From: a virus
Direction: 5' to 3' (one strand)
DNA length: 49,172 bases
Virus record (IMG/VR): IMGVR_UViG_3300017963_000082
Part shown: piece after piece, positions 1 to 49,172 of the stretch
Numbering within the stretch: the first letter of the stretch is position 1
Layout of the letters: every line of letters starts with the position of its first letter
Translations under genes and position numbers: made by a program
The notes under the pieces: model-generated
The model's input: the letters and a program-made list of their open reading frames with translations, nothing else
The model's database searches: none
What the model was told of the DNA's origin: nothing

Positions 1-123
1 GCGCTGGTTGTCTCGATTGCTTCCTGTTCCAATGTGAACCCGTAGCGCACCTCCTCAGATGCTACCTGAAAGTCAGTCTGTGCTGCCACCTGCCGCTTGA
101 GTGAGTTCTCAAATTCGTCCAGA
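1..123. repeat. Contig-terminal direct repeat, copy 1. It is identical to 49050..49172 and marks the overlap of a circular, permuted or terminally redundant genome with a 49,049-bp unit.
   Basis: Read directly: both copies run gcgctggttgtctcgattgc ... caaattcgtccaga. The repeat lies inside an open reading frame (tape measure), so it is not a cos end. Confidence 0.95.
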
Positions 124-1028
124 GCATCGCGGGTGTTGAACACATTGCCCTTGGATACCGCCATCGCGTCAGACCAGGCTTTGGTAAGCATAGCCACCTG
201 GCTGATAGTCTCAGGCAGCCTCCGGATCCGCGCCGCAAATTCATCCACCCCGCCGATGGTATCCACGAGCCCAATCAGCAACTCGCCTATGCCCACCTTG
301 GCATCCTGAACCGCCGCCGTCACTTTGTCGATCTTGACCTGGGCCAGCTCGGACGTATCGCCCAATTTCTCAAGGGACTTTGCGCCCTCTTCCATCACGG
401 CGATCTTGAACGCTTCCTCGCGGGACATGTCGGCGGTTGCGGCTTGCAGCTCCTCGATGCGATTACGCACACGCCCTGAACTGATGCCAAAGTTGTCCAG
501 GCGCGGGATCGACTGGTTTGCCAACAACGCCGAAAAGTCGGCTATCCTGTCCGTGGCCCCCTGCGTCTGGTCGCCCAGTTTCGTCGCTAGTGCCGCGACG
601 GTCTCCATTTCGTCGGCATCTTCGACTAGCCCCATCTGTAGCAGGCGGGCAGCCGATGACATCGCGCCCATCTTGTCCACAGTCCCATCGGTGGCGGTGG
701 CAAACGCTTGTAGGAACTCCTCGGCTTCCTCCGCACCACCGGCGAACCGCTCAAAGCGCAATTCCGCAGCCTCGGCCTGTGCGCCCAGCTTGCCCAGTTC
801 CACGATCTGCGCGGGGAGTTGGGTCAGAAATTCGGTAGCCATCTGCCCAGCACGTTGATAGGCCCCTTGCACAAAGTTGTCAAAGGACGCGCCAAACTTT
901 TTCCCGGTTTCGTCAGCCGCTTTGAGCTGGTCTTCGGTCTGCTCTAGCTGGTCGTTGAATTTCTCGACGACGACACTACCGTCATCCTTGACGACAATGC
1001 CGACCTCAATCGTGTGTCTCTGTGGCAT
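1..1028 (-). CDS. Tape measure protein, N-terminal part. The gene wraps through the window ends into 48233..49049 and is 614 aa in total.
   Basis: The minus-strand frame is open from the ATG at 1028..1026 down to base 1. It is in frame (939 nt) with ORF 48233..49138 across the terminal repeat. It translates MPQRHTIEVGIVVKDDGSV...LQMGLVEDADEM...IRRLPETISQ, a helical Ala/Glu/Gln-rich protein directly after the G/GT chaperones. Confidence 0.85.
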   Translation of the reverse strand, partial: MPQRHTIEVGIVVKDDGSVVVEKFNDQLEQTEDQLKAADETGKKFGASFDNFVQGAYQRAGQMATEFLTQLPAQIVELGKLGAQAEAAELRFERFAGGAEEAEEFLQAFATATDGTVDKMGAMSSAARLLQMGLVEDADEMETVAALATKLGDQTQGATDRIADFSALLANQSIPRLDNFGISSGRVRNRIEELQAATADMSREEAFKIAVMEEGAKSLEKLGDTSELAQVKIDKVTAAVQDAKVGIGELLIGLVDTIGGVDEFAARIRRLPETISQVAMLTKAWSDAMAVSKGNVFNTRDALDEFENSLKRQVAAQTDFQVASEEVRYGFTLEQEAIETTS

Positions 1029-1035
1029 TCCTGCC

Positions 1036-1553
1036 TCACTTGGGTTGCAGCTTGCGCTCTAGGTTGCGCATCTCGGCTTCCGCGTTTGCGGCTTCGATGT
1101 CCCGCCGTACCAGGTGCCACGGTTGCGCCAGGGCCTCTAGCGGCGTGCAGTTGTACATCTTTTGAATCTCCCGGCGCAGCCAGTCCTCGGGCGGGTTCTC
1201 TCCTGTATTGAGAAAGTTGAGAACCCGCAGCCTCAGTTTTTTAGGTCGTCAACGGTGGGGAACCCGATCACCACGTCAAAGAGCGCGGCCACCTCAAATG
1301 TGGTCAACACGTTGATCATCTCGTCAGTGCCGTCCGGTTGGGGCAGTGGGTCGCCTGCCTTGTCCACCCAGTTCCAGCCGATCACGCGCTCTTTGATGAG
1401 TTCGTTCTTGATGATGCTTGCAGGCAATGATAGCCGCTCCCCCACCGTGAACACGACGACCTCAACCCACGAATCATCCCCCTGGATCTCCGGGGTTGCG
1501 ATCTGCAAGGTCGAACGCCGGGCCACCTTTGGGGCGTCCGCTTTCTCTGTCAT
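1036..1553 (-). CDS. Tail assembly chaperone GT-like fusion, the predicted product of a -1 frameshift at 1236..1242.
   Basis: After the slippery site, the -1 frame is open for 66 codons (KKLRLRVLNFLNTGENPPEDW...RKLQPK). It stops at TGA 1036..1038, just before the tape-measure ATG. Confidence 0.6.
1233..1553 (-). CDS. Tail assembly chaperone, G-like zero-frame product.
   Basis: A 106-aa acidic ORF lying between the tail tube and tape measure genes. It ends ...DDLKN with the slippery heptamer in its last codons. Confidence 0.7.
   Translation of the reverse strand: MTEKADAPKVARRSTLQIATPEIQGDDSWVEVVVFTVGERLSLPASIIKNELIKERVIGWNWVDKAGDPLPQPDGTDEMINVLTTFEVAALFDVVIGFPTVDDLKN
1236..1242 (-). promoter_or_regulatory. 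Programmed -1 ribosomal frameshift slippery heptamer A AAA AAC.
   Basis: The minus strand reads CTA AAA AAC TGA (plus strand gtttttt at 1236..1242). This is the canonical X XXY YYZ motif at the G/T position upstream of a tape measure gene. Confidence 0.65.
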
Positions 1554-1575
1554 TGTCTAGCCTTTCTAGCTATCT

Positions 1576-2043
1576 CTAGCTGCTGATGGTTGAACGGAAC
1601 AGCCGCGCCGCACGCACCGTGAACCCTGCTGGCGTCGGACCACCCGTCCCTGCGTCCATCTCTGGGTAGACGATCTGCGTCATCAGCGCGCCGGTCGCCT
1701 GGTACTGCTCATCACCAACCGCGCCGCCCTTGGGTGACCACCGCACGCAGATTTTGGGGGAGCACTCATCCGCTACCCACTTGTCGTGCAACTGGTCCCA
1801 CGCTTCCAGCGCAACCTCGGTATAGACGATGACGAACGTCAGATCGATCGGCTGCAGCTTGCCGCCCTCGATGATCGCGCCCTGCCCGTCCAGCGTGTAC
1901 ATCACATCGTTGAGCCGGTCCTGCGTCGGCTGTGCCAGCGATGTACTTTCGCCCGAAATGTCCACCCAGGACCCCGAGCAATCCGCCGTCAGGTTGATCT
2001 CTAGCTTTCCACAACTCCTTGGAACTGCGCCACTCGTCTGCAT
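1576..2043 (-). CDS. Putative major tail (tube) protein.
   Basis: A 155-aa beta-rich ORF immediately upstream of the chaperone pair. The assignment rests on position and size only. Confidence 0.5.
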   Translation of the reverse strand: MQTSGAVPRSCGKLEINLTADCSGSWVDISGESTSLAQPTQDRLNDVMYTLDGQGAIIEGGKLQPIDLTFVIVYTEVALEAWDQLHDKWVADECSPKICVRWSPKGGAVGDEQYQATGALMTQIVYPEMDAGTGGPTPAGFTVRAARLFRSTISS

Positions 2044-2070
2044 TTCTACCTCCAGTAGAAACTATCCTGC

Positions 2071-2409
2071 TCAGCCGGACCGTATTTTGGCCCGGTTCAA
2101 TCCCAACAATTCACGCAACTCTGCCCGCCACTTTGCGATCACGTGCGGGCGTGATCCTATTGCATCTGCTATCTCGTCATCGCCCATCGCAAAGAACCGG
2201 TGGACGTCGATGCCATGCTCCTCAAACCGCTTGAACCGTAGACGCCAGCCGGGGAGCTGGTCCATCGGCGGGACGTTGAATACAGAGATCACACCCTTTG
2301 TCACGAGGATGTCCAGACTAGCACGCTTTAGCCCTTCGAGCGGGTGGACGCATCCCTTGCCGATGAACCCATTCCCATACTGCAGGTTCTTGTGGATGTA
2401 GTAGAGCAT
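2071..2409 (-). CDS. Hypothetical late protein with a possible HTH-like C-terminus.
   Basis: A 112-aa ORF whose start shares base 2409 with the stop of 2409..2876. It lies in the neck/tail block, and its function is not recognisable. Confidence 0.55.
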   Translation of the reverse strand: MLYYIHKNLQYGNGFIGKGCVHPLEGLKRASLDILVTKGVISVFNVPPMDQLPGWRLRFKRFEEHGIDVHRFFAMGDDEIADAIGSRPHVIAKWRAELRELLGLNRAKIRSG

Positions 2410-2876
2410 CAGAATACCTCCATCACCAGGACAAACCGGATGCCAGAATAGAGAAGCGACTGGCGGTCAAAGATCACCCGCTCCGCCGTCCAGTGGATGT
2501 TACGGATAAATTCGTTGCCAAAAATCGGGCACCCGGCCCCGCCCGCCGCGCCACTTTCCAGCCGGTCCTCGATTGCATCCCAGCAGTCAACCACGTCCTC
2601 CATGTTCTCGTCGATCTGGTTACGGGTATGCACATAGACGTCAACGTGTACGGTCAGGCTATGCACACGCACGCCTTTGGATAGCGTGGTTGCGTCCGTC
2701 TCTGTGCGGCTGTCTACCTCCAAATTCTCCGGGTAGACCTCGAGCAGCGGATAGTCGGGCATTCCCTCCTTGATCTCGTTATAGTTGTCTGCCAAGATCG
2801 TGAGCCCGTTCGCCGTCGTGATGCCCGTCAGCGCCGTTGTAGTGTCTGTGCAGATTTCCGCTATGGTGACTGCCAC
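2409..2876 (-). CDS. Putative tail terminator or neck protein.
   Basis: A 155-aa ORF between the HK97-gp10-like gene and the tail tube. Its start shares base 2876 with the stop of the upstream gene. Confidence 0.45.
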   Translation of the reverse strand: MAVTIAEICTDTTTALTGITTANGLTILADNYNEIKEGMPDYPLLEVYPENLEVDSRTETDATTLSKGVRVHSLTVHVDVYVHTRNQIDENMEDVVDCWDAIEDRLESGAAGGAGCPIFGNEFIRNIHWTAERVIFDRQSLLYSGIRFVLVMEVF

Positions 2877-3397
2877 TATTTCCTCACTATCGCGTCTAGT
2901 GCGCGGTCCATTATGCGCTTGATCTGTTCCCGCCGGTCCTCTAGTGCGCCTTGGAGGAAACGCTTTGCCTTGACGCCCGCTATTCTGATAGCCTTGCGTG
3001 CTTTCCCGGCAAGTAATCCAGCGGCTTGAACATTGCCCTTTTCCTTACGCATTGCCCACCTGAACAGAGGCCCCCACTTTGCCCAAAACGGACGGGTACC
3101 CAATTCCTGATAGGGCGCGTATTTCAGATTCGAGCCCACGACGCCCTGGATCGTCTTTGGTGCCAGCGTGCGGATCTCCGGCGTGATACTGGCCCGCAGT
3201 CGTCCCCGATCCCGTGGTGCTTTCTTTTTCGCCACACGTTCCACGGCGAGGGTAGACTTTGCGACCGCAGCCACCAGCGGGGACCCCTCATCCCCCCTCA
3301 AATCCTTTGCCACAATCTCCATTTTGCGCTGCACCTCTCGCAGCCCCTTGGTCGTGATCTTGACCTCGCTCATTCGGTCATCGGCGGACGAATCCAC
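2876..3397 (-). CDS. HK97 gp10-family head-tail joining protein.
   Basis: Contains KGLREVQRKMEIVAKDL...RDRGRLRASITPEI...VGSNLKYAPYQELGT, the typical gp10-family signature (xxYAxYxExGT). Confidence 0.7.
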   Translation of the reverse strand: MDSSADDRMSEVKITTKGLREVQRKMEIVAKDLRGDEGSPLVAAVAKSTLAVERVAKKKAPRDRGRLRASITPEIRTLAPKTIQGVVGSNLKYAPYQELGTRPFWAKWGPLFRWAMRKEKGNVQAAGLLAGKARKAIRIAGVKAKRFLQGALEDRREQIKRIMDRALDAIVRK

Positions 3398-4068
3398 CGC
3401 CCCATCCTGAGAATGAATTGCACATCTGGGTCCAATGCCTGCGTGAAGCGCAACTCTCCCAAGTCCGTTGTCGCCAGGCTATCAGCCATCCCCACCTTTA
3501 GCCGCTCGAACCAGCGGGCGGCCTGCATAATGGTCGCCTGCTTGATCGCGTCGGGGACAGCCGCGGCATAGCCCCACCTGGCGGTCACTTGCACCGTTGG
3601 TTCCCGGTATTGTCCATCGTGTTCGTGGTAGCGCGTGTCGGGCCATAGGTGAGTGGCAGACGACCCACTCCCTGACGTGAATACTGCCTCACTCCCGCTG
3701 ATAGTGACCACGAGCAAGGTGTACGGCGTCCCGTAGAACTTGGGGAAGTCCGGGGCGCCCCTTGCCGCATTCCAGTCAGTCGCAGCCCACGCGGTATAGG
3801 TCGTGTCAGACGGTGACTCTTTGACCGCTACTGAGTCGATCTGGATGCATTCGTCTATCATCAGAAACCGGTTGCCACTGCCCACATACGCGCGCGCCAC
3901 CGCCGCATCCGGGGCAACATAGCCGTCCTCGATCCGGTTGGTGTAGCCGTCTATTGCCCGCGAGGCCGCACCCAACAGAACATCCAGCACGCCATCGCTG
4001 GCATTCTTGTCCTTCTCAATCTCCGATCTCAGTTCTAGAGCCGTCGCGTATACCGCTGTACTTGCCAT
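3370..4068 (-). CDS. Head-tail connector/adaptor, gp6-like N-terminus with an extended C-terminus.
   Basis: The N-terminus ATALELRSEIEKDKNASDGVLDVLLGAASRAIDGYTNR resembles gp6-like connector proteins. Its position in the neck block supports this. Confidence 0.55.
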   Translation of the reverse strand: MASTAVYATALELRSEIEKDKNASDGVLDVLLGAASRAIDGYTNRIEDGYVAPDAAVARAYVGSGNRFLMIDECIQIDSVAVKESPSDTTYTAWAATDWNAARGAPDFPKFYGTPYTLLVVTISGSEAVFTSGSGSSATHLWPDTRYHEHDGQYREPTVQVTARWGYAAAVPDAIKQATIMQAARWFERLKVGMADSLATTDLGELRFTQALDPDVQFILRMGRWIRPPMTE

Positions 4069-4376
4069 TAGACGATCTCCGATTTGCGCGCATAGAACCC
4101 GTGTTCAGACGCAGCCACGAGGGCACCGGTACCTTCCCACCGGTAGTACCACAACCCGGCCTCGTCCAGCGTGACATCAGCGTGATAGTCACCCACGCCA
4201 TCCTTGACGATGGTACCCGCCGGTGGGTACGTGTAGGTCGTTTCATTCCCCGATGGATCGCGGATGATGAATGTCACCGTAGTTGGGTCGGTCGCCGTCC
4301 CTGCCGTGTCTGCGAACACTACATCACAGCGCACCGCCTGTCCGATGTCGTATGTGTTGACTGAAAGAGTCGCCAT
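4068..4376 (-). CDS. Hypothetical small beta-sandwich-like virion protein.
   Basis: A 102-aa ORF whose stop and start are coupled to both neighbours. It is Thr/Gly-rich with ...GLWYYRWEGTG.... Confidence 0.5.
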   Translation of the reverse strand: MATLSVNTYDIGQAVRCDVVFADTAGTATDPTTVTFIIRDPSGNETTYTYPPAGTIVKDGVGDYHADVTLDEAGLWYYRWEGTGALVAASEHGFYARKSEIV

Positions 4377-4579
4377 TATGGGTCATCTCCGATTGTAGCT
4401 GTCCCTGCCGATACGTCCCCGATGGTCGCACTGATGCCCACATCGCCCACCACCGCGCCTGTCCCCGCGTCCCCGATCGTGATCTTGCCGATCGAGATGG
4501 TCCACGGCCACCACCGGTAGGGCAGAGGCCAGTAGAAAAACACCCGCGGCCAGTACGGGGAACTGTGCGGCCAGTACAC
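4376..4579 (-). CDS. Small repeat protein with a YWP heptads N-terminus and IGD repeats at the C-terminus.
   Basis: It has a GTG start overlapping the upstream TAG and a TAATG junction downstream. Third codon positions are mostly G/C. The sequence is M-YWPHSSP-YWPRVFF-YWPLPYR-WWPW... then ITIGD/VVGD/ATIGD/ATIGD. Confidence 0.45.
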   Translation of the reverse strand: MYWPHSSPYWPRVFFYWPLPYRWWPWTISIGKITIGDAGTGAVVGDVGISATIGDVSAGTATIGDDP

Positions 4580-5091
4580 TATGAGCCATCCAGGGCGATC
4601 ACAGTTCGGTTGCCATTGACCGTCACAGTTGCGGCGATCCGGTCCTTTGTGTCCCCCACATCGCGGAATGCCACCGACGCTGTGCCCCCACCGGTAGACA
4701 GGCCAGCAAGTGCTGCTAACAGAATGCGCACGATTTCCTTGTGCGTCAGCGTCCCCTCGTACACCTCGCTGGAATGCAGCAGGTCATCGACGGTTCGCAC
4801 GGTCGTGCGGAATGTCAGCGACACATCGTCCCAATCCCCGCCAGCCTGATCGATCGCTCGAATGGAAATAGAGACGCCGTTCGTCTCCGCCTGGGATAGC
4901 TGTACGCGCACCTGACCGCCAGCCGCAGGCGTCACGGTCGGCAACGTGGCAAGGTTAGCAAACGCCCCACCGTCGATGCTGATCTGGAAATCACCAGCGG
5001 CAATGGTCGGCGTCAGGTTGATGTCCGCACCGCTGAACAGGAAAAAGTAGACCTCCTGCCCTGCTGTGTTTCTAGCGATCGGTACACTCAT
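4579..5091 (-). CDS. Hypothetical structural protein.
   Basis: A 170-aa beta-rich ORF in the late operon, with its stop coupled to the next gene. Confidence 0.55.
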   Translation of the reverse strand: MSVPIARNTAGQEVYFFLFSGADINLTPTIAAGDFQISIDGGAFANLATLPTVTPAAGGQVRVQLSQAETNGVSISIRAIDQAGGDWDDVSLTFRTTVRTVDDLLHSSEVYEGTLTHKEIVRILLAALAGLSTGGGTASVAFRDVGDTKDRIAATVTVNGNRTVIALDGS

Positions 5092-5098
5092 AGCTCAC

Positions 5099-5371
5099 CT
5101 ATCCCACCCGGTCAATAAGCGCGTTGACATCGGCGGCGTCCAAGTCGTCCTGCACATTGGTGATCAGGTTGTAGACGATCTCTGCATCAGCCGCAGTTGT
5201 GCCATACGCAGCCGCCAGTGATGCCCAATCCGCACCCGTCGCGTACTGATCCGAGATGTCCTTGACCTTGATGCCCAATGCCTGCAAAGCACGTAGTTGG
5301 TCCACAAATCGGCGCACGTCTGCCGCCAGCCTGGATGCCGTGCCTTCGATGTTGATGTGCTGACTTGCCAT
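5099..5371 (-). CDS. Hypothetical helical late protein.
   Basis: A 90-aa ORF preceded by the SD-like sequence AGGAGGATCA. Confidence 0.55.
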   Translation of the reverse strand: MASQHINIEGTASRLAADVRRFVDQLRALQALGIKVKDISDQYATGADWASLAAAYGTTAADAEIVYNLITNVQDDLDAADVNALIDRVG

Positions 5372-5386
5372 TGATCCTCCTAAACC

Positions 5387-6118
5387 TCAAAGTTGCGCCA
5401 TAGCCGCCGCTATGCTAGCCGCCTCTGCCTGTACCGCTGCCGCGCCCCCGTTGTAGATAGCGATAGATTCGATGTCAGCGGTGATAGGTAGCAATAATGC
5501 TCCTACATTCCCCAATCCCCCGATGAATATTGAATCTGGATTAGCACCACCAACACCCAGTACGATCTCTGATACACCGTCTCGATAGCCATTCGTTCCA
5601 GATACCCCGAGATTCCCTGATAACAATTGCGGTCCTTGTGCCCCCGCACCCCCTGAGCCATATTGAACTCTATTTACCCCGTCATCAGGATAAACAAAGA
5701 AAAAGAATCGAGGCACGGCCCCACGGCTACCTGCCGCAACGCCATTGTTGATCACATTCGCAAACTGCACAAACATAGACCAGCTCTGATCGTTCGCCGG
5801 AACCAGCCCCGTGTCAAAATACTGCGAGTTCGCCGCTACAAAGTCCCACCCCGACGCCTGGACCCAGTTAACCGCGCCGTTGCCCTCTACCAGGTCATTG
5901 ACGCCGGGAGTAACGAGGTTGACAAGCGTCTGCGCGTATGCGGTCGGTCCCCCGCTCCAAGGTGTACCAACCGAGTTGATCGCACGGTATGCAGCCACAG
6001 CGGACAAGCCGACATTGTTGGGGTCCCACCAGTTAGCAGCAGCCCCACGCCCCTTCCACACAACCATCCCGCTGATGTCATCGTATTGAGTTGGCCCACT
6101 ACCTCGAAATGTTAGCAC
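5387..6118 (-). CDS. LamG/concanavalin-like jelly-roll, fibre-like protein.
   Basis: A 243-aa Gly/Asn/Val-rich protein with ...SQYFDTGLVPANDQSWSMFVQF... and ...SIFIGGLGN.... This resembles LamG-type domains of phage fibres. The call is by eye only. Confidence 0.45.
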   Translation of the reverse strand: MLTFRGSGPTQYDDISGMVVWKGRGAAANWWDPNNVGLSAVAAYRAINSVGTPWSGGPTAYAQTLVNLVTPGVNDLVEGNGAVNWVQASGWDFVAANSQYFDTGLVPANDQSWSMFVQFANVINNGVAAGSRGAVPRFFFFVYPDDGVNRVQYGSGGAGAQGPQLLSGNLGVSGTNGYRDGVSEIVLGVGGANPDSIFIGGLGNVGALLLPITADIESIAIYNGGAAAVQAEAASIAAAMAQL

Positions 6119-6123
6119 GTGCC

Positions 6124-6882
6124 CTACTTTACGTACTCTTGTCTAGATCCCATCGTGTCCGACTGGCGGTGCATATCCGCTGCTGTCACGTCCACGTCTA
6201 GCCCGGAGGTCTCCGCGCCGGAGAACAGCCCCGAAGCGTTGGTATAGTCCCGGTACAGCCGGATTTGCACGATGTCCGATAGTTCTGCCGCTGCGGGCGG
6301 CGTGATTGCCATTCCGCTATCCAGGATCTGGTTCAACGTCCCGGCGGCATAGGTAAAGATCGGCGTTGACAACGGCACATTGGTCCACGCTGCCGTCTTT
6401 GCCTGCCCGTTGACCTGCCAGCGGTAGCCGATCAAGAAATTGGGCTGTTCTGCGTTCGCTTGCCACAAGTGGACGTGAAACTCTACATCTGACTGCACAA
6501 GCCAATCGTGGTTCACCTGGACGTTGTAGACCACGTAATCCGTCGGGTAGCGTGCGCTGTCCTCAAAAGTGATGCTTCCCTCTGCCAAGTTCTGCACGAT
6601 GTCTGACGCGGGAGACTGTAGGCGAGAGGCCAAAAGCGGCCCTAGTTCATCGCGCCAGGTGGTCGCATCCCCATGCGCCTGCATTGTCCCGTCGGCTTCG
6701 AACTCGGTATAGTCACCGCCCGCGACGTCCCCGACTGTCAGAGTAGAGAACGACCCCGGAAAGTCACCGCCAGTCGAGGCGTCATAGACCACCTCGGCGT
6801 GCGTCCCATCGCCCATGTCCCGATAACGTGTTTGCATCGTGGACGGGACCGATTCGCCTTGCTTCAGTACAATGTCTGCCAT
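6124..6882 (-). CDS. Fibre/decoration-like protein carrying the shared N-terminal module (copy C).
   Basis: The N-terminus MADIVLKQGESVPSTMQTRYRDMGDGTHAEVV is paralogous to the two genes upstream. The C-terminal ~215 aa are a unique beta-rich domain. Confidence 0.65.
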   Translation of the reverse strand: MADIVLKQGESVPSTMQTRYRDMGDGTHAEVVYDASTGGDFPGSFSTLTVGDVAGGDYTEFEADGTMQAHGDATTWRDELGPLLASRLQSPASDIVQNLAEGSITFEDSARYPTDYVVYNVQVNHDWLVQSDVEFHVHLWQANAEQPNFLIGYRWQVNGQAKTAAWTNVPLSTPIFTYAAGTLNQILDSGMAITPPAAAELSDIVQIRLYRDYTNASGLFSGAETSGLDVDVTAADMHRQSDTMGSRQEYVK

Positions 6883-6883
6883 C

Positions 6884-7108
6884 TTAACCCCTCGTCAGCA
6901 CGAGCGCGTGTGTCCCATCGCTCATATCCTGATACCTTGTTTGCATTGCGGACGGTATAGACTGCCCTTGGGAGAGCACGATGTCTGTGCCGCCGCTGCC
7001 TGCCCGGAAACTGATCACGCGGGCGTATGTCCCATCGCCCATATCGCGGTATCTAGTCTGCATTGTCGCGGGCACCGATTGCCCTTGTGTTAGCACGATG
7101 TCAGCCAT
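6884..7108 (-). CDS. 74-aa protein made only of two tandem copies of the shared module.
   Basis: The two copies are MADIVLTQGQSVPATMQTRYRDMGDGTYARVI and TDIVLSQGQSIPSAMQTRYQDMSDGTHALVL. Confidence 0.65.
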   Translation of the reverse strand: MADIVLTQGQSVPATMQTRYRDMGDGTYARVISFRAGSGGTDIVLSQGQSIPSAMQTRYQDMSDGTHALVLTRG

Positions 7109-7113
7109 ACAGC

Positions 7114-7782
7114 CTAATGTCCGTGATAGAATACAAAGATCGACACAGTTGCCGATCCGCCGGTGTGTCCGTATTTCATAATCAAATCGCCACGCGCGGG
7201 CGTCACAGACCCCGCACCTGCAGGGCTGTCTAGATTCGCCCCCGTATTGACGGCTGCCACGTTTGTCTCTGCGAGATTCGAGATCCCGTGTAGCATACTG
7301 TTCCCGTTCAAATCTAGCTTGACCTGCGAGGGCACACCGCGCAGCGATTCGACGCGATCTTCCTGTGTCGCCCCATTGATGAATGGCAACCCGGCAAAGT
7401 AGTCAATATCTGCATTGGCCCCGTTGATCCTCGTAATCACGCCGAGTAATAGCTGTCCCTGCGTATTTGCGCCGAGATCAAGAGAATAATAGATGGATGT
7501 GATGTCCATCCGACTTGTGCCCTGCCCCTGGATGCGGTGCGGCCATAGCGGATTGTCCCGGTCTACCAGGATCACATAGGTGTCTGAGTTGAACGTGGCA
7601 GAGTACACCGCAAATACATCATTCTCGCGTTCCGTGACCGTGGTCCACAGTTCGCCATCTGACGTCAATTCTGCGCCAATGGATACCACCATCGCGTGCG
7701 TGCCGTCCCCCATGTCCTTGTAGCGGGTTTGTGTCCCAGACGGCAATGACTGCCCCTGGGTTAGCACCAAATCAGCCATCAT
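7114..7782 (-). CDS. Fibre/decoration-like protein carrying the shared N-terminal module (copy A).
   Basis: The N-terminus is MMADLVLTQGQSLPSGTQTRYKDMGDGTHAMVV, followed by a unique ~185-aa beta-rich C-terminal domain. Confidence 0.65.
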   Translation of the reverse strand: MMADLVLTQGQSLPSGTQTRYKDMGDGTHAMVVSIGAELTSDGELWTTVTERENDVFAVYSATFNSDTYVILVDRDNPLWPHRIQGQGTSRMDITSIYYSLDLGANTQGQLLLGVITRINGANADIDYFAGLPFINGATQEDRVESLRGVPSQVKLDLNGNSMLHGISNLAETNVAAVNTGANLDSPAGAGSVTPARGDLIMKYGHTGGSATVSIFVFYHGH

Positions 7783-8521
7783 GGTCCTCCAAGTACACGG
7801 CGAACTCTGAATCTCGAATCTTGTCCCTGACAGTGGGCCAGTCGCGGATCAGTTCCGACAACGGCTGTGGATTCACGCGCACCAGGTCACACCGCAGCGG
7901 CTCATAGCGGACCCCTAGAAACTCAACGATCTTGCGTGTCGCGCTGACCGGCACCTTGCCCGGCTTTTTGCTATCGGTGATGTCGGCATACGTCAGTTTG
8001 AGCACGCGCGGGAAATTGGCGAGTAGGCGGGACGTGCGCGCATCTCTCTGCCTCAGTCCCCGCGCCTGCTTCAAAATCGCATCTGCACTCAGTCCAATGG
8101 TCAGCGGCCCCGTGTCTTTGAACGTATGCTGTGGTCGCCTGATCTTGCCCCCGCGCGCCGCCCGGTTGATGAGTAGACTCACCGACTGCCGGACCACGTT
8201 CTCCCGCCGCAACCAAATCACCGGCGGCTTGTGTTTCTTGAGGTACTTCCACGCCTGCCCCACGAATGCCTGACTGTAAACCAATTTGCACATACTGACG
8301 TGATAGCCCTGCATATGCAGCAGGCAGTAGAGCAGTTGCCCATTGCCCGTTTGTAGATGCCGGTGCCACACGCTGCTATGGTGCAACGACTCGCCGCGGT
8401 CACAAAAGACCTGCGGGTGATTGCTCAGACAGTGCGCCAGGTAGGTGCCCCCAGAACGGACGCTGGCGATCACAACCGCAGGACGTGCCAGGTTTTTCGT
8501 CGCGTCATTCTCTAGCTTCAT
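7772..8521 (-). CDS. Sulfotransferase-like protein.
   Basis: Start set at the ATG 8519..8521, which overlaps the upstream TGA (ATGA). Contains the PAPS-loop-like VIASVRSGGTYLAHCL and the 3'-PB-like WLRRENVVRQSVS. The longer track ORF (to 8767) overlaps the previous gene by 250 nt. Confidence 0.6.
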   Translation of the reverse strand: MKLENDATKNLARPAVVIASVRSGGTYLAHCLSNHPQVFCDRGESLHHSSVWHRHLQTGNGQLLYCLLHMQGYHVSMCKLVYSQAFVGQAWKYLKKHKPPVIWLRRENVVRQSVSLLINRAARGGKIRRPQHTFKDTGPLTIGLSADAILKQARGLRQRDARTSRLLANFPRVLKLTYADITDSKKPGKVPVSATRKIVEFLGVRYEPLRCDLVRVNPQPLSELIRDWPTVRDKIRDSEFAVYLEDHDG

Positions 8522-9561
8522 TTCCTGACCCTCAATAGTGCGGCGAAACTTGTCTCTGAGCGGTTCAATGTCGGACGCTTGATGATTTTCCACTTGTGCT
8601 CTGTGTAGTAGCTGTACTCGCGCCCGCTCTTGGTCGCCGGGTCCAGATGGTTCAGAACCCCCAGGCCGAAGCCTGGCCAGTGGTGCGTCGCATCGTTGTG
8701 CGCGTTCTCGCTTTTCCAGTAGGGGAGCTTGATCTGGCACACACCGCCCGGCCTCAAGATGCGCCACACCTGGTCCATCGTGTCGTACAATGTCCGCTGT
8801 AGGTGCTCGAATACAGAGAGCGCGATCACCTTGTCAAATGAATCCTGCCGCCACGGCCACGGATAGTCCAGGTCTGCACACACATCGATCTCGCGCCTGT
8901 GCTGGATCAGGTCGTGGTTGACAGCGTAGGGCACGATCTTGTTGCCCGCACCCAGGTTCAGCACGTCCCACGGGAACCATCCGCACTGTAGCACTGCCCC
9001 CGCATTTGCCCAGCGTCCTTTCGGCGTTTGCAGCGCGGCATCCTTGGTGCATTCCTGCCATTCATTCGTCCCATCTACACGCTGCACATACCAGACGTGA
9101 TCGGCTCCCGTCTCGCCGGTTAGAATCGCCGTGTCTACCATCTTGTTGAACCCGACCGGGACCGTCGCCACAAACACGCCACCGGGGGCAAGCATCCCCT
9201 TGATGTGCCCGACGATGCGCTTGAGCGGGGCGGGCCTTGTCCGCTTGGCGTACTTGCCTTGCCCGATGTGCTCTAGCGTCGAGATGGACACGATCAGGTC
9301 GTAGGGTTCTTTTGGTTCGTGCTTCATTATGTCTATGTTGTGTACCCGCTCGCCCTTTTCGGTCAAGTCGATGATCGGCCAATCGGTCGGGCCATAATGC
9401 ATCAAGACGTTCCCGATCTCGAGTATGCGCCGCCGCTTGTCTGCCAGGTAGCGGCGGATAATGGGCACCTCCACGCTCCGCAGGTTCAAGGATGCGTTGT
9501 TGTAGGCGTGGTCAAAGTGCTTGAACTCGGTGCCTCGGAATGTGAACGGGGGACGGCTCAT
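8518..9561 (-). CDS. Protein with two tandem class-I SAM-dependent methyltransferase domains.
   Basis: Start set at the ATG 9559..9561, in an ATGA overlap with the GT stop. Domain 1 is ILEIGNV...DLIVSISTLEHI...LAPGGVFV. Domain 2 is VLNLGAGNK...DKVIALSVFEHL...LRPGGVCQI. Confidence 0.65.
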   Translation of the reverse strand: MSRPPFTFRGTEFKHFDHAYNNASLNLRSVEVPIIRRYLADKRRRILEIGNVLMHYGPTDWPIIDLTEKGERVHNIDIMKHEPKEPYDLIVSISTLEHIGQGKYAKRTRPAPLKRIVGHIKGMLAPGGVFVATVPVGFNKMVDTAILTGETGADHVWYVQRVDGTNEWQECTKDAALQTPKGRWANAGAVLQCGWFPWDVLNLGAGNKIVPYAVNHDLIQHRREIDVCADLDYPWPWRQDSFDKVIALSVFEHLQRTLYDTMDQVWRILRPGGVCQIKLPYWKSENAHNDATHHWPGFGLGVLNHLDPATKSGREYSYYTEHKWKIIKRPTLNRSETSFAALLRVRK

Positions 9562-11273
9562 CGCTTCGCCCTTCCCGTCGGATGTGCGGCAAGAAACTTG
9601 TCCACCATCGCCCACGCCTCGGGGTCAGTCAACCCCTTCCCTGTGGGCACCTGTCCTTCCCATCGGCGCGCGCGCCCAACGAAATGCAGCACACCGGCAC
9701 TCCCCTTGATCCCCGGCGGGTACTGTTGCCCCTTCCAGGTAATGAGCGTGTTCCACTCGTTGCACAGCCACAGCACACGCAGCGGCTCCGTGTACATCGC
9801 CCGGATGAACGCCCCCTGGTCGCGCCCCTTGTGGACGTTCCACTCGTCAAGCCACCGCTTGAAAAATGCCTTTGTCCGCTTGCACCGCCGGAACCCCCAC
9901 ACGCCGCCGTTGATCTGCAGCGCCTCGGTGGTCCCGAGTTGGTTGATCGTCCGCGTGTACTCCTCGGTGTTGTTGCGCCGCTGAAAGTCCTTCATTGTGT
10001 CTTTCAGATGCGCGTCCTTGCAGATCACGAACTCCCACCCGTCAGCCAGCCAGTCAAAATACACACGCGGATCATCTTTGGTGACCTCAATATCGGCGTC
10101 CAGGTAGAGAATGGATTTCCACTCTTGCGGTGCCAGGTCGTACACGCTCAACTTGGCAATGCGCCCACCAATGTCAGCATCGCGGAACTGGATCGGGATG
10201 TCCTCGTTGCCCAGTGGCTTGTCACTGACGACGGCGACCGGTACGCCTGGCATATTGGCGTGTATCGTGTCCACCAGCCGCTTGGCACACATCCGCGCCG
10301 GTAGGCCAAACGCGACACAGTAGATCCCATACTCACCATCCACCAATTCGATCGGCTTGATCTTCGGCTTGTTGTAGGTCTTGGCTTCGTGCTCCGGTGT
10401 GTGCTTGCCCAGGAACTCGGCGAACGCGGCATCGTTGGCATCACACCACGCCGCCACACTATGCGGTTTGGTCGCTGTCCGCAGCGCCTTTCGGTCCACG
10501 GTGCCCAGTTCGTCAAGCGCGGTCTTGAGCGCCTGTTCTAGCCCGCGTGCATCGCCCTTGTCGTAGCGGTAGATCCCGTGCGTGTCCGGTAGTTCATCGT
10601 GCAGGCCCACGCCGCGAGGGATGACCACCGACACGCCGCAGCTCATCGCCTCAAGCGTCGTCATCGGGCCGCCCTCGACGGACGACGTACACACGAACAC
10701 GTCAAGCGACTGGTAGAATTTGGGCATATCGTCCCACCGGTACATCTTTGTAGGACACGGCCACCCGCGCCCCGACGCCTTGAATGTGGCGCGATCTGCG
10801 AACTTGCGCACGAGGCGCTTGGCTAGATGCTCGCCCTTGCGCCCACTCTTGTACAGGTAGCCCGAGAACCCAACCACGGGAGTGCCGCCCGTTTTGCGGC
10901 CTGCGCTAATCGTGAACCTCTCCCCTTCCAGCGGTAGCGGGAACCGCAACGTTGTCCCGTGGCGCTTCTCTACTTGTGCCCGGTACATCTCATTCATACA
11001 TACGCGGATGTCGGCTGTCTGTGCCGATCTGTGGAATGCCTTGACCTTGCCACTATTCGGATCGTCCTCTAGGTGCGTCAGGTAGGTTGCTACCGGCGTC
11101 TCGCGGAACCCGGCGAACTTGTGGTGCTCAAAGTAGGCGACCATGTAGTTTAGGTCTGCCTGCGGGTTTGGCGTGTCGCTCACAGTCCACCCGTTGTGCT
11201 GCACGAGATAGCGGACAAATCGCGGCAACACGCGGTCATCTCTCCAATTCCGGCACACGATATGGATGTTCAA
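9558..11273 (-). CDS. Bifunctional glycosyltransferase: an N-terminal GT-B (GT4-like) domain plus a C-terminal GT-A (GT8-like) domain.
   Basis: The E-x7-E motif is VEGGPMTTLEAMSCG. The C-terminal half has YLDADI (DxD) and ...INGGVWGFRR...RDQGAFIRA..., paralogous to 11274..11885. The TTG start lies directly after the upstream TAG. Confidence 0.7.
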   Translation of the reverse strand: MNIHIVCRNWRDDRVLPRFVRYLVQHNGWTVSDTPNPQADLNYMVAYFEHHKFAGFRETPVATYLTHLEDDPNSGKVKAFHRSAQTADIRVCMNEMYRAQVEKRHGTTLRFPLPLEGERFTISAGRKTGGTPVVGFSGYLYKSGRKGEHLAKRLVRKFADRATFKASGRGWPCPTKMYRWDDMPKFYQSLDVFVCTSSVEGGPMTTLEAMSCGVSVVIPRGVGLHDELPDTHGIYRYDKGDARGLEQALKTALDELGTVDRKALRTATKPHSVAAWCDANDAAFAEFLGKHTPEHEAKTYNKPKIKPIELVDGEYGIYCVAFGLPARMCAKRLVDTIHANMPGVPVAVVSDKPLGNEDIPIQFRDADIGGRIAKLSVYDLAPQEWKSILYLDADIEVTKDDPRVYFDWLADGWEFVICKDAHLKDTMKDFQRRNNTEEYTRTINQLGTTEALQINGGVWGFRRCKRTKAFFKRWLDEWNVHKGRDQGAFIRAMYTEPLRVLWLCNEWNTLITWKGQQYPPGIKGSAGVLHFVGRARRWEGQVPTGKGLTDPEAWAMVDKFLAAHPTGRAKR

Positions 11274-11885
11274 CTAGTTGTCCCTCGCTGTTCCGTAGTT
11301 ATGGGCCACAACCGCGCCGCCATTCCAGGGATAGCCCAGCAGCCAGATTTTGACCGGTACTCTGTTCAGCGCCCGCAGTAGTGCCCCCTGATCCTGATTC
11401 TTGAACCGTAGCCACTCATCGCGCCACGCCTCAAAGAATCGCGCCACTTGCTCAGACTTGCGAAACCAGAACACGCCCGCCTGTAGCTGCAGCGATGTTC
11501 CAACCTCGTCAAGCGTCGCCGTCCGGTCGCGGTCATCGCAGTGCCACAGCCAGTCACGTCCCTGCTTCTCGCTGGGGACGATGACCATATCCCACCCGTC
11601 CTCAAGCATCTTGAACCCGACCTCTACATCTGAGTGCTGCGTGTGCGTGTCGGCGTCCATGTAGAGCGTGTCATCGTAGGGGCTCCACTGGTCAAGGTTC
11701 GTCTTTGCCCAGCGGGACATCTGGACGCTGTTCATCCCTCGCGGGTTGTCGGCTAGTCCCTGCGACCGGTCCAGGTCCATCAGGTCAGTCTCGAGATCGG
11801 TGTATTCACCCAGGCGTACACGCGCGCCCTCGTAGGCTTCTACCGCCTTGCGCCCAATGGCGACGTAGCAGACGCCTCGGGTCAC
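11274..11885 (-). CDS. GT-A fold (GT8-like) glycosyltransferase.
   Basis: The GTG start at 11883..11885 overlaps the upstream TGA (GTGA). Contains YMDADT (DxD), ...LQAGVFWFRK...QDQGALLRA.... Confidence 0.6.
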   Translation of the reverse strand: MTRGVCYVAIGRKAVEAYEGARVRLGEYTDLETDLMDLDRSQGLADNPRGMNSVQMSRWAKTNLDQWSPYDDTLYMDADTHTQHSDVEVGFKMLEDGWDMVIVPSEKQGRDWLWHCDDRDRTATLDEVGTSLQLQAGVFWFRKSEQVARFFEAWRDEWLRFKNQDQGALLRALNRVPVKIWLLGYPWNGGAVVAHNYGTARDN

Positions 11886-12577
11886 GGGTGTCCCTCCCCC
11901 GCTATCCACGTCACCGGTAGCGCGCAAATGATCGGCTTGGTCTGGTATAGCGCGCGCATAAAGGCCAGCTTGTCACTCTTTCCCCGTTCACGCTCTGCCA
12001 TCCACGCATCGATCAGGTCTTGCGTCTGTGGGCACCGGCGCACGTACACCAGCCCTGACTCATAGACCGGCACGCGGAGATCGTGGATCACCTCCCTCGT
12101 TAGTTCCTGATCCTCTGGGGTCCCTATGCCGCTAGCGAGTTTGCGGTAGCGCCACAGTGGCGCGGCGACCTGCCAGCCAGACGTCAGCCGATGAAAGCCG
12201 ACCATCATCAACTCAGTGCGCAGCGGCGTCCCTACGTCCCAGAGTAGCGTCTGTGGGTAGGGGAGCGATGGAGGCCCAGTCTGTACGTCAAGTTGATCCC
12301 CAAAACGCGAGGTGATCAACTCTTGCCCAGCCCCCACATCGCCTCCGGTGATGACCACCCCGCACGAGGCCAGGGAGACCACCTTGGCCCGGATGTCGCT
12401 GCGTAGGATCTCAGCCTGACCGCTAGCCACCCACAGGCGCGCCGTCTGCTTTTTGACCGCGACCCACTCACCAGCGAGATACCGCTGCATATGGTTGTGA
12501 TCGTCTGGCAACGTCTTTGACGTTAGCAGCCTGACCCAAACTTTGCCCATGTCCGACCTTTCAGAATGAGGGGGCAT
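11882..12577 (-). CDS. Hypothetical protein, the first gene of the glycan-island block.
   Basis: A 231-aa ORF with the SD GAGGGGG 5 nt upstream of the ATG at 12577. Its stop is coupled to the GT gene. No motif is recognised. Confidence 0.55.
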   Translation of the reverse strand: MPPHSERSDMGKVWVRLLTSKTLPDDHNHMQRYLAGEWVAVKKQTARLWVASGQAEILRSDIRAKVVSLASCGVVITGGDVGAGQELITSRFGDQLDVQTGPPSLPYPQTLLWDVGTPLRTELMMVGFHRLTSGWQVAAPLWRYRKLASGIGTPEDQELTREVIHDLRVPVYESGLVYVRRCPQTQDLIDAWMAERERGKSDKLAFMRALYQTKPIICALPVTWIAGEGHP

Positions 12578-12609
12578 TGCTACCCCCTCACTGTACTGTT
12601 GCTGCTGTG

Positions 12610-13047
12610 CTACGGTACGATCTCACCCCAGCGCGTAGTCGGGACCGGCTCGTAGTCGGCAACCAGTCCGAACAGGAAGTAGGCGAGTTCGACCTGTGCG
12701 TTGGCAACGGTGAACCGGACCTGGACGTAGGCATTGCCCGGCGTCAGTTCTTCGTTGCGCAGGCTGATGATGGGGCACTCGTCGCCGTCACCGCCAGCCT
12801 GGGTGAGCTGCGTGATCGCTTTGCCGGCGATCAGTGCCGCCCCGGTGCCTGCCGCGTCCGACGCTTCCCACAATTCCGCGTCAAGCGTTGCGCCCTGTGC
12901 CATATCGCCCACAGAGAGAACCAGCGCCTCGCGGTGGTACCGCCCGACATTCACCCACGCTGAAACATACGCGGCGGCGCCAAACGCATCGGCGGGCTCG
13001 TGCAACAGCGGGTCCATGTACTCGTATGGTGCTCGTGTAAATTCCAT
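12610..13047 (-). CDS. Hypothetical head-associated protein, a possible decoration or accessory protein.
   Basis: A 145-aa ORF immediately after the major capsid gene, with the SD GAGGAGGC upstream. Confidence 0.55.
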   Translation of the reverse strand: MEFTRAPYEYMDPLLHEPADAFGAAAYVSAWVNVGRYHREALVLSVGDMAQGATLDAELWEASDAAGTGAALIAGKAITQLTQAGGDGDECPIISLRNEELTPGNAYVQVRFTVANAQVELAYFLFGLVADYEPVPTTRWGEIVP

Positions 13048-13065
13048 CTTGTGATGCCTCCTCAG

Positions 13066-13087
13066 TAGGGGGACCGTGGTCCCCCTA
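13066..13087 (-). other. GC-rich stem-loop between the major capsid gene and the next gene.
   Basis: tagggggacc gt ggtcccccta forms 10 perfect pairs. No U-tract follows on the minus strand. It is a likely mRNA-stability or partial-termination element. Confidence 0.5.
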
Positions 13088-13104
13088 TGTTATCGTTGAT
13101 CAGT

Positions 13105-14436
13105 TTAGGTGGCTACAGTGTCACCCAAAACCACGAAAGGCGAAACTTGAGTAGAACCGTCGCTGTACGTAAACGGTGCGGACATCCACGGGTTACCGCC
13201 AACGCGATGCACGGAGCGCCACGCGGTCACGTCCCGTCGGAACTGGTAGTGCTTGGATGCGTCGATCGTGGTCGCCTGGCGGTCGCCGATCAGGTACTTG
13301 GACCAGTCAGCCAACAGGATCGAGCCCGTGACGCCCGGAAGCGGCATATGCTCAGACCATACAATCGGGTATCCAAAGAGGAACTGCGGGATGCTCTCGC
13401 GCACGTTGTCGATGAACACGTAGGACGGGTTAGCCGCAGGTCCGGCGATCTCGATGATGTTGTTCATCCACTGACGGGAGATCATCCAAACCGGATCCAC
13501 GCCCATAAACGCCTCGAGCATATTGGCAAAGTCGGTCACAGAGACCGCATTTGCCGCCTGGGGTGCCACGACAAGGGTCGGGGCATTCAGTGCCGCAGCG
13601 TTGACCACGCCCAGGGGCTGGCCTGCTCCGGTGCCGTTGATGAATGCCTCCTCCTCGTACCAGTCGGTGGTCTGCTGGAACAGGGACGAAAGCAGCGCCT
13701 CCAGGCTGATGATGCTGTCGCCCAAAAGCTCATCGCTGGCCTCGGTGTAGATCGCCAGCTTGTAGGCGACAAGCAATTTCTGCCGGAAGCTGGGCTCTGA
13801 CTCGTTCTTTTCCGTGGCTTCCTCGGTCCACTGCGCGATCATCCCGCCAAACCAGTTGGGCTGGCCGGATGTGGTCCCGGTCTGGTCAAGCACCGGGAAC
13901 TGGATCGCACGGCTGCGCATCGGGATCACGGTCGCCCGCTGGCGAACCACGTTCGGTGTGCCGGGGACCGCTAGAAGCTGCGTGCTCTGCTCGTTCGGCA
14001 CAAGATAGCCACCAGACGCGCCGATAGCCTCAACCAGATCCTTGGCTTCAAGCCAGCCGTTATTCAGGGCCTTTCCGGTATCCGGCTCGTTCGGGTCGCT
14101 GTGGATCTTGAGACCGGGATGCAACATCCCCTTGAACGATGCGACATACACCGCTTGCAGGAACTCGCCCAAATTCTTGAACTCGGCCTGGTTCGGCGTC
14201 TTTGGGTCGTAGCCCTGCCGATCCGAGTACTGAGCAACGGCGGTCTTGGATTCCGTCAGCTTGGCGTACTTTTCGAGGTCGCTGTTGACCTCGGCCATAC
14301 GCTCAAACATCCGGTCCAACTTTTCCTTGTCCTCAGCGGTCGCGGCCTTGTTGCCCATGATCTCTTCGGCGTCGTGGATCAGTTTCAGTTGCTCCTCTCG
14401 GAGCGCTTTTTGCTGGTCGTTCAACATAGTGCTCAT
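13105..14436 (-). CDS. Major capsid protein, HK97 fold.
   Basis: A 443-aa protein with a coiled N-terminal delta-like region (LREEQLKLIHDAEEIM...). It contains ...GASGGYLVP... and ...LGDSIISLEALL... and follows the prohead protease gene. Confidence 0.85.
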   Translation of the reverse strand: MSTMLNDQQKALREEQLKLIHDAEEIMGNKAATAEDKEKLDRMFERMAEVNSDLEKYAKLTESKTAVAQYSDRQGYDPKTPNQAEFKNLGEFLQAVYVASFKGMLHPGLKIHSDPNEPDTGKALNNGWLEAKDLVEAIGASGGYLVPNEQSTQLLAVPGTPNVVRQRATVIPMRSRAIQFPVLDQTGTTSGQPNWFGGMIAQWTEEATEKNESEPSFRQKLLVAYKLAIYTEASDELLGDSIISLEALLSSLFQQTTDWYEEEAFINGTGAGQPLGVVNAAALNAPTLVVAPQAANAVSVTDFANMLEAFMGVDPVWMISRQWMNNIIEIAGPAANPSYVFIDNVRESIPQFLFGYPIVWSEHMPLPGVTGSILLADWSKYLIGDRQATTIDASKHYQFRRDVTAWRSVHRVGGNPWMSAPFTYSDGSTQVSPFVVLGDTVAT

Positions 14437-14437
14437 T

Positions 14438-16135
14438 CTAAACCTCCAAAGATGGATACTGTTGTGCTTTGAGTTTGAATAGCTGTAGTGTTCTCAGCCT
14501 ATCCGCCTCGGAGGTGGGTGGTTCAACCGGCCCGGCCTCGTCCACGTCGCTGTCATCTGCGGCCCCTTCCTGGGGTGCAGCCATTTGCTTGTCTGCGTCC
14601 TCGGCAACCGGTTCAACCTCTGCCAACATCGCTTCGAGGTCGGACAGTGCCGCTTGTACATTGTTGATCGCTCCACGGATACGCTCCATTCGTGCGGCGC
14701 TGATTGCACGGCCTACTTTGGCTTCGCTGTTTAGCAACCGTCCCATCCGCGCCATTGGTTCATCAGTCATTGAATCCAGACGAATATCAGCTACCCCCTC
14801 GGGCATTCCAGAGTTAAGCGCGTCTAATGCGTCTCCTATCGCTGCGGACAATCCTATTCTTTGCTCTTGCGTCAAAAATCCGGCAATGATCATATCGTCT
14901 GCGAACATAGTAAAGACACGATGAATCAGGCCAGTCAACGTATCACCTAGCCGCCGAATAGGACGACCGTCTGATCCTAGTTCTTTCGCCGCTTTCGCTT
15001 TCTCCCACGGCGGCACGATGTTGTCATCGTCAAACTGTTCACGCATCCGGGCATAGTAGCGAGAGACGCGCCGCCTGATCTGCTCCTGGTCTGCTTCGGG
15101 AATGTCCACCCCGCCCCTTGCGCCTTCGAGCACAGCCGCGACCGCAAAGATCCCACGCGGGATCGCCGTCAACTCGCCGCCCACATCGTCGGCAAAGGCC
15201 AGCTTGTATGATCCAAACATCTCGGGCGCTTCCCCATCGTACCAGAAAAAGCCGTCCTTGTAGCTGTCGCTGGGCTCCTCATCTGAACCCGTCACGCGCC
15301 GGATGCCCTGTATCGCCTCTGCACTGTCCCAGGCGCGATCTCTGTCAGCAATGGGTAGATCGGTCGCCCCAGAGACCACTTTCTGCTCTGCGTCGTCTGT
15401 GGGGGCTGTCGTGTCGGGATCGGTGGCCTTTGCACTGACAACAGAGGTCGCCGGGTTCATCCCCCAGATCACATTGCTGTATTCCCAGAGGCGGATCGTC
15501 TTGAGCAGCCGTACTGCTACCTTTTCGCCGTCGATCTCTCGGAACTCCTCCTCAGTGTCCAGCGCATCATAGCCGATGGATGTCTCGGGGAGCAAGTTGC
15601 CGGCAACGAGATTGAACATATTGCGCCCGTTATCAGTATCAAGCGCGTACTGCGTTGTTGCCAGCAGTCCCCCGGTCGCCTCTGGGTAGCGTGCCGTCAC
15701 CTCAAGGGGCAATTCATCGCGCCCAATCTCACGGAGGCTTAGCGGCCTGCCAACCACGTCCAGCGCGCTGCGGTAGTTGTGCTGATCCAGCACGCGCACC
15801 CGCGATCCGTGCTCTGCGATCGTCTTGGCAAAACTACCCGGCATCACGATGTCACGCCCGTCGTCAATGATTCCGAACACGCTAACGATGTGCTCGACAA
15901 TCCCGCGCGCCTCATCAACCTCTTTGACGAATGTCGGGATCGTCTTTGTCTCAAATCCCGGGAGTGCCTTATAGTCTACTTGCTTGTTCATCGTTGCCTC
16001 ATTTGCCTGCTCATACAGGCTATTGCATACCGCGACCGCTTGCTGGCCGTCCTCCGCCGTGCCATCCTCCAGCACTTCGGGAATGCACCGTGCTACAAAA
16101 TCGTCTCTGCTCTCGCCGGGGTCAGGGGTTGGCAT
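14438..16135 (-). CDS. Prohead protease (HK97/S78-like) fused to a scaffold-like C-terminal region.
   Basis: The protease-like core is GIVEHIVSVFGIIDDGRDIVMPGSFAKTI...VRVLDQHN...IGYDALD...LWEYSNVIWGMNPAT. The long helical acidic C-terminus ends directly before the capsid gene. Confidence 0.75.
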   Translation of the reverse strand: MPTPDPGESRDDFVARCIPEVLEDGTAEDGQQAVAVCNSLYEQANEATMNKQVDYKALPGFETKTIPTFVKEVDEARGIVEHIVSVFGIIDDGRDIVMPGSFAKTIAEHGSRVRVLDQHNYRSALDVVGRPLSLREIGRDELPLEVTARYPEATGGLLATTQYALDTDNGRNMFNLVAGNLLPETSIGYDALDTEEEFREIDGEKVAVRLLKTIRLWEYSNVIWGMNPATSVVSAKATDPDTTAPTDDAEQKVVSGATDLPIADRDRAWDSAEAIQGIRRVTGSDEEPSDSYKDGFFWYDGEAPEMFGSYKLAFADDVGGELTAIPRGIFAVAAVLEGARGGVDIPEADQEQIRRRVSRYYARMREQFDDDNIVPPWEKAKAAKELGSDGRPIRRLGDTLTGLIHRVFTMFADDMIIAGFLTQEQRIGLSAAIGDALDALNSGMPEGVADIRLDSMTDEPMARMGRLLNSEAKVGRAISAARMERIRGAINNVQAALSDLEAMLAEVEPVAEDADKQMAAPQEGAADDSDVDEAGPVEPPTSEADRLRTLQLFKLKAQQYPSLEV

Positions 16136-16490
16136 TCAGGGTTCTCCGTGGCGCTCCGCAACCGTTACACTGACTCCACGCACCAAAATCAACACGCCCA
16201 CAAAACCAGCAGGTGGACTCAGACAATATGCGCTCTCGTCTTGCCATCGGAATGGTAGGATCTGTGAACGGATTGTGCGCGTGCGTCCCGATGGGCTCTA
16301 CAGATACATTCTCACCCAGATCATAGACAGGAACCACTAGAGCGTGTGTGCCGTCTCCCACATCACGGTAACGAATTTTGGGCGGTAGATATGGAGGACT
16401 CTTTGGCCTAGACTGCTTTTGGGGTGGATTTGCAACCGCCATCCTCTGCCTCACTCTCCGCACTAAACCTAGAAACTTCGTGTCGCTCAT
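16122..16490 (-). CDS. Small late protein with a degenerate copy of the shared module and a C-terminal zinc ribbon.
   Basis: Contains PPKIRYRDVGDGTHALVV (copy D) and CWFCGRVDFGAWSQCNGCG (CxxC-x10-CxxC). Confidence 0.55.
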   Translation of the reverse strand: MSDTKFLGLVRRVRQRMAVANPPQKQSRPKSPPYLPPKIRYRDVGDGTHALVVPVYDLGENVSVEPIGTHAHNPFTDPTIPMARRERILSESTCWFCGRVDFGAWSQCNGCGAPRRTLNANP

Positions 16491-16678
16491 TTCGTCTCAC
16501 TCGGCCCCAACGAGGACCGCATCGCCACACGGCTGACATAGATCGTCAGCCCACACGTGCAGGTCACAACCGCCTTGGAGTTTGGCGGGCGACCATTCAG
16601 ATCATAGGGAGTCCGGGCTTCACACCTTGGGCAGAACACCGCCCCCTTGAGTTCAATCACCTCGACGGTTGTGCTCAT
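16487..16678 (-). CDS. Small zinc-ribbon protein.
   Basis: Start set at the ATG 16676..16678, in an ATGA overlap with the portal stop. The sequence is MSTTVEVIELKGAVFCPRCE...VVTCTCGL. Confidence 0.45.
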   Translation of the reverse strand: MSTTVEVIELKGAVFCPRCEARTPYDLNGRPPNSKAVVTCTCGLTIYVSRVAMRSSLGPSETK

Positions 16679-18975
16679 TCTAGCCCTTCCATTATTACAG
16701 GAGATGGGACACATCTGCAATTGACTATATTTTCCGCGCTCGCCCCCATACTGCCATCAGTCGGGTACATCATCGGCTCCCCGCACACGATGAAAGGCTC
16801 ATCAACCGGGACAATGGACGGTGTGCCACCTGCTAGGAACTTGCCGCCCCCGGTCTTATGGCAGTCACGCACACGGTTGTCCTTTGAGTCAAGCCACTCC
16901 TTCATCTCGACGACGCCCCAGGCCTTGTAGGTCTCCATTGCCCCGGCATTGCTGGCCCGGATCGTCTCCGTGCGTGCAATCGCCTCTTTCCGATACCGCG
17001 GCGACCGGTCGATAAACCACTGCTTTTCCTGGTCGGTCAGCCTGGTCCCGTCGATGTCAAAGTCGGGATCAAGGTAGCGCTCAAACGTCACGTCAAGCTG
17101 CCGCCTCAGTTCATCGATCGTCCAGCCCTCTGCCTGTCCCTGCTCAATCAGCAGCTTCATATTGTCCGCTGTCGTCTGTAGCGGCTCCTGTGCAAACGTG
17201 AGTGCGTACTGCCTGAACCATTCCTGCGCCGCGATCGTGTCCACGTCGAATGAGAACCCGAACTCGGCATTTAGTTCCTCGGCTGTGTCGGTCATTGTCC
17301 CGCGTAGCACGGCAAAGAATTCATCCCGCCAGTTTTTCGGCGCTTGGTCCCGCCAATACGCATCCCAGTCGAGCGCGATCTGCGTCCAGTTGATGGACTG
17401 TTTCAACTCGAGCGCCTTCTTTTTGGCCTCGTTCGCCATAGCCAAAAGCGCACGCAAGTCCTTGCGCATCGCACGCTCTACAGCCTCCTGGTAACGCTCC
17501 TCCCAACTGACGGCGATACCGTCAATCTGTTTCCACAGGATGTCCTTTTGCGGCTCAGTCAGTCGGCGCCCTGTCGGCAATTGTTTGGGCTCTGGGAGAT
17601 CGCCGGCCAACATCTCCGGCAGCCCCTTGGCCCGGCTCATTTCCTCCCGGTCATCGTCCGTGGCCGTCACGTCTGCCGGTTCTTCCTGCTGAATTGCCGT
17701 CTCACGCGATCCCACCGGGACCAGGCTCAGCGGGATGTAGGCCACGTCACCGCCGGGGATGTCGCCAATGGTCAGCCCTACCGCCTGTGTCGCCTGGTTG
17801 GACGGGACGCCCATCGTCCACAACTGGTGAGCGGCCCCGATCAACTCGATCATTGCCTCTTTGAGCGCGGGCACCTGGGAGAGGTCAAACTCTACCCAGA
17901 CCTTCCGATCCGGCTCGTTGAGGTAGTATTGGTACTCTGCCTCAAACAGCCGCAGCTCTGGGACAAACGTGTCCTGCCAAAATGCAGACCGCGCCTCTTT
18001 GTAATTGGCATACGTCGCGCGCGCCAGACCTACCCGAGATCCGATCAAAATGGGAGGCACACCGAACGGCCGCAGGATGCGCGTCTCGTTGCGTTCGTCG
18101 ATGCCGTCAAAGCCCAGATCATCGAACTGGTAGCCGAGTGTGTTGATCTCGCCCTCATCACCCAGGACGACCGGGCGCAGCCACCCCTCCTCACTGCCTC
18201 CATACGCCTCTGCGTACCGGGCGCGCACGCGGGACACGTGTTCTGGCGTCAAGGGCACGTTGTATTTGACGTACGTGTTCGGCATCAAGCCCCGGTCAAA
18301 TAGCCTCTTGAGGAAATTCGTCACCGAGTTATCCACGTCCGCATTGCGTGCCAGCGGTGCGATCGGCGGGAACCCGTAGCCCATCCCCTCGAGCGGATCG
18401 CCAGGGTTCGCTAGCTTGGTGTGCATCATATCTTCAGCCAGAATCGGGACACCATCCGCGCGCGTCTTGCCCTCTGGTACATACAGATAGCCGACCTGAA
18501 TGCGCCCCTTGTCCGTGAACGGCACAATGCGCACGCGATCGGGACGCAGGTTGATCATCTCCTGTACGGCCTTCGTGCCCCGCTCACGCATCAGGACAGT
18601 GAAATTGTTGCCGGAGAGATTCAGGTACACGGTCCCCTGCTGCTGGAACTCGTCAAAGGATTGGTGACTGTTTGGCCTCTCAAGCAATTTGGACAAGGTG
18701 TCATCTGGCCCGAGCTGTTCCTTGTGTTCCTTGTCCCCCGTCCAGGCACGGATAGGCGCAGACGATGACGCACGCATTTTGTAGGCGATCGCCGAGTAGA
18801 TCAGGCTGTTGATCGTCCAGCCCTCGGCGACAAATGTGTTGTAATCGTACATCTGCCACTGAGGGACGCCGGAACGGTACGCAGGCCACGCGATCGGTCC
18901 CGCTTTGACCTGCGGGTAGCCGTGGCGAAAGACGTTGATCGCTGCCCGTGCTCTCTGTACGATGGTTGGTTTCAT
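16675..18975 (-). CDS. Portal protein fused to a Mu F / SPP1 gp7-like minor head domain.
   Basis: A 766-aa ORF. The N-terminal ~450 aa fit a portal by size and position. The C-terminus RTETIRASNAGAMETYKAWGV...WLDSKDNRVRDCH...ENIVNCRCVPSP is the MuF-type signature. Confidence 0.8.
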   Translation of the reverse strand: MKPTIVQRARAAINVFRHGYPQVKAGPIAWPAYRSGVPQWQMYDYNTFVAEGWTINSLIYSAIAYKMRASSSAPIRAWTGDKEHKEQLGPDDTLSKLLERPNSHQSFDEFQQQGTVYLNLSGNNFTVLMRERGTKAVQEMINLRPDRVRIVPFTDKGRIQVGYLYVPEGKTRADGVPILAEDMMHTKLANPGDPLEGMGYGFPPIAPLARNADVDNSVTNFLKRLFDRGLMPNTYVKYNVPLTPEHVSRVRARYAEAYGGSEEGWLRPVVLGDEGEINTLGYQFDDLGFDGIDERNETRILRPFGVPPILIGSRVGLARATYANYKEARSAFWQDTFVPELRLFEAEYQYYLNEPDRKVWVEFDLSQVPALKEAMIELIGAAHQLWTMGVPSNQATQAVGLTIGDIPGGDVAYIPLSLVPVGSRETAIQQEEPADVTATDDDREEMSRAKGLPEMLAGDLPEPKQLPTGRRLTEPQKDILWKQIDGIAVSWEERYQEAVERAMRKDLRALLAMANEAKKKALELKQSINWTQIALDWDAYWRDQAPKNWRDEFFAVLRGTMTDTAEELNAEFGFSFDVDTIAAQEWFRQYALTFAQEPLQTTADNMKLLIEQGQAEGWTIDELRRQLDVTFERYLDPDFDIDGTRLTDQEKQWFIDRSPRYRKEAIARTETIRASNAGAMETYKAWGVVEMKEWLDSKDNRVRDCHKTGGGKFLAGGTPSIVPVDEPFIVCGEPMMYPTDGSMGASAENIVNCRCVPSPVIMEGLE

Positions 18976-19200
18976 ATGTTTGCCTAAAGGAAAAGCGGAG
19001 CACCTATCCCCAATGGTTGCCCACTGAGAACAAATGCCCCGCTGAGATCCCCAACGAGTTATAGAATTGTTACCGCTTGCCCTGTTCCTTTTTGGTGTAG
19101 ATGCTCCGCGGCAATGACCACAGTATTTCTAGCCCAGTCAAGATGAGCCGTACACCCTCGCGGATCATCATCTTGGCTTTGTGTTCGCGGTCAGCTGCTG

Positions 19201-19401
19201 TCACACAACCACCCCATCATTGATCCTATCCCCCGCGCACCTCGGGCACATCGTCGCTATCGGCTTGCCCCGCAATGTCACCAGCCGCACCCAGCCCTCG
19301 GGGTCCGCGCCTATCTCCACCCGCAGCCGTGCCGGGCAGTAGTGGCACTTGACGATCGCGTAGCCTGCGGGTTTGGTGAGAAGGCTAGACATTTTGACCA
19401 C
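19201..19401 (-). CDS. Small zinc-ribbon protein.
   Basis: A 66-aa ORF with VKCHYCPA...MCPRCAG (two CxxC pairs). Confidence 0.5.
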   Translation of the reverse strand: MVKMSSLLTKPAGYAIVKCHYCPARLRVEIGADPEGWVRLVTLRGKPIATMCPRCAGDRINDGVVV

Positions 19402-19987
19402 TCAAGAGCCCTATCGGTGGCTCTGGTCGTGTCGGCTGCCCGGTTAGCAACCTATCCTCCACAACCCGCAAATCCTCAGCGGCAAACGTCCGAATACCCG
19501 TATCGATTGCATCCAAGATAGGGATACTGTATACCTTGTCCATTTGCATCCGCACGGTTGCAAGACCCCCGGCTATGGACACCTCTTTGATCGTCCCGGT
19601 CGCCTCAAATCCATCCCACTTGGCAGTCACCGGCGTGCCTGGTTCGTAGCCAGTGATACACCGACAATTGACATGCTCAGGATACCACTCGCCGCTAATG
19701 GTCGCGGTCCATTCTATCGGCCATTCTGGACGCAGCCCAGTTACTCGGTCAAACTCGTCCGCTATATCAGACCACCTATACTGCCACACTCGCGCTGACT
19801 CGGTGAATGTCACATGCCATGGTTGCCTCCACGTATTCTCTGCCATATCGAACACACGCCGCTTGGGTTCCGCGATCACCTGCTCAGGCTGGACCACGCC
19901 GCCCTTGACCAGCACGCCGGTGGCAACTGTGGCGAGTAGGTTGCGTAGGAACTGGCGTCTAGTCTGTTGCATCCCCGCCCCTTTCAT
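19385..19987 (-). CDS. Predicted Tat-exported protein.
   Basis: Carries the twin-arginine signal MQQTRRQFLRNLLATVATGVLVKG (the start is possibly the ATG at 19972). The mature part contains PEHVNCRC, resembling the MuF HxNCRC motif. Confidence 0.55.
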   Translation of the reverse strand: MKGAGMQQTRRQFLRNLLATVATGVLVKGGVVQPEQVIAEPKRRVFDMAENTWRQPWHVTFTESARVWQYRWSDIADEFDRVTGLRPEWPIEWTATISGEWYPEHVNCRCITGYEPGTPVTAKWDGFEATGTIKEVSIAGGLATVRMQMDKVYSIPILDAIDTGIRTFAAEDLRVVEDRLLTGQPTRPEPPIGLLSGQNV

Positions 19988-20258
19988 CCCTAGCCATCCA
20001 CCCGAACATAAACACCATTGGGATCACCTTGAACATAATGCCCAACATCGCCGGCCCGATCCGCTTTCTCTTGCGCGGTGTGAGCCCTGTCTTGTCGATC
20101 GCCAGGTTGAGCGCGGTCGCTATCGCCGCGTGACTGAGTTCGTACCACCGGCCTGTACATATCGCGTCTACCCGTTCCGCGCCTAGCTGCTCCGTGATGC
20201 TGGTCCACGTCGGCTGGATCTCGACGGTTAGCTGTAGCCAATGTGGCTGGTCGGTCAT
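19959..20258 (-). CDS. Hypothetical protein with a C-terminal hydrophobic anchor.
   Basis: A 99-aa ORF with ...IGPAMLGIMFKVIPMVFMFGWM... near its C-terminus. Its start overlaps the upstream stop. Confidence 0.45.
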   Translation of the reverse strand: MTDQPHWLQLTVEIQPTWTSITEQLGAERVDAICTGRWYELSHAAIATALNLAIDKTGLTPRKRKRIGPAMLGIMFKVIPMVFMFGWMARDERGGDATD

Positions 20259-20500
20259 CTGTGGACCTTTCTGTACAACCAGAACGCGGCGCGCCCCAAG
20301 CGGCTACAAATGAACGGGCCATACTCCCCGAATGGTAGTGTTGCATTTTTGTCCCACTCTGTACGGGGAATGTCATAGAACAACATCTCGCCGCCTTCGG
20401 TACGCAGTCGTAACGTCACCACGTCCTGATAGAATCGATGGTGCATACTGACATCGAACTTGGCGCATTTGGTGATCTTTGGATCTGATATGACCGTCAC
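20255..20500 (-). CDS. Hypothetical protein.
   Basis: An 81-aa ORF between the large terminase and the anchor protein, with overlapping junctions. Confidence 0.45.
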   Translation of the reverse strand: MTVISDPKITKCAKFDVSMHHRFYQDVVTLRLRTEGGEMLFYDIPRTEWDKNATLPFGEYGPFICSRLGRAAFWLYRKVHR

Positions 20501-20531
20501 CCGATCAAAATCCCTTCTGCCATCGCGGCCA

Positions 20532-21815
20532 TCACCCTATGAGGATGTGCGCGCTATCCACGTACATCACGGCGTACCGCACCGCGTCCATCCCGTGATC
20601 GTTGACCTTGTGCGGCGTCTCTTTGTTCGGCTTGCCGTCGGCGGTCTTTTCCCACACGTAAGCCGGAAACTCATCTGCAGTGCATAGCGGCTTGTAAGCA
20701 CGCTTTAGTGTCGGGTCCACCTCTACTAGTGCATCCCTCATCACATGCAGCCGGGGCTTGCCATCGCCCGCCACCCGTAGCCGTGCCTGGACTGCCTGGA
20801 TACCCACCGATACCGCTTTCTTTGCTGCCCTGGTCGGTACCCCGTGCCGTGTCAGCGTTGCCCGGTCCTCCGCGTCGTGGTCGCACACTGTCGCCTCGAT
20901 CTTTTCCCCTTGACTCAGCTCTACGATTTGCCTGGCGTGGTCTTCTACGATCCGCTGGCTGTAGTAGATCTCGCGGTACAAGTACATCCTACCGTCACCA
21001 TCGATCGCCCACCACTGACAGGAGAATGGGTTTGTATAGCCAAAGTCCACCACCCGGAACCGTCGCCAATCTGCCGGGATCGGGAACGGGTCAATGAGGT
21101 GCGTGTCCTCGTGCCAGTCCTCATAGATCGCCCCCTCTGCCTGCGCTGCCCGTCCCTCGAATAGCCGGATACGACGTAGCCCTGTGAGACTGGATAGCCT
21201 CTCAAGTGTCTGTACCCCCTGCGGCGTCGGCTCTCCCGTCACCTGGTCGAATAGTGCCGGGTTGTCCTTGTGCCACGAGTAGAACCTGCGGATCGTCTCG
21301 CGCTGGTACATCCAATGTTGCGGCCAACTCGGGTTTGCATCCCCTATGGTCTGGGGGTATGGGACGTGCCCAGCGCGCCCGGTGGTGCGTGTGGTCAGTG
21401 TCTCCCAGTCGTCAAGGGTCAGTTCCTCCGACTGGTTGACATAGATGACATCGTGCTCCGCTGATAGGATACGCGATGACTTATCGAGCCCTGCTACCCA
21501 GATCCGCGCCTCGTTTGGATAGTCGTACCATTGGGCCTTCTCGCCGCCGTAGGTTTCGACTACGAGTTTCATTCCCTCGCCGCCGACTTTCTCCTCAAAT
21601 GTGCGAAGGACCGTGCTGTATGTGGATGTTAAGGTCTTGCGTAAAATCACCAGCGACGCATTCGGGTACTTGAACGCCAGCCGGTGCAGCTTCCACAGTA
21701 ACGCGATCGTCTTGCCTGTCTCTGCTGGCCCGATCAGTAGCACCTCGGGCGCTTGGCATTCTATCGCGGCTTTGTTGTTGGCATAGAACGATAGGTCGAT
21801 GTTATAGGCTGTCAT
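20532..21815 (-). CDS. terL: Terminase large subunit.
   Basis: The Walker A motif is LLIGPAETGKT. There is a Walker B-like region ...DVIYVNQSEE... and a C-terminal nuclease-like motif ...VNDHGMDAVRYAV. Confidence 0.88.
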   Translation of the reverse strand: MTAYNIDLSFYANNKAAIECQAPEVLLIGPAETGKTIALLWKLHRLAFKYPNASLVILRKTLTSTYSTVLRTFEEKVGGEGMKLVVETYGGEKAQWYDYPNEARIWVAGLDKSSRILSAEHDVIYVNQSEELTLDDWETLTTRTTGRAGHVPYPQTIGDANPSWPQHWMYQRETIRRFYSWHKDNPALFDQVTGEPTPQGVQTLERLSSLTGLRRIRLFEGRAAQAEGAIYEDWHEDTHLIDPFPIPADWRRFRVVDFGYTNPFSCQWWAIDGDGRMYLYREIYYSQRIVEDHARQIVELSQGEKIEATVCDHDAEDRATLTRHGVPTRAAKKAVSVGIQAVQARLRVAGDGKPRLHVMRDALVEVDPTLKRAYKPLCTADEFPAYVWEKTADGKPNKETPHKVNDHGMDAVRYAVMYVDSAHILIG

Positions 21816-22095
21816 CGTCCACGTTGCTGATAAAGTTGACGGATACCGCCCCGCTGATCTCCGCTTGCATCTTGGGCGGTCCGTCGATGTGCTGATACAG
21901 CCACTTCACGACATCAAACCATCCGGCACCATCTATCGAGAGCTGCATCACTGACCCGTCTGGTTGTGGCAACGTAGTCTGTCCAGTCGTGGCGAGTTCC
22001 CACATTGCGCGGGCAACGATGCGCTTCCCGCTGCGGCGTTTACCGTCAACGTCCTCAAGCGTCCGCGATCCCCTCTTCTCGAGGATCGCCGTCAT
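21802..22095 (-). CDS. Hypothetical protein, a candidate small terminase subunit.
   Basis: A 97-aa ORF immediately upstream of terL and overlapping its start. The assignment is positional only. Confidence 0.35.
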   Translation of the reverse strand: MTAILEKRGSRTLEDVDGKRRSGKRIVARAMWELATTGQTTLPQPDGSVMQLSIDGAGWFDVVKWLYQHIDGPPKMQAEISGAVSVNFISNVDDDSL

Positions 22096-22354
22096 CGCGC
22101 GGTTCTTTTTCGGTCGCCCATTTGGGTTTCCGCTTTGTCCCTATTTCCACGTTCCTGCGTTGCCCACCTGTTTTCCCCTGCTTTTCAGGATGTGCCGTCA
22201 CTACAAAGTCCAACACCTGCCCATGTTGCTTGCAGGCTACCAATTCCGCAAACTGCATTATCGCTGTCTCTGGTAGATCGAGCCATACGCGCAGCCCACC
22301 GTCTACCATCGTCTGGGCCTTGGCTACCGTTCCGTAGAACTCGATCGGCTTCAT
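22055..22354 (-). CDS. Hypothetical first gene of the late operon, a possible DNA-binding or small terminase component.
   Basis: A 99-aa ORF with a basic, Lys/Arg-rich C-terminal half. It is the first ORF after the terminator at 22376..22406. Confidence 0.35.
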   Translation of the reverse strand: MKPIEFYGTVAKAQTMVDGGLRVWLDLPETAIMQFAELVACKQHGQVLDFVVTAHPEKQGKTGGQRRNVEIGTKRKPKWATEKEPRDDGDPREEGIADA

Positions 22355-22375
22355 TCAGCCCCACGTACCCTATAC

Positions 22376-22406
22376 ACAAAACCGCACTCTACACTCAGAG
22401 TGCGGG
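22376..22406 (-). terminator. Rho-independent terminator between the early block/late promoter and the late operon.
   Basis: The minus-strand RNA reads CCGCACUCU GAGUGU AGAGUGCGG UUUUGUGU. This is a 9-bp perfect stem (22382..22390 / 22397..22405) with a 6-nt loop and a U-tract. Confidence 0.7.
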
Positions 22407-22415
22407 CAGCATTCA

Positions 22416-22447
22416 GCAGGGGACGCCAATCGGTCAACGCCCCCTGC
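22416..22447 (-). promoter_or_regulatory. Leader RNA hairpin between the late promoter and the terminator.
   Basis: The minus-strand RNA reads GCAGGGGGCG UUGACCGAUUGG CGUCCCCUGC, 10 pairs including one G-U. Confidence 0.45.
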
Positions 22448-22489
22448 CCCCTCGGGAGAAAAGGAGAGAATAGACGTGTTCATGGTTCC

Positions 22490-22518
22490 ATTGTACCATA
22501 GGTGGGGTGGGATGTCAA
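22490..22518 (-). promoter_or_regulatory. Near-consensus sigma70-type promoter, the candidate late promoter.
   Basis: The minus strand reads TTGACA (22518..22513), a 17-nt spacer, then TGG-TACAAT (22495..22490). It lies about 80-110 nt upstream of the terminator. Confidence 0.65.
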
Positions 22519-22552
22519 TAGAAAATGCCAGGATTGGCAATGTGGGGTTATG

Positions 22553-22729
22553 CTATGCGGGGGTTTCCTGTTTCGCCTTCCCCTTCCTATACTGTGGGCA
22601 GCCCTTGCGGTCAAAGCTACCGCGGCACTGGCTCACGAGCGCGGTACAGTTCAGGCAGATATTGATCTCCCGCTGCTTGGGGTTGTAGTTCAGCCGCGGC
22701 GTGGTCGTAGTCTTGGGTTTGGGGGTCAT
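22553..22729 (-). CDS. Small basic Cys-rich protein (58 aa), positioned where a late-gene regulator would be expected.
   Basis: It is not in the ORF track (<60 aa). The ATG at 22727..22729 overlaps the methylase TGA (ATGA), with the SD GGAGGTG upstream. The sequence is MTPKPKTTTTPRLNYNPKQREINICLNCTALVSQCRGSFDRKGCPQYRKGKAKQETPA. Confidence 0.5.
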   Translation of the reverse strand: MTPKPKTTTTPRLNYNPKQREINICLNCTALVSQCRGSFDRKGCPQYRKGKAKQETPA

Positions 22730-23400
22730 CGTAGCACCTCCGTGAAAAGTGACATCTGGGCGACGCGCTTGACGGCGATCTCGCAGTTGTGCTCTAAAAT
22801 GTCAATGCCGATCACGTGGTAGCCCAGTTCGACCGCCGCTTCCAGTGTTGAGCCGCTGCCCATGTACGGATCAAGGATCACGCCCTGCGGTTCGATCTGG
22901 TCAATGCACCATTTCATCAATGCAACGGGCTTTTGGTGCGGGTGTAGCTTTCCTCCGTTGGTGACGTTCTCTCTACCTGCCCGCATAATGCCGCGCCACA
23001 AGTGGGTAAACATTCGCACTGGTGCATCCATGTTCGTCCATGCCAGTTCACAGTCGGACTGTTGGCACGGCGTTTTTCCCGCCAACTTGTCCCACACAAG
23101 CCATCCGCTTTGATCAGGTAGGCGTGAGGCATAATACTGCGCTCCCCACAGGACCACACGCCGAAATCCTAGCCACGGCGACGGATCAAACGGCTGATCA
23201 TCGCCCACTATCGGCGCGAAATTGCCGTCCTTGCGTATCATATCGCAATCGCCGCGCCCGCTGTTGTGGTTACTCACGTATCCTTTGCCCCACGGCGGAT
23301 CGGTCACGATTGAATCGATGGGCGGCAATTCAGGGAGGATCTGCAGACAATCCCCATAGTACACCGTAACCCCTTCCCGCTCATAGTACGGCGTGATCAC
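22726..23400 (-). CDS. DNA methyltransferase, N4/N6 (N6_N4_Mtase-like).
   Basis: Contains SIVTDPPWGKGY and ILDPYMGSGSTLEAAVELG. Start set at the GTG 23398..23400, which overlaps the upstream TGA. Confidence 0.8.
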   Translation of the reverse strand: MITPYYEREGVTVYYGDCLQILPELPPIDSIVTDPPWGKGYVSNHNSGRGDCDMIRKDGNFAPIVGDDQPFDPSPWLGFRRVVLWGAQYYASRLPDQSGWLVWDKLAGKTPCQQSDCELAWTNMDAPVRMFTHLWRGIMRAGRENVTNGGKLHPHQKPVALMKWCIDQIEPQGVILDPYMGSGSTLEAAVELGYHVIGIDILEHNCEIAVKRVAQMSLFTEVLR

Positions 23401-23675
23401 CCGTCCCTCCTCACCGCAGCCAGCACCTGATCCGCCTCGCGTTTCATCACCCACACCTGTACAATGTTCGCATCGCCTGCCGCGTCGGGATACCTGTCCA
23501 CCGCGTCCGCCAGGACCAGGACAATGCGGTTCATCCCGGTCATCATCATAGCCCAGCGGCTTTGCAGGTCGCCCAGGGCCGCACATTTGCAAAAGCACAT
23601 CATCAGCACCCCGAGTCCGCTAAAGACGATCGCGGTGAGGACGACTAGGATGAAACAGTGCGTGGTGGTGATCAT
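23397..23675 (-). CDS. Small membrane protein.
   Basis: The ATG at 23673..23675 overlaps the Dam-like stop (ATGA), with the SD GGAGGGA upstream. The N-terminal TM segment is MITTTHCFILVVLTAIVFSGLGVLMMCF. Confidence 0.5.
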   Translation of the reverse strand: MITTTHCFILVVLTAIVFSGLGVLMMCFCKCAALGDLQSRWAMMMTGMNRIVLVLADAVDRYPDAAGDANIVQVWVMKREADQVLAAVRRDG

Positions 23676-24532
23676 GGTATTCCCTCCATTGTCATCTGTT
23701 CCGGTTTCGCCAGTGCCTCGACGGTGCGCGGGGACAACCACAGAGACTCAATCCGCTTGCCGCCGCTGTTTGTTTGTGCCTCTTTGTCCACACGATGCCA
23801 CCCGTGGTCCTCGTACAGTTCGGTGTAGAGGGGGCAGGCGTAGCCACTGACGACGACGTAGCCGGCGCACAGTTTCAGCAGTTCCGCGCATTCCTGGTGA
23901 AACGACCGGGAAACCTCAAGCCGATAAATATCGGCTTGCGATCGCGTTTCCGGCAAGTAGGGCGGGTCAAAGTAGATCAAGGCGTCCGCGTTGTCGTACC
24001 GCTGGATCACGTCTTGCGCGTCACGGTTTTCAGTTTGAACTAACCGTAACCGCTCGGCGCAACTCTCCAATATGCCCTCAATCCCCACCCAGTTAGATGA
24101 TCCTGTGACACAATAAAATGTTGCGACTCGCCATGTCTTACTTGTCTTACTGTGGTGCCCTCCCTGCATCGACATCCAAGATGCCACAAAGAACCGCCGC
24201 GCCCGCTCCACCTCATCCTCGCACGGCTCAAGGCTCAATTCATACTCTGCCCTAGCCCACGGCGTCAACCGTATCTTTCGGATCAGTTCGTCCGGTTGAT
24301 CGCGCAGCACCCGAAAGAAGTTGACCACGTTCCCGTCGAGGTCGTTGTACGTCTCAAGCGGTGATCGTGGCTTCTGCAGCAACACGGACGCAGCACCCCC
24401 GCACGGCTCTACATAGTTCTGGTGCTCTGGGAAGTGAGAAATGATCCACGGTGCCAGTCGCCACTTGCCGCCATAGTAGCGCAGCGCCGGCCGCTTTGGT
24501 GCGTCTCGTGCTATGATCACCCTCTCCTCCAT
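23672..24532 (-). CDS. Dam-like (D12-class) N6-adenine DNA methyltransferase.
   Basis: Contains LRYYGGKWRLAPWIISHFP...YVEPCGGAASVLL...IYFDPPYL. The start is uncertain (ATG 24532 or GTG 24520), and the track ORF extends to 24694. Confidence 0.8.
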   Translation of the reverse strand: MEERVIIARDAPKRPALRYYGGKWRLAPWIISHFPEHQNYVEPCGGAASVLLQKPRSPLETYNDLDGNVVNFFRVLRDQPDELIRKIRLTPWARAEYELSLEPCEDEVERARRFFVASWMSMQGGHHSKTSKTWRVATFYCVTGSSNWVGIEGILESCAERLRLVQTENRDAQDVIQRYDNADALIYFDPPYLPETRSQADIYRLEVSRSFHQECAELLKLCAGYVVVSGYACPLYTELYEDHGWHRVDKEAQTNSGGKRIESLWLSPRTVEALAKPEQMTMEGIP

Positions 24533-24639
24533 TTCCTCCGGGTGGGGGCGTTCCGATCCATTCCACCCCCACCCTATAACGCGCCGGTTTCGGATGCACT
24601 GCCTGACCTCTACTCTCTCGGCTATGCCCGGCGCGTTGA

Positions 24640-24942
24640 CTACACTCTCCCAAACCAGCGCAGAACATCCTCGAGACCAGATGCAACGATACAACAGTCC
24701 GCGTGGTATTTGGTCATATAGTATTCAGCCACGGTCATATCATCCTTTAGTCCAGGCGGCTTGACCTCTACCATTACCATCGCCTCGCGTCCTAGTGGTA
24801 TGCTATACCCGATCACCAGTATGTCCAGCACCTTCCCGCCTACATTGTGTATATCCAGCACGCACAGTCCAGCATCGCGCAAGTCCTGCATTAGCTGCGC
24901 CTGGTTCGCGTCGGGTTTCGTGTGGCGCGGGCGTGCGGTCAT
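24640..24942 (-). CDS. VRR-NUC / PD-(D/E)xK-type nuclease-like protein.
   Basis: A 100-aa ORF with KPDANQAQLMQDLRDAGLCV...VLDILVIG...AMVMVEVKPPG (D...EVK motif). Confidence 0.55.
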   Translation of the reverse strand: MTARPRHTKPDANQAQLMQDLRDAGLCVLDIHNVGGKVLDILVIGYSIPLGREAMVMVEVKPPGLKDDMTVAEYYMTKYHADCCIVASGLEDVLRWFGRV

Positions 24943-25106
24943 TGGGCGCTGTCCTCCACTTCGATCTGCCAGAGGGCGTGATCAAGGCCTGCGTGGGCAG
25001 CATTATCGTTTTCCACCACGAACCGCGCCTCCTCAATCAACTGATACACTAGTCCCGCGTCCGCCTTGGTTGTCATTCCCGCCTGGATTCTCTCTACCAG
25101 TGTCAT
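24939..25106 (-). CDS. Small hypothetical protein (55 aa).
   Basis: It is not in the ORF track. The SD GGAGGAG lies 4 nt upstream of the ATG at 25104..25106, and its stop overlaps the next ATG (ATGA). The sequence is MTLVERIQAGMTTKADAGLVYQLIEEARFVVENDNAAHAGLDHALWQIEVEDSAQ. Confidence 0.45.
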   Translation of the reverse strand: MTLVERIQAGMTTKADAGLVYQLIEEARFVVENDNAAHAGLDHALWQIEVEDSAQ

Positions 25107-25107
25107 T

Positions 25108-25821
25108 TCACTCCTCCTGTGCCGCTGCGATCGCGCGGACGTCGCCCCGCAGCTCTACCAGCTTGCCCTCACGCATCCGTGAATACAGGTAGCCCAGCGC
25201 CTCCTCTGGTGGTAGCGATCGCGTAGGGTCGTCGTTCGTGGCGAACAGCGTCAGATGCCCATCCTTGCGGCGGTAACGTGTGTCCACCAGTTCGAACAGC
25301 TTCTCGCGGCTCCACTCGGTAGCGTTGAACCGTGTTACCTCGTCGATCGCCAGAACAGGCACGGCCAGCAATTGTTCCCAATAGCGGCTCGTGTTCTCGT
25401 GGCGTCCGTAAAGCATCCGCAGGTGCTCGAGAATGCGGGACATTGGTTCATAGACGCCCTGGACGTTCTCGGCGCGTACCTCGTTGACCACGATCTGCAG
25501 GGCCAGCGACTTGCCCGCTCCGAAGTCACCCCAAAAGGTGTAAAAGCCCTTTTTGTACTCGATCGCGCACTGGATCACCGTCTTGGCCTGCCTCCGCTGT
25601 ACCTGCATTTTCGGCTCGAGTGCTGGTATGCGCCAGTCCTTGAGGGTGTGCGCCTGCTCCCTCTCCTCGAGTCCTGACCGTCGGGCCATCGCCGCTTGTT
25701 GTTCCTCAGTCGCACACCGGGGGCACGGGCGGATCATATCCTTGATGTCTCGCTGCCCTGCACCTACCTTGTCATCGTTCACCAGGTAGCCTAGGCCTCT
25801 GCATATACACGGTTCACTCAT
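25108..25821 (-). CDS. DnaC/IstB-like AAA+ helicase loader.
   Basis: The Walker A motif is GDFGAGKSLA and the Walker B motif is VLAIDEV. The N-terminus has Cys pairs (CICRG...CPRC). Confidence 0.72.
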   Translation of the reverse strand: MSEPCICRGLGYLVNDDKVGAGQRDIKDMIRPCPRCATEEQQAAMARRSGLEEREQAHTLKDWRIPALEPKMQVQRRQAKTVIQCAIEYKKGFYTFWGDFGAGKSLALQIVVNEVRAENVQGVYEPMSRILEHLRMLYGRHENTSRYWEQLLAVPVLAIDEVTRFNATEWSREKLFELVDTRYRRKDGHLTLFATNDDPTRSLPPEEALGYLYSRMREGKLVELRGDVRAIAAAQEE

Positions 25822-26656
25822 CGTCTATCCATCCTGTCGCTAGTGGCACTTCTTGCACGGGTTCCGGTTGGCGTCCGTTGCCGTTGTTGCGGGGACGTTT
25901 CGGTATGCCGTCCCTGAACCAGTCGAGCATACCCGTGATGTTGCGCGGCTTGTAACCAGCCGCAAGCCAAGCGTTGATCGTCGCCTTCCACTTGTCCAGG
26001 GCGCGCGGCTCAGTGCCTACTGCGTGGTGAATGTCTGCCGCTATGTTCCAATTAGGCACGGTTGCATCCGTGAGGTCGCCCCAGACCTTGACCGACGGTG
26101 GCGGGTTGTATCTGTCATAGACGAAACGCTCACCGGGCGCGGGCGCTTCTGTCTCTCTCTCTGTCTCTGTATCTGCTTCTGTCTCTGTATCTGTCTCTGG
26201 TCCGTTACAGTCACGTTTCTGTAACGTTTCTGTAACGTTACATTGTAGCGTTTCCTCGCTGTTACTTGGCCGTTCCTCTTGGGCTTTTTTCCGTGCTCTG
26301 TGTGCTCTTACGCGGGGGGTACTGTTGTCGCTTTCGTATTGGCGCGTTTGCCAGTTTGTGCAGGTCAGGGTATTTCCCTCAAGGTGTAGCATTCCCAAGT
26401 TCTGGAATGTGTCGATCAATTGCTGCACGATCTCGAGATCCATTTCCAGATCGTCCGCTATGTCCTCAACCGTCACCGGCACACTTACAGCCCACAGCAG
26501 ACGCCCACGCTCGGGCGAGTCGTTTGCCATAGCCAAAAGTGTTAGCCAGGTACCGCGCACCTCTACCCGTTTGCAGCCGGTGATCCGACAAATGCGGGTC
26601 AACTTGCGGTCTGATAGGATCTCACTGTACACTCTGAACCACGGATACTCACCCAT
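25814..26656 (-). CDS. Phage replisome organiser / replication initiator-like protein.
   Basis: The N-terminal domain is YPWFRVYSEILSDRKLTRI...WLTLLAMAND. The acidic TETE/TETLQ central linker is encoded by the direct repeats at 26146..26255. It lies upstream of the DnaC-like gene. Confidence 0.6.
   Translation of the reverse strand: MGEYPWFRVYSEILSDRKLTRICRITGCKRVEVRGTWLTLLAMANDSPERGRLLWAVSVPVTVEDIADDLEMDLEIVQQLIDTFQNLGMLHLEGNTLTCTNWQTRQYESDNSTPRVRAHRARKKAQEERPSNSEETLQCNVTETLQKRDCNGPETDTETEADTETERETEAPAPGERFVYDRYNPPPSVKVWGDLTDATVPNWNIAADIHHAVGTEPRALDKWKATINAWLAAGYKPRNITGMLDWFRDGIPKRPRNNGNGRQPEPVQEVPLATGWIDDE
26146..26255. repeat. Iteron-like direct and inverted repeats inside the organiser gene, a candidate origin.
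   Basis: tctgtctctgtatctg occurs at 26160 and 26178 (18-bp period), with a partial copy at 26146. cgtttctgtaa occurs at 26214 and 26225 (11-bp period). The palindrome tgtaacgttaca lies at 26231..26242, and gttacag/ctgtaac at 26204/26219. Confidence 0.55.
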
Positions 26657-27167
26657 TCAACAACTCCATTCCTGCCTGCTCTGGGGTTCTACCACCTTTG
26701 GACTTATTGCAATGTTCACAGGCTGCTACGAGGTTGCTAAACTCATCCGAACCACCTTGACATCTTGGGATCACATGGTCAACTTGAATCGCTGGGGCTC
26801 TGCAGTATCGGCACGTATAATGATCCCGCTCTAGTACAGCACGGCGCCGCAATTCCCAGTCGGGAGCACGCGCATAAGGATCAGGACCACAAGCGAACCG
26901 CTCAAAGTTTGGGATCGTGATACCTGGAGGGGGAGTCAATAGCCCGATCTTAACGAGTTGATCCAACACACGCCCCAAATCTTCCTCGCTCGTATTGAGC
27001 CTCTTAGCGGTAACATACCACGAAGGCAATGCGCCGTCTTGGGCTATCTGCTCTGCAGTGACTAGAATGATCTCTACCCACCGCCGCCATAGGTGATCAT
27101 CGAGTCGTGCCACTTTGGGATCGTCCAACATCTCGATCCACAGTTTCGCCCAGTAGTTAGATGCCAT
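26649..27167 (-). CDS. Organiser-like N-terminal domain fused to an HNH endonuclease.
   Basis: Start set at the ATG 27165..27167 (SD GAGGA). The N-terminus NYWAKLWIEMLDDPKVARL parallels 25814..26656. The C-terminus is HYTCRYCRAPAIQVDHVIPRCQGGSDEFSNLVAACEHCNKSKG. Confidence 0.78.
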   Translation of the reverse strand: MASNYWAKLWIEMLDDPKVARLDDHLWRRWVEIILVTAEQIAQDGALPSWYVTAKRLNTSEEDLGRVLDQLVKIGLLTPPPGITIPNFERFACGPDPYARAPDWELRRRAVLERDHYTCRYCRAPAIQVDHVIPRCQGGSDEFSNLVAACEHCNKSKGGRTPEQAGMELLNG

Positions 27168-27175
27168 AACGTCCT

Positions 27176-27727
27176 CTAGTTGTATCCGTATGGGTTGCAC
27201 TCTGCGACTTGTAGAAACAGGTTGCCAGAACCGCCCGCCTCTCTCTCGCCGCCCTTATAGTCACATTTCACTTGGATCACAATGTCGTCTTTGGTCAGAC
27301 TTCCAGACTTGATGATAATATCGGCACCCCGGATCTGTATATCCTTGTCCGTTATGCCCGTTGGCATCGCCGGAATAGGGAACAGACCGCGCTTGATCAT
27401 TTGTAGAACCAGACGCTCTGCCTTTTTCCCCTTGACGGTCAAATGATCCGTCTCTGAGAAGCGCAGATAATCCCACACCTCAGACCGCACAGACAACGCC
27501 ACGCACTCTTTGATCTCGAATGGAGGCACCAAATAGCCGCTGGCCGTTGCCGTCTCAATTCCCTTTTGGTATCCGTTGACCTTGCGAAACAGTCCGCTAT
27601 GGATCGCCTCTATGCCTCGCCTGGTCGGATATACATAGAGCTTTTCCACAACAGGGCAGACATGAACGCGCAAATGACTATTCTCTGTCTGTATGCCGTG
27701 ATCAATTAGAGACGTGTTGCCCGGCAT
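27176..27727 (-). CDS. PD-(D/E)xK-like nuclease-fold protein (putative).
   Basis: Contains KGKKAERLVLQMIKRG...GADIIIKSG...DIVIQVKCD (an E...D...QxK arrangement). The start is uncertain (27727 or 27733), and it overlaps the end of the methylase gene. Confidence 0.4.
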   Translation of the reverse strand: MPGNTSLIDHGIQTENSHLRVHVCPVVEKLYVYPTRRGIEAIHSGLFRKVNGYQKGIETATASGYLVPPFEIKECVALSVRSEVWDYLRFSETDHLTVKGKKAERLVLQMIKRGLFPIPAMPTGITDKDIQIRGADIIIKSGSLTKDDIVIQVKCDYKGGEREAGGSGNLFLQVAECNPYGYN

Positions 27728-28832
27728 TCTCATTCCCCCAGGTATCCCATCCATCTGCGGTTGTCCGTGAGAACAACTCTATGCGTTGCCCGTGCGGATA
27801 TATCGTGTCTATGATCTCTCTGAATCGTTCCGGCTTCTCAGAGTGAACGTCTGACCGCTCGATCGTCTGAACGCTATCAAAGAGCTTTTGCACATCTGGC
27901 GTGCAGCTCCCGCGAGTGCAGATCAATAGCATCTCATGGCGCACACTGTTGTAATGCCCATAGTTGTGCCGCACCTTGTCCCACACAAACGAGGTCTTGT
28001 ACTTGAACCCCCACGACTTGATCAGGGGGAAACAGTCCTCGAGTAGTGGAGACGTGACCCACAAAAACAGTACGGCGTCTTTTGTGCAGCGCTCTTTGAT
28101 CTCTGTCCCCATAAGGCAAAGATCAGCCAGGCTCATAGGTGGATAATGTCGCTCGACGTGGCCGTAGTTGTCAGACTCACCGATCACGCCGCTGTTGCCA
28201 TATTCCCACGGGGGATCGGCGTACCATATGCGGTACTTGTCATCTGGCAGAGGGGGCGGATCTTGTTTTTGTCGGCGGGTGAGTTCGCGTCGAGCTTGGG
28301 GTATGGACTTCTCGCCGTTACGGACCTGCTCGAGTAGATCGGGGGCGTGCTGCTGTAGGCTCTTTGCGTCTTGGACATAGCGGGGATTAGTCTGAAAGAG
28401 TGCGGCGGCTTTTTCGCGGGCTTCCCCCATCTCACATTCCGGTATTATTTCCGCAATGTCAGTCCGTGTGCCTTGTCGGGCTTTTGCTTCCTTTTCTAGC
28501 ATCGGCAAAGCGTCTAGACTGATCGTCGCCCGCTGGCTGCTGCTCAAATGTCTCCTGTGCAAGTTCAAACTCACCACAAACGAGACGAGCGATCCGCCAT
28601 TGTTCCACGTTCTGAATCGTGGCTCTGTGTGCGTCTCTATGCACGCCCGGTGGCGGTTGCGCCCGTCGATAATACTCCCGTCCGGATGTAGCCAGATCGC
28701 CTCAAGTAGGCCATTCTCTGCTATGTCCTCTTTGAGCTGGTCAAAGTCTGGACCCTCGAGCAGCGGGAATAACTGTGCTACCGGGTGATACTTGCGATCG
28801 ATCTCTGCGTCCCAGTTAGTCATCGCCGCCAC
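27702..28832 (-). CDS. ParB-like N-terminal domain fused to an MT-A70-family adenine DNA methyltransferase.
   Basis: Contains LLEAIWLHPDGSIIDGRNRHRAC (ParB/Srx-like) and IWYADPPWEYGNSG...HYPPM...LFLWVT (MT-A70-like). Confidence 0.78.
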   Translation of the reverse strand: MAAMTNWDAEIDRKYHPVAQLFPLLEGPDFDQLKEDIAENGLLEAIWLHPDGSIIDGRNRHRACIETHTEPRFRTWNNGGSLVSFVVSLNLHRRHLSSSQRATISLDALPMLEKEAKARQGTRTDIAEIIPECEMGEAREKAAALFQTNPRYVQDAKSLQQHAPDLLEQVRNGEKSIPQARRELTRRQKQDPPPLPDDKYRIWYADPPWEYGNSGVIGESDNYGHVERHYPPMSLADLCLMGTEIKERCTKDAVLFLWVTSPLLEDCFPLIKSWGFKYKTSFVWDKVRHNYGHYNSVRHEMLLICTRGSCTPDVQKLFDSVQTIERSDVHSEKPERFREIIDTIYPHGQRIELFSRTTADGWDTWGNENAGQHVSN

Positions 28833-29016
28833 TCAGATCCATAATGCGGTGGACATACCACGTGCTGTCACATTCGACTGAAGGCGTGCCGTCGTCCTCC
28901 ATCTTGATCGTGCAAATGTGCTGCCCATTGTCGCCGAATACAAAAGAGGCGTGTTCCCCTCTCTGCAGCCGAATCGCGCCCAATGGTACGCCTTTGACTT
29001 CTTTACACTTTGACAT
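28816..29016 (-). CDS. Hypothetical small protein.
   Basis: A 66-aa ORF with the SD GAGGAGG upstream of the ATG at 29016. It is the first gene after the promoter and leader at 29017..29207. Confidence 0.55.
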   Translation of the reverse strand: MSKCKEVKGVPLGAIRLQRGEHASFVFGDNGQHICTIKMEDDGTPSVECDSTWYVHRIMDLSGGDD

Positions 29017-29178
29017 TGATCCTCCTCAAACTAAAAAGCGCCTCTGTGTAACGTCGGTGCCGGTAGCAATCCACCAGGGGGGTAAACGGCGACCGGCGCT
29101 ACACACAAGCGCTTTTCGATCTACTGTTCCCCGGTAGGCTTGCTACAGCCTCGGCCCGCACTTTCTCGGACCATCCTC

Positions 29179-29207
29179 ATCTTACCACATCCCGTCCCCG
29201 ATGTCAA
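29179..29207 (-). promoter_or_regulatory. Sigma70-type promoter with an extended -10.
   Basis: The minus strand reads TTGACA (29207..29202), a 17-nt spacer, then TGG-TAAGAT (29184..29179). It lies in the 208-nt gap between genes. Confidence 0.62.
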
Positions 29208-29224
29208 GCATTTTTCACCCATCT

Positions 29225-29488
29225 CTATGCGTCCTTGTCTGCGCTGTACACACAATGGAAATCGATGATGTCCGCGTCGATCCACCACGCCTCGCCCCAC
29301 TGGTTATGGTGATCGGGCAGCTTGTATGCGGGTCCGCCTTCGACCGCATAGATCACGGTCCTGTTGACTCGGATCGCCCAGGCCATAGCACCCATCAGGG
29401 TTGTAAATCCTCGGACAGGGGAACAAATGCGCCCAGCCTGACGATATGCGCGTGCCTTGGTAGGTGTTGTCGCGTGGTATAGTCTCAT
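29225..29488 (-). CDS. Hypothetical protein.
   Basis: Start set at the ATG 29486..29488, in an ATGA overlap with the upstream stop. The sequence begins MRLYHATTPTKARAYRQAGRI.... Confidence 0.5.
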   Translation of the reverse strand: MRLYHATTPTKARAYRQAGRICSPVRGFTTLMGAMAWAIRVNRTVIYAVEGGPAYKLPDHHNQWGEAWWIDADIIDFHCVYSADKDA

Positions 29489-29658
29489 CGTTTCACCCAC
29501 GGTCCCTCCCTCATCTCGGCGCCCTGGCACTTCTCGCAGCGCCATTCCCCACGCTCATACCTGAACCACTGATCGGTGTACTCGTGCCCGGTGCCAGGGT
29601 ATGTGCAGATGGTGCGGCGGTAGACCTGTTTGCGCTGCGTGTTCGGGCCGGTTCTCAT
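29485..29658 (-). CDS. Small Cys-containing protein (57 aa).
   Basis: It is not in the ORF track. There is a TAATG junction with the upstream gene and an ATGA junction downstream. The sequence is MRTGPNTQRKQVYRRTICTYPGTGHEY...WRCEKCQG. Confidence 0.42.
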   Translation of the reverse strand: MRTGPNTQRKQVYRRTICTYPGTGHEYTDQWFRYERGEWRCEKCQGAEMREGPWVKR

Positions 29659-29927
29659 TATGTCGCACCCCCGAAATAGTCCACCAACTCCGCAACCGTC
29701 CGGGGGCGCTCTTGATCATCCTCGCATACCCATCCCACGCCATTGTACACGCAATTATGATCACCAGGGCAGCACGGGTTGCGTGCGCAGCTTGGATTGT
29801 CGCAGCGCCACATTGTACCGAATACGGGCAACTTGACGCCGATTATGGTGAGGCCGTACCCATCGCAGCAAAGACTTGGAAACCGCATCCCCTCAGTTAG
29901 TGGCGTGTTCGGGCCGGTGCGGGTCAT
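29658..29927 (-). CDS. Small Cys-rich protein.
   Basis: An 89-aa ORF, MTRTGPNTPLTEG...WRCDNPSCARNPCCPGDHNC.... It shares the N-terminal TGPNT (16 identical nt) with the next gene. Confidence 0.5.
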   Translation of the reverse strand: MTRTGPNTPLTEGMRFPSLCCDGYGLTIIGVKLPVFGTMWRCDNPSCARNPCCPGDHNCVYNGVGWVCEDDQERPRTVAELVDYFGGAT

Positions 29928-30181
29928 CGGTGTGCCGCCAATTCCCGCTTGAGGTCTGCGATCTCTGCCTGGAGCTTGTCGATCTTTGTGCGCATCTTGC
30001 GCAACCTGCCGACCGCCTGGTGCTCAAGCTTGGTTCTCTCGCGCCTGTGGATGCGGTGCGCCTCTGAACTCCTACCGCACTCAAGGTACTCCAGGTACTC
30101 CTGCCCCGTGATATGCGCGGTCTTGACAAGTTCGGTGATCAACTCCCGGTCTGTCATCTGATGCGTCATCCATCCCTCCAA
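29924..30181 (-). CDS. Small coiled-coil protein.
   Basis: An 85-aa ORF with ...RLRKMRTKIDKLQAEIADLKRELAAHR. Its stop overlaps the next start. Confidence 0.5.
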   Translation of the reverse strand: MEGWMTHQMTDRELITELVKTAHITGQEYLEYLECGRSSEAHRIHRRERTKLEHQAVGRLRKMRTKIDKLQAEIADLKRELAAHR

Positions 30182-30393
30182 ATAAAGCGGCCAGACTCGT
30201 CATCGTCAATGTCGTACCAGTCGTCATCCTCTGGTAGGCCGTCCTCGCCAATGTTGCGCGATCCTCTACACTCGGGATACTGCGAACATCCCCAGAATGG
30301 TTCCCACGACTGGTGGGACTTTGGGCGGCGCAGGACCATCTTTGCGCCGCATTCTGGACAGTACGGTTCTGGGTATGTCTGTATTCCTGCCAT
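30166..30393 (-). CDS. Topoisomerase-type C4 zinc-ribbon protein.
   Basis: Start set at the ATG 30391..30393. Contains CPECGAKMVLRRPKSHQSWEPFWGCSQYPECRG, followed by an acidic tail. Confidence 0.58.
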   Translation of the reverse strand: MAGIQTYPEPYCPECGAKMVLRRPKSHQSWEPFWGCSQYPECRGSRNIGEDGLPEDDDWYDIDDDESGRFIWRDG

Positions 30394-30617
30394 CACCTCA
30401 TCCCTCCTATCACGCCCGACTCGATACGCCCCAGGATCTCCGCGTGCCATGCCCAGGCCCAAGCGCGTACCTGTTGCAAGCAGAGAACTTGTATCTCTGT
30501 GCCGTCCCGCCTGGCCTCTGCGATCTTGTCATTCAGCCGCAGCGCATAGCGGACGATCTGAATCAGGAGGCGTTCGTCGTCGGTTGTGTCGTGTGGTACT
30601 GGTTGGCGTGGGTACAT
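30393..30617 (-). CDS. Hypothetical protein.
   Basis: A 74-aa ORF whose stop shares one nt with the next ATG. Confidence 0.42.
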   Translation of the reverse strand: MYPRQPVPHDTTDDERLLIQIVRYALRLNDKIAEARRDGTEIQVLCLQQVRAWAWAWHAEILGRIESGVIGGMR

Positions 30618-30656
30618 TGGTCCTCCCTGTGAGTGTGCAGCAAGACGGTCAGCCTG

Positions 30657-30896
30657 CTAGTCGGCTTTAAGCCGGAATGGACATACCTTAGAACTTACCC
30701 CTTTGGCCCAGACGTGCGCCTCGGGGACGACGGCGTGAAACCCGTCATCCTTGCGTGTTACGAGTACCGGGCCGTCTGGCACGATCGGTGCCAGGCCTGC
30801 GATGAAACGATCCCCTCTCCACCCAAGCATCACCGCGTTAGAGGCGACGCGGGCGCTCTGTCCTACTTGCATTTCCATCACGATCTGTGGTGTCAC
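30657..30896 (-). CDS. Hypothetical protein, short version of track ORF 30657..31031.
   Basis: The SD AGGAGGTG lies 4 nt before the GTG at 30894..30896. The upstream part of the track ORF has no SD and reads poorly. Confidence 0.38.
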   Translation of the reverse strand: MTPQIVMEMQVGQSARVASNAVMLGWRGDRFIAGLAPIVPDGPVLVTRKDDGFHAVVPEAHVWAKGVSSKVCPFRLKAD

Positions 30897-31246
30897 GTTG
30901 CACCTCCTGTATACGTGAAAACGGTGTACCGTCTTGCTGCCGAAAGTGCCCGCGCATAGACTCAAGCCAGGGCAGACCGCCGGGGTCAGTATTTCCCGCT
31001 TCGACATCTCCCTGGTCATTCCTATTCTCACCCACCCACCCGTCAGTCTATGCGCAGGCTATGAAACGGTGCGGGCCAGATTCCCCACCTGGCTCCAACG
31101 AAAGAGCTTTCCCAAAAGCATTTCCGCCTCTTGGCAGTCGGCATCAGCCTGCTTGTGGCCCTTGCCCTTTCCTGCACTCCACACTTGGTCCCTTACCACC
31201 CGCTGCCACGGGTCCGCACCGTTATCAACTTGTCAATGTGCTGCTA

Positions 31247-31353
31247 GGGAGACCGGCGGGACTCGAACCCGCGCATACCATCTCTGACGTATCCGTATCA
31301 CCGGAGGCCAGTTAATCCCGGGCCGGCTGCTCTGCCACTGAGCTACGGTCTCC
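31247..31353 (-). tRNA. tRNA-like gene with canonical acceptor, D and T arms but an oversized anticodon/variable region. The isotype is undetermined.
   Basis: The minus strand reads G-GAGACCG-TA-GCTC-AGTGGCA-GAGC-A-[55 nt]-GCGGG-TTCGAGT-CCCGC-CGGTCTC-C. U8, A14, G18G19, A21, T54-A58 and G53:C61 are all in place, and no CCA is encoded. Confidence 0.5.
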
Positions 31354-31358
31354 GTAGT

Positions 31359-31403
31359 GCCTCGTGTGCCTTAGAAGTCGGCTGGCCAGGCCGCACACGA
31401 GGC
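31359..31403. other. Perfect 11-bp inverted repeat (stem-loop) 5 nt upstream of the tRNA-like gene.
   Basis: gcctcgtgtgc (31359..31369) pairs with gcacacgaggc (31393..31403), with a 23-nt loop. No U-tract follows. Confidence 0.6.
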
Positions 31404-31439
31404 GTGGATGGCCTAGACGATCCAAAAGTGCATCAGCAC

Positions 31440-31577
31440 CACGACCGCGACCACGACCCCGACCGCGACCCCGACCGCGACCGCGACCGCGACCCCGACC
31501 GCGACCCCGACCGCGACCCCGACCGCGACCGCGACCACGACCGCGACCACGACCGCGACCACGACCGCGACCCCGAC
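31440..31577. repeat. Tandem hexanucleotide repeat (CNCGAC) x 23, 138 bp.
   Basis: Counted directly, N = a,g,a,c,g,c,g,g,g,c,g,c,g,c,g,g,a,g,a,g,a,g,c. There are no interruptions. Confidence 0.95.
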
Positions 31578-31608
31578 CAGTCGTATCCAGTCCGTGCGAT
31601 CGCTGCGT

Positions 31609-31962
31609 TCATTTCTGCGTCCTTGGGATCTTGATCTCCCATAGCTGTGCATCAACAATCGATCCGCGCCCAATGACCACAGGTCCGTCTACAGGTTCGC
31701 ACTCGTCTGGACCGTTGCTGAAAAAGTCCGAGAAACGCCCGGTATCAGCGATCCACGTCGCGTCCTCAAGCACCAATTCCTGGTTGCTGACGGACACAAG
31801 CCGACCGATCCAGTAGTTCGTCACGGTTCGGATGTGATATGCCTGTCCGAGTTTCCAAGGGCCCGGATCGCTGGTGACGTTCCCTGCTAACAATGCGGCA
31901 AGTTCTGCCAAGTTCGCGTCTGGAAAACGCTCTGCCAACACTACCAACTCGTTACAGTCCAT
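31609..31962 (-). CDS. Hypothetical protein (117 aa).
   Basis: Start set at the ATG 31960..31962 with the SD AAAGGAGAAAATGAG. The sequence begins MDCNELVVLAERFPDANLAEL.... The longer track ORF (to 32217) overlaps the upstream gene. Confidence 0.58.
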   Translation of the reverse strand: MDCNELVVLAERFPDANLAELAALLAGNVTSDPGPWKLGQAYHIRTVTNYWIGRLVSVSNQELVLEDATWIADTGRFSDFFSNGPDECEPVDGPVVIGRGSIVDAQLWEIKIPRTQK

Positions 31963-31980
31963 CTCATTTTCTCCTTTAGT

Positions 31981-32023
31981 GCCCGCCCTACACCGTTGCT
32001 CCCCAGCGTAAGTGAGGGCGGGC
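31981..32023. other. 9-bp perfect inverted repeat in an intergenic gap.
   Basis: gcccgccct (31981..31989) pairs with agggcgggc (32015..32023), with a 25-nt loop. No U-tract follows. Confidence 0.5.
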
Positions 32024-32030
32024 GTTAGCC

Positions 32031-32240
32031 TCAGTCCCCGGTGGGATGAGGTTGAACCACTCTCTTGATGCGTTCCTTGTACCCAGGCCCAATGTGCCAG
32101 ATCCAGTCGTCCGCGTCCTGCCACTCGTGGATCTGCGTAGCGAAACTCTGACTGACGAGCCGGACGTGCTTGAGCGGCTTGACCGGCTTGCGGTCGGTTG
32201 GCTGGACGGCGTACCATTCGATGTAGGTTTGTTCAGGCAT
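32031..32240 (-). CDS. Hypothetical protein.
   Basis: A 69-aa ORF with the SD GGAGGCATACG before its ATG. Confidence 0.58.
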   Translation of the reverse strand: MPEQTYIEWYAVQPTDRKPVKPLKHVRLVSQSFATQIHEWQDADDWIWHIGPGYKERIKRVVQPHPTGD

Positions 32241-32378
32241 CGTATGCCTCCAAGTTACCTGTCACAATTTGTAGACGACGCCGGTTCCCCTTTATCCGGC
32301 CTTCTCCCGGCTACAGGCTTGTCTTGGTTCACGACAGCTACCAGATAGCTAGCTCGGGTTCCCATCCCCTATCGTCTT

Positions 32379-32612
32379 TTAGATATTCCAGATTTCGTTT
32401 GACTGAATCATCCGGTGGACCCAAAGCCCGCGATCTTGGCGGCTTTTGTATTCGGTCCAGATTTTGCCGATGATTTCTTGGGCCAACTCGGAGCATCGCA
32501 TAAAAACGTCGTTGGTTCTGTTTGGCTCTTGTTCAAGCATTGCGTCCCTGATCTTGACGTGCAGTTTGTTGTACATTCTGCGGTCTCTCTTGCTCAAGTC
32601 TGTCCGGTTCAT
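32379..32612 (-). CDS. Hypothetical protein (77 aa).
   Basis: Start set at the ATG 32610..32612 with the SD AGGAGACGAGAG. The sequence begins MNRTDLSKRDRRMYNKLHVKIRD.... Confidence 0.52.
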   Translation of the reverse strand: MNRTDLSKRDRRMYNKLHVKIRDAMLEQEPNRTNDVFMRCSELAQEIIGKIWTEYKSRQDRGLWVHRMIQSNEIWNI

Positions 32613-32653
32613 CTCTCGTCTCCTGTCTGTGTGCGCATCCCTTAACTGTCTAT

Positions 32654-32695
32654 AGTATACCAGAATACACGACAATAGGGAATACACAATTGTGT
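32654..32695 (-). promoter_or_regulatory. Extended -10 promoter candidate with operator-like repeats.
   Basis: The minus strand reads TGG-TATACT (32662..32654). The direct repeat gaatacac occurs at 32663 and 32680, and the 12-bp palindrome acacaattgtgt lies at 32684..32695. The -35 (TTCCCT) is weak. Confidence 0.4.
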
Positions 32696-32737
32696 GGGAA
32701 ACGCACACAGACACGTCCGGAAAGCTCGTTTCCTTGC

Positions 32738-32884
32738 CTATTTGTCTGTGGGCTTCTCGGACTCGTACAACTTGGCGACGGCGACGGCCACGGCGGTCGT
32801 CACGGTTCCGTACCGCTTGGCCAGGTAGGCGAGTTGTTCCCGCGTGGCGTCGCTTGCGCGGATTGCGATCTGTTTCTTGCTCAT
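32738..32884 (-). CDS. Small ribbon-helix-helix-like protein (48 aa).
   Basis: It is not in the ORF track, and the SD AAAGGAGAGTGAGAG lies upstream. The sequence MSKKQIAIRASDATREQLAYLAKRYGTVTTAVAVAVAKLYESEKPTDK is paralogous to 35018..35218. Confidence 0.52.
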   Translation of the reverse strand: MSKKQIAIRASDATREQLAYLAKRYGTVTTAVAVAVAKLYESEKPTDK

Positions 32885-32910
32885 CTCTCACTCTCCTTTG
32901 GTACCATAGG

Positions 32911-33267
32911 TCACCCGCCGCTGTCAAGGAACGGGGCGAGGGCTAGGGCAATGTTACAGTTATCGAGGTGTGGATGGCCCTTTTCCTCTCCGCACACATA
33001 GCAGTACTCATAGCCGCGTTCATTCTCGACCCACTCAAGATCGCGTAATGTTTCCACCAGCGCCCGGACCTCGGGGAGCAGGGCGGCGAGGATCAAGAGC
33101 TCGTCATCTGTCACGACAACGGTTGTGCTGTGCGCGTTTGGGCGCAACTCGCCTTGATCCTGAAAGCCGGATCGCAAGCCGCAATAGCCGTTTGCGTCGA
33201 AGTGGTACAGGAGCACATCTTCGGCATCTAAGTTCCCTAGTGATAGACGTCTCCAGTCTACTTTCAT
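32911..33267 (-). CDS. Hypothetical protein, paralogue pair member 2.
   Basis: A 118-aa ORF with ...LLPEVRALVETL... and a CxxC...H.H..C tail. Its start is in an ATGA overlap with the upstream stop. Confidence 0.55.
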   Translation of the reverse strand: MKVDWRRLSLGNLDAEDVLLYHFDANGYCGLRSGFQDQGELRPNAHSTTVVVTDDELLILAALLPEVRALVETLRDLEWVENERGYEYCYVCGEEKGHPHLDNCNIALALAPFLDSGG

Positions 33268-33572
33268 CTCTCCACCTCCTGAAACTGTGCAATTGCGATC
33301 CGCGCCCTCTCGCCGCAGTCATCGCGGGCCTTTGATGTCACATCGGCCAGTTCGCCGTTGCGGTATTGGTAGTTCTGGACATAGTGCCCGCTAGTCGCAT
33401 ACCATTGCAATGCCTCCACCAGCGCCCGGACCTCGGGGAGCTGGGCGGCGGCATCAAACGCCGCCTTATGCTTCTCGCGCACAACGTCCTTGGCTACAAA
33501 GTCGCCGCCATTGATGCTGATGTCCCCTTCGAGGTATGCACCGCCCCCAGTATCAATCACTCTACTCATCAT
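33264..33572 (-). CDS. Hypothetical protein, paralogue pair member 1.
   Basis: Start set at the ATG ATG 33567..33572 with the SD GGAGGTGG. Contains ...AQLPEVRALVEAL.... Confidence 0.55.
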   Translation of the reverse strand: MMSRVIDTGGGAYLEGDISINGGDFVAKDVVREKHKAAFDAAAQLPEVRALVEALQWYATSGHYVQNYQYRNGELADVTSKARDDCGERARIAIAQFQEVER

Positions 33573-33726
33573 CCACCTCCACTTGTTCCCACTGTTCGAC
33601 ATCTGGCGCGTCCCCGTACCGTCCATCCCATCCCCACTCGCTCCGGTCCATATCGTAGTCGTTGCACGCCAGCGTCAACAGGGCCAGGAGGGCGAGGGAT
33701 GCAAGTATGATGCGGCGGCGGGTCAT
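33562..33726 (-). CDS. Small secreted protein or possible lipoprotein (54 aa).
   Basis: It is not in the ORF track. The ATG at 33724..33726 overlaps the upstream TGA (ATGA). The sequence is MTRRRIILASLALLALLTLAC-NDYDMDRSEWGW..., and the lipobox is imperfect. Confidence 0.42.
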   Translation of the reverse strand: MTRRRIILASLALLALLTLACNDYDMDRSEWGWDGRYGDAPDVEQWEQVEVDDE

Positions 33727-34778
33727 TCTGGCACCGCCTCGTCCTCGGACTGATCAGCGATCCAGGCGTCGATCTGTGCCTTTGCATCGCCCATCGTCCC
33801 AGCGAAGTCGTGGATACTCTCGACCTCAAGAGCCTCATACACCTGCTCAGTCGTCAGCCCCCGGCTGTTTTCGCCGTCGCCGGTGGCCCAGGCCCAAAAG
33901 CGTTTACGGATCGGGCCGCTCGTGGTCACCTTGTCGATCCAGTGCTCCCCATTGCTCGGGACATTGTCGTCCTCGTTGTCCCCATCACCGCTGGGGGCAG
34001 TTGTTCGCGTCTCGAATGTGCCCTCTACTACACCGAGATCCAGATCCTCCAGGTCCTGTGTGAAGAACTCGGAGGCGTTGACAGTGATCAGGGTAGCGGC
34101 CACCATCGCGCGCTTCTGTGCCATCTTGAGGACCGTGTTGGCTTGGCTTGCAACGTCGTCATTGGGCACGCGGTACACGGTGGCGTTGATCTCCCAGGCG
34201 TCATATTGGGCACCTTTGGAGGTCTGCTTTTTGATCTTTTGCGCCGTGCCTGCTGTAATGGCGTCCTGGAACCGCTGCCAATATTCAGCGGGCTTGCCAT
34301 ACTTGCCCGTGGTCTCGGCCTTGTCCACCGCAAAGGTGAACTCAGAAACCTTGCCGCCTCGCGTCTTGAGTAGGTCTTTGTTCGTGCCAGGAGGCAGGTC
34401 GTCCTCATAGACCCAGCGCCAGCGGTATTTGCTTTCGTGACTGTTGCATGAGCCGTCCCCCTCGCCTACTAGCTGTGATCCTCGGTACAGTTCGCACTTG
34501 ATCCAGTAGTAGAAGAACGGCTCAGATCCATCATCACCCCAGTTCTCTTGTTCTTTGACTGTCACGAATCGAGGCGAAAGGCCGAAGAACGTGGTCAGCT
34601 TTTCGGCACCCGGCTTGAGAAGTGTGTCCTTGTGCGTGCCGGGAATGGTGTCGTAGTCAGTCCCGCGCTCCATAATCTGTTGGACAAAGCTGACCATCTG
34701 CCTCCGGCGTGCTACTGCCTGCTGAATGTCCATCACGGGCATAATTGCGTGTTGCTGGTACTGCGTGATCTCGCTCAT
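33723..34778 (-). CDS. Putative ssDNA-binding/annealing (recombination) protein. The family is not resolved.
   Basis: A 351-aa ORF with ...DTLLKPGAEKLTTFFGL... and an acidic C-terminal tail ...ADQSEDEAVPE. It lies in the early block. The coding call is solid and the function weak. Confidence 0.4.
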   Translation of the reverse strand: MSEITQYQQHAIMPVMDIQQAVARRRQMVSFVQQIMERGTDYDTIPGTHKDTLLKPGAEKLTTFFGLSPRFVTVKEQENWGDDGSEPFFYYWIKCELYRGSQLVGEGDGSCNSHESKYRWRWVYEDDLPPGTNKDLLKTRGGKVSEFTFAVDKAETTGKYGKPAEYWQRFQDAITAGTAQKIKKQTSKGAQYDAWEINATVYRVPNDDVASQANTVLKMAQKRAMVAATLITVNASEFFTQDLEDLDLGVVEGTFETRTTAPSGDGDNEDDNVPSNGEHWIDKVTTSGPIRKRFWAWATGDGENSRGLTTEQVYEALEVESIHDFAGTMGDAKAQIDAWIADQSEDEAVPE

Positions 34779-34799
34779 TCCTATTCTCCCTTTCTTGGG

Positions 34800-35021
34800 C
34801 TATATCAGCGCGTCGAGCTGCGTGTCCCGCTCGTCGCGTGCGTCCGAATCTTGAGCGGGTACGGCGTGCAGCCGCTGCAGGTGCCACACTTTGCACCCGT
34901 ACTCGTAACCAGAGGCGTCCCGTACAATCGCTCCGTGTCCGTAGATGCTCCAAAAGGTCTTGACAAGTACAACCTTCTTGCGCTTGTTTGCGTCCCAGTG
35001 GGTTGGGGCAAAGTCGGTCAT
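34800..35021 (-). CDS. Hypothetical protein.
   Basis: A 73-aa ORF whose start overlaps the upstream stop (ATGA). Confidence 0.5.
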   Translation of the reverse strand: MTDFAPTHWDANKRKKVVLVKTFWSIYGHGAIVRDASGYEYGCKVWHLQRLHAVPAQDSDARDERDTQLDALI

Positions 35022-35218
35022 TTGGCCTCCTCCCCGATCGTCGCCGTCTCGTACTTGCCCGGCGCGTCAACGAGGTGGCGGGCTTGTCGCTGTTCCCGGT
35101 ACATCCGGTCAATGGCGACGGTGACAACCTCGGTGATGGTGCTGCCGTGTTCCGTCAGCGCGTCCAATTGTGCCAACGTCCGTTCTGATAGTCTGATGTT
35201 CGTCTGCTTTTTGGGCAT
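35018..35218 (-). CDS. Ribbon-helix-helix-like protein (66 aa).
   Basis: Start set at the ATG 35216..35218 with the SD GGAGG. The sequence begins MPKKQTNIRLSERTLAQLDALTEHGSTITEVVTVAIDRMY.... Confidence 0.52.
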   Translation of the reverse strand: MPKKQTNIRLSERTLAQLDALTEHGSTITEVVTVAIDRMYREQRQARHLVDAPGKYETATIGEEAK

Positions 35219-35427
35219 TAGTCCTCCAATCTGCGGAATGCTTGATATGGTGCGCCTACCTTGACAGGCTTGCCGGTTGTGTCGATAAATTCCGCAATCA
35301 AGAAATTTGGACCCGTGCAAATGTGCGTTATTAGCTCTGTGATCCTGCCTACTACACGCTGTCCTAGCAAAGTAAATTCTACCTTGCGTCCTAGCCAATT
35401 GTCTGCGAGTTTATCAGGGTCAATCAT
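35218..35427 (-). CDS. Hypothetical protein.
   Basis: A 69-aa ORF with a TAATG junction to the RHH gene. Confidence 0.52.
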   Translation of the reverse strand: MIDPDKLADNWLGRKVEFTLLGQRVVGRITELITHICTGPNFLIAEFIDTTGKPVKVGAPYQAFRRLED

Positions 35428-35475
35428 CTCAGTCTCCTGCGCCGGGATTGTGGCTCCCGGCGGGCCTGCTCCTGT

Positions 35476-35670
35476 CTAGTCTACTACCGTCATAAACTGA
35501 CCGACGATCATCTCGAGCTTTCCGGTTCTCTGTGCTTTCCGGGCGTCCGCAACTGTCAGGTGGTGCCACTGACGGTCCCAGCAATTCGCGTGCTCAAAGT
35601 ATGTCCTATATGCTGCCTTGTTGCGTCCGGTCCTCTTGCTCTTGTAGATTCTCACCTGGGCTTTCTGCAT
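35476..35670 (-). CDS. Hypothetical basic protein, the first gene of the minus-strand early operon.
   Basis: Start set at the ATG 35668..35670 (SD AGGAGAG). The longer track ORF would begin upstream of the predicted transcription start. Confidence 0.48.
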   Translation of the reverse strand: MQKAQVRIYKSKRTGRNKAAYRTYFEHANCWDRQWHHLTVADARKAQRTGKLEMIVGQFMTVVD

Positions 35671-35706
35671 CTCGTCTCTCCTGTCTGTCTGGGCGTTTGT
35701 CTGAAC

Positions 35707-35742
35707 TAGCAATAGTATAGCACATTGCTATGAGTTTGTCAA
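35707..35742 (-). promoter_or_regulatory. Leftward early promoter with an overlapping operator-like palindrome.
   Basis: The minus strand reads TTGACA (35742..35737), a 17-nt spacer, then TGC-TATACT (35719..35714). The inverted repeat tagcaat/attgcta (35707..35713 / 35724..35730) brackets the -10. Confidence 0.68.
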
Positions 35743-35794
35743 GCCCAAACGTGACGAGTTTTACGCCTGGAATGTTAAAAATGTTCGGGAATCC

Positions 35795-35823
35795 TTGACC
35801 GTCTATAGAAGATATGGTATTAT
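35795..35823 (+). promoter_or_regulatory. Rightward promoter of the plus-strand operon.
   Basis: TTGACC (35795..35800), a 17-nt spacer, then TGG-TATTAT (35818..35823). The SD GGGAGGGA and the ATG at 35848 follow. Confidence 0.68.
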
Positions 35824-35847
35824 ATAGCCAAACAGACGGGAGGGATC

Positions 35848-36144
35848 ATGGTAGAAGGACAGCAACTAGTTACCGTTTGGGTGACACCTGAAATGCACCG
35901 AGAATTCAAGACCAAGTGCTTCCAGAATGGGCGCACCATTAGTGGCGTGCTTCGTGATGGGATCGAGGCGTACCTGGACGGTAAGAGTGCCGCCGGGCTG
36001 GCCGCAATAGGCGCGGATCTGATCGAGGGACTTGACGACTGGATGAACTTTACACAGCAGGCGTGCCCGTTCTGCAACACGCATTTCAGCCACGCGGACG
36101 ACTGCGTGATCGGGAGACTGAGGACAGCAATAGATGGGAAGTGA
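35848..36144 (+). CDS. CopG/Arc-type ribbon-helix-helix DNA-binding protein.
   Basis: The N-terminus is LVTVWVTPEMHREFKTKCFQNGRTISGVLRDGIEAYL. It is the first gene after the divergent promoter region, and the C-terminus has C..C...H..DC. Confidence 0.6.
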   Translation: MVEGQQLVTVWVTPEMHREFKTKCFQNGRTISGVLRDGIEAYLDGKSAAGLAAIGADLIEGLDDWMNFTQQACPFCNTHFSHADDCVIGRLRTAIDGK

Positions 36145-36691
36145 AATGCAATACATAGCAGCCAAGGGATCACGTCTGAATGATGACCAGGCTCAACTAT
36201 TCGGTGAACGGATCGAAGTATTACAGGAGGAGTTCAACGGCGAGGTAACGCCCGATGTCGTGTTGGGCGATGCGCAGCACGAGGATTCCCCACTCAATAG
36301 CTTCTTCGAGTGGGATGATACGCAAGCGGCGATCCAGTACCGGCGAACACAGGCGCGGTATCTGTTGCGCTCAATCCACGTGGTTGTCAAGGTAAATGAT
36401 CAAGAGACGACTACCCGCGCATTTCATCGCGTGACGATCCACGATACAGAACCAGCAGACAACGGGCACGAGGTAGACGAACCAGAACCCCGTCAGGTGT
36501 ATGTCTCTGTCCAGCAAGTGTTCACGGACGCGGAATTGCGACGCCAGGCGATCGCGGAGGCATTGCGCCAACTGACCTCATGGCGGGAACGCTACCAGCA
36601 GTATCAGGAATTGGCGCACGTGTTCAAGTTCATCGACACGATACAGGATACACTCGATCTGGCTCCAGAAGTGGAGGCAGTTGCAGAGTAG
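36134..36691 (+). CDS. Conserved-looking hypothetical protein.
   Basis: A 185-aa ORF with ...SPLNSFFEWDDTQAAIQYRRTQARYLLRSIHVV.... The family is not recognised. Confidence 0.6.
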   Translation: MGSEMQYIAAKGSRLNDDQAQLFGERIEVLQEEFNGEVTPDVVLGDAQHEDSPLNSFFEWDDTQAAIQYRRTQARYLLRSIHVVVKVNDQETTTRAFHRVTIHDTEPADNGHEVDEPEPRQVYVSVQQVFTDAELRRQAIAEALRQLTSWRERYQQYQELAHVFKFIDTIQDTLDLAPEVEAVAE

Positions 36692-36962
36692 GACAAGGCT
36701 GGCCCCGGCAACGCAAGGCGAGTCATGGCGGAGCGTGGCAGAGCGAGGTTGGGCATGGCACGGCATGGTTTGGTAAGGAAGCTTCCATAGGACGTGGCAC
36801 CGCACGGCACGGTCAGGCAGGGTTAGTCCTGGCAATCCCTGGCGAGTCAAGGCAAGGATCGGAATTATTTGGACAAGGCGGGGCAACGCAAGGCACCCCC
36901 GGGCGCATCATGGCTTGGTTAGGCGGGGCAAGGCAGAGGATTCACACAAAGGAGAAAAGGAC
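36691..36962 (+). repeat. GGCA-rich phased repeat array in a 271-bp intergenic gap.
   Basis: There are 14 GGCA on the plus strand, with spacings that are almost all multiples of 5 nt. The direct repeats ggacaaggc...ggcaacgcaaggc occur at 36691 and 36871, and ggcgagtca[t/a]ggc at 36717 and 36841. Confidence 0.7.
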
Positions 36963-37568
36963 ATGACAGATCAACAGGTAAGCATTCCGGGCGTCAAGAT
37001 CGATCGATTCCAGATGACTATTGAGGGAGACACACCGCTGCTGTGCCACAAGTTCTCGGAGCGGTCCAAGCAGGCAATGCTTGACAAGCAGATGGGCCAG
37101 CCGCGCGGGCCGAAAGCGCCCAAAGATCCGCAACAAGACTACGAGGAATGCTTGTATGTGGGGGAGGATGGCTGGTACGGATTCCCCGCCGACGGCATCA
37201 AGAAAGCGTGTGTCGATACAGCCAAGCGATTCGTTGACGACCTGCACGGCACTGAGGCGCGAGGGGCGTTTTTCATCATTGCACAGGGCATTGACCGCTC
37301 GTCCGGGCAACCGCTCGTGATGCTCCAGGGTGAGCCGGAAATGCACGAGTCAATGGTGAGAATTGCACGCGGTACAAGTGACATCCGATACCGGGCAATG
37401 TTCCGCAAATGGTCCATCACTTTCGAGGTGCGTTACAATCCCAACGTGATCACACAAGCCGGGATCGTCAACCTGCTAGAGGCTGCCGGGTTCCACATTG
37501 GCATCGGCGACTGGCGGCCAGACAAAGACGGCACGTTCGGGATGTTCCACGTAGCACGGGGGAATTGA
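36963..37568 (+). CDS. Hypothetical protein (201 aa).
   Basis: The SD AAGGAGAAAAGGAC precedes the ATG at 36963. Contains ...GWYGFPADGIKKACVDTAKRF... and ...LLEAAGFHIGIGDWRPDKDGTFGMFHV. The family is not recognised. Confidence 0.6.
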   Translation: MTDQQVSIPGVKIDRFQMTIEGDTPLLCHKFSERSKQAMLDKQMGQPRGPKAPKDPQQDYEECLYVGEDGWYGFPADGIKKACVDTAKRFVDDLHGTEARGAFFIIAQGIDRSSGQPLVMLQGEPEMHESMVRIARGTSDIRYRAMFRKWSITFEVRYNPNVITQAGIVNLLEAAGFHIGIGDWRPDKDGTFGMFHVARGN

Positions 37569-37945
37569 TGAACCCAGTGACCACCCGCCTAGTTCTCACC
37601 GTCCTCTATGGCGTGGTGACGATGTACGCGCACGCCGATCACGCCGGGAACCCGTTGCGCTGTGGGGGCATCTACGACACCAGCCACGAGTGGGTAGCCG
37701 TCGACATTGACCACACCGACTGGCGATGCGGCGACCTCGCAACGATATGCGCCGCCGGGGTGTGCAAGACGCTGCCGGTACGCGACTCTGGCCCGCTGAG
37801 TAGGTACTGTGTGGAGGACGGCGACGTGTGCAGGCCGATCCTTGTGGACGTACCCGAGCACGTGGCGTGGTTTCCGGGGCTGTCGGCAAGGGCGGTCGTG
37901 GTGAATCGGTCACTGGCTGAACAGAGATTGGAGAGGGAGAGATGA
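37568..37945 (+). CDS. RlpA-like double-psi beta-barrel (DPBB) protein with an N-terminal signal/anchor.
   Basis: There is a TGATG junction with the upstream gene. The sequence is MNPVTTRLVLTVLYGVVTMYAHA... then GGIYDTSHEWVAVDID...LPVRDSGPL...ILVDVPEHVAWF. Confidence 0.5.
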   Translation: MNPVTTRLVLTVLYGVVTMYAHADHAGNPLRCGGIYDTSHEWVAVDIDHTDWRCGDLATICAAGVCKTLPVRDSGPLSRYCVEDGDVCRPILVDVPEHVAWFPGLSARAVVVNRSLAEQRLERER

Positions 37946-38244
37946 GCGAAGATAGCGTTATGGATGCCATTGAACAAGCGCCGTGGGCAATGGGAACGTG
38001 TGATGAGCCGGAACAGTGGATAGATGAACGTCTGCCGTGTCCACCTATCGAAACCAGTACCGTAAGCCTTGTGCGGAAAGAAGCCTACGACAAACTCCGC
38101 GCCCGCGTCGAGGCGCTGGAGGAGGCGTTGGAGCATTACGCCAACGTTCACCATTGGATCTTAGACAAGGATAGATGGGTATACTTGCCATTCGGACGTC
38201 CTGAACAAGTCGCCCGTGATGCGCTCAAGGAGGCAGGGGGATGA
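37942..38244 (+). CDS. Hypothetical acidic protein.
   Basis: A 100-aa ORF with ATGA-type overlaps on both sides. Confidence 0.52.
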   Translation: MSEDSVMDAIEQAPWAMGTCDEPEQWIDERLPCPPIETSTVSLVRKEAYDKLRARVEALEEALEHYANVHHWILDKDRWVYLPFGRPEQVARDALKEAGG

Positions 38245-38927
38245 GTGCTGCCGCCTGGGTTGATCGCAAAGTAGGAGAACTGGAGGCCATTGCGCTTGCC
38301 GTCGTGGGGCGTGTTGCCTCGTGGGTAGCTCCGATCCCCGTGGCCGTGATGACAGCACGGGCGATCGCATTGATCTTTGACCTACCCGATCTGTGGGGAG
38401 GCATCACCGCCGCCGCGTTGGAATTGGTGGGAATGACTACGACCGCGCTCTGGTTGGACCTGAAAGAGTACAACCGCACAAAACGCAAGAGTGATCCAGA
38501 GGCGGGCGCAGGGCTTGCGCTGGGGATGATGGTCGCATACTTTGTGGTGGACTTGTCCATTATCGGCGTGATCACCGTCAAGGAAATACAGGACACCGGG
38601 AACTGGTCACGCCTGATCGCCGTCCTGTTCCCGGTGATGTCTGCCGTCGGCGTGATCGTCCTTAACCAGCGAGTACGGCACTACCACAGGCTCGCACAGA
38701 TCGACGTAGGCAAAGCGGAGCGCCGTAGCAAGCGATCGCATCCGTCGCAACCCACCGCACAACCTGCGGATGTCATTGTAGAGGTGCCCGTACCCGCCGC
38801 ATACCAGTGCGAACTGTGCGACGCAACATTCGATGACCCGCACAAGATCGGGCCGCATATGCGGTGGAAGCATCCGAACGGCAACGGCGTCAAGCCGCAC
38901 CGGGAGCGGGCAGAAGCGGAGGTGTAG
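38241..38927 (+). CDS. Polytopic membrane protein with a C-terminal classical C2H2 zinc finger.
   Basis: There are about four hydrophobic helices, followed by YQCELCDATFDDPHKIGPHMRWKH, which fits Y-x-C-x2-C-x3-F-x5-I-x2-H-x4-H. Confidence 0.62.
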   Translation: MSAAAWVDRKVGELEAIALAVVGRVASWVAPIPVAVMTARAIALIFDLPDLWGGITAAALELVGMTTTALWLDLKEYNRTKRKSDPEAGAGLALGMMVAYFVVDLSIIGVITVKEIQDTGNWSRLIAVLFPVMSAVGVIVLNQRVRHYHRLAQIDVGKAERRSKRSHPSQPTAQPADVIVEVPVPAAYQCELCDATFDDPHKIGPHMRWKHPNGNGVKPHRERAEAEV

Positions 38928-38928
38928 G

Positions 38929-39978
38929 GTGGCTTATACCGGCATACAAACAGGAACGCGCATCACAGCCAAGATAGACGAAAAGTCATCGATCTGGACA
39001 TACGTCAAGCAGGCGTGCATCGGTGCGGCGGCGATCGATCTGGCGTTGGCGTGTCTGATGACGATCGCTCTACTGATGGGCTGGTGGTCCGTGCCGGTTG
39101 TGTTCGTCCTGACGGGACTATTGATCGCGTGGACAGTCGTGCGCCTTGTACGTCCAGAGAGCATGGGCGTTAAGGTCATCGTGGGCAACCTTGCAGGGTT
39201 CGGGCTGATCCTGGGCGTGTTATTGGGGCGGCGTATCTGGCACTGGCTGCTACTAGGATCGGTACGGGACATCGTGGCGCAAGCGGGGGCGGCGATTGCA
39301 CTGCCCTGGTGGGCGTGGCTTATCGAGGCTGTGCTGTGGTTCGTGAGCGCCTGGAAAAAGCGTGGTAAACTCGTGGGCGGCGTGCTGGCGATCGGCACAC
39401 TTGGCTATGCCGGGTATCAGTTCGAGGGATGGGTACTCTTGTCCCTGATCTGGTCACGGCTGCGCTGGGCACTGATCCCATTCCTATGGCCTGTGATCGG
39501 GTTCGCCCTGTTCCTGGCGATCGTGATGTTCAAAGAGATGGCGCTGCCCAATTGGGAATGGACAATGCGCCCTGTGTCGCTCGAGGAGGTCCGCGAGATC
39601 GGCTTAGTGGGGCTATGGTTCCCGCACCTATTCGGTGGACCACCACCTGATCCGATGCCTGATCGACACGTCAAAGTCGAGGTGCTGGAGAATGGAGGAA
39701 AGACCAGCAAGATCGGGTTGCTGCCAGATACATTTGCTGCACGGGCCTTTTATGCCGCCGTTCATCGTGGGGAACCGTTCACCTCACGTACCGCCCGGAA
39801 ATATGGCGTGAGTCTAGTCGTATTCAACAAGAGGATCAGAGATGTATTCTTTGACCGGGGGTGGGCAGAATGGGAAGACGAGGAACACCACGAACAGGGG
39901 ATCAACGTCTTTCCAAACGGAATGCAGACGATTGAGCACTTGGCATTGACTGGCACAACCCCCTCCCCTACTGGCTGA
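38929..39978 (+). CDS. Polytopic membrane protein with a soluble C-terminal domain.
   Basis: Start set at the GTG 38929, in frame with track ORF 38833..39978. There are about seven to eight hydrophobic segments, and the C-terminal ~110 aa are hydrophilic. Confidence 0.55.
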   Translation: MAYTGIQTGTRITAKIDEKSSIWTYVKQACIGAAAIDLALACLMTIALLMGWWSVPVVFVLTGLLIAWTVVRLVRPESMGVKVIVGNLAGFGLILGVLLGRRIWHWLLLGSVRDIVAQAGAAIALPWWAWLIEAVLWFVSAWKKRGKLVGGVLAIGTLGYAGYQFEGWVLLSLIWSRLRWALIPFLWPVIGFALFLAIVMFKEMALPNWEWTMRPVSLEEVREIGLVGLWFPHLFGGPPPDPMPDRHVKVEVLENGGKTSKIGLLPDTFAARAFYAAVHRGEPFTSRTARKYGVSLVVFNKRIRDVFFDRGWAEWEDEEHHEQGINVFPNGMQTIEHLALTGTTPSPTG

Positions 39979-40051
39979 TTGAACGTGTACAGGCGGGGGA
40001 TACGGGGTTTCGCACACGCACACACGAACACGACACGAATGGAGGTGTACC

Positions 40052-40291
40052 ATCGCGCTTGACGTAGTTTTCACCCGAGAGATTGCACGGTCAGTCACCG
40101 CCGGCCTAGTCCTGGCGATTGAGGCAGATCGGGGCCGCAGCCTCGAATTCGTGCGCGGCGTGTTCAGCATCGCCCGCCACCAGGCGCGCACATTCGGCTG
40201 TGACTGGGGGGCGATTGTACAAGACGCACGGGCAGAACTGGGGACGGATGCGGGGAGGTTGATCGACGCTGTAGCGAGATTGGAGGGGTGA
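40052..40291 (+). CDS. Possible small ORF with a non-canonical (ATC) start.
   Basis: The frame is open from 39983 to the TGA at 40289..40291. The SD GGAGGTG lies 6 nt before the ATC at 40052. The nearest in-frame canonical start (GTG 40151) would give only 46 aa. Confidence 0.3.
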   Translation: MALDVVFTREIARSVTAGLVLAIEADRGRSLEFVRGVFSIARHQARTFGCDWGAIVQDARAELGTDAGRLIDAVARLEG

Positions 40292-40292
40292 T

Positions 40293-40499
40293 ATGTATTG
40301 TCAACTTTGTGGAAAGCTGATATACACGATCGGCGGCCTGTGCAAAGAGTGCTCACCTGAGCTACATCGCAAATGGGAGGAACGACGCGAGGCGGTCAAT
40401 GCCCTCTGTGATGAGTACGAGGCAGAAACAGGGATCAGTGCTCTCGCAAACTGGACAGCATTTGAGGACTGGTGTACAGAAAAGGAGGCGATGGGGTGA
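40293..40499 (+). CDS. Small zinc-ribbon protein.
   Basis: A 68-aa ORF, MYCQLCGKLIYTIGGLCKECSP..., with the SD GGAGGGG upstream. Confidence 0.55.
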   Translation: MYCQLCGKLIYTIGGLCKECSPELHRKWEERREAVNALCDEYEAETGISALANWTAFEDWCTEKEAMG

Positions 40500-41200
40500 T
40501 AGACCACCTCGGTCCGTACCTGCTAGGCCCAAACGACACGCCCGAGAACGGGATATACACGGGCGATGCGCGGGAACTGGCGAAGGCGATACCGGATGAG
40601 AGTGTGGATCTTGTGTTCACGGATCCACCATATCCAAAGCAGTATGCTGGCGTGTGGCCTGTTCTCCGCATACTCGGGGAGACATTGAGGAATGGTCGCC
40701 GCCTGATGACTCTGTGCGGACATTATCAGATCCCTGAAGTGCTGGCTGTAATAGGCATATCACTCACTTATGACTGGATCATAGCAAACACAGCACCCGG
40801 TAAGACTGCGGCAATGTTTCAAAAAAGAGTATGGGCAACCTGGAAGCCGTGCCTAGTATTTAGACGGGGAACACTCGATAAGTACGCCAATTTCGCAAAT
40901 GATCTGTTCGTATCTGACAAGACGGCATTTACCCATGCAAAAGAGTTTCACCGGTGGGGTCAGGGGGCTCCGTTTTTTGCATACTACATAGATCGGTGGT
41001 CGGAACCTGGCGATATAATCGTGGATCCCTTCACCGGCGGCGGCACCGTCCCCGCTGTCTGCAAAATGCTAGGCCGCCGCTACCTCGCCTTCGAGATCGA
41101 CCCCGACACGGCACAACTAGCCCGCGACCGTGTACGTGACACACAACCACCCTTGTTTGTACCGGAACCGGAACAGCTACCGTTTGACGACGTAAGGTGA
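40496..41200 (+). CDS. DNA methyltransferase, N4/N6 (N6_N4_Mtase-like).
   Basis: Start set at the GTG 40496, in a GTGA overlap, with the SD AAAGGAGG upstream. Contains LVFTDPPYPKQY and IIVDPFTGGGTVPAVCKMLG. Confidence 0.78.
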   Translation: MIDHLGPYLLGPNDTPENGIYTGDARELAKAIPDESVDLVFTDPPYPKQYAGVWPVLRILGETLRNGRRLMTLCGHYQIPEVLAVIGISLTYDWIIANTAPGKTAAMFQKRVWATWKPCLVFRRGTLDKYANFANDLFVSDKTAFTHAKEFHRWGQGAPFFAYYIDRWSEPGDIIVDPFTGGGTVPAVCKMLGRRYLAFEIDPDTAQLARDRVRDTQPPLFVPEPEQLPFDDVR

Positions 41201-41253
41201 GGCTCAGCGCGGGTCATCAGCTAGGGGGGGATAGCCTCGCCGCGCTGAACCTC
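41199..41253. other. Imperfect 14-bp inverted repeat between the convergent operons.
   Basis: gaggctcagcgcgg (41199..41212) pairs with ccgcgctgaacctc (41240..41253) at 13 of 14 positions, with a 27-nt loop. No flanking U-tracts are present, so it is only a weak terminator candidate. Confidence 0.35.
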
Positions 41254-41261
41254 ATAAAGGG

Positions 41262-41564
41262 CTAGGGTGACTTCTCAGCCACCTTGACCGCTCGACGTGT
41301 CACGTCCTCCCCAACATACGCCGCGAGAATGATCGCCTCTGCCGACATCGCCATCCACACGTCACGGATCGCCTCGGGGATCAACGATAGCCCGAACACC
41401 ATCGACGCCGTGAGGAATGCCGTCAACAGCTTCCACTCCCACGCCGGCCACGCCTTCCAGGTGTTCTCCTGTGCCACGAGCCGGAATCCCTCCAAGATGT
41501 ACGGCACAAAGAATCTTAGAGCGCATCCTAGAAGCCAAAGTCCAACCACTGCCCAGATAGTCAT
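41262..41564 (-). CDS. Holin-like three-TM membrane protein.
   Basis: A 100-aa ORF with three hydrophobic segments and a charged C-terminus (TRRAVKVAEKSP). It is the last gene of the late operon. Confidence 0.5.
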   Translation of the reverse strand: MTIWAVVGLWLLGCALRFFVPYILEGFRLVAQENTWKAWPAWEWKLLTAFLTASMVFGLSLIPEAIRDVWMAMSAEAIILAAYVGEDVTRRAVKVAEKSP

Positions 41565-41565
41565 G

Positions 41566-42138
41566 TCACCACCATCCTTTCAACATCGCAATCAGGGATT
41601 CACCCCCCACACCCGCACCGGCCGCCAGAATGGCCAGCACGACCACTAGATACCTGATTCGTGAGACCCGCTTGTGTAGCGCCTGGATCTCGATCTTGTT
41701 TTCTGCACATTCCCGGTAGGTCATGATCACCTCTCTGTATTTCTGCATAATAGCTCTGATCGTGTCGCCTGGTACGTGTTTCTGTAGGACATTCCACGCA
41801 CCGTGGGCTAGGTGTTGGTTGATCTGTTCCCGATCCAGATACGCCGATAGCACCAGTGCTGGGCCTTTGCGCTGTTCTACCCAGTGCTGCAGTAGCACCG
41901 CACCATCCCCGTTCAGGTGTAGGTCCAGGATCAGTATGTCCGCCTCGTCAATGGTCTCAAGCGCCATCCCCAGCGAGTCAGCGGCAAATACTGTAAACCG
42001 CATTGACGTGAGGATCTGGTGTAGCAGTCGCCTTTCAACTGGGTCATCCTCAACGATCTGGACCGCAATCTCGTCAGACAAAATGGGCCTCCGGTCACGT
42101 GTCGAACTCGAATCTAGTATGCCCTGTGACATTCTCAA
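41566..42138 (-). CDS. Response-regulator receiver (REC) domain protein with a coiled-coil linker and a C-terminal TM anchor.
   Basis: Contains VQIVEDDP (acidic pair), ILILDLHL (phospho-acceptor Asp), LVLSAY (Thr/Ser position) and LQKHVP (Lys). A helical region and YLVVVLAILAAGAGVGG follow. Confidence 0.68.
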   Translation of the reverse strand: MRMSQGILDSSSTRDRRPILSDEIAVQIVEDDPVERRLLHQILTSMRFTVFAADSLGMALETIDEADILILDLHLNGDGAVLLQHWVEQRKGPALVLSAYLDREQINQHLAHGAWNVLQKHVPGDTIRAIMQKYREVIMTYRECAENKIEIQALHKRVSRIRYLVVVLAILAAGAGVGGESLIAMLKGWW

Positions 42139-43711
42139 ACGCGGCGCGGATCTCGCTGCGAACGATAGCGCGTACCTGTTCCTCTGTCAGCGCGTGACAC
42201 TCTGTCGGCGGCGGGTCAGGGGGGTCGGGCGGCTCGGGATCTGTGCCGTCCTCGAACCATTTCAGGTCGTCTACATAGATGTCGTTGTGTTTCAGCCTCC
42301 ACTTGTTCCAGGCACGGATGTAGACGGTCATTGCCCCGTCCTGCGCCTCTACCTTTTGACTGGCGTAGGTTTCATAGTTGGCGGTCACTCGCTGCCAAGG
42401 GGACCACACGATCCCCTGGGCTTGTGCGTCCTCGCGCCCGTACGGGTCAAGACCCAGGGATACGTACAGCTCCCCGTCTGCCGTGTGCGGATTGTCGCTG
42501 TCCGAGCACCACGCCTGTCCCTCGACGGTGAAATAGTACCGCTTGCCCTGTGTGACCGGCACGACCTGTCGCACGCCGCCATCCATCACCTTGTACTGAA
42601 TGAACCAGCATTGGGCGCTCAATCCCTCGGCGACACGGTGCGGATCGATCGCAATCGGCGCTTCCTTGTACTCAGGCATAGCAAGCGGCCCTTGGTTCTG
42701 CTCTGCCGGCGGATCGCCCTCGTTGAACCAAAACTTCCAGCCCGCGGCAACAAACGCGGTCCCGGCCTGCTTTTCATACGGCTGCTCAAAACTCGGGTTG
42801 ATCACTGTCCCCTCCTGTGGTGGGTCTGGCGGTTCCGGCTCATCTGTCCAGGTGTACTCTTCCGACTGCGCCTTTTGCCAGTCGGCGATCACGTGGTCTT
42901 TGCCTTGGATGCTGTACTTGTCGTACTTGGGCCAGCGGTACAGGATTAGCGCCCTGATCGTCTGGTGCGTCGGGTCTTGGTTCCACTCGTTGATCTCTCG
43001 GTATGCCTCCTGGCACCACGTATTAGGGGCGTCCAGCCATACCGCGTTCTGGTTAGTCTCGGTGATGTATGCAGGCCGGTCACGATAGCGGGGCGGGATT
43101 GCCGCCATCCAGTCCCGGTACGTCTGGAACCCGTTAAAGTATGCCCCGTATGGCGCGTCCATCTTGTCGGGCGCGGTGATAGACGCCGGGTTTGCGCCTC
43201 GGCTGTACACGTGCAAAGCAAACCCGTCCACGTCCTCTACCGCCTCGATCAGCCTGGCGAAATACTCGATCCAGTCATAGCCGATCTGGATATTCCAGGG
43301 TGCCACGGCGGGCAGTAGCACATCACCGTCAATAACGTCCCGGCAGCGGTCATACACGTGCGCCACATAGGGCGGCTCGAGAGGCCACACGTCGGGCCAT
43401 TCCTGCGCGTGGTTGGGTTCGTTGGCAACGGTCCAGATGTCACATCCCCGGCTGTTCTGTGCCAGTGTCTCGACGCGGTACATAAAGCCGTCCAGGTGCT
43501 CCGGCTTGGGGATACACCCACCACCAACACCCCACTCGTGTTGTATGCGACAGATCACCCCATATCCAGCGTCAGCCCACGGGCGAAAGTCAATGCCGGG
43601 ATGTGGCGTGCTGCTATGTCCTGTTTCAGCCAGAAACAAGATCCAGCCCTTCGGCATCACGTCAAAGGGCATTGCCTCGTGGCACCCCTGCAGGTACGGA
43701 CTTGTCGGCAT
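42095..43711 (-). CDS. Clan GH-A-like TIM-barrel glycoside hydrolase with a C-terminal CBM-like jelly-roll.
   Basis: Contains TVANEPNH (NEP acid/base-type motif) and AYITETNQ (nucleophile-type Glu). A PEPPDPPQ linker follows, then INPSFEQ...GWKFW...YYFTVEGQAW...IYVDDLKWF. Confidence 0.62.
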   Translation of the reverse strand: MPTSPYLQGCHEAMPFDVMPKGWILFLAETGHSSTPHPGIDFRPWADAGYGVICRIQHEWGVGGGCIPKPEHLDGFMYRVETLAQNSRGCDIWTVANEPNHAQEWPDVWPLEPPYVAHVYDRCRDVIDGDVLLPAVAPWNIQIGYDWIEYFARLIEAVEDVDGFALHVYSRGANPASITAPDKMDAPYGAYFNGFQTYRDWMAAIPPRYRDRPAYITETNQNAVWLDAPNTWCQEAYREINEWNQDPTHQTIRALILYRWPKYDKYSIQGKDHVIADWQKAQSEEYTWTDEPEPPDPPQEGTVINPSFEQPYEKQAGTAFVAAGWKFWFNEGDPPAEQNQGPLAMPEYKEAPIAIDPHRVAEGLSAQCWFIQYKVMDGGVRQVVPVTQGKRYYFTVEGQAWCSDSDNPHTADGELYVSLGLDPYGREDAQAQGIVWSPWQRVTANYETYASQKVEAQDGAMTVYIRAWNKWRLKHNDIYVDDLKWFEDGTDPEPPDPPDPPPTECHALTEEQVRAIVRSEIRAAFENVTGHTRFEFDT

Positions 43712-43713
43712 AG

Positions 43714-44529
43714 CTACACTCCAAACAGTGCGCGGGTCTGATAGAACATCAGGTCACAGAGGGTATCGCTGAGATAGGCGGCGGCAATACCAGCGAGAGA
43801 GACGCGCCCCTGGTAGTGGTTTGCACCGCCAGAACGTGCCCCTATCGTGAATGCGCTTGTACTATTAAACACTGATGCGCGGGCTGTGGCTTGATTAACC
43901 TCTGTCCCATTCACGATAATATCTACGTTGGTCGATGGATCGAACCGCCCGACAACAAAGTACCAATTGTTTACCGACACCGCCGCGCTCGTCGCTGTAT
44001 CGCTGTTCGTGCCGTCATCGCTGATGGTAAACGTGAATTGATCAGACGCATCGATGCGAAGTCTGTATGAGCGCGTTCCAGCCCCCACCCACTTGGTTAT
44101 AATATCCTCTAGCGTGGATGTCTCCTCTGGGTACAACCACGCCCAGCATGTTAGCCCGTTGTCATTAACCCACGGTTCCGCTGCTGCTGTAGCTACGATG
44201 TCAAAAGCGTTAGAGCTTGCCGCGTCTGTGATCGAGTGATAGTCTCCAGTGCCGTCATAGGCAACGTATGGGATGATGCCGTCATAGTCGAATTGGGGAT
44301 TTCCGTTCAGCGTCAGGTGATTGCCGAGCCCCTGAACGTCAATGAGTTCACCCGAGACACCAGCCGGGCCACAGGGCCACAGACCACGCAGCACGGGGAT
44401 CATTAGCATCGTCGATATAGCGTGACTGAATGCGTGCTGGTTCCACTTCTGGACCTCGACACGCCGCGATCCCCGCGTTTCTTTTTCAAGCCCAGCAACC
44501 TTTTTGACTAGAACCCGATCTATGCTCAT
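43714..44529 (-). CDS. LamG/concanavalin-like domain protein, a candidate receptor-binding protein.
   Basis: Contains ...LTLNGNPQFDYDG...LTCWAWLYPE...YRLRIDASDQFTFTISDDG...NNWYFVVGRFD...IIVNG.... It is the last tail gene. Confidence 0.55.
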   Translation of the reverse strand: MSIDRVLVKKVAGLEKETRGSRRVEVQKWNQHAFSHAISTMLMIPVLRGLWPCGPAGVSGELIDVQGLGNHLTLNGNPQFDYDGIIPYVAYDGTGDYHSITDAASSNAFDIVATAAAEPWVNDNGLTCWAWLYPEETSTLEDIITKWVGAGTRSYRLRIDASDQFTFTISDDGTNSDTATSAAVSVNNWYFVVGRFDPSTNVDIIVNGTEVNQATARASVFNSTSAFTIGARSGGANHYQGRVSLAGIAAAYLSDTLCDLMFYQTRALFGV

Positions 44530-45632
44530 ACTGGCGCCTCATATTCCAAACGCACGCTAACCCGCTCCCCACTATTCGGGGCAATGTCCAATTGCACTGC
44601 CTTGATGATCGCCTCAAACTCGAGTTCCCTGTACCTGGCGATCACCCGGTCGCCCCAATTCCACGCCACGCCAAACCGCGTCCCGCGCGTGTCCACCGGT
44701 TGCGAACTGAAATAGATCCGCGACCGCTTCAACTCAAGCATCGCCCGCGCTTCCTCACGAACGCCGTCTGCGTCCTCCTCAAGCCGGGCATCTGCGTAGC
44801 CCTCCGCCCGCGCCCAGAATGAAGCGGTTGAGCTGGTTGTATCCTCTACCTCTTGCTGTTCGCGGTCCTCTCCCTCGCCTTGCCCCAGGCCGTAGATGTA
44901 GTTCTTTTCGTCCGTCCAGTCCTGAATGTAGGACGGGTCGCGCATGTTGCCGCGGTACTGGTCGAACACGACCTGGTTAGCCCCGCTTGTCAGATCCGCG
45001 CCCGGCTGCCCGGTCGCCGTCCGAAAGTCCCACGATAGCGTGGTAGTGGACGGGATCGGCACGACGTCGAAAAAGACCTCTGTCCCTTCCGCCCGGCTGG
45101 CCTCTTGCAGGTCTTGGAGCACGTCTAGCACATTGCGCCAGGCGAACTGCTTGGTCAGCGTCGGCCCTGCGGACACATCGGCCTGGATGGTGAATAGCGT
45201 GGACATATCCCGGTCGCCGCCTGCCGTCGCGCCTAAGTTCTCCTCGACGATCTCTTTCATCATATCGTCACTGGCGTCTGTCTTTGCGGCTTCATCTGTC
45301 CCCGCCGCGTATGCCACGATGCGACGGCCCAAGATGTCCTTGCCGTCGTAGCCTTTGACCACGATCGTTTCCTCGCTGCCCACTGTCTGATATTTCGGCC
45401 TACGGATCAGGTAAGCGTCAAACAGGGATAGCGTACCGCCTGCAGGCCCGCGCCATAGATGCCACTGCCAGTCCTTGTTGAGCAGCGAGTCATCAAAGTT
45501 GCCCTTGAGCACGACGCTGATCATCCCCCGGTCGCCGTCCACCTTGGAGGCGGTCACGGACAGGAAGTCATCAACCAGCAGCTTCCGGTTGCCTTGATCG
45601 TCCGCTAGCCACAGTTCATAGTTACCGGCCAT
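44526..45632 (-). CDS. Tal-like baseplate hub / minor tail protein.
   Basis: A 368-aa ORF directly after the Dit-like gene. The N-terminus is MAGNYELWLADDQGNRKLLVDDFLSV.... The assignment rests on position, size and general resemblance. Confidence 0.55.
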   Translation of the reverse strand: MAGNYELWLADDQGNRKLLVDDFLSVTASKVDGDRGMISVVLKGNFDDSLLNKDWQWHLWRGPAGGTLSLFDAYLIRRPKYQTVGSEETIVVKGYDGKDILGRRIVAYAAGTDEAAKTDASDDMMKEIVEENLGATAGGDRDMSTLFTIQADVSAGPTLTKQFAWRNVLDVLQDLQEASRAEGTEVFFDVVPIPSTTTLSWDFRTATGQPGADLTSGANQVVFDQYRGNMRDPSYIQDWTDEKNYIYGLGQGEGEDREQQEVEDTTSSTASFWARAEGYADARLEEDADGVREEARAMLELKRSRIYFSSQPVDTRGTRFGVAWNWGDRVIARYRELEFEAIIKAVQLDIAPNSGERVSVRLEYEAPV

Positions 45633-48217
45633 TAGTCGTCACACCCCGCCCACTGTGTACGCCATTCCATCGTGGCGGTGATGGTGGCGCCGGTGTTGTC
45701 CACGAAACACGTTACCTGGTTGGTGCCGGGGTTCAGTCGCCACGTTCCAAAGTCGGAATTTGGGAGAACCGCGCCGGGCACCTCGCCAGCGAACGAGGAC
45801 ACGACTGTCTTGTTCTCTGGTGCGAGGTCGATGGTTAGCGTCTCGCCGTCTTGGAGGTCATAGTCGAATAGGAGTTCTAAGCCCAAGGTTTCGTTGCGTA
45901 TTTGTATCAGCTTGGCCGAAGTTCCTCCCGATCTTTCTATCGTAAAGATTGGAAAAGCCTCCGCAGTCCCGTCATTGCTTACATCCACAGTGCCAGCCAG
46001 ATTTCCGGCGCCGGTAGCATCCAGGCCCAGATACACATCATAATTACGGGTTATGACGGGATCCGGTGGACCAAACTCAAACTCCTCCAAATATATGATT
46101 CCTGCCGGCAGACTTATATCAAGACCGACCCACGATGAGCCATTCCACCGTGCTGTCTGTTCTGGAACGGAAATGCCCCCAATTGTCGTAAACGCACCAG
46201 CAGCATAAAGAACCCCATCAGGCGCGAGGCCCAACCGATACACAATATCATTTGCCCCGGTCCCTAATGGTTCCCAGATTGCCCCTCGTGTCTTAGCAAC
46301 TCGATCCGCATTTGCATCCCCGCTTGCATTTGTGAACGATCCGCCAATGTAAATGACCCCATCTGACCCGATCTCGATAGCGTATGTCTGTCCAGTCAGC
46401 GAATCATCGGCTACTGCATTCCAGCTTGAACCGTCCCAGCGTGCAATATCGGTTAGGGCGACTCCTCCCATAGAGGTAAAGCTGCCCACCACATAGACAT
46501 CGCCATTAGGCGCTACCGCGACCTCATATACAATTCCACCCCCGCTCACGCCCACATCTGGCGCCGCATAAGCCGACCCATCCCAGGTCACAACCCCATC
46601 TGCATTGGCGATGCCATTCCAGTTGGTGAAACTCCCGACTATCCACAAAAGACCATCAGCATCAAATGCCAAGTCACGAACAATTCCTGTTCCACCACCA
46701 GACACCGCAGACCAGTTTGCGCCATCCCACTGTGCAATATAGTCAGCGTTTGCATCTCCGGCGACGTTAGTGAAATTGCCTCCAGCATAGATTGTCCCAT
46801 CTGGGCCCTCAATCAGTACAGCAATTCCACCTCCAACCGTCGCAAAGTCACCATTTCCCCCTACCGTCTCCCAGGTGTCTGTCTGAGGGTTGTATCGTGC
46901 AACATAGTCTCGGCCTGCGACACCATCCCAACCAGTAAACGGCCCTCCAATATACAAGTAACCATCTGAGGCGTACAGCATTGCCGTAACCCATCCCCCG
47001 GTGGTTGGGTTCGCTGTCAGCCCCAAATCATCCCACTGTCCCGTGCTCCGCAACCTTCCAGCGATGTACCTCCATGTCGCTGAATCCTCCACATCCAGCA
47101 CCGCCGCCTCGTTCCCGATCTCCTTCCAGAATGGGTCATCGGCGATAAACCGGAACGCCACACGCTCCCAACACGGAAAGCGTCCGTTGATGCGCAGCTC
47201 TAGCCCCGCCTCGTAGTGCGCCGCCAGTTCCTTCTCAGTCGCCGCACCAGTGTACCGGAACCGTACCGGCTGTGGGTCGCCGTCCACGTATGGGTAAGCA
47301 TTCGGCCTGAATAGGGCGATCAGCGCCTCACGTGCCGCGTGAACATCTGCCAGGTCGTCAAATCCAATGCCCACCGTGTCCGTGATCGCACCGGTCAGCG
47401 TGAATGCCAGCGATCCCTCACGGACGCTGGTCATCTCGCCACCGGGGAGAATGGCGTACTCTTGCAGTCCCAACTCCTGCGGGGGCATTCCGGTGCCATC
47501 CATCCGGGCGATCTCAAAGTAGTAGTCTGTCAGCGGACGCACACGGCCACCGGCACGGGACAGCGCCGAGCGGCTGGATGTGCTGGCATTCTCCGCGCCG
47601 TTCCACTCGCAGCCCTCTTGTCCGCCGTCGCAGTAGGTGGTATAGTAGCCGGTCTTCTGTTCGACCTGGATACCGTCAATGTTAAAGTCGCCCGCGCCCG
47701 CGCCGTTTTGTCGGATGTAGAGTGTGGTGGACCCGTTCGCCTGCGCAGCGGGGAATTGCAAGCCAAACAGGTTCCAGTTTGTATCGTAGGACTTGAGCAG
47801 CGTCGGCGTGGTGTACGTCGCATTGTCAAGCGACCAGTCCCAGGTTGCAGGGAGTGTGCCCGTCACGCGCACCGTCACATAATGGATCGCGTTGTCCAAT
47901 GCCTGCAGCGTGACCGATCCGCCCTCATTGTTCGCGGCGGTCTGGATGCGGTACGAATAGACACCGACCCACTGCGCGGTTGTCACGCGGGTCATTGTCC
48001 CGCCACCCACGGCGGCAAAGTTGCCCGCGATCTCTCCGCTCGGGTTCAGCGTCTCATTGTCTGTCGCTTCCGGTACGACGATCGACCAGATGCCCATGTA
48101 ACAGTCTCCTCTATCGCACGCGGCGAAGGGCAGATAAACCGTGTACGTCTCCTGCGCTTCCACCGCACCGCACGCCACCAAACACAGAGCCAGCAAAAGC
48201 GTAGTGAGTTTTTTCAT
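45632..48217 (-). CDS. Evolved Dit-like distal tail protein with an N-terminal CBM-like domain, a ~6-7-blade beta-propeller insertion and a possible N-terminal lipoprotein signal.
   Basis: The C-terminus is FPIFTIERSGG...IQIRNETLGLELLFDYDLQDGETLTIDLAPENKTV...WRLNPGTNQV (Dit-type). The repeated blades read G(G/S)xFT...A(D/N)...WDG..W. The N-terminus is MKKLTTLLLALCLVAC. An alternative ATG at 48097 has the strong SD AGAGGAGA. Confidence 0.62.
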   Translation of the reverse strand: MKKLTTLLLALCLVACGAVEAQETYTVYLPFAACDRGDCYMGIWSIVVPEATDNETLNPSGEIAGNFAAVGGGTMTRVTTAQWVGVYSYRIQTAANNEGGSVTLQALDNAIHYVTVRVTGTLPATWDWSLDNATYTTPTLLKSYDTNWNLFGLQFPAAQANGSTTLYIRQNGAGAGDFNIDGIQVEQKTGYYTTYCDGGQEGCEWNGAENASTSSRSALSRAGGRVRPLTDYYFEIARMDGTGMPPQELGLQEYAILPGGEMTSVREGSLAFTLTGAITDTVGIGFDDLADVHAAREALIALFRPNAYPYVDGDPQPVRFRYTGAATEKELAAHYEAGLELRINGRFPCWERVAFRFIADDPFWKEIGNEAAVLDVEDSATWRYIAGRLRSTGQWDDLGLTANPTTGGWVTAMLYASDGYLYIGGPFTGWDGVAGRDYVARYNPQTDTWETVGGNGDFATVGGGIAVLIEGPDGTIYAGGNFTNVAGDANADYIAQWDGANWSAVSGGGTGIVRDLAFDADGLLWIVGSFTNWNGIANADGVVTWDGSAYAAPDVGVSGGGIVYEVAVAPNGDVYVVGSFTSMGGVALTDIARWDGSSWNAVADDSLTGQTYAIEIGSDGVIYIGGSFTNASGDANADRVAKTRGAIWEPLGTGANDIVYRLGLAPDGVLYAAGAFTTIGGISVPEQTARWNGSSWVGLDISLPAGIIYLEEFEFGPPDPVITRNYDVYLGLDATGAGNLAGTVDVSNDGTAEAFPIFTIERSGGTSAKLIQIRNETLGLELLFDYDLQDGETLTIDLAPENKTVVSSFAGEVPGAVLPNSDFGTWRLNPGTNQVTCFVDNTGATITATMEWRTQWAGCDD

Positions 48218-48232
48218 TGCCTATCCGTTCTG

Positions 48233-49172
48233 TCAGTTCATCGAGTTCAGCAGGTCAAAGTCCTGGATGACGCTGGATTGCGTCGCCCTCGTGTTGACGG
48301 TCAAGTTGTTGTTGGTGATCGGCTGGACCATCACGCGCTCAGGGGTTGCACCCTCACCGACCAACATCCGACGCGGGCCCCCGAAGCCGGGACCGACCAT
48401 TCCATCGAACCCGGTCTGGAAACCCTCTTGGAGACCTGTATCTGTCGGGCGTGCAGTGGTTGTAGGTGGTACTGCTGAACTTGTACCGCGCTCCGTGATC
48501 ACAACCTCAATATCAACCCGTTTCTTGTCCGGTATGTCATCGATCAGCGTGGCTAATTCCTCAACCTCATCTTGCCCCGTGCTGGCGCTCATAATGACAT
48601 CTTGCAGCGCTTCGTCAAAGTCCGTTGCCGCGATCTCGCCAGCGCCAAAATCACCGACCAGCTCCAAGATGCTAGAGGAGAGCCGGATGCTTTCCTCGTC
48701 TGCAAGACCAAAAGCGATCTGCGTTTCTGTCACAGCAGTCGCGTAATCTTCGGCGGTGATCGTGTCCTCTGCCATCAACTCACCCAACTCAGTGATCGCC
48801 GCCGATGCTATTTGTGCGTCTGTTGCACCCATCAGACTCTGCTGGAGGTTTGTTTGTTCTGTCGCTGCTGCTTTTGCCGCTTCTGTCTGTGCGGTCAGCG
48901 TTTCGAGATATGTCGGCGCCGCCGCAATAGCCGCATCCTGTGCTGCCTGTGCCGACGCGATCGCTTGCGCGTACTGGTTGTGTGCTAGTGTCGAATCGCC
49001 AGCGGGGACAATGCCATTTCTAACCGTCTCCTGGTAGGATAGCATCGCAGCGCTGGTTGTCTCGATTGCTTCCTGTTCCAATGTGAACCCGTAGCGCACC
49101 TCCTCAGATGCTACCTGAAAGTCAGTCTGTGCTGCCACCTGCCGCTTGAGTGAGTTCTCAAATTCGTCCAGA
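48233..49172 (-). CDS. Tape measure protein, C-terminal part, continuous with 1..1028 through the terminal repeat.
   Basis: The ORF 48233..49138 has no true start: its first codons RQVAAQTDFQVASEEV continue the frame read at bases 1..123. It is Ala/Thr/Gln-rich and helical. Confidence 0.85.
   Translation of the reverse strand, partial: LDEFENSLKRQVAAQTDFQVASEEVRYGFTLEQEAIETTSAAMLSYQETVRNGIVPAGDSTLAHNQYAQAIASAQAAQDAAIAAAPTYLETLTAQTEAAKAAATEQTNLQQSLMGATDAQIASAAITELGELMAEDTITAEDYATAVTETQIAFGLADEESIRLSSSILELVGDFGAGEIAATDFDEALQDVIMSASTGQDEVEELATLIDDIPDKKRVDIEVVITERGTSSAVPPTTTARPTDTGLQEGFQTGFDGMVGPGFGGPRRMLVGEGATPERVMVQPITNNNLTVNTRATQSSVIQDFDLLNSMN
49050..49172. repeat. Contig-terminal direct repeat, copy 2 (identical to 1..123).
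   Basis: Read directly. Confidence 0.95.

Follow-up and report, generated by a model that had tools for sequence, protein, structure and literature searches.

The window, a stretch of 49,172 nucleotides from a virus (IMG/VR record IMGVR_UViG_3300017963_000082), carries three adjacent minus-strand genes, A, B and C, whose products begin with the same module of ~33 amino acids. The open reading frames and their translations agree with the original prediction, except at the start of gene A. The frame 7114..7782 given there does exist, but the gene most likely begins at the second ATG, at 7779 (MADLVL...), which has GGAGGA 5 nt upstream and is also the start called in public contigs. From this start gene A (7114-7779) encodes 221 aa, made up of the module and a predicted jelly-roll domain of ~185 aa. 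Gene B (6884-7108, 74 aa) consists of two modules and a Gly/Ser-rich linker, FRAGSG, only. Gene C (6124-6882, 252 aa) combines the module with a predicted β-sandwich domain of ~200 aa that is 'fibre-head'-like. The four full copies, all on the minus strand, occupy residues 1-33 of A (copy A1, MADLVLTQGQSLPSGTQTRYKDMGDGTHAMVVS, 7681..7779, HMM i-Evalue 1.9e-22), residues 1-33 and 40-74 of B (B1, 7010..7108, 1.8e-23; B2, 6887..6991, 2.2e-22) and residues 1-33 of C (C1, 6784..6882, 1.2e-23). B2 is the sole full copy of the window away from a protein N-terminus. Five copies had been proposed in all, and a fifth site was indeed found in gene D (16122-16490, minus strand, 122 aa), between the portal and protease genes, but D holds only the 16-aa hairpin half of the module (KIRYRDVGDGTHALVV, residues 38-53; 16332..16379, minus strand).

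The interval containing A, B and C is bounded upstream by the gene for the major capsid protein of HK97 type (13105..14436; PF05065, E=1e-45; phrog_10, E=1.4e-47) and downstream by that for the head-tail adaptor (3370..4068; phrog_442, E=6e-13), after which comes a Neck1/tail-completion gene (2876-3397; phrog_5 and PF04883), all three on the minus strand. A 145-aa protein is encoded next after the capsid protein (12610-13047). The tail-tip genes are located at 42095-48217. Directly upstream of A lies a glycan-modification island (7772..11273, minus strand) with Pfam and PHROG matches. Besides genes for a two-domain glycosyltransferase (9558-11273) and a methyltransferase (8518-9615) it contains one with weak likeness to sulfotransferases, whose ORF spans 7772-8767 and which is called with 249 aa in public contigs; all are on the minus strand. 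The start of A overlaps the stop codon of the gene that ends the island.

Conservation and predicted structure of the module

The full copies were compared pairwise at the protein and DNA levels. They are 68-81% identical in amino acids; codon positions 1+2 are 79-87% identical and position 3 only 29-52%. Synonymous divergence (dS) is saturated in four of the six pairs, and dN/dS is ~0.15 for the remaining two. Third positions near saturation together with similar amino acids indicate that conservation is at the level of the peptide and not of the DNA. The module is under purifying selection, as had been proposed from the diverged DNA and conserved peptide. Five sites in the window have at least 11 of 16 matches to the 16-aa core, and none was found in 20 shuffles. 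Chance duplication was rejected as the origin of the copies, since the peptide is conserved while the DNA has diverged and the profile is widely spread.

The module is built of an N-terminal arm of ~16 residues and a β-hairpin with the core Y-x-D-M-G-D-G-T-H-A-x-V-V. In the AF2 models of A and C it appears as a low-confidence arm and, behind it, a hairpin (residues 18-22 and 29-33). Low confidence in the arm would be the expectation for a segment that becomes ordered only upon binding. Asp4, Tyr21, Asp23, Asp26, Thr28 and Ala30 are invariant, Thr28 being the one invariant hydroxyl residue within the module, with no further Ser or Thr conserved to that degree. Single-module proteins have a conserved MAD at Met1, and no conserved cleavage motif was found after the module. 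The most conserved part of the module is the hairpin core, which occurs with a shortened arm in three loci (L080, L082, L087) and internally in D.

In D a basic, Pro-rich N-terminus is followed by the hairpin core of the module and a C-terminal CxxC...CxxC zinc ribbon. The match covers profile positions 18-32 (HMM i-Evalue 1.4e-7 among 5213 ORFs), and the DNA of this half-module has diverged as much as that of the other copies. In a homologue search with D the zinc ribbon alone was matched elsewhere, and D is absent from L001, the nearest relative covering the portal/protease region. D may represent a re-employment of the hairpin alone.

Distribution of the module and its gene neighbourhood

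A word-indexed homologue search with B as the query returned 11 proteins only; the true spread of the module was revealed by an exhaustive HMMER profile search of 1.84 billion (1.84e9) proteins. At a threshold of E<=1e-3 this search gave 185 cluster representatives, about 175 of them real. The module stands singly and exactly at residue 1 in ~114 representatives, and at least 28 unrelated C-terminal families are fused behind it, some of them matching PHROGs with a tail fibre or baseplate wedge annotation. The profile search that had been suggested along with the motif yielded a large set of N-terminal single-module proteins and matched no well-known domain. Another ~26 representatives are B-like, module-only tandem proteins of 65-81 aa. 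Such two-module proteins are conserved across many lineages, and B belongs to a conserved class of mini-proteins rather than being an oddity of this phage. Longer arrays were also found: 5x N-terminal arrays on proteins of 549-748 aa, one with a Pfam LamG domain, and a 4x C-terminal array in one case. The period in tandem arrays of 2, 4 and 5 copies (P0203, P0207, P0208, P0335) is ~36 aa. The linkers between copies are rich in Gly/Ser or in Ala/Ser/Gln/Thr and look flexible. Matches to PKD repeats (WDLGDGTH), FG-GAP/VCBS repeats (NQGDGTFAA), TPR proteins and Firmicute surface proteins with 'YEYxDNGDGTHTKxC' repeats were spurious.

No match to the module was found in Pfam, PHROGs or PDB sequences, and a literature search with the motif returned nothing, in agreement with the original prediction, in which it was not recognised. 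The module family is new and uncatalogued; the design principle is already known. At E<=0.1 no Pfam-A or PHROGs family was assigned to A, C or D, and 60 other module proteins have no common Pfam or PHROGs family. A match of B to Rod-binding, at 14 bits, fell below the cutoff of 25 and is a chance match. The only PDB match of the module profile was the antibody light-chain N-terminus 'MADIVLTQ' (E=1.2), in which 'DIVLTQ' is a chance identity; a PDB sequence search gave the same artefact for A and nothing for C. The PKD domain was considered because of the weak profile match of P0274 (WDLGDGTH) and rejected: the likeness is confined to the W/Y-D-x-G-D-G-T turn, the PKD model has no match in A-D, and PKD is an Ig-like domain of ~85 aa as against 33 aa for the module.

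The carriers of the module are uncultured tailed, siphovirus-like phages. A scan of genome contigs gave only four loci, convincing on two short MAG contigs (Latescibacterota, Anaerolineales) and weak and partial for the other two (Oscillospiraceae, Actinomycetes); a separate match lies in one Chloroflexi MAG. The module genes occupy the interval from the capsid gene to the adaptor in the window and in L001, L002, L004, L006, L042, L065 and L078; they are found after the adaptor in L016, after the portal in L011 and upstream of the capsid gene in L018. In the loci examined they are always among head/neck genes and never among distal tail genes. A glycan island directly precedes them, or lies a few genes upstream (L016), in the window and in L001, L002, L004, L006, L014 and L016; near the module genes of L011 and L018 no sugar genes were detectable. 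The island is conserved in the clade, its glycosyltransferase block forming a conserved core that adjoins the capsid gene. Proximity to a glycan island characterises one phage clade rather than the module. The module itself is spread over at least three phage clades whose capsid-protein families differ, and thus a single conserved docking site on the capsid is not obvious.

Distal domains of A and C and comparison with known systems

Outside the module A and C share nothing (BLASTP, E=1e-13 over 32 aa only), and comparison of their family profiles by hhalign gave a probability of 0.1%. The C-terminal domains, which had been called unrelated, are so in sequence, but AF2 predicts a β-sandwich/jelly-roll for both. 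A has 67 homologues, mostly of ~195 aa and without the module, and C has 176 with diverse N-termini; the two head families mostly carry other N-termini, such as short hairpins or domains of ~190 aa. NHD and HxH are invariant in the C head family. For A (pLDDT 87.4) the top Foldseek matches are single-jelly-roll capsid proteins, the best in the PDB being the STNV coat protein (E 1.2e-4, TM 0.41/0.48). The model supports assignment of the A head to the jelly-roll fold class; a shell-forming role for A is not expected in an HK97-type phage. The C model (pLDDT 86.7) matches CBM27, CBM6, CBM36, CBM32, Cry domain III, pgp3 and TNF-like folds in the PDB weakly (E ~1e-3 to 1e-4; TM 0.26-0.41 by query and <=0.57 by target). 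Its best BFVD matches are the C-terminal domains of giant-virus collagen-repeat proteins (TMq 0.51, E 6.6e-8). Among GenBank phages, the one tblastn match of A, a hypothetical protein from 'Dunaliella viridis virus SI2' at 39% identity, is uninformative, and C had no match; megablast of 12 kb of the window gave no match. The unrelated phage L007 has an A/C cassette pair that lacks the module and is close to sugar genes.

Phage receptor-binding proteins have conserved N-terminal anchors and exchangeable distal domains, as in the N-terminal tail-attachment domain of T7 gp17 and in the anchor peptides of multi-depolymerase Klebsiella and K1-5-type phages. The module resembles these anchors in being an N-terminal piece common to several proteins of one phage, followed by unrelated, horizontally exchanged distal domains with the break-point right behind the anchor. 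It differs from them in its much smaller size of 33 aa, in showing no sequence or Pfam relationship to them, in the location of its genes among head/neck genes and in the existence of head-less tandems and 4-5x arrays. No Pfam match was found to tail-fibre attachment domains such as Phage_T7_tail, and the genes lie between capsid and neck genes and not at the tail tip.

Fibres of the head and neck that serve in adhesion include the phi29 gp8.5 head fibres, T4 Hoc and the T4 fibritin whiskers. The module proteins would be like these in that they look like non-essential appendages encoded beside head/neck genes and have adhesin-type distal domains; in contrast to them, they have neither a coiled coil nor an Ig repeat, and their N-terminal anchor is common to several paralogous and non-paralogous proteins. 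Giant viruses have glycosylated surface fibrils made of collagen-repeat proteins with globular end domains. The C head is closest in structure to the C-terminal domains of such proteins from Catovirus and Klosneuvirus, at 22% identity and as a moderate match, and the phage, like giant viruses, encodes its own glycosylation genes. Unlike the giant-virus fibril proteins, C has no collagen repeat.

Decoration proteins that bind the capsid through an N-terminal arm which becomes ordered there (lambda gpD and the P74-26 gp87 'Dec-arm'), small clamp proteins such as T4 Soc and head fibres used in adhesion have been described (PMC7602432). Like the genes of decoration proteins, the module genes are accessory and lie mostly, the window included, downstream of the capsid gene, and the N-terminal segment of a module protein, as in Dec-arm proteins, is predicted to be flexible when alone. 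B is close to Soc in size (74 against ~80 aa), and its two binding units could clamp two subunits. B has no PHROG or Pfam match to a Soc-like clamp and is made of two hairpin-module repeats. A and C are predicted to be jelly-roll/β-sandwich proteins and not β-tulip as in gpD and gp87, nor OB or β-tadpole, and they have no sequence match to decoration proteins.

Possible roles of the module and of protein B

The reading we favour, at about even chances, is that the module is an N-terminal virion anchor and oligomerisation unit for exchangeable accessory fibres of the head or neck, and that B is an adaptor or clamp formed by two anchors in tandem. The original prediction of a docking or oligomerisation module carrying varied distal domains is supported in part, by the position at residue 1, the at least 28 families behind it and the head/neck location of the genes. 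The module would be the common N-terminal anchor, and probably also the oligomerisation element, of accessory appendage proteins, fixing interchangeable heads (jelly-roll, CBM/TNF-like, LamG and others) at one conserved head/neck site. The distal domains would most likely be adhesins, probably glycan-binding. A and C could then be short fibres in which a widely exchanged head cassette has had the anchor of this clade grafted on. B, a single-chain, head-less tandem of two anchors encoded immediately before a single-module fibre gene, would most likely co-assemble with the fibre anchors, bridge them or share their docking sites. That the proteins are part of the virion, where they dock, how they oligomerise and what B does are inferences. 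If true, the module would be a compact natural display tag of 33 residues used by a large group of environmental phages, exploitable in phage display or retargeting. It would account for a hypervariable region that recurs between the capsid and neck genes and allow more than 100 orphan protein families to be annotated as virion appendages, and the head-less tandems would be a new type of small adaptor or clamp. The large glycosylation islands, constant in the main clade, would point to particles with a heavily engineered surface chemistry; to our knowledge this has hardly been studied beyond mycobacteriophages and giant viruses.

Instead of a docking plug, the module could be a repeat that oligomerises or self-assembles into a shaft, such as a trimeric β-hairpin stack. 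One copy would trimerise the heads, more copies would lengthen the stalk, and attachment to the particle, if any, would be by another part. The regular ~36-aa arrays of 2, 4 and 5 copies, the resemblance of the C head to the heads of trimeric collagen-like fibres and the strongest conservation falling on a hairpin core that can occur with a shortened arm or internally are consistent with this. However, exactly one copy starting from Met1, the arrangement in ~114 of about 140 real representatives, is typical of a terminal attachment piece, the linkers do not appear rigid, and a conserved head-less protein of two repeats like B would have no obvious use. We regard a shaft as unlikely. Against the favoured anchor, the variable tandem copy number and the composition of the linkers would suit a shaft or an avidity array no less than a plug.

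Less probable still is that the adjacent glycosylation enzymes recognise the module as a tag or use it as an acceptor peptide; the proteins with the module would then be glycosylated, and B would be a small dedicated carrier of glycans. The island adjoins or shortly precedes the module genes in the window and six other loci, with the stop-start overlap at A, Thr28 is invariant, and the A/C cassette pair occurs near sugar genes in L007 as well. The earlier suggestion of glycan acceptors is to this extent in line with the gene order of one clade. But L011 and L018 have the module without detectable sugar genes, and L007 has the pair beside sugar genes without the module, so the link belongs to the cassettes or the clade and not to the module. 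Thr28 is moreover the only candidate among invariant residues, and the LamG-fused 5x arrays appear structural. The capsid protein could equally well be the target, since its gene adjoins the glycosyltransferase block, which is conserved as a core. A highly improbable reading is that of a signal or propeptide for targeting to the capsid, comparable to the targeting sequence of T4 internal proteins, which would direct cargo to the inside of the prohead and afterwards be cleaved off by the S78 protease. Its N-terminal place on diverse proteins, the hairpin copy of D between the portal and protease genes and the position of the genes inside the head module would fit such a signal. However, neither module-only proteins nor 5x arrays would make sense if the module were a signal, the distal CBM, LamG, fibre-head and tail-fibre types are external adhesin folds, and a conserved cleavage motif behind the module is missing.

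For the favoured anchor, the tandem proteins give some further indications. In five of five loci with a B-type gene a single-module gene follows directly, and the module variants match within the locus. The majority of module phages have no B-type protein, and thus B is not required for anchoring. A polar 'Q-type' variant makes up 18 of the 56 modules of tandem proteins against 3 of the 89 modules of single-module proteins (p=2.5e-6). This enrichment, together with the single-module gene directly downstream, fits an asymmetric adaptor. A bolder extension, which we hold to be rather improbable, is that the module is the universal 'plug' of a plug-and-socket display on (possibly glycosylated) heads, in which tandems act as single-chain adaptors with the single-module fibres. 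Tandem and fibre might form a 2+1 pseudo-trimer, or the tandem might link a module of fibre type to one of particle type. In this way a single distal domain could be selected for a symmetric site, and adhesins could be mixed, rationed or masked by the phage. In the B of the window both modules are similar and Met-type, in contrast to many other mini-proteins, whose modules pair asymmetrically.

Module copies in genes A, B, C and D

Three adjacent minus-strand genes, A (ORF 7114-7782), B (6884-7108, 74 aa) and C (6124-6882, 252 aa), are packed tightly together and carry full copies of the ~33-aa module, an N-terminal arm plus β-hairpin; B has two copies, A and C one each. The sequences given for them in the original prediction match the minus-strand translations exactly. 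The start of A is probably the second ATG at 7779 (MADLVL). GGAGGA sits 5 nt upstream of this codon, and public contigs call A from it (221 aa). The start of A, ATGGCTGA (7772-7779), also contains the stop codon of the sulfotransferase-like gene before it; this overlap suggests translational coupling of the island of glycan genes and the module genes. Gene D (16122-16490, 122 aa) contains only the hairpin core, KIRYRDVGDGTHALVV. D and a 77-aa ORF that overlaps it both encode small zinc-ribbon proteins and lie between the portal and protease genes (16122-16720); D is missing from L001, the closest relative covering that position. None of the four proteins belongs to a Pfam or PHROG family.

Amino-acid identity among the four full copies is 68-81%. 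Codon positions 1 and 2 are 79-87% identical, but position 3 only 29-52%. By the Nei-Gojobori method dS was saturated in four of the six module pairs, and dN/dS was ~0.15 in the other two. At a threshold of at least 11 of 16 matches, the hairpin core occurs at five sites in the window and at none in 20 shuffles. The C-terminal domains of A and C are unrelated in sequence, as had been proposed, the module being the only common part of the two proteins (BLASTP; probability 0.1% when the family profiles are aligned with hhalign).

Distribution of the module and the domains behind it

A word-indexed search with B as query recovered only 11 proteins. An exhaustive HMMER search was carried out with a 20-copy module profile against 1.84 billion cluster representatives, and 185 representatives were obtained at E≤1e-3; about eight of these are spurious, showing mere turn-motif likeness to PKD, FG-GAP, TPR or Firmicute repeats. 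A single module from residue 1, nearly always beginning M-A-D, is found in 114 representatives. About 26 are module-only proteins with two copies (65-81 aa), two have two copies and a domain, three carry five N-terminal copies on proteins of 549-748 aa (one with a Pfam LamG domain), and one (P0335) has four C-terminal copies. In some proteins, as in D, the hairpin alone follows a short leader. Asp4, Tyr21, Asp23, Asp26, Thr28 and Ala30 are invariant in the profile. The motif, which the original prediction did not recognise, also drew a blank in a literature search, and the profile has no true match among PDB sequences; an antibody light chain match is a coincidence, MADIVLTQ being the light-chain N-terminus. 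No entry in Pfam, PHROGs or the PDB covers the module, which is a new family.

Where 60 or more residues follow the module (94 proteins), the C-terminal domains (heads) fall into at least 28 unrelated families. A few module proteins have hits to PHROGs described as tail fibre or baseplate wedge, and nine hit a PHROG of unknown function. At least 176 proteins (48-81% identity) make up the family of the C head (6124-6783); they begin with the module, with short unrelated peptides or with ~190-aa domains. The NHD and HxH residues (Asn124-His125-Asp126 and His136-x-His138) and His238 are invariant in this family and may form a metal site, as on the axis of trimeric phage fibres. The head family of A comprises 67 proteins, mostly of ~195 aa and lacking the module. 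In L007, an unrelated 67-kb phage without the module, A-type and C-type genes are adjacent, with sugar-biosynthesis genes near. As the A and C heads mostly stand on other N-termini elsewhere, this clade has fitted its N-terminal piece onto widely exchanged head cassettes. The pair at L007 10001-11377, and likewise in L008, is ordered C-type then A-type, without the module and with sugar-biosynthesis genes near. Both proteins of the L007/L008 pair (P0017/P0166) and of a second contig pair (P0019/P0136) bear a short 'hhhDxxGxxxxhxh' N-terminal hairpin. An A-type domain (39% identity) also forms the C-terminal part of a 308-aa hypothetical protein of NC_023841.1 (L010, 31805-32731), the GenBank 'Dunaliella viridis virus SI2', a Caudoviricetes genome for which an alga is given as host.

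C is predicted to fold as a β-sandwich (pLDDT 86.7). Its PDB matches, to CBM27/6/36/32, Cry domain III and TNF-like pgp3, are weak (TMq≤0.41); viral models match better, the C-terminal domains of Catovirus and Klosneuvirus collagen-repeat proteins ranking first (TMq 0.51, 22% identity), followed by tailspike and tail-fibre domains. A is modelled as a jelly roll (pLDDT 87.4); its nearest matches are coat proteins of the single-jelly-roll type, for example that of STNV (TM 0.41/0.48). In both models the module arm is of low confidence (pLDDT 48-62) and the hairpin spans residues 18-22 and 29-33 (pLDDT ~60-72), as would be expected of a segment that becomes ordered only with a partner.

The B-type gene is absent from most module-bearing phages. 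In the five loci with downstream sequence (the window, L001, L018, L019 and L037), the gene immediately after it always has a single module, and the module variants of the two genes match within each locus. In 28 such mini-proteins (56 modules; from P0001-P0008 and P0199-P0343), a polar residue (mostly Gln; Gln/Arg/Lys) occupies the bracketed position of Y-x-D-[x]-G-D-G in 18 of 56 modules, as against 3 of 89 in single-module proteins (Fisher p=2.5e-6). A hydrophobic-type and a polar-type module are paired, in either order, in 15 of the 28; the window's own B is Met/Met.

Genome and gene neighbourhoods

The same proteins are found on a 49,190-bp public contig, and the window is thus, in essence, a complete siphovirus-like genome of ~49 kb; a megablast search with 12 kb of it found no DNA-level similarity to cultured phages in GenBank. 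The late genes lie on the minus strand. The large terminase (20532-21815) is followed by a 766-aa fusion of portal and Mu F-like minor head domain (16675-18975; PF04860 plus PF04233), the zinc-ribbon ORFs, the S78 protease/scaffold (14438-16135), the HK97-type capsid protein (13105-14436), three small conserved proteins, a two-domain glycosyltransferase, a methyltransferase and the weak sulfotransferase-like gene. A, B and C come next, then four or five small or unknown genes, the head-tail adaptor (3370-4068), Neck1 (2876-3397), and the tube and tail genes, the minor tail proteins lying at 42095-48217. The gene after C (5387-6118) encodes a 243-aa protein with no Pfam or PHROG match; in iterative search this protein groups with a 373-aa L014 protein, which itself matches a PHROG labelled 'virion structural protein'. 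A 242-aa LamG (Laminin_G_3) protein is encoded next after the module gene in L002 and L016.

Twenty-odd loci, mostly of one clade, had usable flanks. In the main clade a core block of the capsid protein, 145-aa, 231-aa and 217-aa proteins and a 571-aa glycosyltransferase is followed by a glycan island that varies (3-12 kb), by one to three genes with the module, and by the adaptor, Neck1 and tube genes. The block lies at 9558-14436 of the window and occurs also in L001, L006, L042, L065 and L078. Its 145-aa protein is phrog_28483 (function unknown), the 217-aa protein is glycosyltransferase-like by eye (its L001 homologue has a DxD motif) but matches nothing in Pfam or PHROGs, and the 571-aa protein is a double glycosyltransferase. 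Island contents are very variable, with DegT aminotransferases, epimerases, TOD1/MUCI70-like genes, sulfotransferases and many methyltransferases. The module gene stands directly after the 231-aa gene in L042, after the adaptor in L016, after the portal in L011 (a clade with a protease-capsid fusion) and upstream of a different capsid family, phrog_1328, in L018. No module gene lies among the distal tail genes of these loci. Around the module genes of L011 and L018 no sugar genes are detectable; thus the glycan link belongs to the main clade and the A/C cassettes, and not to the module itself.

Proposed attachment role of the module and alternatives

The reading we favour, at about even probability, is that exchangeable accessory fibres or decorations share the module as the piece through which they attach to the virion or oligomerise. 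The strict N-terminal position, purifying selection, occurrence in several proteins of one phage, a recombination break-point directly after the module, adhesin-like distal folds and the location among head/neck genes point to it. We infer that the module proteins are present in the virion, and likewise a docking site (capsid lattice or collar), an oligomeric state and the exact role of B, which would be a tandem-anchor adaptor or clamp. Precedents exist in head fibres that serve adhesion, in small clamp proteins (Soc, for example) and in decoration proteins that bind via an N-terminal arm (PMC7602432).

A pure shaft or oligomerisation repeat would fit the tandem arrays, but is unlikely: a single copy at Met1 is overwhelmingly the commonest arrangement, the linkers look flexible and head-less mini-proteins exist. 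Still less probable is a recognition or acceptor tag for glycan enzymes, since some module genes have no sugar genes nearby and the A/C cassettes are sugar-linked even without the module; the neighbourhood of sugar genes and the suggested translational coupling of the island to A speak for it. We regard a capsid-targeting propeptide as very improbable: it is contradicted by the existence of module-only proteins and of 5x arrays, and by distal folds of external type.

For the attachment piece, the design principle of a conserved anchor with swappable distal domains is already known. Compared with known anchor systems, the module is unusual in its very small size, head/neck gene context, variable tandem copy number and conserved head-less tandem mini-proteins.

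Outside the window, the large Firmicute surface proteins P0213, P0256 and P0332 carry many 'YEYxDNGDGTHTKxC...C' repeats, for which we know of no name. In these repeats the turn is similar to the core of the module, a likeness that is probably convergent.

Follow-up and report, generated by a model that had tools for sequence, protein, structure and literature searches.

The window analysed here, a 49,172-nt stretch of viral DNA (IMG/VR record IMGVR_UViG_3300017963_000082), possesses an island of five co-oriented open reading frames, all on the minus strand (12577..7772). An initial annotation had reported these genes, and all five were present in the sequence at the coordinates it gave. It had also placed them between the major capsid gene and the connector genes, which is correct in outline, but a gene for a 145-aa protein precedes the island, and six more genes (7782-4579) separate it from the head-tail adaptor gene (3370-4068). 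The major capsid protein (13105..14436, minus strand) has the HK97 fold (Pfam Phage_capsid, 1e-45) and ends in GDTVAT. Just 3' of its stop codon lies a stable RNA hairpin (13065..13089, minus strand; −20.9 kcal/mol, z = −2.6), which has no minus-strand T-run and thus is not a canonical terminator; it is possibly an attenuator or stabiliser that reduces the expression of downstream genes. The 145-aa product (12610..13047, minus strand) is a conserved head-module protein (phrog_28483, 3.5e-22) and is not island-specific, its gene adjoining the capsid gene also in transferase-less relatives (L166, L170, and L174-L176). A 12-bp hairpin (12565..12592, minus strand; −26.9 kcal/mol, z = −3.2) splits this gene from the island, so that the first island gene has no upstream coupling. 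The annotated start of that gene, ATG 12577, is buried within the hairpin, and the start of the homologue in locus L001 corresponds to ATG 12550 (MGKVWV...), which is the more likely start.

The island genes are tightly connected to one another. Three of the overlapping junctions in the initial annotation were read from the sequence, namely GTGA between the first and second genes (11885-11882) and ATGA between the fusion and methyltransferase genes (9561-9558) and between the methyltransferase and sulfotransferase genes (8521-8518), whereas at the fourth the TAG stop of the second gene abuts the TTG start of the fusion gene without overlap (11276-11271). An additional coupling was found at the end of the island, where the sulfotransferase stop lies within ATGATGGCTGA (7782-7772), at the start of the next gene. 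Each island start is preceded by a Shine-Dalgarno-like GGAGG/GAGGG motif of its own, and no terminator-like sites were found on the coding strand inside 7772-12540. The gene layout indicates that the island is transcribed with the late head genes, and the junctions and gene order bear out the proposed tight coupling in a late head operon. Codon usage and GC content are like those of the rest of the genome, and hence the island is not a recent import. None of its proteins has a transmembrane segment.

The first gene (11882..12577, probable start 12550, minus strand), whose 231-aa product had been listed as unknown, encodes a distant GT-A paralogue: the protein has no Pfam, PHROG, or NCBIfam match and is 27% identical to the 203-aa GT-A protein encoded next to it (E = 4e-7). 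In this paralogue DVG replaces the DxD motif, and none of the 109 family members among the fetched loci, which occur in both locus layouts, has DxD. It is a core member of the module and is probably non-catalytic. The second gene (11274..11885, minus strand) encodes the 203-aa GT-A glycosyltransferase, assigned as GT8/glycogenin-like by paralogy and profile; its DxD motif is YMDADT, in which D77 and D79 are invariant. The third gene (9558..11273, minus strand) encodes a 571-aa fusion of a GT4 domain of the GT-B type (residues 1 to ~290) with a GT8-like GT-A domain (~315-571), and the conservation of its N-terminus from residue 1 supports the TTG start. E200 and E208 (E-x7-E) and D392 and D394 (YLDADI) are invariant among 23 homologues; at least 453 homologues were found, with 142 clusters at E ≤ 1e-30. 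The C-terminal domain is 30% identical to the 203-aa protein (E = 3e-21), in agreement with the paralogy originally proposed. Profile searches also recovered the three transferase domains originally counted, GT4 above the Pfam cut-off (Glyco_trans_1_4, 40.6 bits; cut-off 27) and the GT-A domains as GT8/glycogenin-like, with Nucleotid_trans and GT8 scoring just under their cut-offs on the fusion. When the GT-A family profile was compared with the PDB, the best solved relatives were glycogenin-2 (4.8e-4), glycogenin-1 (1.3e-3 or weaker), and Skp1 alpha-galactosyltransferase (0.12), all cytoplasmic protein-glycosylating enzymes; the match spans the DxD region and the QDQG-like segment after it and is limited to ~40-60 residues around DxD.

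DNA is a common substrate of phage transferases (Pyle et al., preprint 10.1101/2023.12.21.572611), and four DNA methyltransferases are encoded in the genome. The island transferases might likewise hypermodify phage DNA, through glycosylated hydroxymethylated bases, to evade restriction. We consider this highly improbable, given that the scanned ORFs yielded no hydroxymethylase, TET/5mYOX, or base-exchange enzyme, that the island, being part of the head module, is a long way from the replication genes and those for the DNA methyltransferases, and that the capsid-gene linkage described below would be left unexplained. In addition, we know of no precedent for O-methylation or sulfation of DNA-linked sugars.

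The fourth gene (8518..9561, minus strand) encodes a class I SAM methyltransferase, and the Pfam search agrees with the two domains first noted: Methyltransf_12 matched in two stretches (45 bits; cut-off 30), Methyltransf_23 at residues 80-135, and Methyltransf_11 at residues 227-275. Motif I of the N-terminal domain (LEIGN) is atypical. Many relatives encode the two halves as separate genes; of 60 informative loci, 54 keep the C-terminal half and 9 the N-terminal half. The fifth gene (7772..8521, minus strand) encodes a Sulfotransfer_3-like sulfotransferase of the PAPS type. Its sequence similarity is marginal (Pfam Sulfotransfer_3, 4e-4 and 21.1 bits, under the cut-off of 27; PDB profile matches, E = 0.1-1), and structure prediction and Foldseek support the original assignment: the AlphaFold2 model (pLDDT 94.5) retrieved sulfotransferases as all of its top 23 PDB matches (HS 3-OST, TPST, Stf0, and CurM ST). 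With these enzymes and Sulfotransfer_3 it shares the predicted fold and the 5'-PSB and 3'-PB motifs, in which R22, G24, and T26 and R106 and S115, respectively, are invariant, and E44 is conserved in at least 90%. All the motifs quoted in the initial annotation, including SVRSGGTYL and RRENVVRQSVS of this protein, are present and conserved in homologues. The sulfotransferase, found in 23 of the 60 informative loci, is an accessory member of the module.

Immediately downstream lie genes for proteins that share an N-terminal module of ~38 aa. The first (7114..7782, minus strand; 222 aa) is the one whose start overlaps the sulfotransferase stop, the second (6884..7108, minus strand; 74 aa) consists of two copies of the module, seen as two HMM domains in its L003 homologue, and the third (6124..6882, minus strand; 252 aa) joins the module to a predicted CBM-like beta-sandwich (AlphaFold2 pLDDT 87). 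In Foldseek, the 252-aa model matched CBM36/27/6/35 and Cry toxin domain III, as well as the C-terminal domains of viral collagen-repeat fibre and tail-fibre proteins. Judging from this model, the protein is probably a surface decoration or fibre protein. The products of 5387..7782 had been put forward as acceptors of the glycan, and the enzymes could indeed glycosylate these proteins (7782-5387) rather than the capsid. The translational coupling of the first of them to the sulfotransferase fits this idea, as does their Ser/Thr content (16-20%, vs 9-12% in the enzymes), and the repeated, conserved module is a conceivable recognition element. Moreover, in relative L166 (34% capsid identity) the genes for the capsid, the 145-aa protein, and the adaptor follow one another without intervening genes, and at this empty site enzymes and downstream proteins are both missing. 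However, module proteins were detected in just 5-11 of the first 120 fetched loci, layout-B loci, which are the majority, have no detectable homologue of the downstream proteins nearby, and the CBM/fibre-tip-like domain modelled in the 252-aa protein suggests a glycan reader, not an acceptor. The downstream proteins are clade-specific and have the appearance of fibre or decoration proteins that bind carbohydrate, and we regard them as unlikely acceptors.

The module may also bear on the substrate of the sulfotransferase, which might be of the protein-tyrosine type (TPST/RaxST-like) and act directly on a virion protein, not on a glycan. The conserved Tyr of the TRYxDMGDG module, with acidic residues adjoining, is one possible sulfation site, and the 5'-PSB motif of the enzyme uses Arg (RSGGT), as does that of TPST. 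Foldseek, which does not discriminate between carbohydrate and protein-tyrosine sulfotransferases, ranked tyrosylprotein sulfotransferases (8w5z, 3ap3, and 9wwe) level with carbohydrate 3-O-sulfotransferases. On the other hand, the enzyme also occurs in layout-B loci without module proteins and is fused to (homologues P0194 and P0199) or flanked by methyltransferases of the glycan cassette, which makes tyrosine sulfation improbable.

The island is not peculiar to one genome; the synteny search revealed that versions of it occur in about a hundred related uncultured phages, and the cassette is a widespread, modular one of uncultured siphophages. That so many relatives carry it suggests that it most likely coats the virion with a modified sugar. 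Metagenomic loci were counted as informative when no less than 3.5 kb of sequence preceded the fusion transferase, and in 56 of these 59 loci a same-strand HK97-type capsid gene lies upstream; it is the direct neighbour in 44, and in the other 12 only the 145-aa gene and two small GT-A-family genes intervene. In most loci (layout B), the enzyme core lies directly 3' of the capsid gene. In a sampling that started from the capsid gene, the DxD-less and GT-A genes were present in nearly all relatives at 39-68% capsid identity. The linkage spans capsid proteins only ~18-20% identical and differing terminase and portal types, and the major capsid gene is the only structural gene constantly alongside the enzymes. 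This near-universal linkage favours a virion-directed function. Other contents vary: at the same site, sister phage L156 has a TOD1/MUCI70-like transferase, a Sulfotransfer_1 enzyme (3.8e-12), and a Methyltransf_24 enzyme, the latter two unrelated to the island's own, and L005 adds a hexapeptide acyltransferase and Methyltransf_24. The exchange of the sulfotransferase in L156, beside other transferases, fits a glycan-tailoring role. The cassette thus appears to behave like a hypervariable glycan locus, in which the fusion transferase, the DxD-less paralogue, and the C-terminal-type methyltransferase would form the core and the tailoring genes would be exchangeable. In tblastn searches, the three island enzymes searched had no match in 50,697 GenBank phage records. 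MAG labels are mostly Chloroflexota, with one relative in a 198-kb Caldilineaceae contig, and the hosts are probably not Actinobacteria.

Alternatively, the target of the enzymes may be a glycoconjugate of the host envelope (LPS or lipoglycan core, exopolysaccharide, or glycolipid) that is remodelled late in infection, which could block superinfection or keep progeny off debris. GT4 and GT8 are classic families of LPS-core and polysaccharide transferases, and those acting on lipid-linked or LPS-core acceptors (WaaG and RfaI/RfaJ-type) are also soluble or peripheral, so that the absence of transmembrane segments is compatible with envelope targets. In addition, a standalone GT4 homologue (52-56% identical) resides in Acidobacteriota chromosomes, cellular relatives of the GT4 and methyltransferase domains form part of very large, multi-domain proteins of the polysaccharide type in Desulfobacteraceae and Fibrobacterota (L029-L036), and some sulfotransferase homologues carry the JGI name 'LPS sulfotransferase NodH'. 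However, envelope-modifying phage genes are typically expressed in lysogeny, lie near the attachment site, and include membrane parts (Gtr-type flippase and transferase); O-antigen-modifying serotype conversion, likewise a phage-encoded modification of glycans, needs membrane proteins expressed from prophages. The island has no membrane protein and is embedded and coupled in a late head operon, and an envelope function would not explain the capsid linkage across very different phages. An envelope target therefore seems rather unlikely.

In the reading that we favour, to which we assign a probability of roughly 0.55, the island belongs to the head module as a cytoplasmic cassette, encoded by the phage, for the glycosylation of virions, with the capsid as the likeliest acceptor. 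The two upstream hairpins would hold enzyme levels under those of the capsid protein. Drawing on nucleotide sugars of the host, retaining-type transferases (one GT4 and two DxD-bearing GT8-like domains) would furnish a virion protein with a short O-linked glycan, and the DxD-less paralogue would be their specificity subunit or a partner without catalytic activity. The glycan would then be O-methylated by the two SAM-methyltransferase domains, and the PAPS-dependent sulfotransferase would add sulfate, giving a methylated, anionic coat.

Virion glycosylation is known in mycobacteriophages Che8 (cluster F1) and Corndog-like cluster O (Freeman et al. 2023, Cell Host Microbe 31:1216), where phage transferases make glycans on the C-termini of capsid and tail-tube proteins (PMC12619734, PMC11600133, and PMC11256854, all citing that study). 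In cluster O, three tandem transferases lie beside an O-methyltransferase, and capsid and tail tube carry O-linked modifications (PMC11600133). Among phages, a modified-sugar coat is not known to have been shown so far outside those of mycobacteria. The island resembles these systems in its soluble transferases with a methyltransferase and in the Ser/Thr ends of its capsid and putative tail-tube proteins. Its enzymes, however, have no detectable sequence similarity to theirs or to any other protein of cultured phages, and thus the precedent is functional, not homologous; glycosylation is demonstrated there and predicted for the island. Che8-type genes are placed towards the right end of the genome (PMC11256854), unlike the island, which directly follows the capsid gene and is translationally coupled, and the GT4-GT8 fusion, the conserved DxD-less paralogue, and the sulfotransferase set the island apart from these systems. 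The novelty suggested for the enzyme set therefore holds in part: sets of virion-modifying glycosyltransferases and O-methyltransferases were already known in mycobacteriophages (PMC11600133), while what is new is the sulfotransferase and sulfation, the families to which the enzymes belong, the close link to the capsid gene, and the wide distribution. Our literature search found no description of a sulfotransferase within a phage structural operon. Chlorovirus PBCV-1 likewise joins several transferase domains with a methyltransferase domain in multi-domain cytoplasmic enzymes (A064R and A111/114R) that produce the O-methylated glycans of its major capsid protein (PMC7826918), but it is a eukaryotic giant virus with N-linked glycans, a double-jelly-roll capsid protein, unrelated enzymes not encoded in a capsid operon, and no sulfation.

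The glycan would most likely be attached to the major capsid protein, on or close to the Ser/Thr at its C-terminus, and this protein ranks as acceptor ahead of the downstream fibre-like proteins. C-terminal Ser/Thr occurs in 97 of 123 unique transferase-linked capsid proteins vs 2 of 9 from transferase-less relatives (Fisher p = 9e-4, in a test that ignores shared ancestry and has a control group of n=9), and about a fifth of the transferase-linked proteins end otherwise. A second candidate acceptor is the putative major tail (tube) protein (1576..2043, minus strand), which ends in FRSTISS; it has no family match and is assigned by its position before the chaperone-like and tape-measure genes, in synteny with L003 and L005.

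The window carries a 123-nt direct repeat at both termini (1-123 and 49050-49172), which indicates that it is a complete, circularly assembled siphophage genome; a tape-measure-like ORF of ~665 aa crosses the window junction. The late operon lies on the minus strand throughout and comprises, in this order, the genes for the large terminase (20532-21815), a portal fused with a MuF-like domain (16675-18975), a prohead protease (14438-16135), an HK97-type major capsid protein (13105-14436), a 145-aa protein with no assigned function (phrog_28483; 12610-13047), the five proteins of the enzyme island (12577-7772), six small proteins without a family assignment (7782-4579), a head-tail adaptor (3370-4068), and a Neck1/HK97-gp10-like protein (2876-3397), together with tail genes that wrap round the window end. 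A recent horizontal import of the island was rejected, since its GC content and codon usage are like those of the rest of the genome.

The island genes are closely coupled to one another. The overlaps described in the initial annotation are all found on the minus strand (GTGA, 11885-11882; ATGA, 9561-9558; ATGA, 8521-8518), as is the TAG/TTG junction at 11276-11271, where TAG abuts TTG. An additional overlap, ATGATGGCTGA at 7782-7772, links the gene of the last enzyme, the sulfotransferase, to the next gene. A GGAGG- or GAGGG-type ribosome-binding site is located 5' of each start, and no terminator-like site was found on the coding strand within the island. On the upstream side the island is uncoupled, and the late transcript contains a stable hairpin 3' of the capsid gene (13065-13089, -20.9 kcal/mol) and another 3' of the 145-aa gene (12565-12592, -26.9 kcal/mol), the latter of which buries the ATG at 12577. 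In the metagenomic locus L001, the homologue of the first island protein begins at the position that corresponds to ATG 12550; the window protein is therefore probably 222 aa long and not 231 aa. The 571-aa fusion protein is conserved from residue 1 on, with D13, R14, P17, and R18 invariant, which supports its TTG start and implies that the public gene call (P0001, 557 aa) is too short.

From its sequence, the N-terminal half of this fusion is assigned to GT4 (GT-B, predicted retaining), as had been proposed. Residues 179-254, which correspond to the nucleotide-sugar-binding C-terminal Rossmann domain of GT-B, exceeded the Pfam cut-offs for Glyco_trans_1_4 (40.6 bits; cut-off 27) and Glycos_transf_1 (38.6 bits; cut-off 26.4), and the expected E-x7-E motif VEGGPMTTLEAM is present, with E200 and E208 invariant among 23 diverse homologues. 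A standalone GT4 gene occurs in contigs of up to 1.9 Mb from Acidobacteriota metagenome-assembled genomes (MAGs; L014, L016, L019, and L026), and its product shares 52-56% identity with the GT4 domain of the phage. As the L016 copy lies among housekeeping genes (an MnmA-like tRNA methyltransferase and NAD synthase), we regard the Acidobacteriota protein as a cellular protein closely related to the phage domain. MAGs of Desulfobacteraceae, Fibrobacterota, and Vicinamibacterales (L029-L036) encode giant cellular proteins of 900-3000 aa with repeated GT4-like domains and domains like the C-terminal methyltransferase of the island; these proteins resemble polysaccharide-polymerising enzymes.

The fusion's C-terminal half is a paralogue of the 203-aa GT-A protein (30% identity, E = 3e-21), which bears out the relationship noted in the initial annotation. 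Their assignment to GT8 stands in part. The Pfam cut-offs were missed by the fusion domain (Nucleotid_trans, 19.9 bits against 22; Glyco_transf_8, 17.2 bits against 24.3), and the 203-aa protein had no Pfam match. However, the only significant PDB matches of the GT-A family profile were glycogenin-2 (E = 4.8e-4) and glycogenin-1 sequences (1.3e-3 to 9e-3), the Skp1 alpha-galactosyltransferase being a weaker match (E = 0.12), and the DAD sequence of the DxD motif is invariant both in the 203-aa family and in the C-terminal domain of the fusion. The first island protein, initially listed as unknown, belongs to the same lineage: its alignment with the 203-aa GT-A spans 124 residues (E = 4e-7), and profile iteration from each of the three GT-A sequences arrived at the same ORFs. 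Since DxD is absent from all members of its family in the fetched loci (0/109), this membership extends to the GT-A fold lineage only and not to an active GT8; the protein is probably a conserved, non-catalytic derivative of the GT-A fold.

The two class I SAM methyltransferase domains recognized at the outset both passed Pfam cut-offs (Methyltransf_12, 45 bits against 30 over two stretches; Methyltransf_11, 38.6 against 21.2; Methyltransf_23, 35.6 against 27). In the translation, motif I reads LNLGAGN (canonical) in the C-terminal domain and LEIGNV (atypical) in the N-terminal domain. The two halves are encoded by separate genes in many relatives, often with a sulfotransferase gene between them. 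In two database proteins of ~430 aa (P0194 and P0199), a class I methyltransferase is naturally fused to an island-type sulfotransferase, which ties both tailoring activities together.

The sulfotransferase call rests on structure prediction because the sequence profiles gave marginal matches only. The protein stayed below the Pfam cut-off for Sulfotransfer_3 (21.1 bits against 27, E = 4e-4), many of its homologues carry a precomputed PF13469 match, and searches of profiles against the PDB gave the CurM sulfotransferase domain and Stf0 at E = 0.1-1.3, amid chance matches to ribosomal proteins. An AlphaFold2 model built from an alignment of database homologues had a pLDDT of 94.5 and a pTM of 0.91, and the top 23 Foldseek matches in the PDB were all sulfotransferases (E down to 9e-5, TM ~0.45-0.56), including heparan-sulfate 3-O-sulfotransferases, tyrosylprotein sulfotransferases, Stf0, and the CurM domain. 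At the PAPS site, the residues of the 5'-phosphosulfate-binding loop (R22, G24, and T26; RSGGT) and of the 3'-phosphate-binding motif (R106 and S115; RRENVVRQSVS) are invariant in 35 homologues, and the candidate catalytic base E44 is conserved in at least 90% of them. The initial call therefore holds for the fold and the PAPS-binding motifs, though not at the level of the Pfam cut-off. The predicted fold fits a sugar or a tyrosine substrate alike, and we consider tyrosine sulfation by this last enzyme a minor possibility. A literature search for phage sulfotransferases or capsid-adjacent transferases yielded nothing relevant.

No homology to the mycobacteriophage enzymes was found: a tblastn search of the GenBank phage collection (50,697 records) gave no match to the fusion, to the 203-aa GT-A, or to the sulfotransferase. 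Nor was a near-identical copy of the 6-kb region found in cultured phages. The capsid protein has relatives in cultured phages at no more than 34% identity, the best being that of Streptomyces phage Dagobah, which has no annotated transferase behind its capsid gene. The fusion of GT4 and GT8-like domains has more than 450 full-length metagenomic homologues (46-84% identity), and a search of 1.84 billion representative proteins placed it in 142 clusters at E<=1e-30. We fetched 120 loci chosen by the presence of the fusion and mapped profiles of the window proteins onto them. The synteny that was to be sought in related phages is evident: an HK97-type capsid gene lies upstream on the same strand in 56 of the 59 loci that have 3.5 kb or more of sequence before the fusion. 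It is the direct neighbour of the fusion in 44 of these 56, and in the other 12 only the 145-aa gene and two small GT-A-family genes intervene.

The cassette behind the capsid gene occurs in two layouts. In layout A, that of the window's clade, the order is capsid, 145-aa protein, DxD-less paralogue, GT-A, fusion, methyltransferase, an optional sulfotransferase, proteins with a shared N-terminal module, and the adaptor. In layout B, that of the majority, the capsid gene is followed by the fusion, an optional N-terminal-type methyltransferase, an optional sulfotransferase, a C-terminal-type methyltransferase, the DxD-less paralogue, and further genes as far as the neck. Between the layouts, capsid proteins share only ~18-20% identity and the terminases and portals differ, whereas the fusion enzymes are 46-50% identical. 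Among the 60 loci with at least 3 kb downstream, the C-terminal-type methyltransferase is present in 54, the sulfotransferase in 23, and the N-terminal-type methyltransferase in 9. When sampled from the capsid side, relatives with 39-68% identity nearly all carry the DxD-less and GT-A genes, the remainder of the cassette being variable; at 34% capsid identity (L166) the capsid gene, the 145-aa gene, and the adaptor follow one another with nothing in between, and in more distant relatives the cassette genes are absent altogether. A sister phage (L156) has at the same site (8969-13091) a GT2-like protein (weak match), a TOD1/MUCI70-like transferase (1e-19), two unknown proteins, a Sulfotransfer_1 protein (3.8e-12) of another family than the window's sulfotransferase, and a Methyltransf_24 protein, while the cassette of L005 has an additional hexapeptide acyltransferase and Methyltransf_24. 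Because such non-orthologous replacement keeps the functional classes, it independently supports a glycan bearing methyl and sulfate groups as the selected function. Exchangeable methyl-, sulfo-, and acyltransferase genes are as expected of a surface glycan under diversifying selection.

Virion glycosylation is the mechanism that we infer for the island, with a probability of roughly 0.55. The same enzyme families would also be compatible with remodelling of the host envelope, given that GT4 and GT8 enzymes of the LPS core are likewise soluble. Envelope remodelling, however, would leave unexplained the linkage to the capsid gene, the coupling within the late operon, and the absence of a membrane component, and we consider it unlikely. 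All five island enzymes are devoid of transmembrane segments (maximum 19-residue Kyte-Doolittle hydropathy <=1.45). A Gtr-type serotype-conversion module was rejected, as there is no membrane flippase or membrane-embedded transferase among the island enzymes. The transferases could in principle act on phage DNA instead; yet no pathway for hydroxymethylated or activated bases was detected among the ORFs scanned with Pfam and PHROGs (ORFs without matches remain), and the genomic position of the island fits DNA glycosylation poorly, making it highly improbable. A role in defence or anti-defence was also rejected, PADLOC having returned only a generic methyltransferase-domain match to mad2.

If the virion is what the enzymes modify, the major capsid protein is the first acceptor to consider, its gene being the only structural gene that constantly accompanies the enzyme genes (56 of the 59 informative loci). 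Its sequence ends in ...TVAT in the window and in ...GS in many layout-B phages. A C-terminal Ser/Thr was present in 97 of 123 unique transferase-linked capsid sequences and in 2 of 9 capsid relatives without transferases (Fisher p = 9e-4, with a small control group and shared ancestry uncorrected). The putative tail-tube protein (1576-2043), which is assigned by position only and for which profile searches gave no confirming match, ends in ...STISS. These Ser/Thr-ended C-termini parallel the mycobacteriophage glycan sites, which are reported to be on the C-termini of capsid and tail-tube subunits (PMC12619734).

The acceptors proposed in the initial annotation were the fibre- or decoration-like proteins encoded downstream. 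Three consecutive genes there (7114-7782, 6884-7108, and 6124-6882; minus strand) encode proteins sharing a ~38-aa N-terminal module, MADxxLxQGQxLPxxxxTRYxDMGDGTHA, which occurs four times in the window; the 74-aa protein consists of two copies and nothing else. The module is also found in loci of related phages (L001, L003, L004, L043, L052, L114, and L121), where it is joined to different, unrelated C-terminal domains in the manner of an exchangeable virion anchor. The C-terminal ~200 aa of the 252-aa protein (6124-6882) make up a domain that is widely conserved (176 database homologues), belongs to no Pfam family, and has invariant His125, His136, and His138; the modelled domain is a beta-sandwich like carbohydrate-binding modules, Cry toxin domain III, and viral fibre tips, at modest TM scores. 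The three proteins resemble surface decoration or fibre proteins that share an anchor, and those with domains like carbohydrate-binding modules might be readers of the virion glycan. As only 5-11 of the first 120 fetched loci contained detectable module proteins, we rank these proteins below the capsid protein as acceptor candidates.

Virion glycosylation by phage-encoded enzymes was reportedly first demonstrated in a 2023 study, which is said to have judged it rare outside actinobacteriophages. The closest functional analogue of the proposed system is mycobacteriophage virion glycosylation, and phage-encoded transferases and a methyltransferase are shared by the window and Freeman 2023-type systems. 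Cluster O phages are described as having an O-methyltransferase followed by three transferases, which modify capsid and tail tube (PMC11600133), and F1 phages as having transferase genes near the right genome end (PMC11256854). A comparable case is chlorovirus A064R, whose methyltransferase, joined to two transferase domains, tailors the glycan of the capsid (PMC7826918). The new elements are the use of enzyme families that lack detectable similarity to cultured-phage proteins, the GT4-GT8 fusion with its DxD-less partner, a linkage to the capsid gene that is tight and has persisted through evolution, the sulfotransferase in such a cassette, and the breadth among uncultured phages. Together with ~100 related loci, the window suggests that virion glycosylation occurs independently and far more widely.

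We tentatively propose, at clearly lower confidence than the mechanism itself, that a large group of uncultured siphophages has so far gone unrecognised, with Chloroflexota and other environmental bacteria as probable hosts, and that these phages coat their capsid, and perhaps their tail tube, with a glycan of their own making, which is O-methylated, in some lineages also sulfated, and attached at the capsid C-terminal Ser/Thr. The genes responsible would form a hypervariable cassette, similar to an O-antigen locus, that stays tied to the capsid gene. If true, this would be the first sulfated phage virion and would extend virion glycosylation beyond actinobacteriophages. The sulfated glycans would be a new virion chemistry, relevant to virion charge, to attachment to particles or biofilm matrix, and to the way in which hosts or grazers recognize the virion. 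A capsid gene followed by the GT4-GT8 fusion would serve as an easy metagenomic marker of glycosylated virions, the capsid C-terminal Ser/Thr would provide a concrete acceptor hypothesis, and the compact multi-domain glycosylation enzymes would be of use for engineering.

Host assignment is tentative, because no tRNA genes were found in the window and the MAG labels of related loci, although mostly Chloroflexota, are heterogeneous and partly implausible (e.g., a 'Thermoprotei' bin). One relative lies inside a 198-kb Caldilineaceae contig. Elsewhere in the window, four DNA methyltransferase genes are present (22726-23598, 23672-24694, 27702-28832, and 40472-41200), one of which is fused to a ParB-like domain. 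A response-regulator receiver domain (Pfam Response_reg, 1.2e-12) was recognized in the product of the phage gene at 41566-42138, and the 861-aa product of the gene at 45632-48217 is a distal-tail (Dit-like) protein that carries an insertion of Kelch or beta-propeller-like type.

Follow-up and report, generated by a model that had tools for sequence, protein, structure and literature searches.

A late-operon leader of an uncultured phage appears to belong to a conserved RNA family and to carry a lineage-specific terminator

To our knowledge, late-gene timing in tailed phages outside the lambdoid and T-phage models is largely unknown, and the phage studied here raises the question in a simple form: what lets transcription reach the late genes when a putative terminator lies between them and their promoter? 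We analyzed the whole 49,172-nt stretch of DNA in IMG/VR record IMGVR_UViG_3300017963_000082 (the window). The two ends of the window join in frame, which shows the genome to be circular, and the late block of packaging, structural, and tail genes runs from 22354 through 1 and 49172 to ~41262. The first-pass annotation had rightly placed this block behind the terminator, although its length is ~30 kb rather than ~29 kb. Behind the terminator come p99, p97, the large terminase, and then portal and structural genes (Table 1). The p99 ATG lies 19 nt past the U-tract, in line with the ~20 nt first proposed. p99 has a conserved N-terminal beta-beta-alpha domain of ~55 aa (pLDDT ~90 over residues 1-50), which found no match in a PDB profile search or a fold search, and its ribosome-binding site is weak (GGGG). 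The other genes of the phage have strong Shine-Dalgarno sites. Terminase relatives are present in Chloroflexi, Deinococcus, and Actinobacteria genomes, several host phyla in the genome scan. No relative above 71% identity emerged from a terminase scan of metagenome contigs, and a nucleotide search of a phage collection returned only methylase and terminase fragments at 66-72% identity.

Table 1. Coordinates of the late-operon control region and the genes beside it.
Feature	Position	Strand	Description
p58	22553..22729	minus	58 aa, basic, four Cys; last gene of the upstream operon
Weak 5-bp hairpin	22526..22539	minus	followed by UUUUCUAUUG (UUUUCU); between the p58 stop codon and the -35
Late promoter	22490..22518	minus	near-consensus extended -10
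Promoter elements	-35 TTGACA 22518..22513; TG 22498..22497; -10 TACAAT 22495..22490	minus	spacer 17 nt
Predicted transcription start	22483	minus	A at +1, C at -1, 6-nt discriminator GGAACC
37-codon open frame from the +1 AUG	22370..22483	minus	MNTSILSF...RFCV; inner part of ORF 22370..22540
Pyrimidine tract UCUAUUCUCUCCUUUUCUCCC	22454..22474 (+10..+30)	minus	anti-Shine-Dalgarno-like
HP1 hairpin	22416..22447	minus	14 bp incl. 4 G-U, loop CCGA, -22.4 kcal/mol alone
CUGCCCGCACUCUGAGUG	22392..22409	minus	aligned by the covariance model as counterpart of the ancestral hairpin 3' strand
Putative intrinsic terminator	22374..22405	minus	stem, then U-tract UUUUGUGU at 22381..22374
p99, first late gene	22055..22354	minus	ATG at 22354
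p97	21802..22095	minus	packaging gene
Large terminase	20532..21815	minus	Terminase_3; phrog_2, E = 3e-26

The promoter earlier described as TTGACA-N17-TGG-TACAAT on the minus strand is where it was said to be. It matches 11 of the 12 consensus positions and adds the TG of an extended -10, and it combines TTGACA, a 17-nt spacer, TGn, and a TATAAT-like hexamer in an intergenic position and the correct orientation, as expected of a sigma-70-type extended -10 promoter. Sites of this quality greatly exceed the chance expectation: the window has two that reach at least 11/12 matches and also carry the TG, against 0.015 expected per genome, and four with at least 10/12 plus TG against 0.22, the expectations being means of 200 first-order Markov simulations of the 49-kb window. 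All four sites have a 17-nt spacer, are intergenic, and are oriented toward genes, and a chance origin of the promoter set is excluded. We note that the promoter and terminator rules applied here come from model bacteria and may not be those of the phage's own host. The promoter set (TTGACA, N17, TGn, TAnnnT) is itself informative about the host's RNA polymerase. Transcription would start at about 22483, a position read off the sequence with the established sigma-70 spacing rule, and this predicted +1 is also the A of an AUG. A sequence scan of the window found no promoter of comparable quality downstream of the terminator and ahead of the late genes. An inverted repeat, ATGGT-N8-ACCAT, flanks the -10 and +1 of the late promoter. 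On the upstream side, the weak hairpin before the -35 is possibly a leaky terminator for the upstream operon.

From the predicted start to the U-tract, the transcript would be a folded leader RNA of ~105 nt, whose fold beats those of 200 of 200 dinucleotide shuffles (z = -3.3). Its minimum-free-energy fold begins 17 nt from the start with two adjacent stem-loops (22466..22448 and 22447..22416), both ahead of the terminator. The second of these, HP1, had been described as a 10-bp GC-rich hairpin at 22447..22416; its position stands, but its size does not, and its sense strand is 8.8 kcal/mol more stable than its antisense. The terminator, previously given a 9-bp stem at 22405..22382, likewise keeps its position and its U-tract, and its stem (CCGCACUCUG/UAGAGUGCGG, 22405..22396 with 22391..22382) is one pair longer, with 10 bp, six G-C pairs, a 4-nt loop AGUG, and a stability of -15.7 kcal/mol. 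The U-tract UUUUGUGU has four leading U and is then interrupted. A GC-rich stem-loop thus runs directly into a U-tract, as in an intrinsic terminator, and no other hairpin in 20000..26000 has at least 10 pairs (six G-C) followed by a U-tract. We predict from these features that the putative terminator would act in vivo. It also faces read-through from the upstream same-strand operon.

The layout is therefore like that of lambda PR'/tR', as the first-pass annotation had proposed, in that a promoter, a structured leader, and a terminator precede the ~30 kb of late genes; the likeness holds for the layout only. Within the late block there is a further terminator-like hairpin (19042..18995), also followed by a U-tract, and a second promoter-leader-terminator unit follows the promoter at 29207. 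Given these two sites, it is reasonable to infer that regulated read-through probably controls access to the late genes. The late leader and the 29207 leader have no significant motif in common (best local alignment 21, against 16.2 +/- 2.4 for shuffles), and Rfam 15 at its gathering threshold matched only a tRNA (31248..31352) in the window. This part of the original proposal, the layout together with a likely control by read-through, is supported, but neither of the two mechanisms suggested for it is, as described below.

The origin of the leader became clearer from related phages. In ~13 contigs of related uncultured phages, an RNA element that we call R1 heads the packaging module; the terminase gene, of one of three different types, lies 380-1740 nt further downstream. 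On the gene strand R1 consists of an anti-Shine-Dalgarno-like pyrimidine tract (UCUCCUCCUUU-like), a GC hairpin, and a purine tract that pairs with the pyrimidine tract, so that the conserved fold is one long hairpin with the two tracts at its base. This fold is supported by covariation, with 93% of cells paired vs. 81% in shuffles (slid controls, 49-64%) and 16 of 19 pairs changing on both sides. In all 19 sequences tested (16 family members and three window segments), the sense strand has a more stable fold than the antisense. In several relatives the purine tract after the hairpin is the first gene's ribosome-binding site and pairs with the CCUCCUUU tract, yet it is kept even where no gene follows (L189, L259, and L089/L090). 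The R1 family is not in Rfam and is an undescribed RNA: relatives L087, L100, and L088 gave no Rfam match, a permissive-threshold search of 22300..22600 gave only chance-level matches, and a full-text literature search for terminase-linked phage RNA motifs returned nothing relevant. We also considered other identities for the element. A cos or pac DNA site is unlikely, as the stems covary and contain G-U pairs and the sense strand is the better folder throughout. Coding on the opposite strand was rejected as well; in the complement of the tract a perfect AAAGGAGG does stand before an ATG, yet the frames that open there range from 7 to 199 aa, are mutually unrelated, and are missing from L263 and L267, whereas the genes upstream on the element's own strand are conserved.

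We built a covariance model from 12 relatives, leaving the window out, and searched it against both strands of the window with filters off. Its best match in the whole window was the late leader itself (22481..22386, gene strand), at a weak 19 bits and E of ~1e-3, with the basal helix P1 partly broken; no second significant copy was found in the genome, including behind the other promoters. An exact HP1 search in viral contigs gave none, and blastn of the leader against 165 terminase-linked loci gave identical copies only. The connection runs through the closest relative, L267, which scores 27.8 bits against the model, carries a p99 homologue 89% identical to p99 here, and has the -10 motif ATGGTACRAT, a CATGA.C..GTC segment, and UUCUCUCCUUU of the pyrimidine tract in common with the window; the promoter motif ATGGTACAAT here reads ATGGTACGAT there. 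The pyrimidine tract UCUAUUCUCUCCUUUUCUCCC is homologous to the relatives' UCUCCUCCUUU motif, the 5' arm of HP1, GGGGCAGGGGG, aligns under the model with the 5' arm of the ancestral hairpin, and CUGCCCGCACUCUGAGUG is identical at 14 of 19 positions (hand count) to the relatives' 3' strand, CCGCCCCCACGCUGAGGGG. We therefore read the window leader as a diverged, rebuilt member of the R1 family, a homology argued with L267 as the link. The terminator is absent from L267 and all other relatives, and because CUGCCCGCACUCUGAGUG overlaps its 5' arm, it appears to be a lineage-specific addition on one strand of the family hairpin. Neither the family membership nor the building of the terminator on a family hairpin strand had been noticed in the earlier reading. 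The leader does not vary among the 10 contigs that carry the phage (100% identity), and the covariation evidence therefore applies to the family fold and not to HP1 or the terminator.

The ancestral 3' strand now serves as the 5' arm of the terminator, and the leader can therefore adopt either the old fold or the terminator but not both. The old pairing would occupy 6 of the 10 nt of that arm, which makes an attenuator-type switch the most likely mechanism. Our preferred reading, to which we tentatively give a probability of about 40%, is that the control region of the late operon is an attenuator-type leader with an antiterminator-like alternative fold, and that this fold would be the means of regulation. 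A host sigma-70-type extended -10 promoter would start transcription at ~22483, and by default the ~105-nt transcript would fold as HP1 plus the terminator hairpin and end at the U-tract. The same terminator would also stop polymerases coming from the upstream operon, and late genes would be made only once it is overcome. The leader would descend from the conserved hairpin of pyrimidine tract, GC hairpin, and purine tract that heads the relatives' packaging modules, but each old strand would since have gained a new local partner, the 5' strand pairing with the 3' arm of HP1 and the 3' strand with that of the terminator. The ancestral long-range helix, in which GGGCAG pairs with CUGCCC and flanking bases also pair, would tie up part of the terminator 5' arm as above, and some trans-acting factor would favor this ancestral fold, or otherwise block the terminator hairpin, and so allow read-through.

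Folding energies speak on both sides of this reading. The default fold of the nascent RNA has -33.2 kcal/mol and the constrained ancestral-type fold -29.8, so that the alternative is only 3.4 kcal/mol less stable; the full terminator state of the leader is at -48.8 kcal/mol. Against an attenuator, the alternative fold does not cover the whole terminator arm, its stability falls short of that of the default, and no candidate factor is conserved together with the R1 element. Moreover, the relatives do without a terminator, and the primary role of R1 may therefore differ (occlusion of the ribosome-binding site, RNA processing, or RNA stability).

Next in plausibility, although we think it rather improbable, is a leader with no dedicated antitermination at all. 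The terminator would then mainly end the upstream (middle) operon and damp the late promoter to a fixed level; timing would be set at the promoter, for instance by a phage ribbon-helix-helix repressor, and the leader would affect only RNA stability or translation. This would fit with the closest relative and all other family members having the leader without the terminator, with the interrupted U-tract UUUUGUGU, and with the early genes scanned, in which no known antiterminator family and no Q, N, or sigma family was found. The ATGGT-N8-ACCAT repeat around the -10 and +1 could likewise be an operator, and a similar operator-like repeat surrounds the -10 of the 35742 promoter. However, repeat arms of 5 bp easily arise by chance, and a 10-bp stem with six G-C pairs and four leading U is a credible efficient terminator. 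An 11/12 promoter placed upstream of that terminator, not downstream of it, is also hard to explain without gating.

The first of the two readings in the first-pass annotation had p58 as a candidate factor in the position of lambda Q. A processive antiterminator that modifies RNA polymerase would load near the late promoter and carry it past 22382, 18995, and later sites. The p58 gene lies directly upstream of the promoter, as does lambda Q, the protein is basic with four Cys, and there is more than one terminator-like site in the late block. The terminator and p58 are also both present here and both absent in L267. A further candidate element is TATTCT at +12..+17 within the pyrimidine tract, which fits T-A-N3-T and could be a sigma-dependent pause site; -10-like pause sites of this kind belong to the loading sites of Q and AlpA (PMC9371919, PMC9388147). 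Still, the TATTCT match is weak and not conserved in L267, chance alone would put a T-A-N3-T in the first 25 nt about one time in five (an estimate), and a Q-binding-element-like repeat is not definable from a single sequence. p58 itself proved a complete orphan. The ATG of its gene overlaps the stop codon of the methylase gene in an ATGA, with a GGAGG 7 nt upstream, and p58 is identical on 10 metagenome contigs. A homologue search among 5.8e9 proteins and an exhaustive HMMER search of 1.8e9 cluster representatives each returned only p58 itself; there was no Pfam or PHROG match even at E <= 10 and no PDB sequence match, and the AF2 model (pLDDT 59) is uninformative. The sole similarity was a 15-residue I-x-ICL-x-CT motif in one unrelated ORF of L089 (pairwise E = 6e-4). 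L267 lacks the gene yet keeps the promoter -10 and the leader element. Nothing ties p58 to late control, and we regard it as an unlikely factor; the accompanying suggestion of a new mechanism, drawn from the small size of the factor, is not supported.

We judge as similarly unlikely a read-through that is coupled to translation and selective for the promoter of origin. A leaderless ribosome on the 37-codon frame would melt HP1 and the terminator, transcripts initiated upstream would carry the same AUG internally without a ribosome-binding site and so terminate, and the stop of the frame, 15 nt before the p99 AUG, would couple p99 translation. If true, the terminator would be an insulator that tells transcripts apart by their 5' ends. 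With C at -1, A at +1, and a 6-nt discriminator, the predicted start has canonical form and coincides exactly with the A of the AUG, the frame stays open across both hairpins to UAG at 22372..22370, and we estimate the joint chance at ~0.01 across four promoters. The weak p99 ribosome-binding site would also fit, as would the phyla in which terminase relatives occur, leaderless translation being common in Deinococcus and Actinobacteria. However, the pattern was noticed post hoc and depends on a predicted start and on the nature of the host. The strong Shine-Dalgarno sites of the other phage genes argue against it too, and the peptide is not conserved; L267 has only a 7-codon GTG frame from +2. 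The frame is thus a candidate leaderless leader ORF that conservation does not support.

Two further possibilities seem very unlikely to us. The first, also raised in the first-pass annotation, is that the leader acts in cis on RNA polymerase with no phage protein, as HK022 put does. The two adjacent stem-loops between start and terminator and the conservation of the element as sense-strand RNA would suit such a role, but the conserved fold is the one long hairpin, no second copy lies behind other promoters, no Rfam family was matched, relatives have nothing nearby to antiterminate, and with a self-acting RNA the terminator would never act on late-promoter transcripts. The second is that the promoter-terminator unit encodes a ~105-nt trans-acting RNA whose pyrimidine 5' region, being single-stranded, would base-pair with purine-rich ribosome-binding sites on mRNAs of the phage or the host, with only read-through left for the late genes. 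Its anatomy is classical (free C/U-rich 5' seed, stem-loops, and terminator with U-tail), and the top predicted phage targets include the starts of genes 36134(+) and 31031(-) (-27.6 and -26.1 kcal/mol, respectively; genome mean, -7 +/- 4); yet any C/U tract scores well against G-rich starts, so the scan is not discriminating, the tract is paired within the leader in relatives, where a gene follows directly with no terminator, and the late genes would be left without a promoter of their own.

What is new here is that the leader appears to belong to an undescribed, conserved RNA family that heads packaging operons of uncultured phages. The family provides a defined RNA whose possible part in antitermination, in RNA processing, or in the translation of late genes can be examined, and comparison with these relatives appears to capture the grafting of a terminator onto one strand of an older hairpin.

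Among known systems, the put RNAs of HK022 come as a pair, one site in each of the two early operons, and each site forms two defined stem-loops. The late leader resembles them in being a structured RNA that follows a phage promoter and precedes the operon's first terminator, but it is a single site in a late operon; two adjacent stem-loops are not conserved as such in relatives, and the whole-window covariance-model search found no copies heading more than one operon. Leader hairpins that occlude the Shine-Dalgarno site or are processed by RNase III are familiar from the lambda N leader, T7 R sites, and RNA thermometers. The relatives come close to these in that the CCUCCUUU tract pairs with a purine tract that in several of them is the first gene's ribosome-binding site. 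They differ in keeping the purine tract where no gene follows. In the window the pyrimidine tract does not pair with the ribosome-binding site, which is located past the terminator.

Terminator/antiterminator leaders stabilized by a trans-acting factor include RAT with BglG/SacY/LicT, ANTAR targets, PyrR, and TRAP. Here, too, the folds are mutually exclusive, the alternative overlaps the terminator 5' arm, and termination is the predicted default, with a nearly isoenergetic alternative in nascent RNA. By contrast, the overlap with the arm is partial, the leader has no RAT, ANTAR, or other Rfam motif and no known binding protein, and it serves a phage late operon rather than a metabolic one. 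As for small proteins, Xp10 p7 has 73 aa and lambda N 107 aa, and p58 has no sequence similarity to either, nor was a boxA/boxB-like site recognized. Both are named as phage antiterminators (PMC9371919), and they illustrate that proteins far smaller than Q can make RNA polymerase terminator-resistant.

Lambdoid late control combines PR', qut/QBE, and tR' with Q (lambda, 21, and 82 types), and AlpA is analogous (PMC9388147, PMC6606751, PMC9371919). As in those systems, a strong, constitutive-looking sigma-70 promoter stands directly before the late genes, an intrinsic terminator ~100 nt downstream would yield a short RNA by default, a small gene lies directly upstream of the promoter, and a -10-like hexamer occurs in the initially transcribed region. 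However, we found no Q or AlpA homologue by Pfam, PHROG, or PDB searches and no Q-family protein upstream of the late promoter among p58 and the early genes scanned; the candidate in that position is a 58-aa orphan, and the copies of the leader, being identical, define no binding element. The terminator is missing in the nearest relative, and the leader appears to fall in a conserved RNA hairpin family, which is not known of lambdoid 6S-type leaders. If our reading is right, this phage would use promoter-proximal termination as lambda does, with no recognizable Q and on a different, conserved leader RNA.

The 198 nt on the minus strand between the stop codon of p58 (22553), the small basic four-cysteine protein gene ending the upstream operon, and the ATG of the first late gene, p99 (22354), had been annotated as a promoter, leader hairpin and terminator, and our scans confirmed these coordinates. 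The promoter scored 11/12 + TG in the promoter scanner, and the terminator was the only strong one that scanning found in 20000..26000. Some sizes changed: the leader hairpin, HP1, has 14 bp rather than 10, the terminator stem 10 bp rather than 9, and the distance to p99 is 19 nt (claimed as ~20). The 116-nt leader folds at -48.8 kcal/mol (z = -3.3 vs shuffles). An inverted repeat, ATGGT-N8-ACCAT (22480..22499, minus), brackets the -10 hexamer and predicted start; with arms of just 5 bp, it may be an operator or have arisen by chance.

Features of the late control region, the second promoter unit and the two conserved families
Feature	Position	Strand	Sequence or size
Weak hairpin, then UUUUCU	22539..22526	minus	
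Late promoter -35	22518..22513	minus	TTGACA
Spacer, -35 to -10		minus	17 nt
Extended -10	22498..22497	minus	TG
-10	22495..22490	minus	TACAAT
Discriminator	between -10 and predicted start	minus	GGAACC, 6 nt
Predicted transcription start	22483	minus	A
Pyrimidine tract	22474..22454	minus	21 nt
HP1	22447..22416	minus	14-bp hairpin
Spacer, HP1 to terminator stem		minus	10 nt
Terminator stem	22405..22382	minus	10 bp
Terminator U-tract	22381..22374	minus	UUUUGUGU
Terminator U-tract to late ORF ATG		minus	19 nt
Second extended -10 promoter with leader	29010..29207	minus	TTGACA, N17, TGgTAAGAT
Leader hairpin members	L188:3426-3510(-), L217:637-721, L087:392-476, L100:186-270, L267:801-872, others		~85 nt
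p99 family members	22055..22354; L267:873-1133, L088:155-433, L217:721-933, others	minus (window)	

Upstream on the same strand lie genes for a replisome organiser, a DnaC-like loader, an HNH protein, Dam-type and N4/N6-type methylases and p58; p99, p97, the large terminase and then portal and structural genes follow downstream. Minus-strand frames 3..1028 and 48233..49171 join in frame into one ~655-aa gene spanning the junction of position 1 with 49172. This makes the record a closed circular genome, and the block of late genes behind the terminator extends over ~30 kb rather than ~29 kb. Inside it, a second terminator-like site, a long imperfect hairpin with U-tract UUUUCCUUUA (19042..18995, minus), directly precedes the ATG (18975) of the portal gene, which almost lacks a Shine-Dalgarno sequence. 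Elsewhere, an Rfam tRNA match (47.6 bits, 31248..31352, minus) has intact acceptor, D and T arms and ~45 extra nt in place of the anticodon and variable region; ARAGORN made no tRNA call there.

Across 200 simulations of a 49-kb sequence matching the window in dinucleotide content, sites with at least 11/12 matches + TG occurred 0.015 times per genome vs two in the window (22518 and 35742), and those with at least 10/12 + TG 0.22 times vs four (adding 29207 and 35795 on the plus strand). All four have a 17-nt spacer, are intergenic and face genes; they are predicted to be real promoters, with host polymerase reading TTGACA-N17-TGnTAnnnT. A late promoter downstream of the terminator, which the first-pass annotation had named as a counter-indication, was sought, and the late block contains no site with at least 10/12 matches + TG. 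Control could lie at the promoter, with a merely leaky terminator behind it, a reading we consider improbable but the best placed of the alternatives. Behind the 29207 promoter lies a structured ~160-nt leader (z = -4.1). Its last element is a long hairpin between AAAA and UUUUU, and 8 nt separate the end of the leader from the ribosome-binding site of a 66-aa gene. A terminator-like structure thus stands behind both internal promoters, and in its promoter-then-terminator logic the 29207 unit appears to match the late leader; a 24-nt local similarity between the leaders was not significant.

The first-pass annotation had proposed p58 as a Q-like factor. Its start overlaps the methylase stop codon (ATGA) with GGAGG 7 nt upstream, so that it looks like a real gene. 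A word-indexed search of 5.8e9 proteins returned only p58 itself, exhaustive HMMER against 1.8e9 cluster representatives added one low-complexity match, and Pfam and PHROGs (E <= 10) and PDB sequences gave none; the single-sequence AF2 model was poor (pLDDT 59). p58 is a complete orphan, and it is missing from the closest relative, L267. Twenty further genes of the early and rightward sets were scanned, and none matched a Q, N, sigma or other transcription-elongation family. The place of the p58 gene recalls that of lambda Q, but nothing beyond this favours Q-like control by p58, which is unlikely. A 15-residue motif, I-x-ICL-x-CT-x4-C, is common to p58 and a Cys-rich ORF (L089:51-440; pairwise E = 6e-4) ~2 kb upstream of the L089 leader element, and is too short to establish homology.

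Similarly doubtful is that a ribosome on late-promoter transcripts prevents termination. An AUG has its A at the canonical +1 and opens a frame of 37 codons that crosses HP1 and the terminator; its stop codon, at 22372..22370, leaves 15 nt to the p99 AUG. In a host able to translate leaderless mRNAs, translation here would be confined to transcripts from the late promoter, and these would thereby escape termination. The idea is attractive, but the frame was spotted only in hindsight, and L267 does not conserve it.

Nucleotide searches of phage records and viral contigs gave no match to the leader, and ten p58-carrying metagenome contigs have an identical one. Terminase-based searches yielded 180 loci (closest at 78% protein identity), a few with p99 homologues, directly upstream of which lies a conserved non-coding block: CAUCAUC-UCUCCUCCUUU, 5-9 nt, a GC hairpin (GYGUG-GGGGCGG...CCGCCCC-CACRC) and GAGGG. 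With further members from a pattern scan of viral contigs, the tight version occurs on ~13 distinct contigs, and diverged versions share its architecture (L004/5, L008/94, L095, L118/9, L003, L215, L208). In the nine contigs with a terminase within the fetched DNA, the block lies 380-1740 nt upstream of that gene; three terminase types are represented (427, 506 and 419 aa), and different genes come first downstream of the block. The small p99 family, whose gene opens the packaging module in several phages, has a conserved ~55-aa N-terminal domain (PIEF..V.KVQTL.DGG.R..LDLPE) modelled as beta-beta-alpha (pLDDT about 90), with no Pfam, PHROG, PDB-sequence or PDB-fold match.

The block probably functions as a gene-strand RNA. 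In the RNAalifold fold, the pyrimidine tract, which is anti-SD-like, pairs with the purine tract 3' of the GC hairpin (P1), and two further helices, basal P2 and apical P3, lie within. Paired cells reached 93% vs 81% in shuffles and 16/19 pairs changed on both sides (49-64% pairing with partners slid as a control), figures that lean towards structure because the 24-match alignment was fitted to the covariance model and, of its matches, three are antisense and one is likely spurious. The sense strand was more stable than the antisense in 19/19 sequences tested (mean 4.8 kcal/mol). Read on the complement, the pyrimidine tract gives a perfect Shine-Dalgarno sequence with an ATG behind it; a gene on that strand was rejected because the frames there (7-199 aa) are unrelated and missing in two members. 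Rfam holds no family matching the leader of the window or its relatives; possible roles are ribosome-binding site occlusion, an RNase III site or a protein-binding site. The put-like control by the leader suggested earlier finds no support in this fold and is very unlikely.

A covariance model from 12 relatives, run over both strands of the whole window with filters off, matched best at 22481..22386 on the gene strand (19 bits, E about 1e-3). L267, found through its p99 homologue (89% identical over the aligned part), scored 27.8 bits. Hand alignment of both leaders gave the common segments ATGGTAC(G/A)AT, CATGA(T/A)C..GTC and TTCTCTCCTTT; ~57 nt are missing from the window, namely those that in L267 build the 5' arm and loop of an upstream hairpin. 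Both phages thus keep the extended -10, which supports a late promoter at 22518..22490. Neither L267 nor the other relatives read have a U-tract terminator, and the gene upstream in L267 is metallophosphatase-like, as in other relatives. From these comparisons, the window leader appears to be a rebuilt member of an undescribed leader-RNA family, with the terminator apparently grafted on in the window's lineage, both new findings. That the unit encodes an sRNA fits its anatomy but not these relatives, and with target prediction not discriminating we give this little credence.

The model aligns the family 3' strand CCGCCCCCACGCUGAGGGG with window CUGCCCGCACUCUGAGUGU, the terminator 5' arm (14/19 positions identical by hand count), and the family 5' strand GGGGCGGGG corresponds to window GGGGCAGGGGG, which pairs locally to form HP1. 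Both strands of the old hairpin have therefore changed partners. Their former pairing (GGGCAG/CUGCCC + GAG/CUC + CUC/GAG) and the terminator are mutually exclusive. When forced, the old pairing reaches -29.8 kcal/mol, whereas nascent RNA before the terminator 3' arm prefers HP1 (-33.2) and the complete HP1 + terminator state reaches -48.8 kcal/mol, so the predicted default is termination. By default, the leader would fold into HP1 and the terminator and transcription would end; a stabilising factor could bring about the alternative old pairing. Judged from one sequence and its homology, this anatomy is that of a putative attenuator. The first-pass interpretation is borne out in part: the PR'/tR'-like layout and the dependence of the late genes on read-through stand as a reasonable inference, and p58 as the factor and the put analogy lack support. 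AlpA resembles Q in needing a promoter-borne binding element together with a -10-like pause element ahead of a downstream terminator (PMC9371919). A weak -10-like TATTCT lies at +12..+17 in the window; it is not conserved.

Follow-up and report, generated by a model that had tools for sequence, protein, structure and literature searches.

An uncultured phage carries, among its early genes, the complete top half of a tRNA with a histidine-type end and no decoding arm, and has acquired it recently, along with a strong hairpin, as part of a 190-nt insertion. The element is a new, isolated case of the phage tRNA-like RNAs without an anticodon that are already known. It was found in the IMG/VR virus record IMGVR_UViG_3300017963_000082, and the whole stretch of DNA analysed, 49,172 nt in length, is referred to below as the window. 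The explanation that we favour, with a confidence falling somewhat short of even, is that the element is a non-decoding derivative of a His-type tRNA, which would be cut from the early transcript by RNase P and which the phage may merely tolerate.

A complete tRNA body

The element, a tRNA look-alike gene on the minus strand, contains acceptor, D and T arms whose 17 stem pairs are all Watson-Crick (Table 1). The acceptor stem consists of G-1 and a further seven base pairs, and all eight positions are paired in this way, including G-1:C73. U8 and A9 follow the 5′ strand of the acceptor, A26 follows the D stem, and the tertiary bases U8, A14, G18, G19, A21, the pair G53:C61, U54, U55, C56 and A58 are present. 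C48 (31273), the last base ahead of the T stem, is able to make a Levitt pair with G15. The CCA end is not encoded by the gene, C73 being followed by C, U and A, the first of which is C74 at position 31247. The original prediction, made from the sequence, had claimed perfect acceptor, D and T arms, a complete set of elbow nucleotides and an acceptor stem able to form 8 bp as in tRNA-His. The arms and nucleotides were borne out base for base, with each element lying where it had been placed, and the His-type reading of the acceptor is supported, the 3′ half of the gene being best matched by phage tRNA-His.

The match of the look-alike to tRNA is far beyond chance. The Rfam tRNA model (RF00005) covers it entirely and scores 47.6 bits, where the gathering score is 29 and the E value for the whole 49-kb window is 3.5e-7; in this alignment the anticodon arm is interrupted by a 45-nt insert. 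No other tRNA-like gene or Rfam match was found in the window by ARAGORN and Rfam, respectively. The minimum-free-energy fold of the element retains the 8-bp acceptor stem, the D arm and the T arm.

An 8-bp acceptor stem is also compatible with the 8+5 layout of bacterial tRNA-Sec, which had been proposed as an alternative to tRNA-His. This candidate was rejected: tRNA-Sec combines that layout with a D stem of 6 bp, a long variable arm and the anticodon UCA, whereas here the D stem is only 4 bp long with a 7-nt D loop, and no UCA lies within a 7-nt loop in the segment that replaces the anticodon arm.

Table 1. Positions of the look-alike gene, its parts and the neighbouring features in the window
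Feature	Positions	Strand	Remarks
tRNA look-alike gene, G-1 to C74, 107 nt	31247–31353	−	Rfam tRNA match covers 31352–31248
Acceptor stem, 5′ strand including G-1	31346–31353	−	Partner is 31255–31248; inverted repeat I1
Acceptor stem, 3′ strand, last base is discriminator C73	31248–31255	−	
D arm, 4-bp stem and 7-nt loop with G18 G19	31329–31343	−	
55-nt segment in place of anticodon arm and variable loop	31273–31327	−	
Long arm (predicted): GCCGG/CCGGU, 1x3 internal loop, CCGG/CUGG, 6-nt loop GAUUAA	31300–31327	−	Minimum-free-energy folds
Alternative hairpin UCCG-GUGAUA-CGGA, GUG in 6-nt loop	31292–31305	−	
Tandem duplication GAUACG GAUACG	31288–31299	−	
Weak 'variable-arm' hairpin, 4 + 3 bp, bulge, AGA loop	31275–31292	−	
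T arm, 5 G-C-rich pairs and loop UUCGAGU	31256–31272	−	
Perfect 11-bp hairpin, 23-nt loop, ending 5 nt before G-1	31359–31403	−	Inverted repeat I2, 100% complementary
190-nt block (hairpin and look-alike), only in this phage among relatives compared	31241–31430	−	
Upstream gene, small protein with Ser/Arg/Gly/Trp repeat tail	31433–31612	−	
Terminator-like hairpin followed by T run, about 110 nt downstream of look-alike	31124–31137	−	

The segment in place of the anticodon arm

From A26 to the T stem the distance is exactly 55 nt, as against 21–22 nt in class I tRNA, which amounts to 33–34 nt of extra sequence relative to a normal tRNA. This length had been predicted, as had the lack of a canonical anticodon hairpin, and on the second point an exhaustive scan of the segment agrees: no hairpin combines 5 bp and a 7-nt loop with both U33 and a purine at 37. 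GUG, the anticodon of tRNA-His, is likewise found in no standard 7-nt anticodon loop, and is confined to the hairpin at 31305–31292, whose loop has 6 nt. Having no usable anticodon loop, the look-alike is unable to read codons.

The pairings that had been noted within the segment (GCCGG/CCGGU enclosing 18 nt, GGCC/GGCC enclosing 11 nt and UCCG-GUGAUA-CGGA) are all present, and so is the tandem GATACG GATACG. In the minimum-free-energy fold, the middle of the element is occupied by the long arm, then a 7-nt linker and then the weak variable-type hairpin. The hairpin presenting GUG and the long arm are mutually exclusive. With the variable hairpin left out so as to compare like with like, the long-arm fold is the more stable by 2.1 kcal/mol; relative to the full minimum-free-energy fold, the fold with the GUG hairpin is 6.5 kcal/mol higher. 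Of the two GAUACG copies, one falls within the linker and the other within the hairpin, and the tandem looks like a slippage duplication.

There is no indication of a designed structure within the insert. The 55-nt segment alone folds no better than its shuffled copies (z = +0.07), the stability of the whole element is not unusual against shuffles (z = -1.55), and the 190-nt block to which it belongs gives z = -0.63; on these values the candidate of a structured insert was rejected.

Some of the segment may nevertheless be traceable to a tRNA. Fifteen insert columns align with the tRNA-His of phage Lacusarx, 13 of them identical, with one mismatch and one gap; in that tRNA the aligned stretch runs from the 3′ half of the anticodon arm into the variable loop. 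This alignment has a shuffle p value of about 0.01 before multiple testing, and was the sole one of seven comparisons to stand out. As a suggestion only, the GUG hairpin might then be a relic of the His anticodon arm.

Decoding, introns and other RNA classes

A normal cloverleaf that had simply been overlooked was rejected as an explanation, since default ARAGORN finds no gene at the locus and the exhaustive hairpin scan finds no anticodon arm. The original prediction had named a normal cloverleaf from a standard tool as the result that would overturn it, and the default run returned nothing of the kind. With intron detection, which had been put forward as a check, ARAGORN returns only an implausible 72-nt 'tRNA-Leu(CAG)', formed by removing a 34-nt insert after position 32. 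The anticodon loop of this product is CUCAGAG, and a functional decoding tRNA from which a short intron of about 34 nt is removed after transcription would have the expected U33 and A37. The anticodon stem is a poor one (G-U, C-G, C-G, G-U and a G.A mismatch). When all single contiguous deletions restoring a 21- or 22-nt arm were tried on the segment, a single family of solutions emerged, namely the ARAGORN product itself. Its 4-nt variable loop and C73 clash with a CAG anticodon and are unlike tRNA-Leu, which in bacteria requires a long variable arm and A73.

The possible means of splicing fare no better. A motif scan found no bulge-helix-bulge (BHB) at the splice sites given by ARAGORN and none elsewhere that would yield a tRNA, the sole tidy BHB-like candidate leading to a 3-bp stem without U33. 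Rfam gave no match of the look-alike to an intron, a ribozyme or another family at E values up to 10. A group I intron was rejected because its core needs more than 200 nt where only 33–34 extra nt are available, and again for want of an Rfam match; more generally, 34 nt are far too short for a self-splicing intron. The insertion site, between positions 32 and 33, is non-canonical. The phage also carries bacterial gene signals, comprising Shine-Dalgarno sites, a DnaC/IstB-like loader and a replisome organiser, from which its host is likely to be a bacterium without tRNA splicing enzymes. A functional intron-bearing tRNA is thus very unlikely, and of all the explanations weighed here we consider it the least probable.

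The other RNA classes searched for were equally absent. ARAGORN found no tmRNA in its tmRNA mode, and in the Rfam search tRNA was the only match, with tmRNA, tRNA-Sec and the bacterial Y RNA YrlA missing or below threshold. The original prediction had left three options, a tRNA with a small insertion or intron, a tRNA-like ncRNA and a decayed tRNA. An intron finds no support, given the weak Leu-CAG product and the lack of a BHB and of an Rfam intron, while the other two options both stand.

Genomic context and history

The look-alike is located in an early operon transcribed from the minus strand, and the block that contains it begins just past the stop codon of the gene for the repeat-tailed protein. 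The hairpin is exceptional: with a free energy of -24.1 kcal/mol, the 50 nt upstream of the look-alike reach a stability seen in no more than 0.2% of 50-nt windows across this genome. No sigma-70-like promoter was found nearby on the minus strand. The 190-nt block is flanked by the 7-nt direct repeats CACTTTT (31430–31424) and CACATTG (31240–31234).

Ten related loci were fetched by means of a flanking 117-aa protein, and the element is absent from all of them. In the two closest relatives, whose 117-aa proteins are 90% (L120) and 86% (L001) identical to that of this phage, the stop codon of the repeat gene leads directly into the conserved ACAAGTTGATAACGG region, which resumes at 31233 in the window. 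As the 117-aa proteins of L120 and L001 share only 85% identity, L001 serves as an outgroup. The more distant relatives have no tRNA-like gene at this place, except for two (L134 and L135) that have an ordinary tRNA-Leu(UAA) nearby. The absence of the block from both closest relatives means that it was gained recently, and the most economical account of the comparison would be a single gain in the lineage of this phage. Since these two relatives do without the element, it is also dispensable. The hairpin might simply have come along from the donor without any connection to the look-alike.

Copies or homologues of the element were not found elsewhere. BLAST searches of phage and plasmid records returned only generic tRNA halves, and a BLAST comparison of the block with 800 genomes of Planctomycetota and Verrucomicrobiota returned only tRNA 3′ halves. 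Pattern scans of IMG/VR found no copy and one chance match to the hairpin, and those of JGI metagenomes found no copy. These searches demand exact anchors or high identity and may miss diverged relatives. Within the collections searched, the element thus appears to be a singleton for now.

The repeats at the ends of the block flank a clean 190-nt insertion into otherwise conserved intergenic sequence, as would be expected if the block were a tRNA-derived miniature mobile element with a target duplication of 6–7 bp, or the leftover of a tRNA-gene integration site. We attach only a very slight probability to this explanation: the repeats match imperfectly and are so short that microhomology could account for them, neither the window nor the public collections scanned contain a second copy, and the ORFs scanned yielded neither an integrase nor a transposase nor a reverse transcriptase. 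For want of an integrase among these ORFs, the idea of an attachment site was rejected.

The same history could have produced an inert relic, that is, a tRNA-His wrecked by insertion, duplication and deletion events in its anticodon and variable region, acquired by illegitimate recombination, of no benefit to the phage and due to be lost in the future. Its being a singleton that is missing from both the sister and the outgroup phage, its dispensability and the 7-nt microhomology at both ends of the block are all consistent with such an origin, as are an insert that folds like random sequence and bears a tandem GAUACG duplication, and the lack of a partner protein nearby among the ORFs scanned. 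Against it, the 17 stem pairs and the tertiary bases outside the middle are all undamaged. Three random events in a 75-nt gene would all fall in its 22-nt middle about 3% of the time, an argument that local slippage hot spots weaken, and more than one event is needed to account for the middle, as no single deletion gives a good anticodon arm. Useless DNA is, moreover, rarely retained for long by phage genomes. We regard an inert relic as the main rival of the favoured explanation and as somewhat less probable.

Comparison with other tRNA-like RNAs

The closest parallel to the look-alike is RNA1 of phage T5 (NC_005859, 30501–30644), which is annotated as a 'tRNA-like stable RNA with unknown functions'. 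Both are phage-encoded, with a complete tRNA body and no usable anticodon, and under the same Rfam model T5 RNA1 has a 47-nt insert in the anticodon arm where the look-alike has one of 45 nt. The two share no sequence similarity. At 144 nt, T5 RNA1 is the longer of the two; it also carries a 19-nt variable insert and scores 24 bits where the look-alike scores 47.6. It lies inside a tRNA cluster, whereas no second tRNA-like gene accompanies the look-alike, whose acceptor end is of the His type. The annotation presents T5 RNA1 as a stable RNA, while the look-alike is known from its sequence alone. In phage T4, species 1 and 2 (rnaC and rnaD) are small stable RNAs with tRNA-like ends and tRNA-like processing, and their genes are located within the T4 tRNA gene cluster.

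With the tRNA-His of bacteria and phages the look-alike has in common the G-1:C73 pair and the 8-bp acceptor stem, and its body comes close to a Verrucomicrobiota tRNA-His and to phage tRNA-His genes, although its exact acceptor and T arm recur in tRNA-Lys and tRNA-Arg genes. It differs from tRNA-His in lacking the 7-nt GUG loop and in having 33 extra nt. Prokaryotic tRNA gene fragments, or pseudo-tRNAs, are made by recombination and are mostly partial genes at integration sites (PMC9897764). In the look-alike, both tRNA halves are complete and perfectly paired. YrlA and the other bacterial Y RNAs, which also occur in phages, are non-decoding and carry a tRNA-like module. The ends of the YrlA RNA sit in its Ro-binding stem and not in an acceptor stem. 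The YrlA model (RF02553) has no match to the look-alike at E values up to 10, and no Ro60-like or TROVE-like gene was found among the ORFs scanned.

Beyond the individual precedents, IMG/VR was scanned with a loose tRNA-body pattern consisting of a class I D arm, 41–71 nt and a T loop, which matched more than 118 contigs. ARAGORN intron calls on these contigs were inconsistent. Among the matches listed there are several groups of contigs with conserved inserts, and in one of them (L014, L024, L042 and L102) two helices around a GNRA hairpin show compensatory changes. Such changes in the helices of an insert imply that phages maintain tRNA-shaped RNAs without anticodons. In 92 of the IMG/VR cases, the upstream regions show a slight excess of structure over random sequence (p = 4e-4). 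Neighbouring tRNA genes could account for this excess, and a strong upstream hairpin is not claimed here as a general feature of phage look-alikes.

The conserved families, together with T5 RNA1 as a precedent, raise the possibility that the look-alike acts in trans, as a CCA-tailed and perhaps His-charged mimic that would divert host factors recognising tRNA by its acceptor end or elbow, such as tRNA-directed defence nucleases or toxins, in the manner of a sponge or decoy. HisRS depends mainly on G-1:C73, and the look-alike has retained the complete His identity set along with an intact top half; many phage tRNA bodies in IMG/VR likewise have inserts that are not anticodon arms, and some of their families show compensatory changes. 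The present element, in contrast, is a singleton whose insert shows neither a conserved nor a stable structure, and nothing in the window links it to a defence or counter-defence gene. Beyond the identity pair, this role has no specific support, and we regard it as unlikely.

Origin of the body and a clue to the host

The 3′ half of the look-alike, through C73 and C74, has its best matches in annotated tRNA-His genes of unrelated phages. When the 190-nt block was compared with 401 Verrucomicrobiota genomes by BLAST, the one match proved to be a tRNA-His(GTG) according to ARAGORN. Common to both are the T arm, AUG(U)C as variable loop and the D arm, which is one base shorter in the look-alike. 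The two have five of the seven acceptor pairs in common; one of the remaining pairs is a compensated change and the other is A-U in the look-alike and G·U in the Verrucomicrobiota tRNA-His.

The exact acceptor stem and T arm of the look-alike were found together in only four genomes in a pattern scan of 185,579 species with one genome each. Two of these are Verrucomicrobiota, where the match is a tRNA-Arg UCU, and two are Planctomycetota, where it is a tRNA-Lys UUU. These comparisons assign the body to a type that occurs in the Planctomycetota–Verrucomicrobiota group, which hints that the host of the phage may be a member of the Planctomycetota or Verrucomicrobiota.

Proposed explanation

In the explanation that we favour, the look-alike and the strong hairpin would have entered the phage lineage as one 190-nt insertion behind the stop codon of an early gene. 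With apparently no promoter of its own, the look-alike would be carried on the early transcript of the minus-strand operon. RNase P recognises the minihelix formed by the acceptor and T arms, and cuts tRNA-His precursors at -1 if G-1 pairs with C73. It would be expected to recognise the intact top half of the look-alike and, because of the G-1:C73 pair, to cut at -1, five bases past the 11-bp hairpin. The host enzymes that process 3′ ends and the CCA enzyme would then act on the RNA, and the product released would be a tRNA-shaped, non-decoding RNA of about 105–106 nt. The upstream message would be parted from the downstream message and left with a protective hairpin at its 3′ end. Only the top half is needed for processing, and this would explain why the top half is perfect and the middle disordered.

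The phage may benefit from the cut, as in tRNA punctuation, or may merely tolerate it. Against this explanation, the tandem 6-nt duplication and the lack of structure in the insert suggest recent mutational damage and not design. The element's being a dispensable singleton and its ordinary overall stability also count against it.

Cutting signals of this kind are known from other systems, as both the t-elements and MALAT1/mascRNA provide sites for RNase P and RNase Z inside longer transcripts. In plant mitochondria, mRNA ends are set by the t-elements, which are tRNA-like in structure (PMC1920247). These systems are eukaryotic or organellar, whereas the look-alike is phage-borne and its processing is predicted here. 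The anatomy would fit by analogy, the look-alike apparently being without its own promoter and lying 5 nt behind a hairpin. With the mascRNA model of Rfam, the look-alike reaches only 17.7 bits, against a threshold of 42.5.

By the same analogy, the block could be more than a chance arrangement, namely a portable module that spreads by insertion. It would consist of the hairpin and a top-half, His-type mimic with an RNase P cut between them, and would yield both an mRNA with a protected 3′ end and a decoy RNA that could receive CCA and histidine and would distract host factors directed at tRNA acceptor ends. We think this quite unlikely, and slightly more so than the trans-acting role alone.

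Implications

Standard tRNA finders miss the look-alike, and finders run with intron detection mislabel it as tRNA-Leu. As a consequence, annotation pipelines would either drop such a gene or assign to its phage a decoding capacity that is false. To our knowledge, the question of what the tRNA-shaped RNAs of phages are for has had no answer since T4 and T5 were sequenced. To these RNAs without an anticodon, the present element adds a case with a clear His-type origin and a dated insertion. The sequence of its body also supplies the first clue to the host of this uncultured phage, which would be sought among the Planctomycetota or Verrucomicrobiota. The presence of a hairpin and a predicted RNase P site on one and the same insert suggests the idea that some of the look-alikes may be signals for cutting transcripts. 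Were the portable module to prove true, it would be the bacterial-virus counterpart of the MALAT1/mascRNA or t-element design.

A repeat-tail gene upstream of the tRNA look-alike

Upstream of the look-alike, the non-decoding tRNA-like gene of the window, lies an array of 23 hexamer units that is coding sequence and no non-coding microsatellite. The array is contained in an ORF whose start ATG shares bases with the TGA that closes the 117-aa gene (in ATGA, 31612-31609) and whose stop falls exactly where the array ends. The N-terminus of the encoded protein, MNAAIARTGYD, is conserved in the two closest relatives, L001 and L120, and the N-terminal coding sequences of the window and L001 differ by five synonymous changes and one non-synonymous change. 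The remainder of the protein consists of Ser/Arg/Gly/Trp repeats, a tail of different length in the window, L001 and L120.

Coordinates and loci of the features described
Feature	Location	Strand	Remark
Repeat-tail ORF	window 31433-31612	-	contains hexamer array 31440-31577
tRNA-Leu(UAA)	L134 3535-3620; L135 1188-1273		normal tRNA
Loci in the corresponding intergenic region	L001 4671-4742; window 31052-31091		Rfam and motif comparison
Methyltransferase/HNH genes	window 22726-28832 and 40472-41200
Bacterial loci bearing on the look-alike body	L128-L131, L151		exact-match scan and full-body comparison

Small RNAs and tRNA genes in related phages

L001, the closest IMG/VR relative, carries a DUF3800-VIII RNA (Rfam RF03075; 43.5 bits, threshold 40.2) in the intergenic region that corresponds to that of the look-alike; the window has no match to RF03075. 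The motif CCCGCACCGTTTCA, directly upstream of the position of this RNA, is present in the window, L001 and L120. Because the downstream genes are unlike one another in these three phages, the intergenic region is a mosaic junction that gathers small RNAs. In the more distant relatives L134 and L135, whose flanking protein is 49% identical to that of the window phage, the homologous gene is followed, ~0.7 kb further downstream, by a normal tRNA-Leu(UAA) gene, which argues that the early region of these phages repeatedly takes up tRNA genes.

The window phage also encodes an HNH endonuclease and a set of DNA methyltransferases, at least four in number: N6_N4_Mtase, Dam-like D12, MT-A70 and a further enzyme that matches PHROG methyltransferase families; no integrase was found in the ORFs scanned.

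tRNA bodies with long inserts and a host clue

With a loose pattern, tRNA bodies of class I whose D and T arms stand 41-71 nt apart were found in more than 118 viral contigs of IMG/VR, and several families with conserved inserts occur among the contigs listed (L002-L119). In one (L014/L024/L042/L102), compensatory changes affect both the outer helix and the inner GNRA hairpin, helices that surround a conserved AACCCGGGA...GCAC, and another insert, CAUGGUGAAGGACCUAAA-like, is common to L002/L053/L068/L089.

The exact acceptor stem and T arm of the look-alike occur in only four genomes in 185,579 species, two Verrucomicrobiota and two Planctomycetota, and the nearest full body is a Verrucomicrobiota tRNA-His. 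These matches provide a clue to the host of the window phage.
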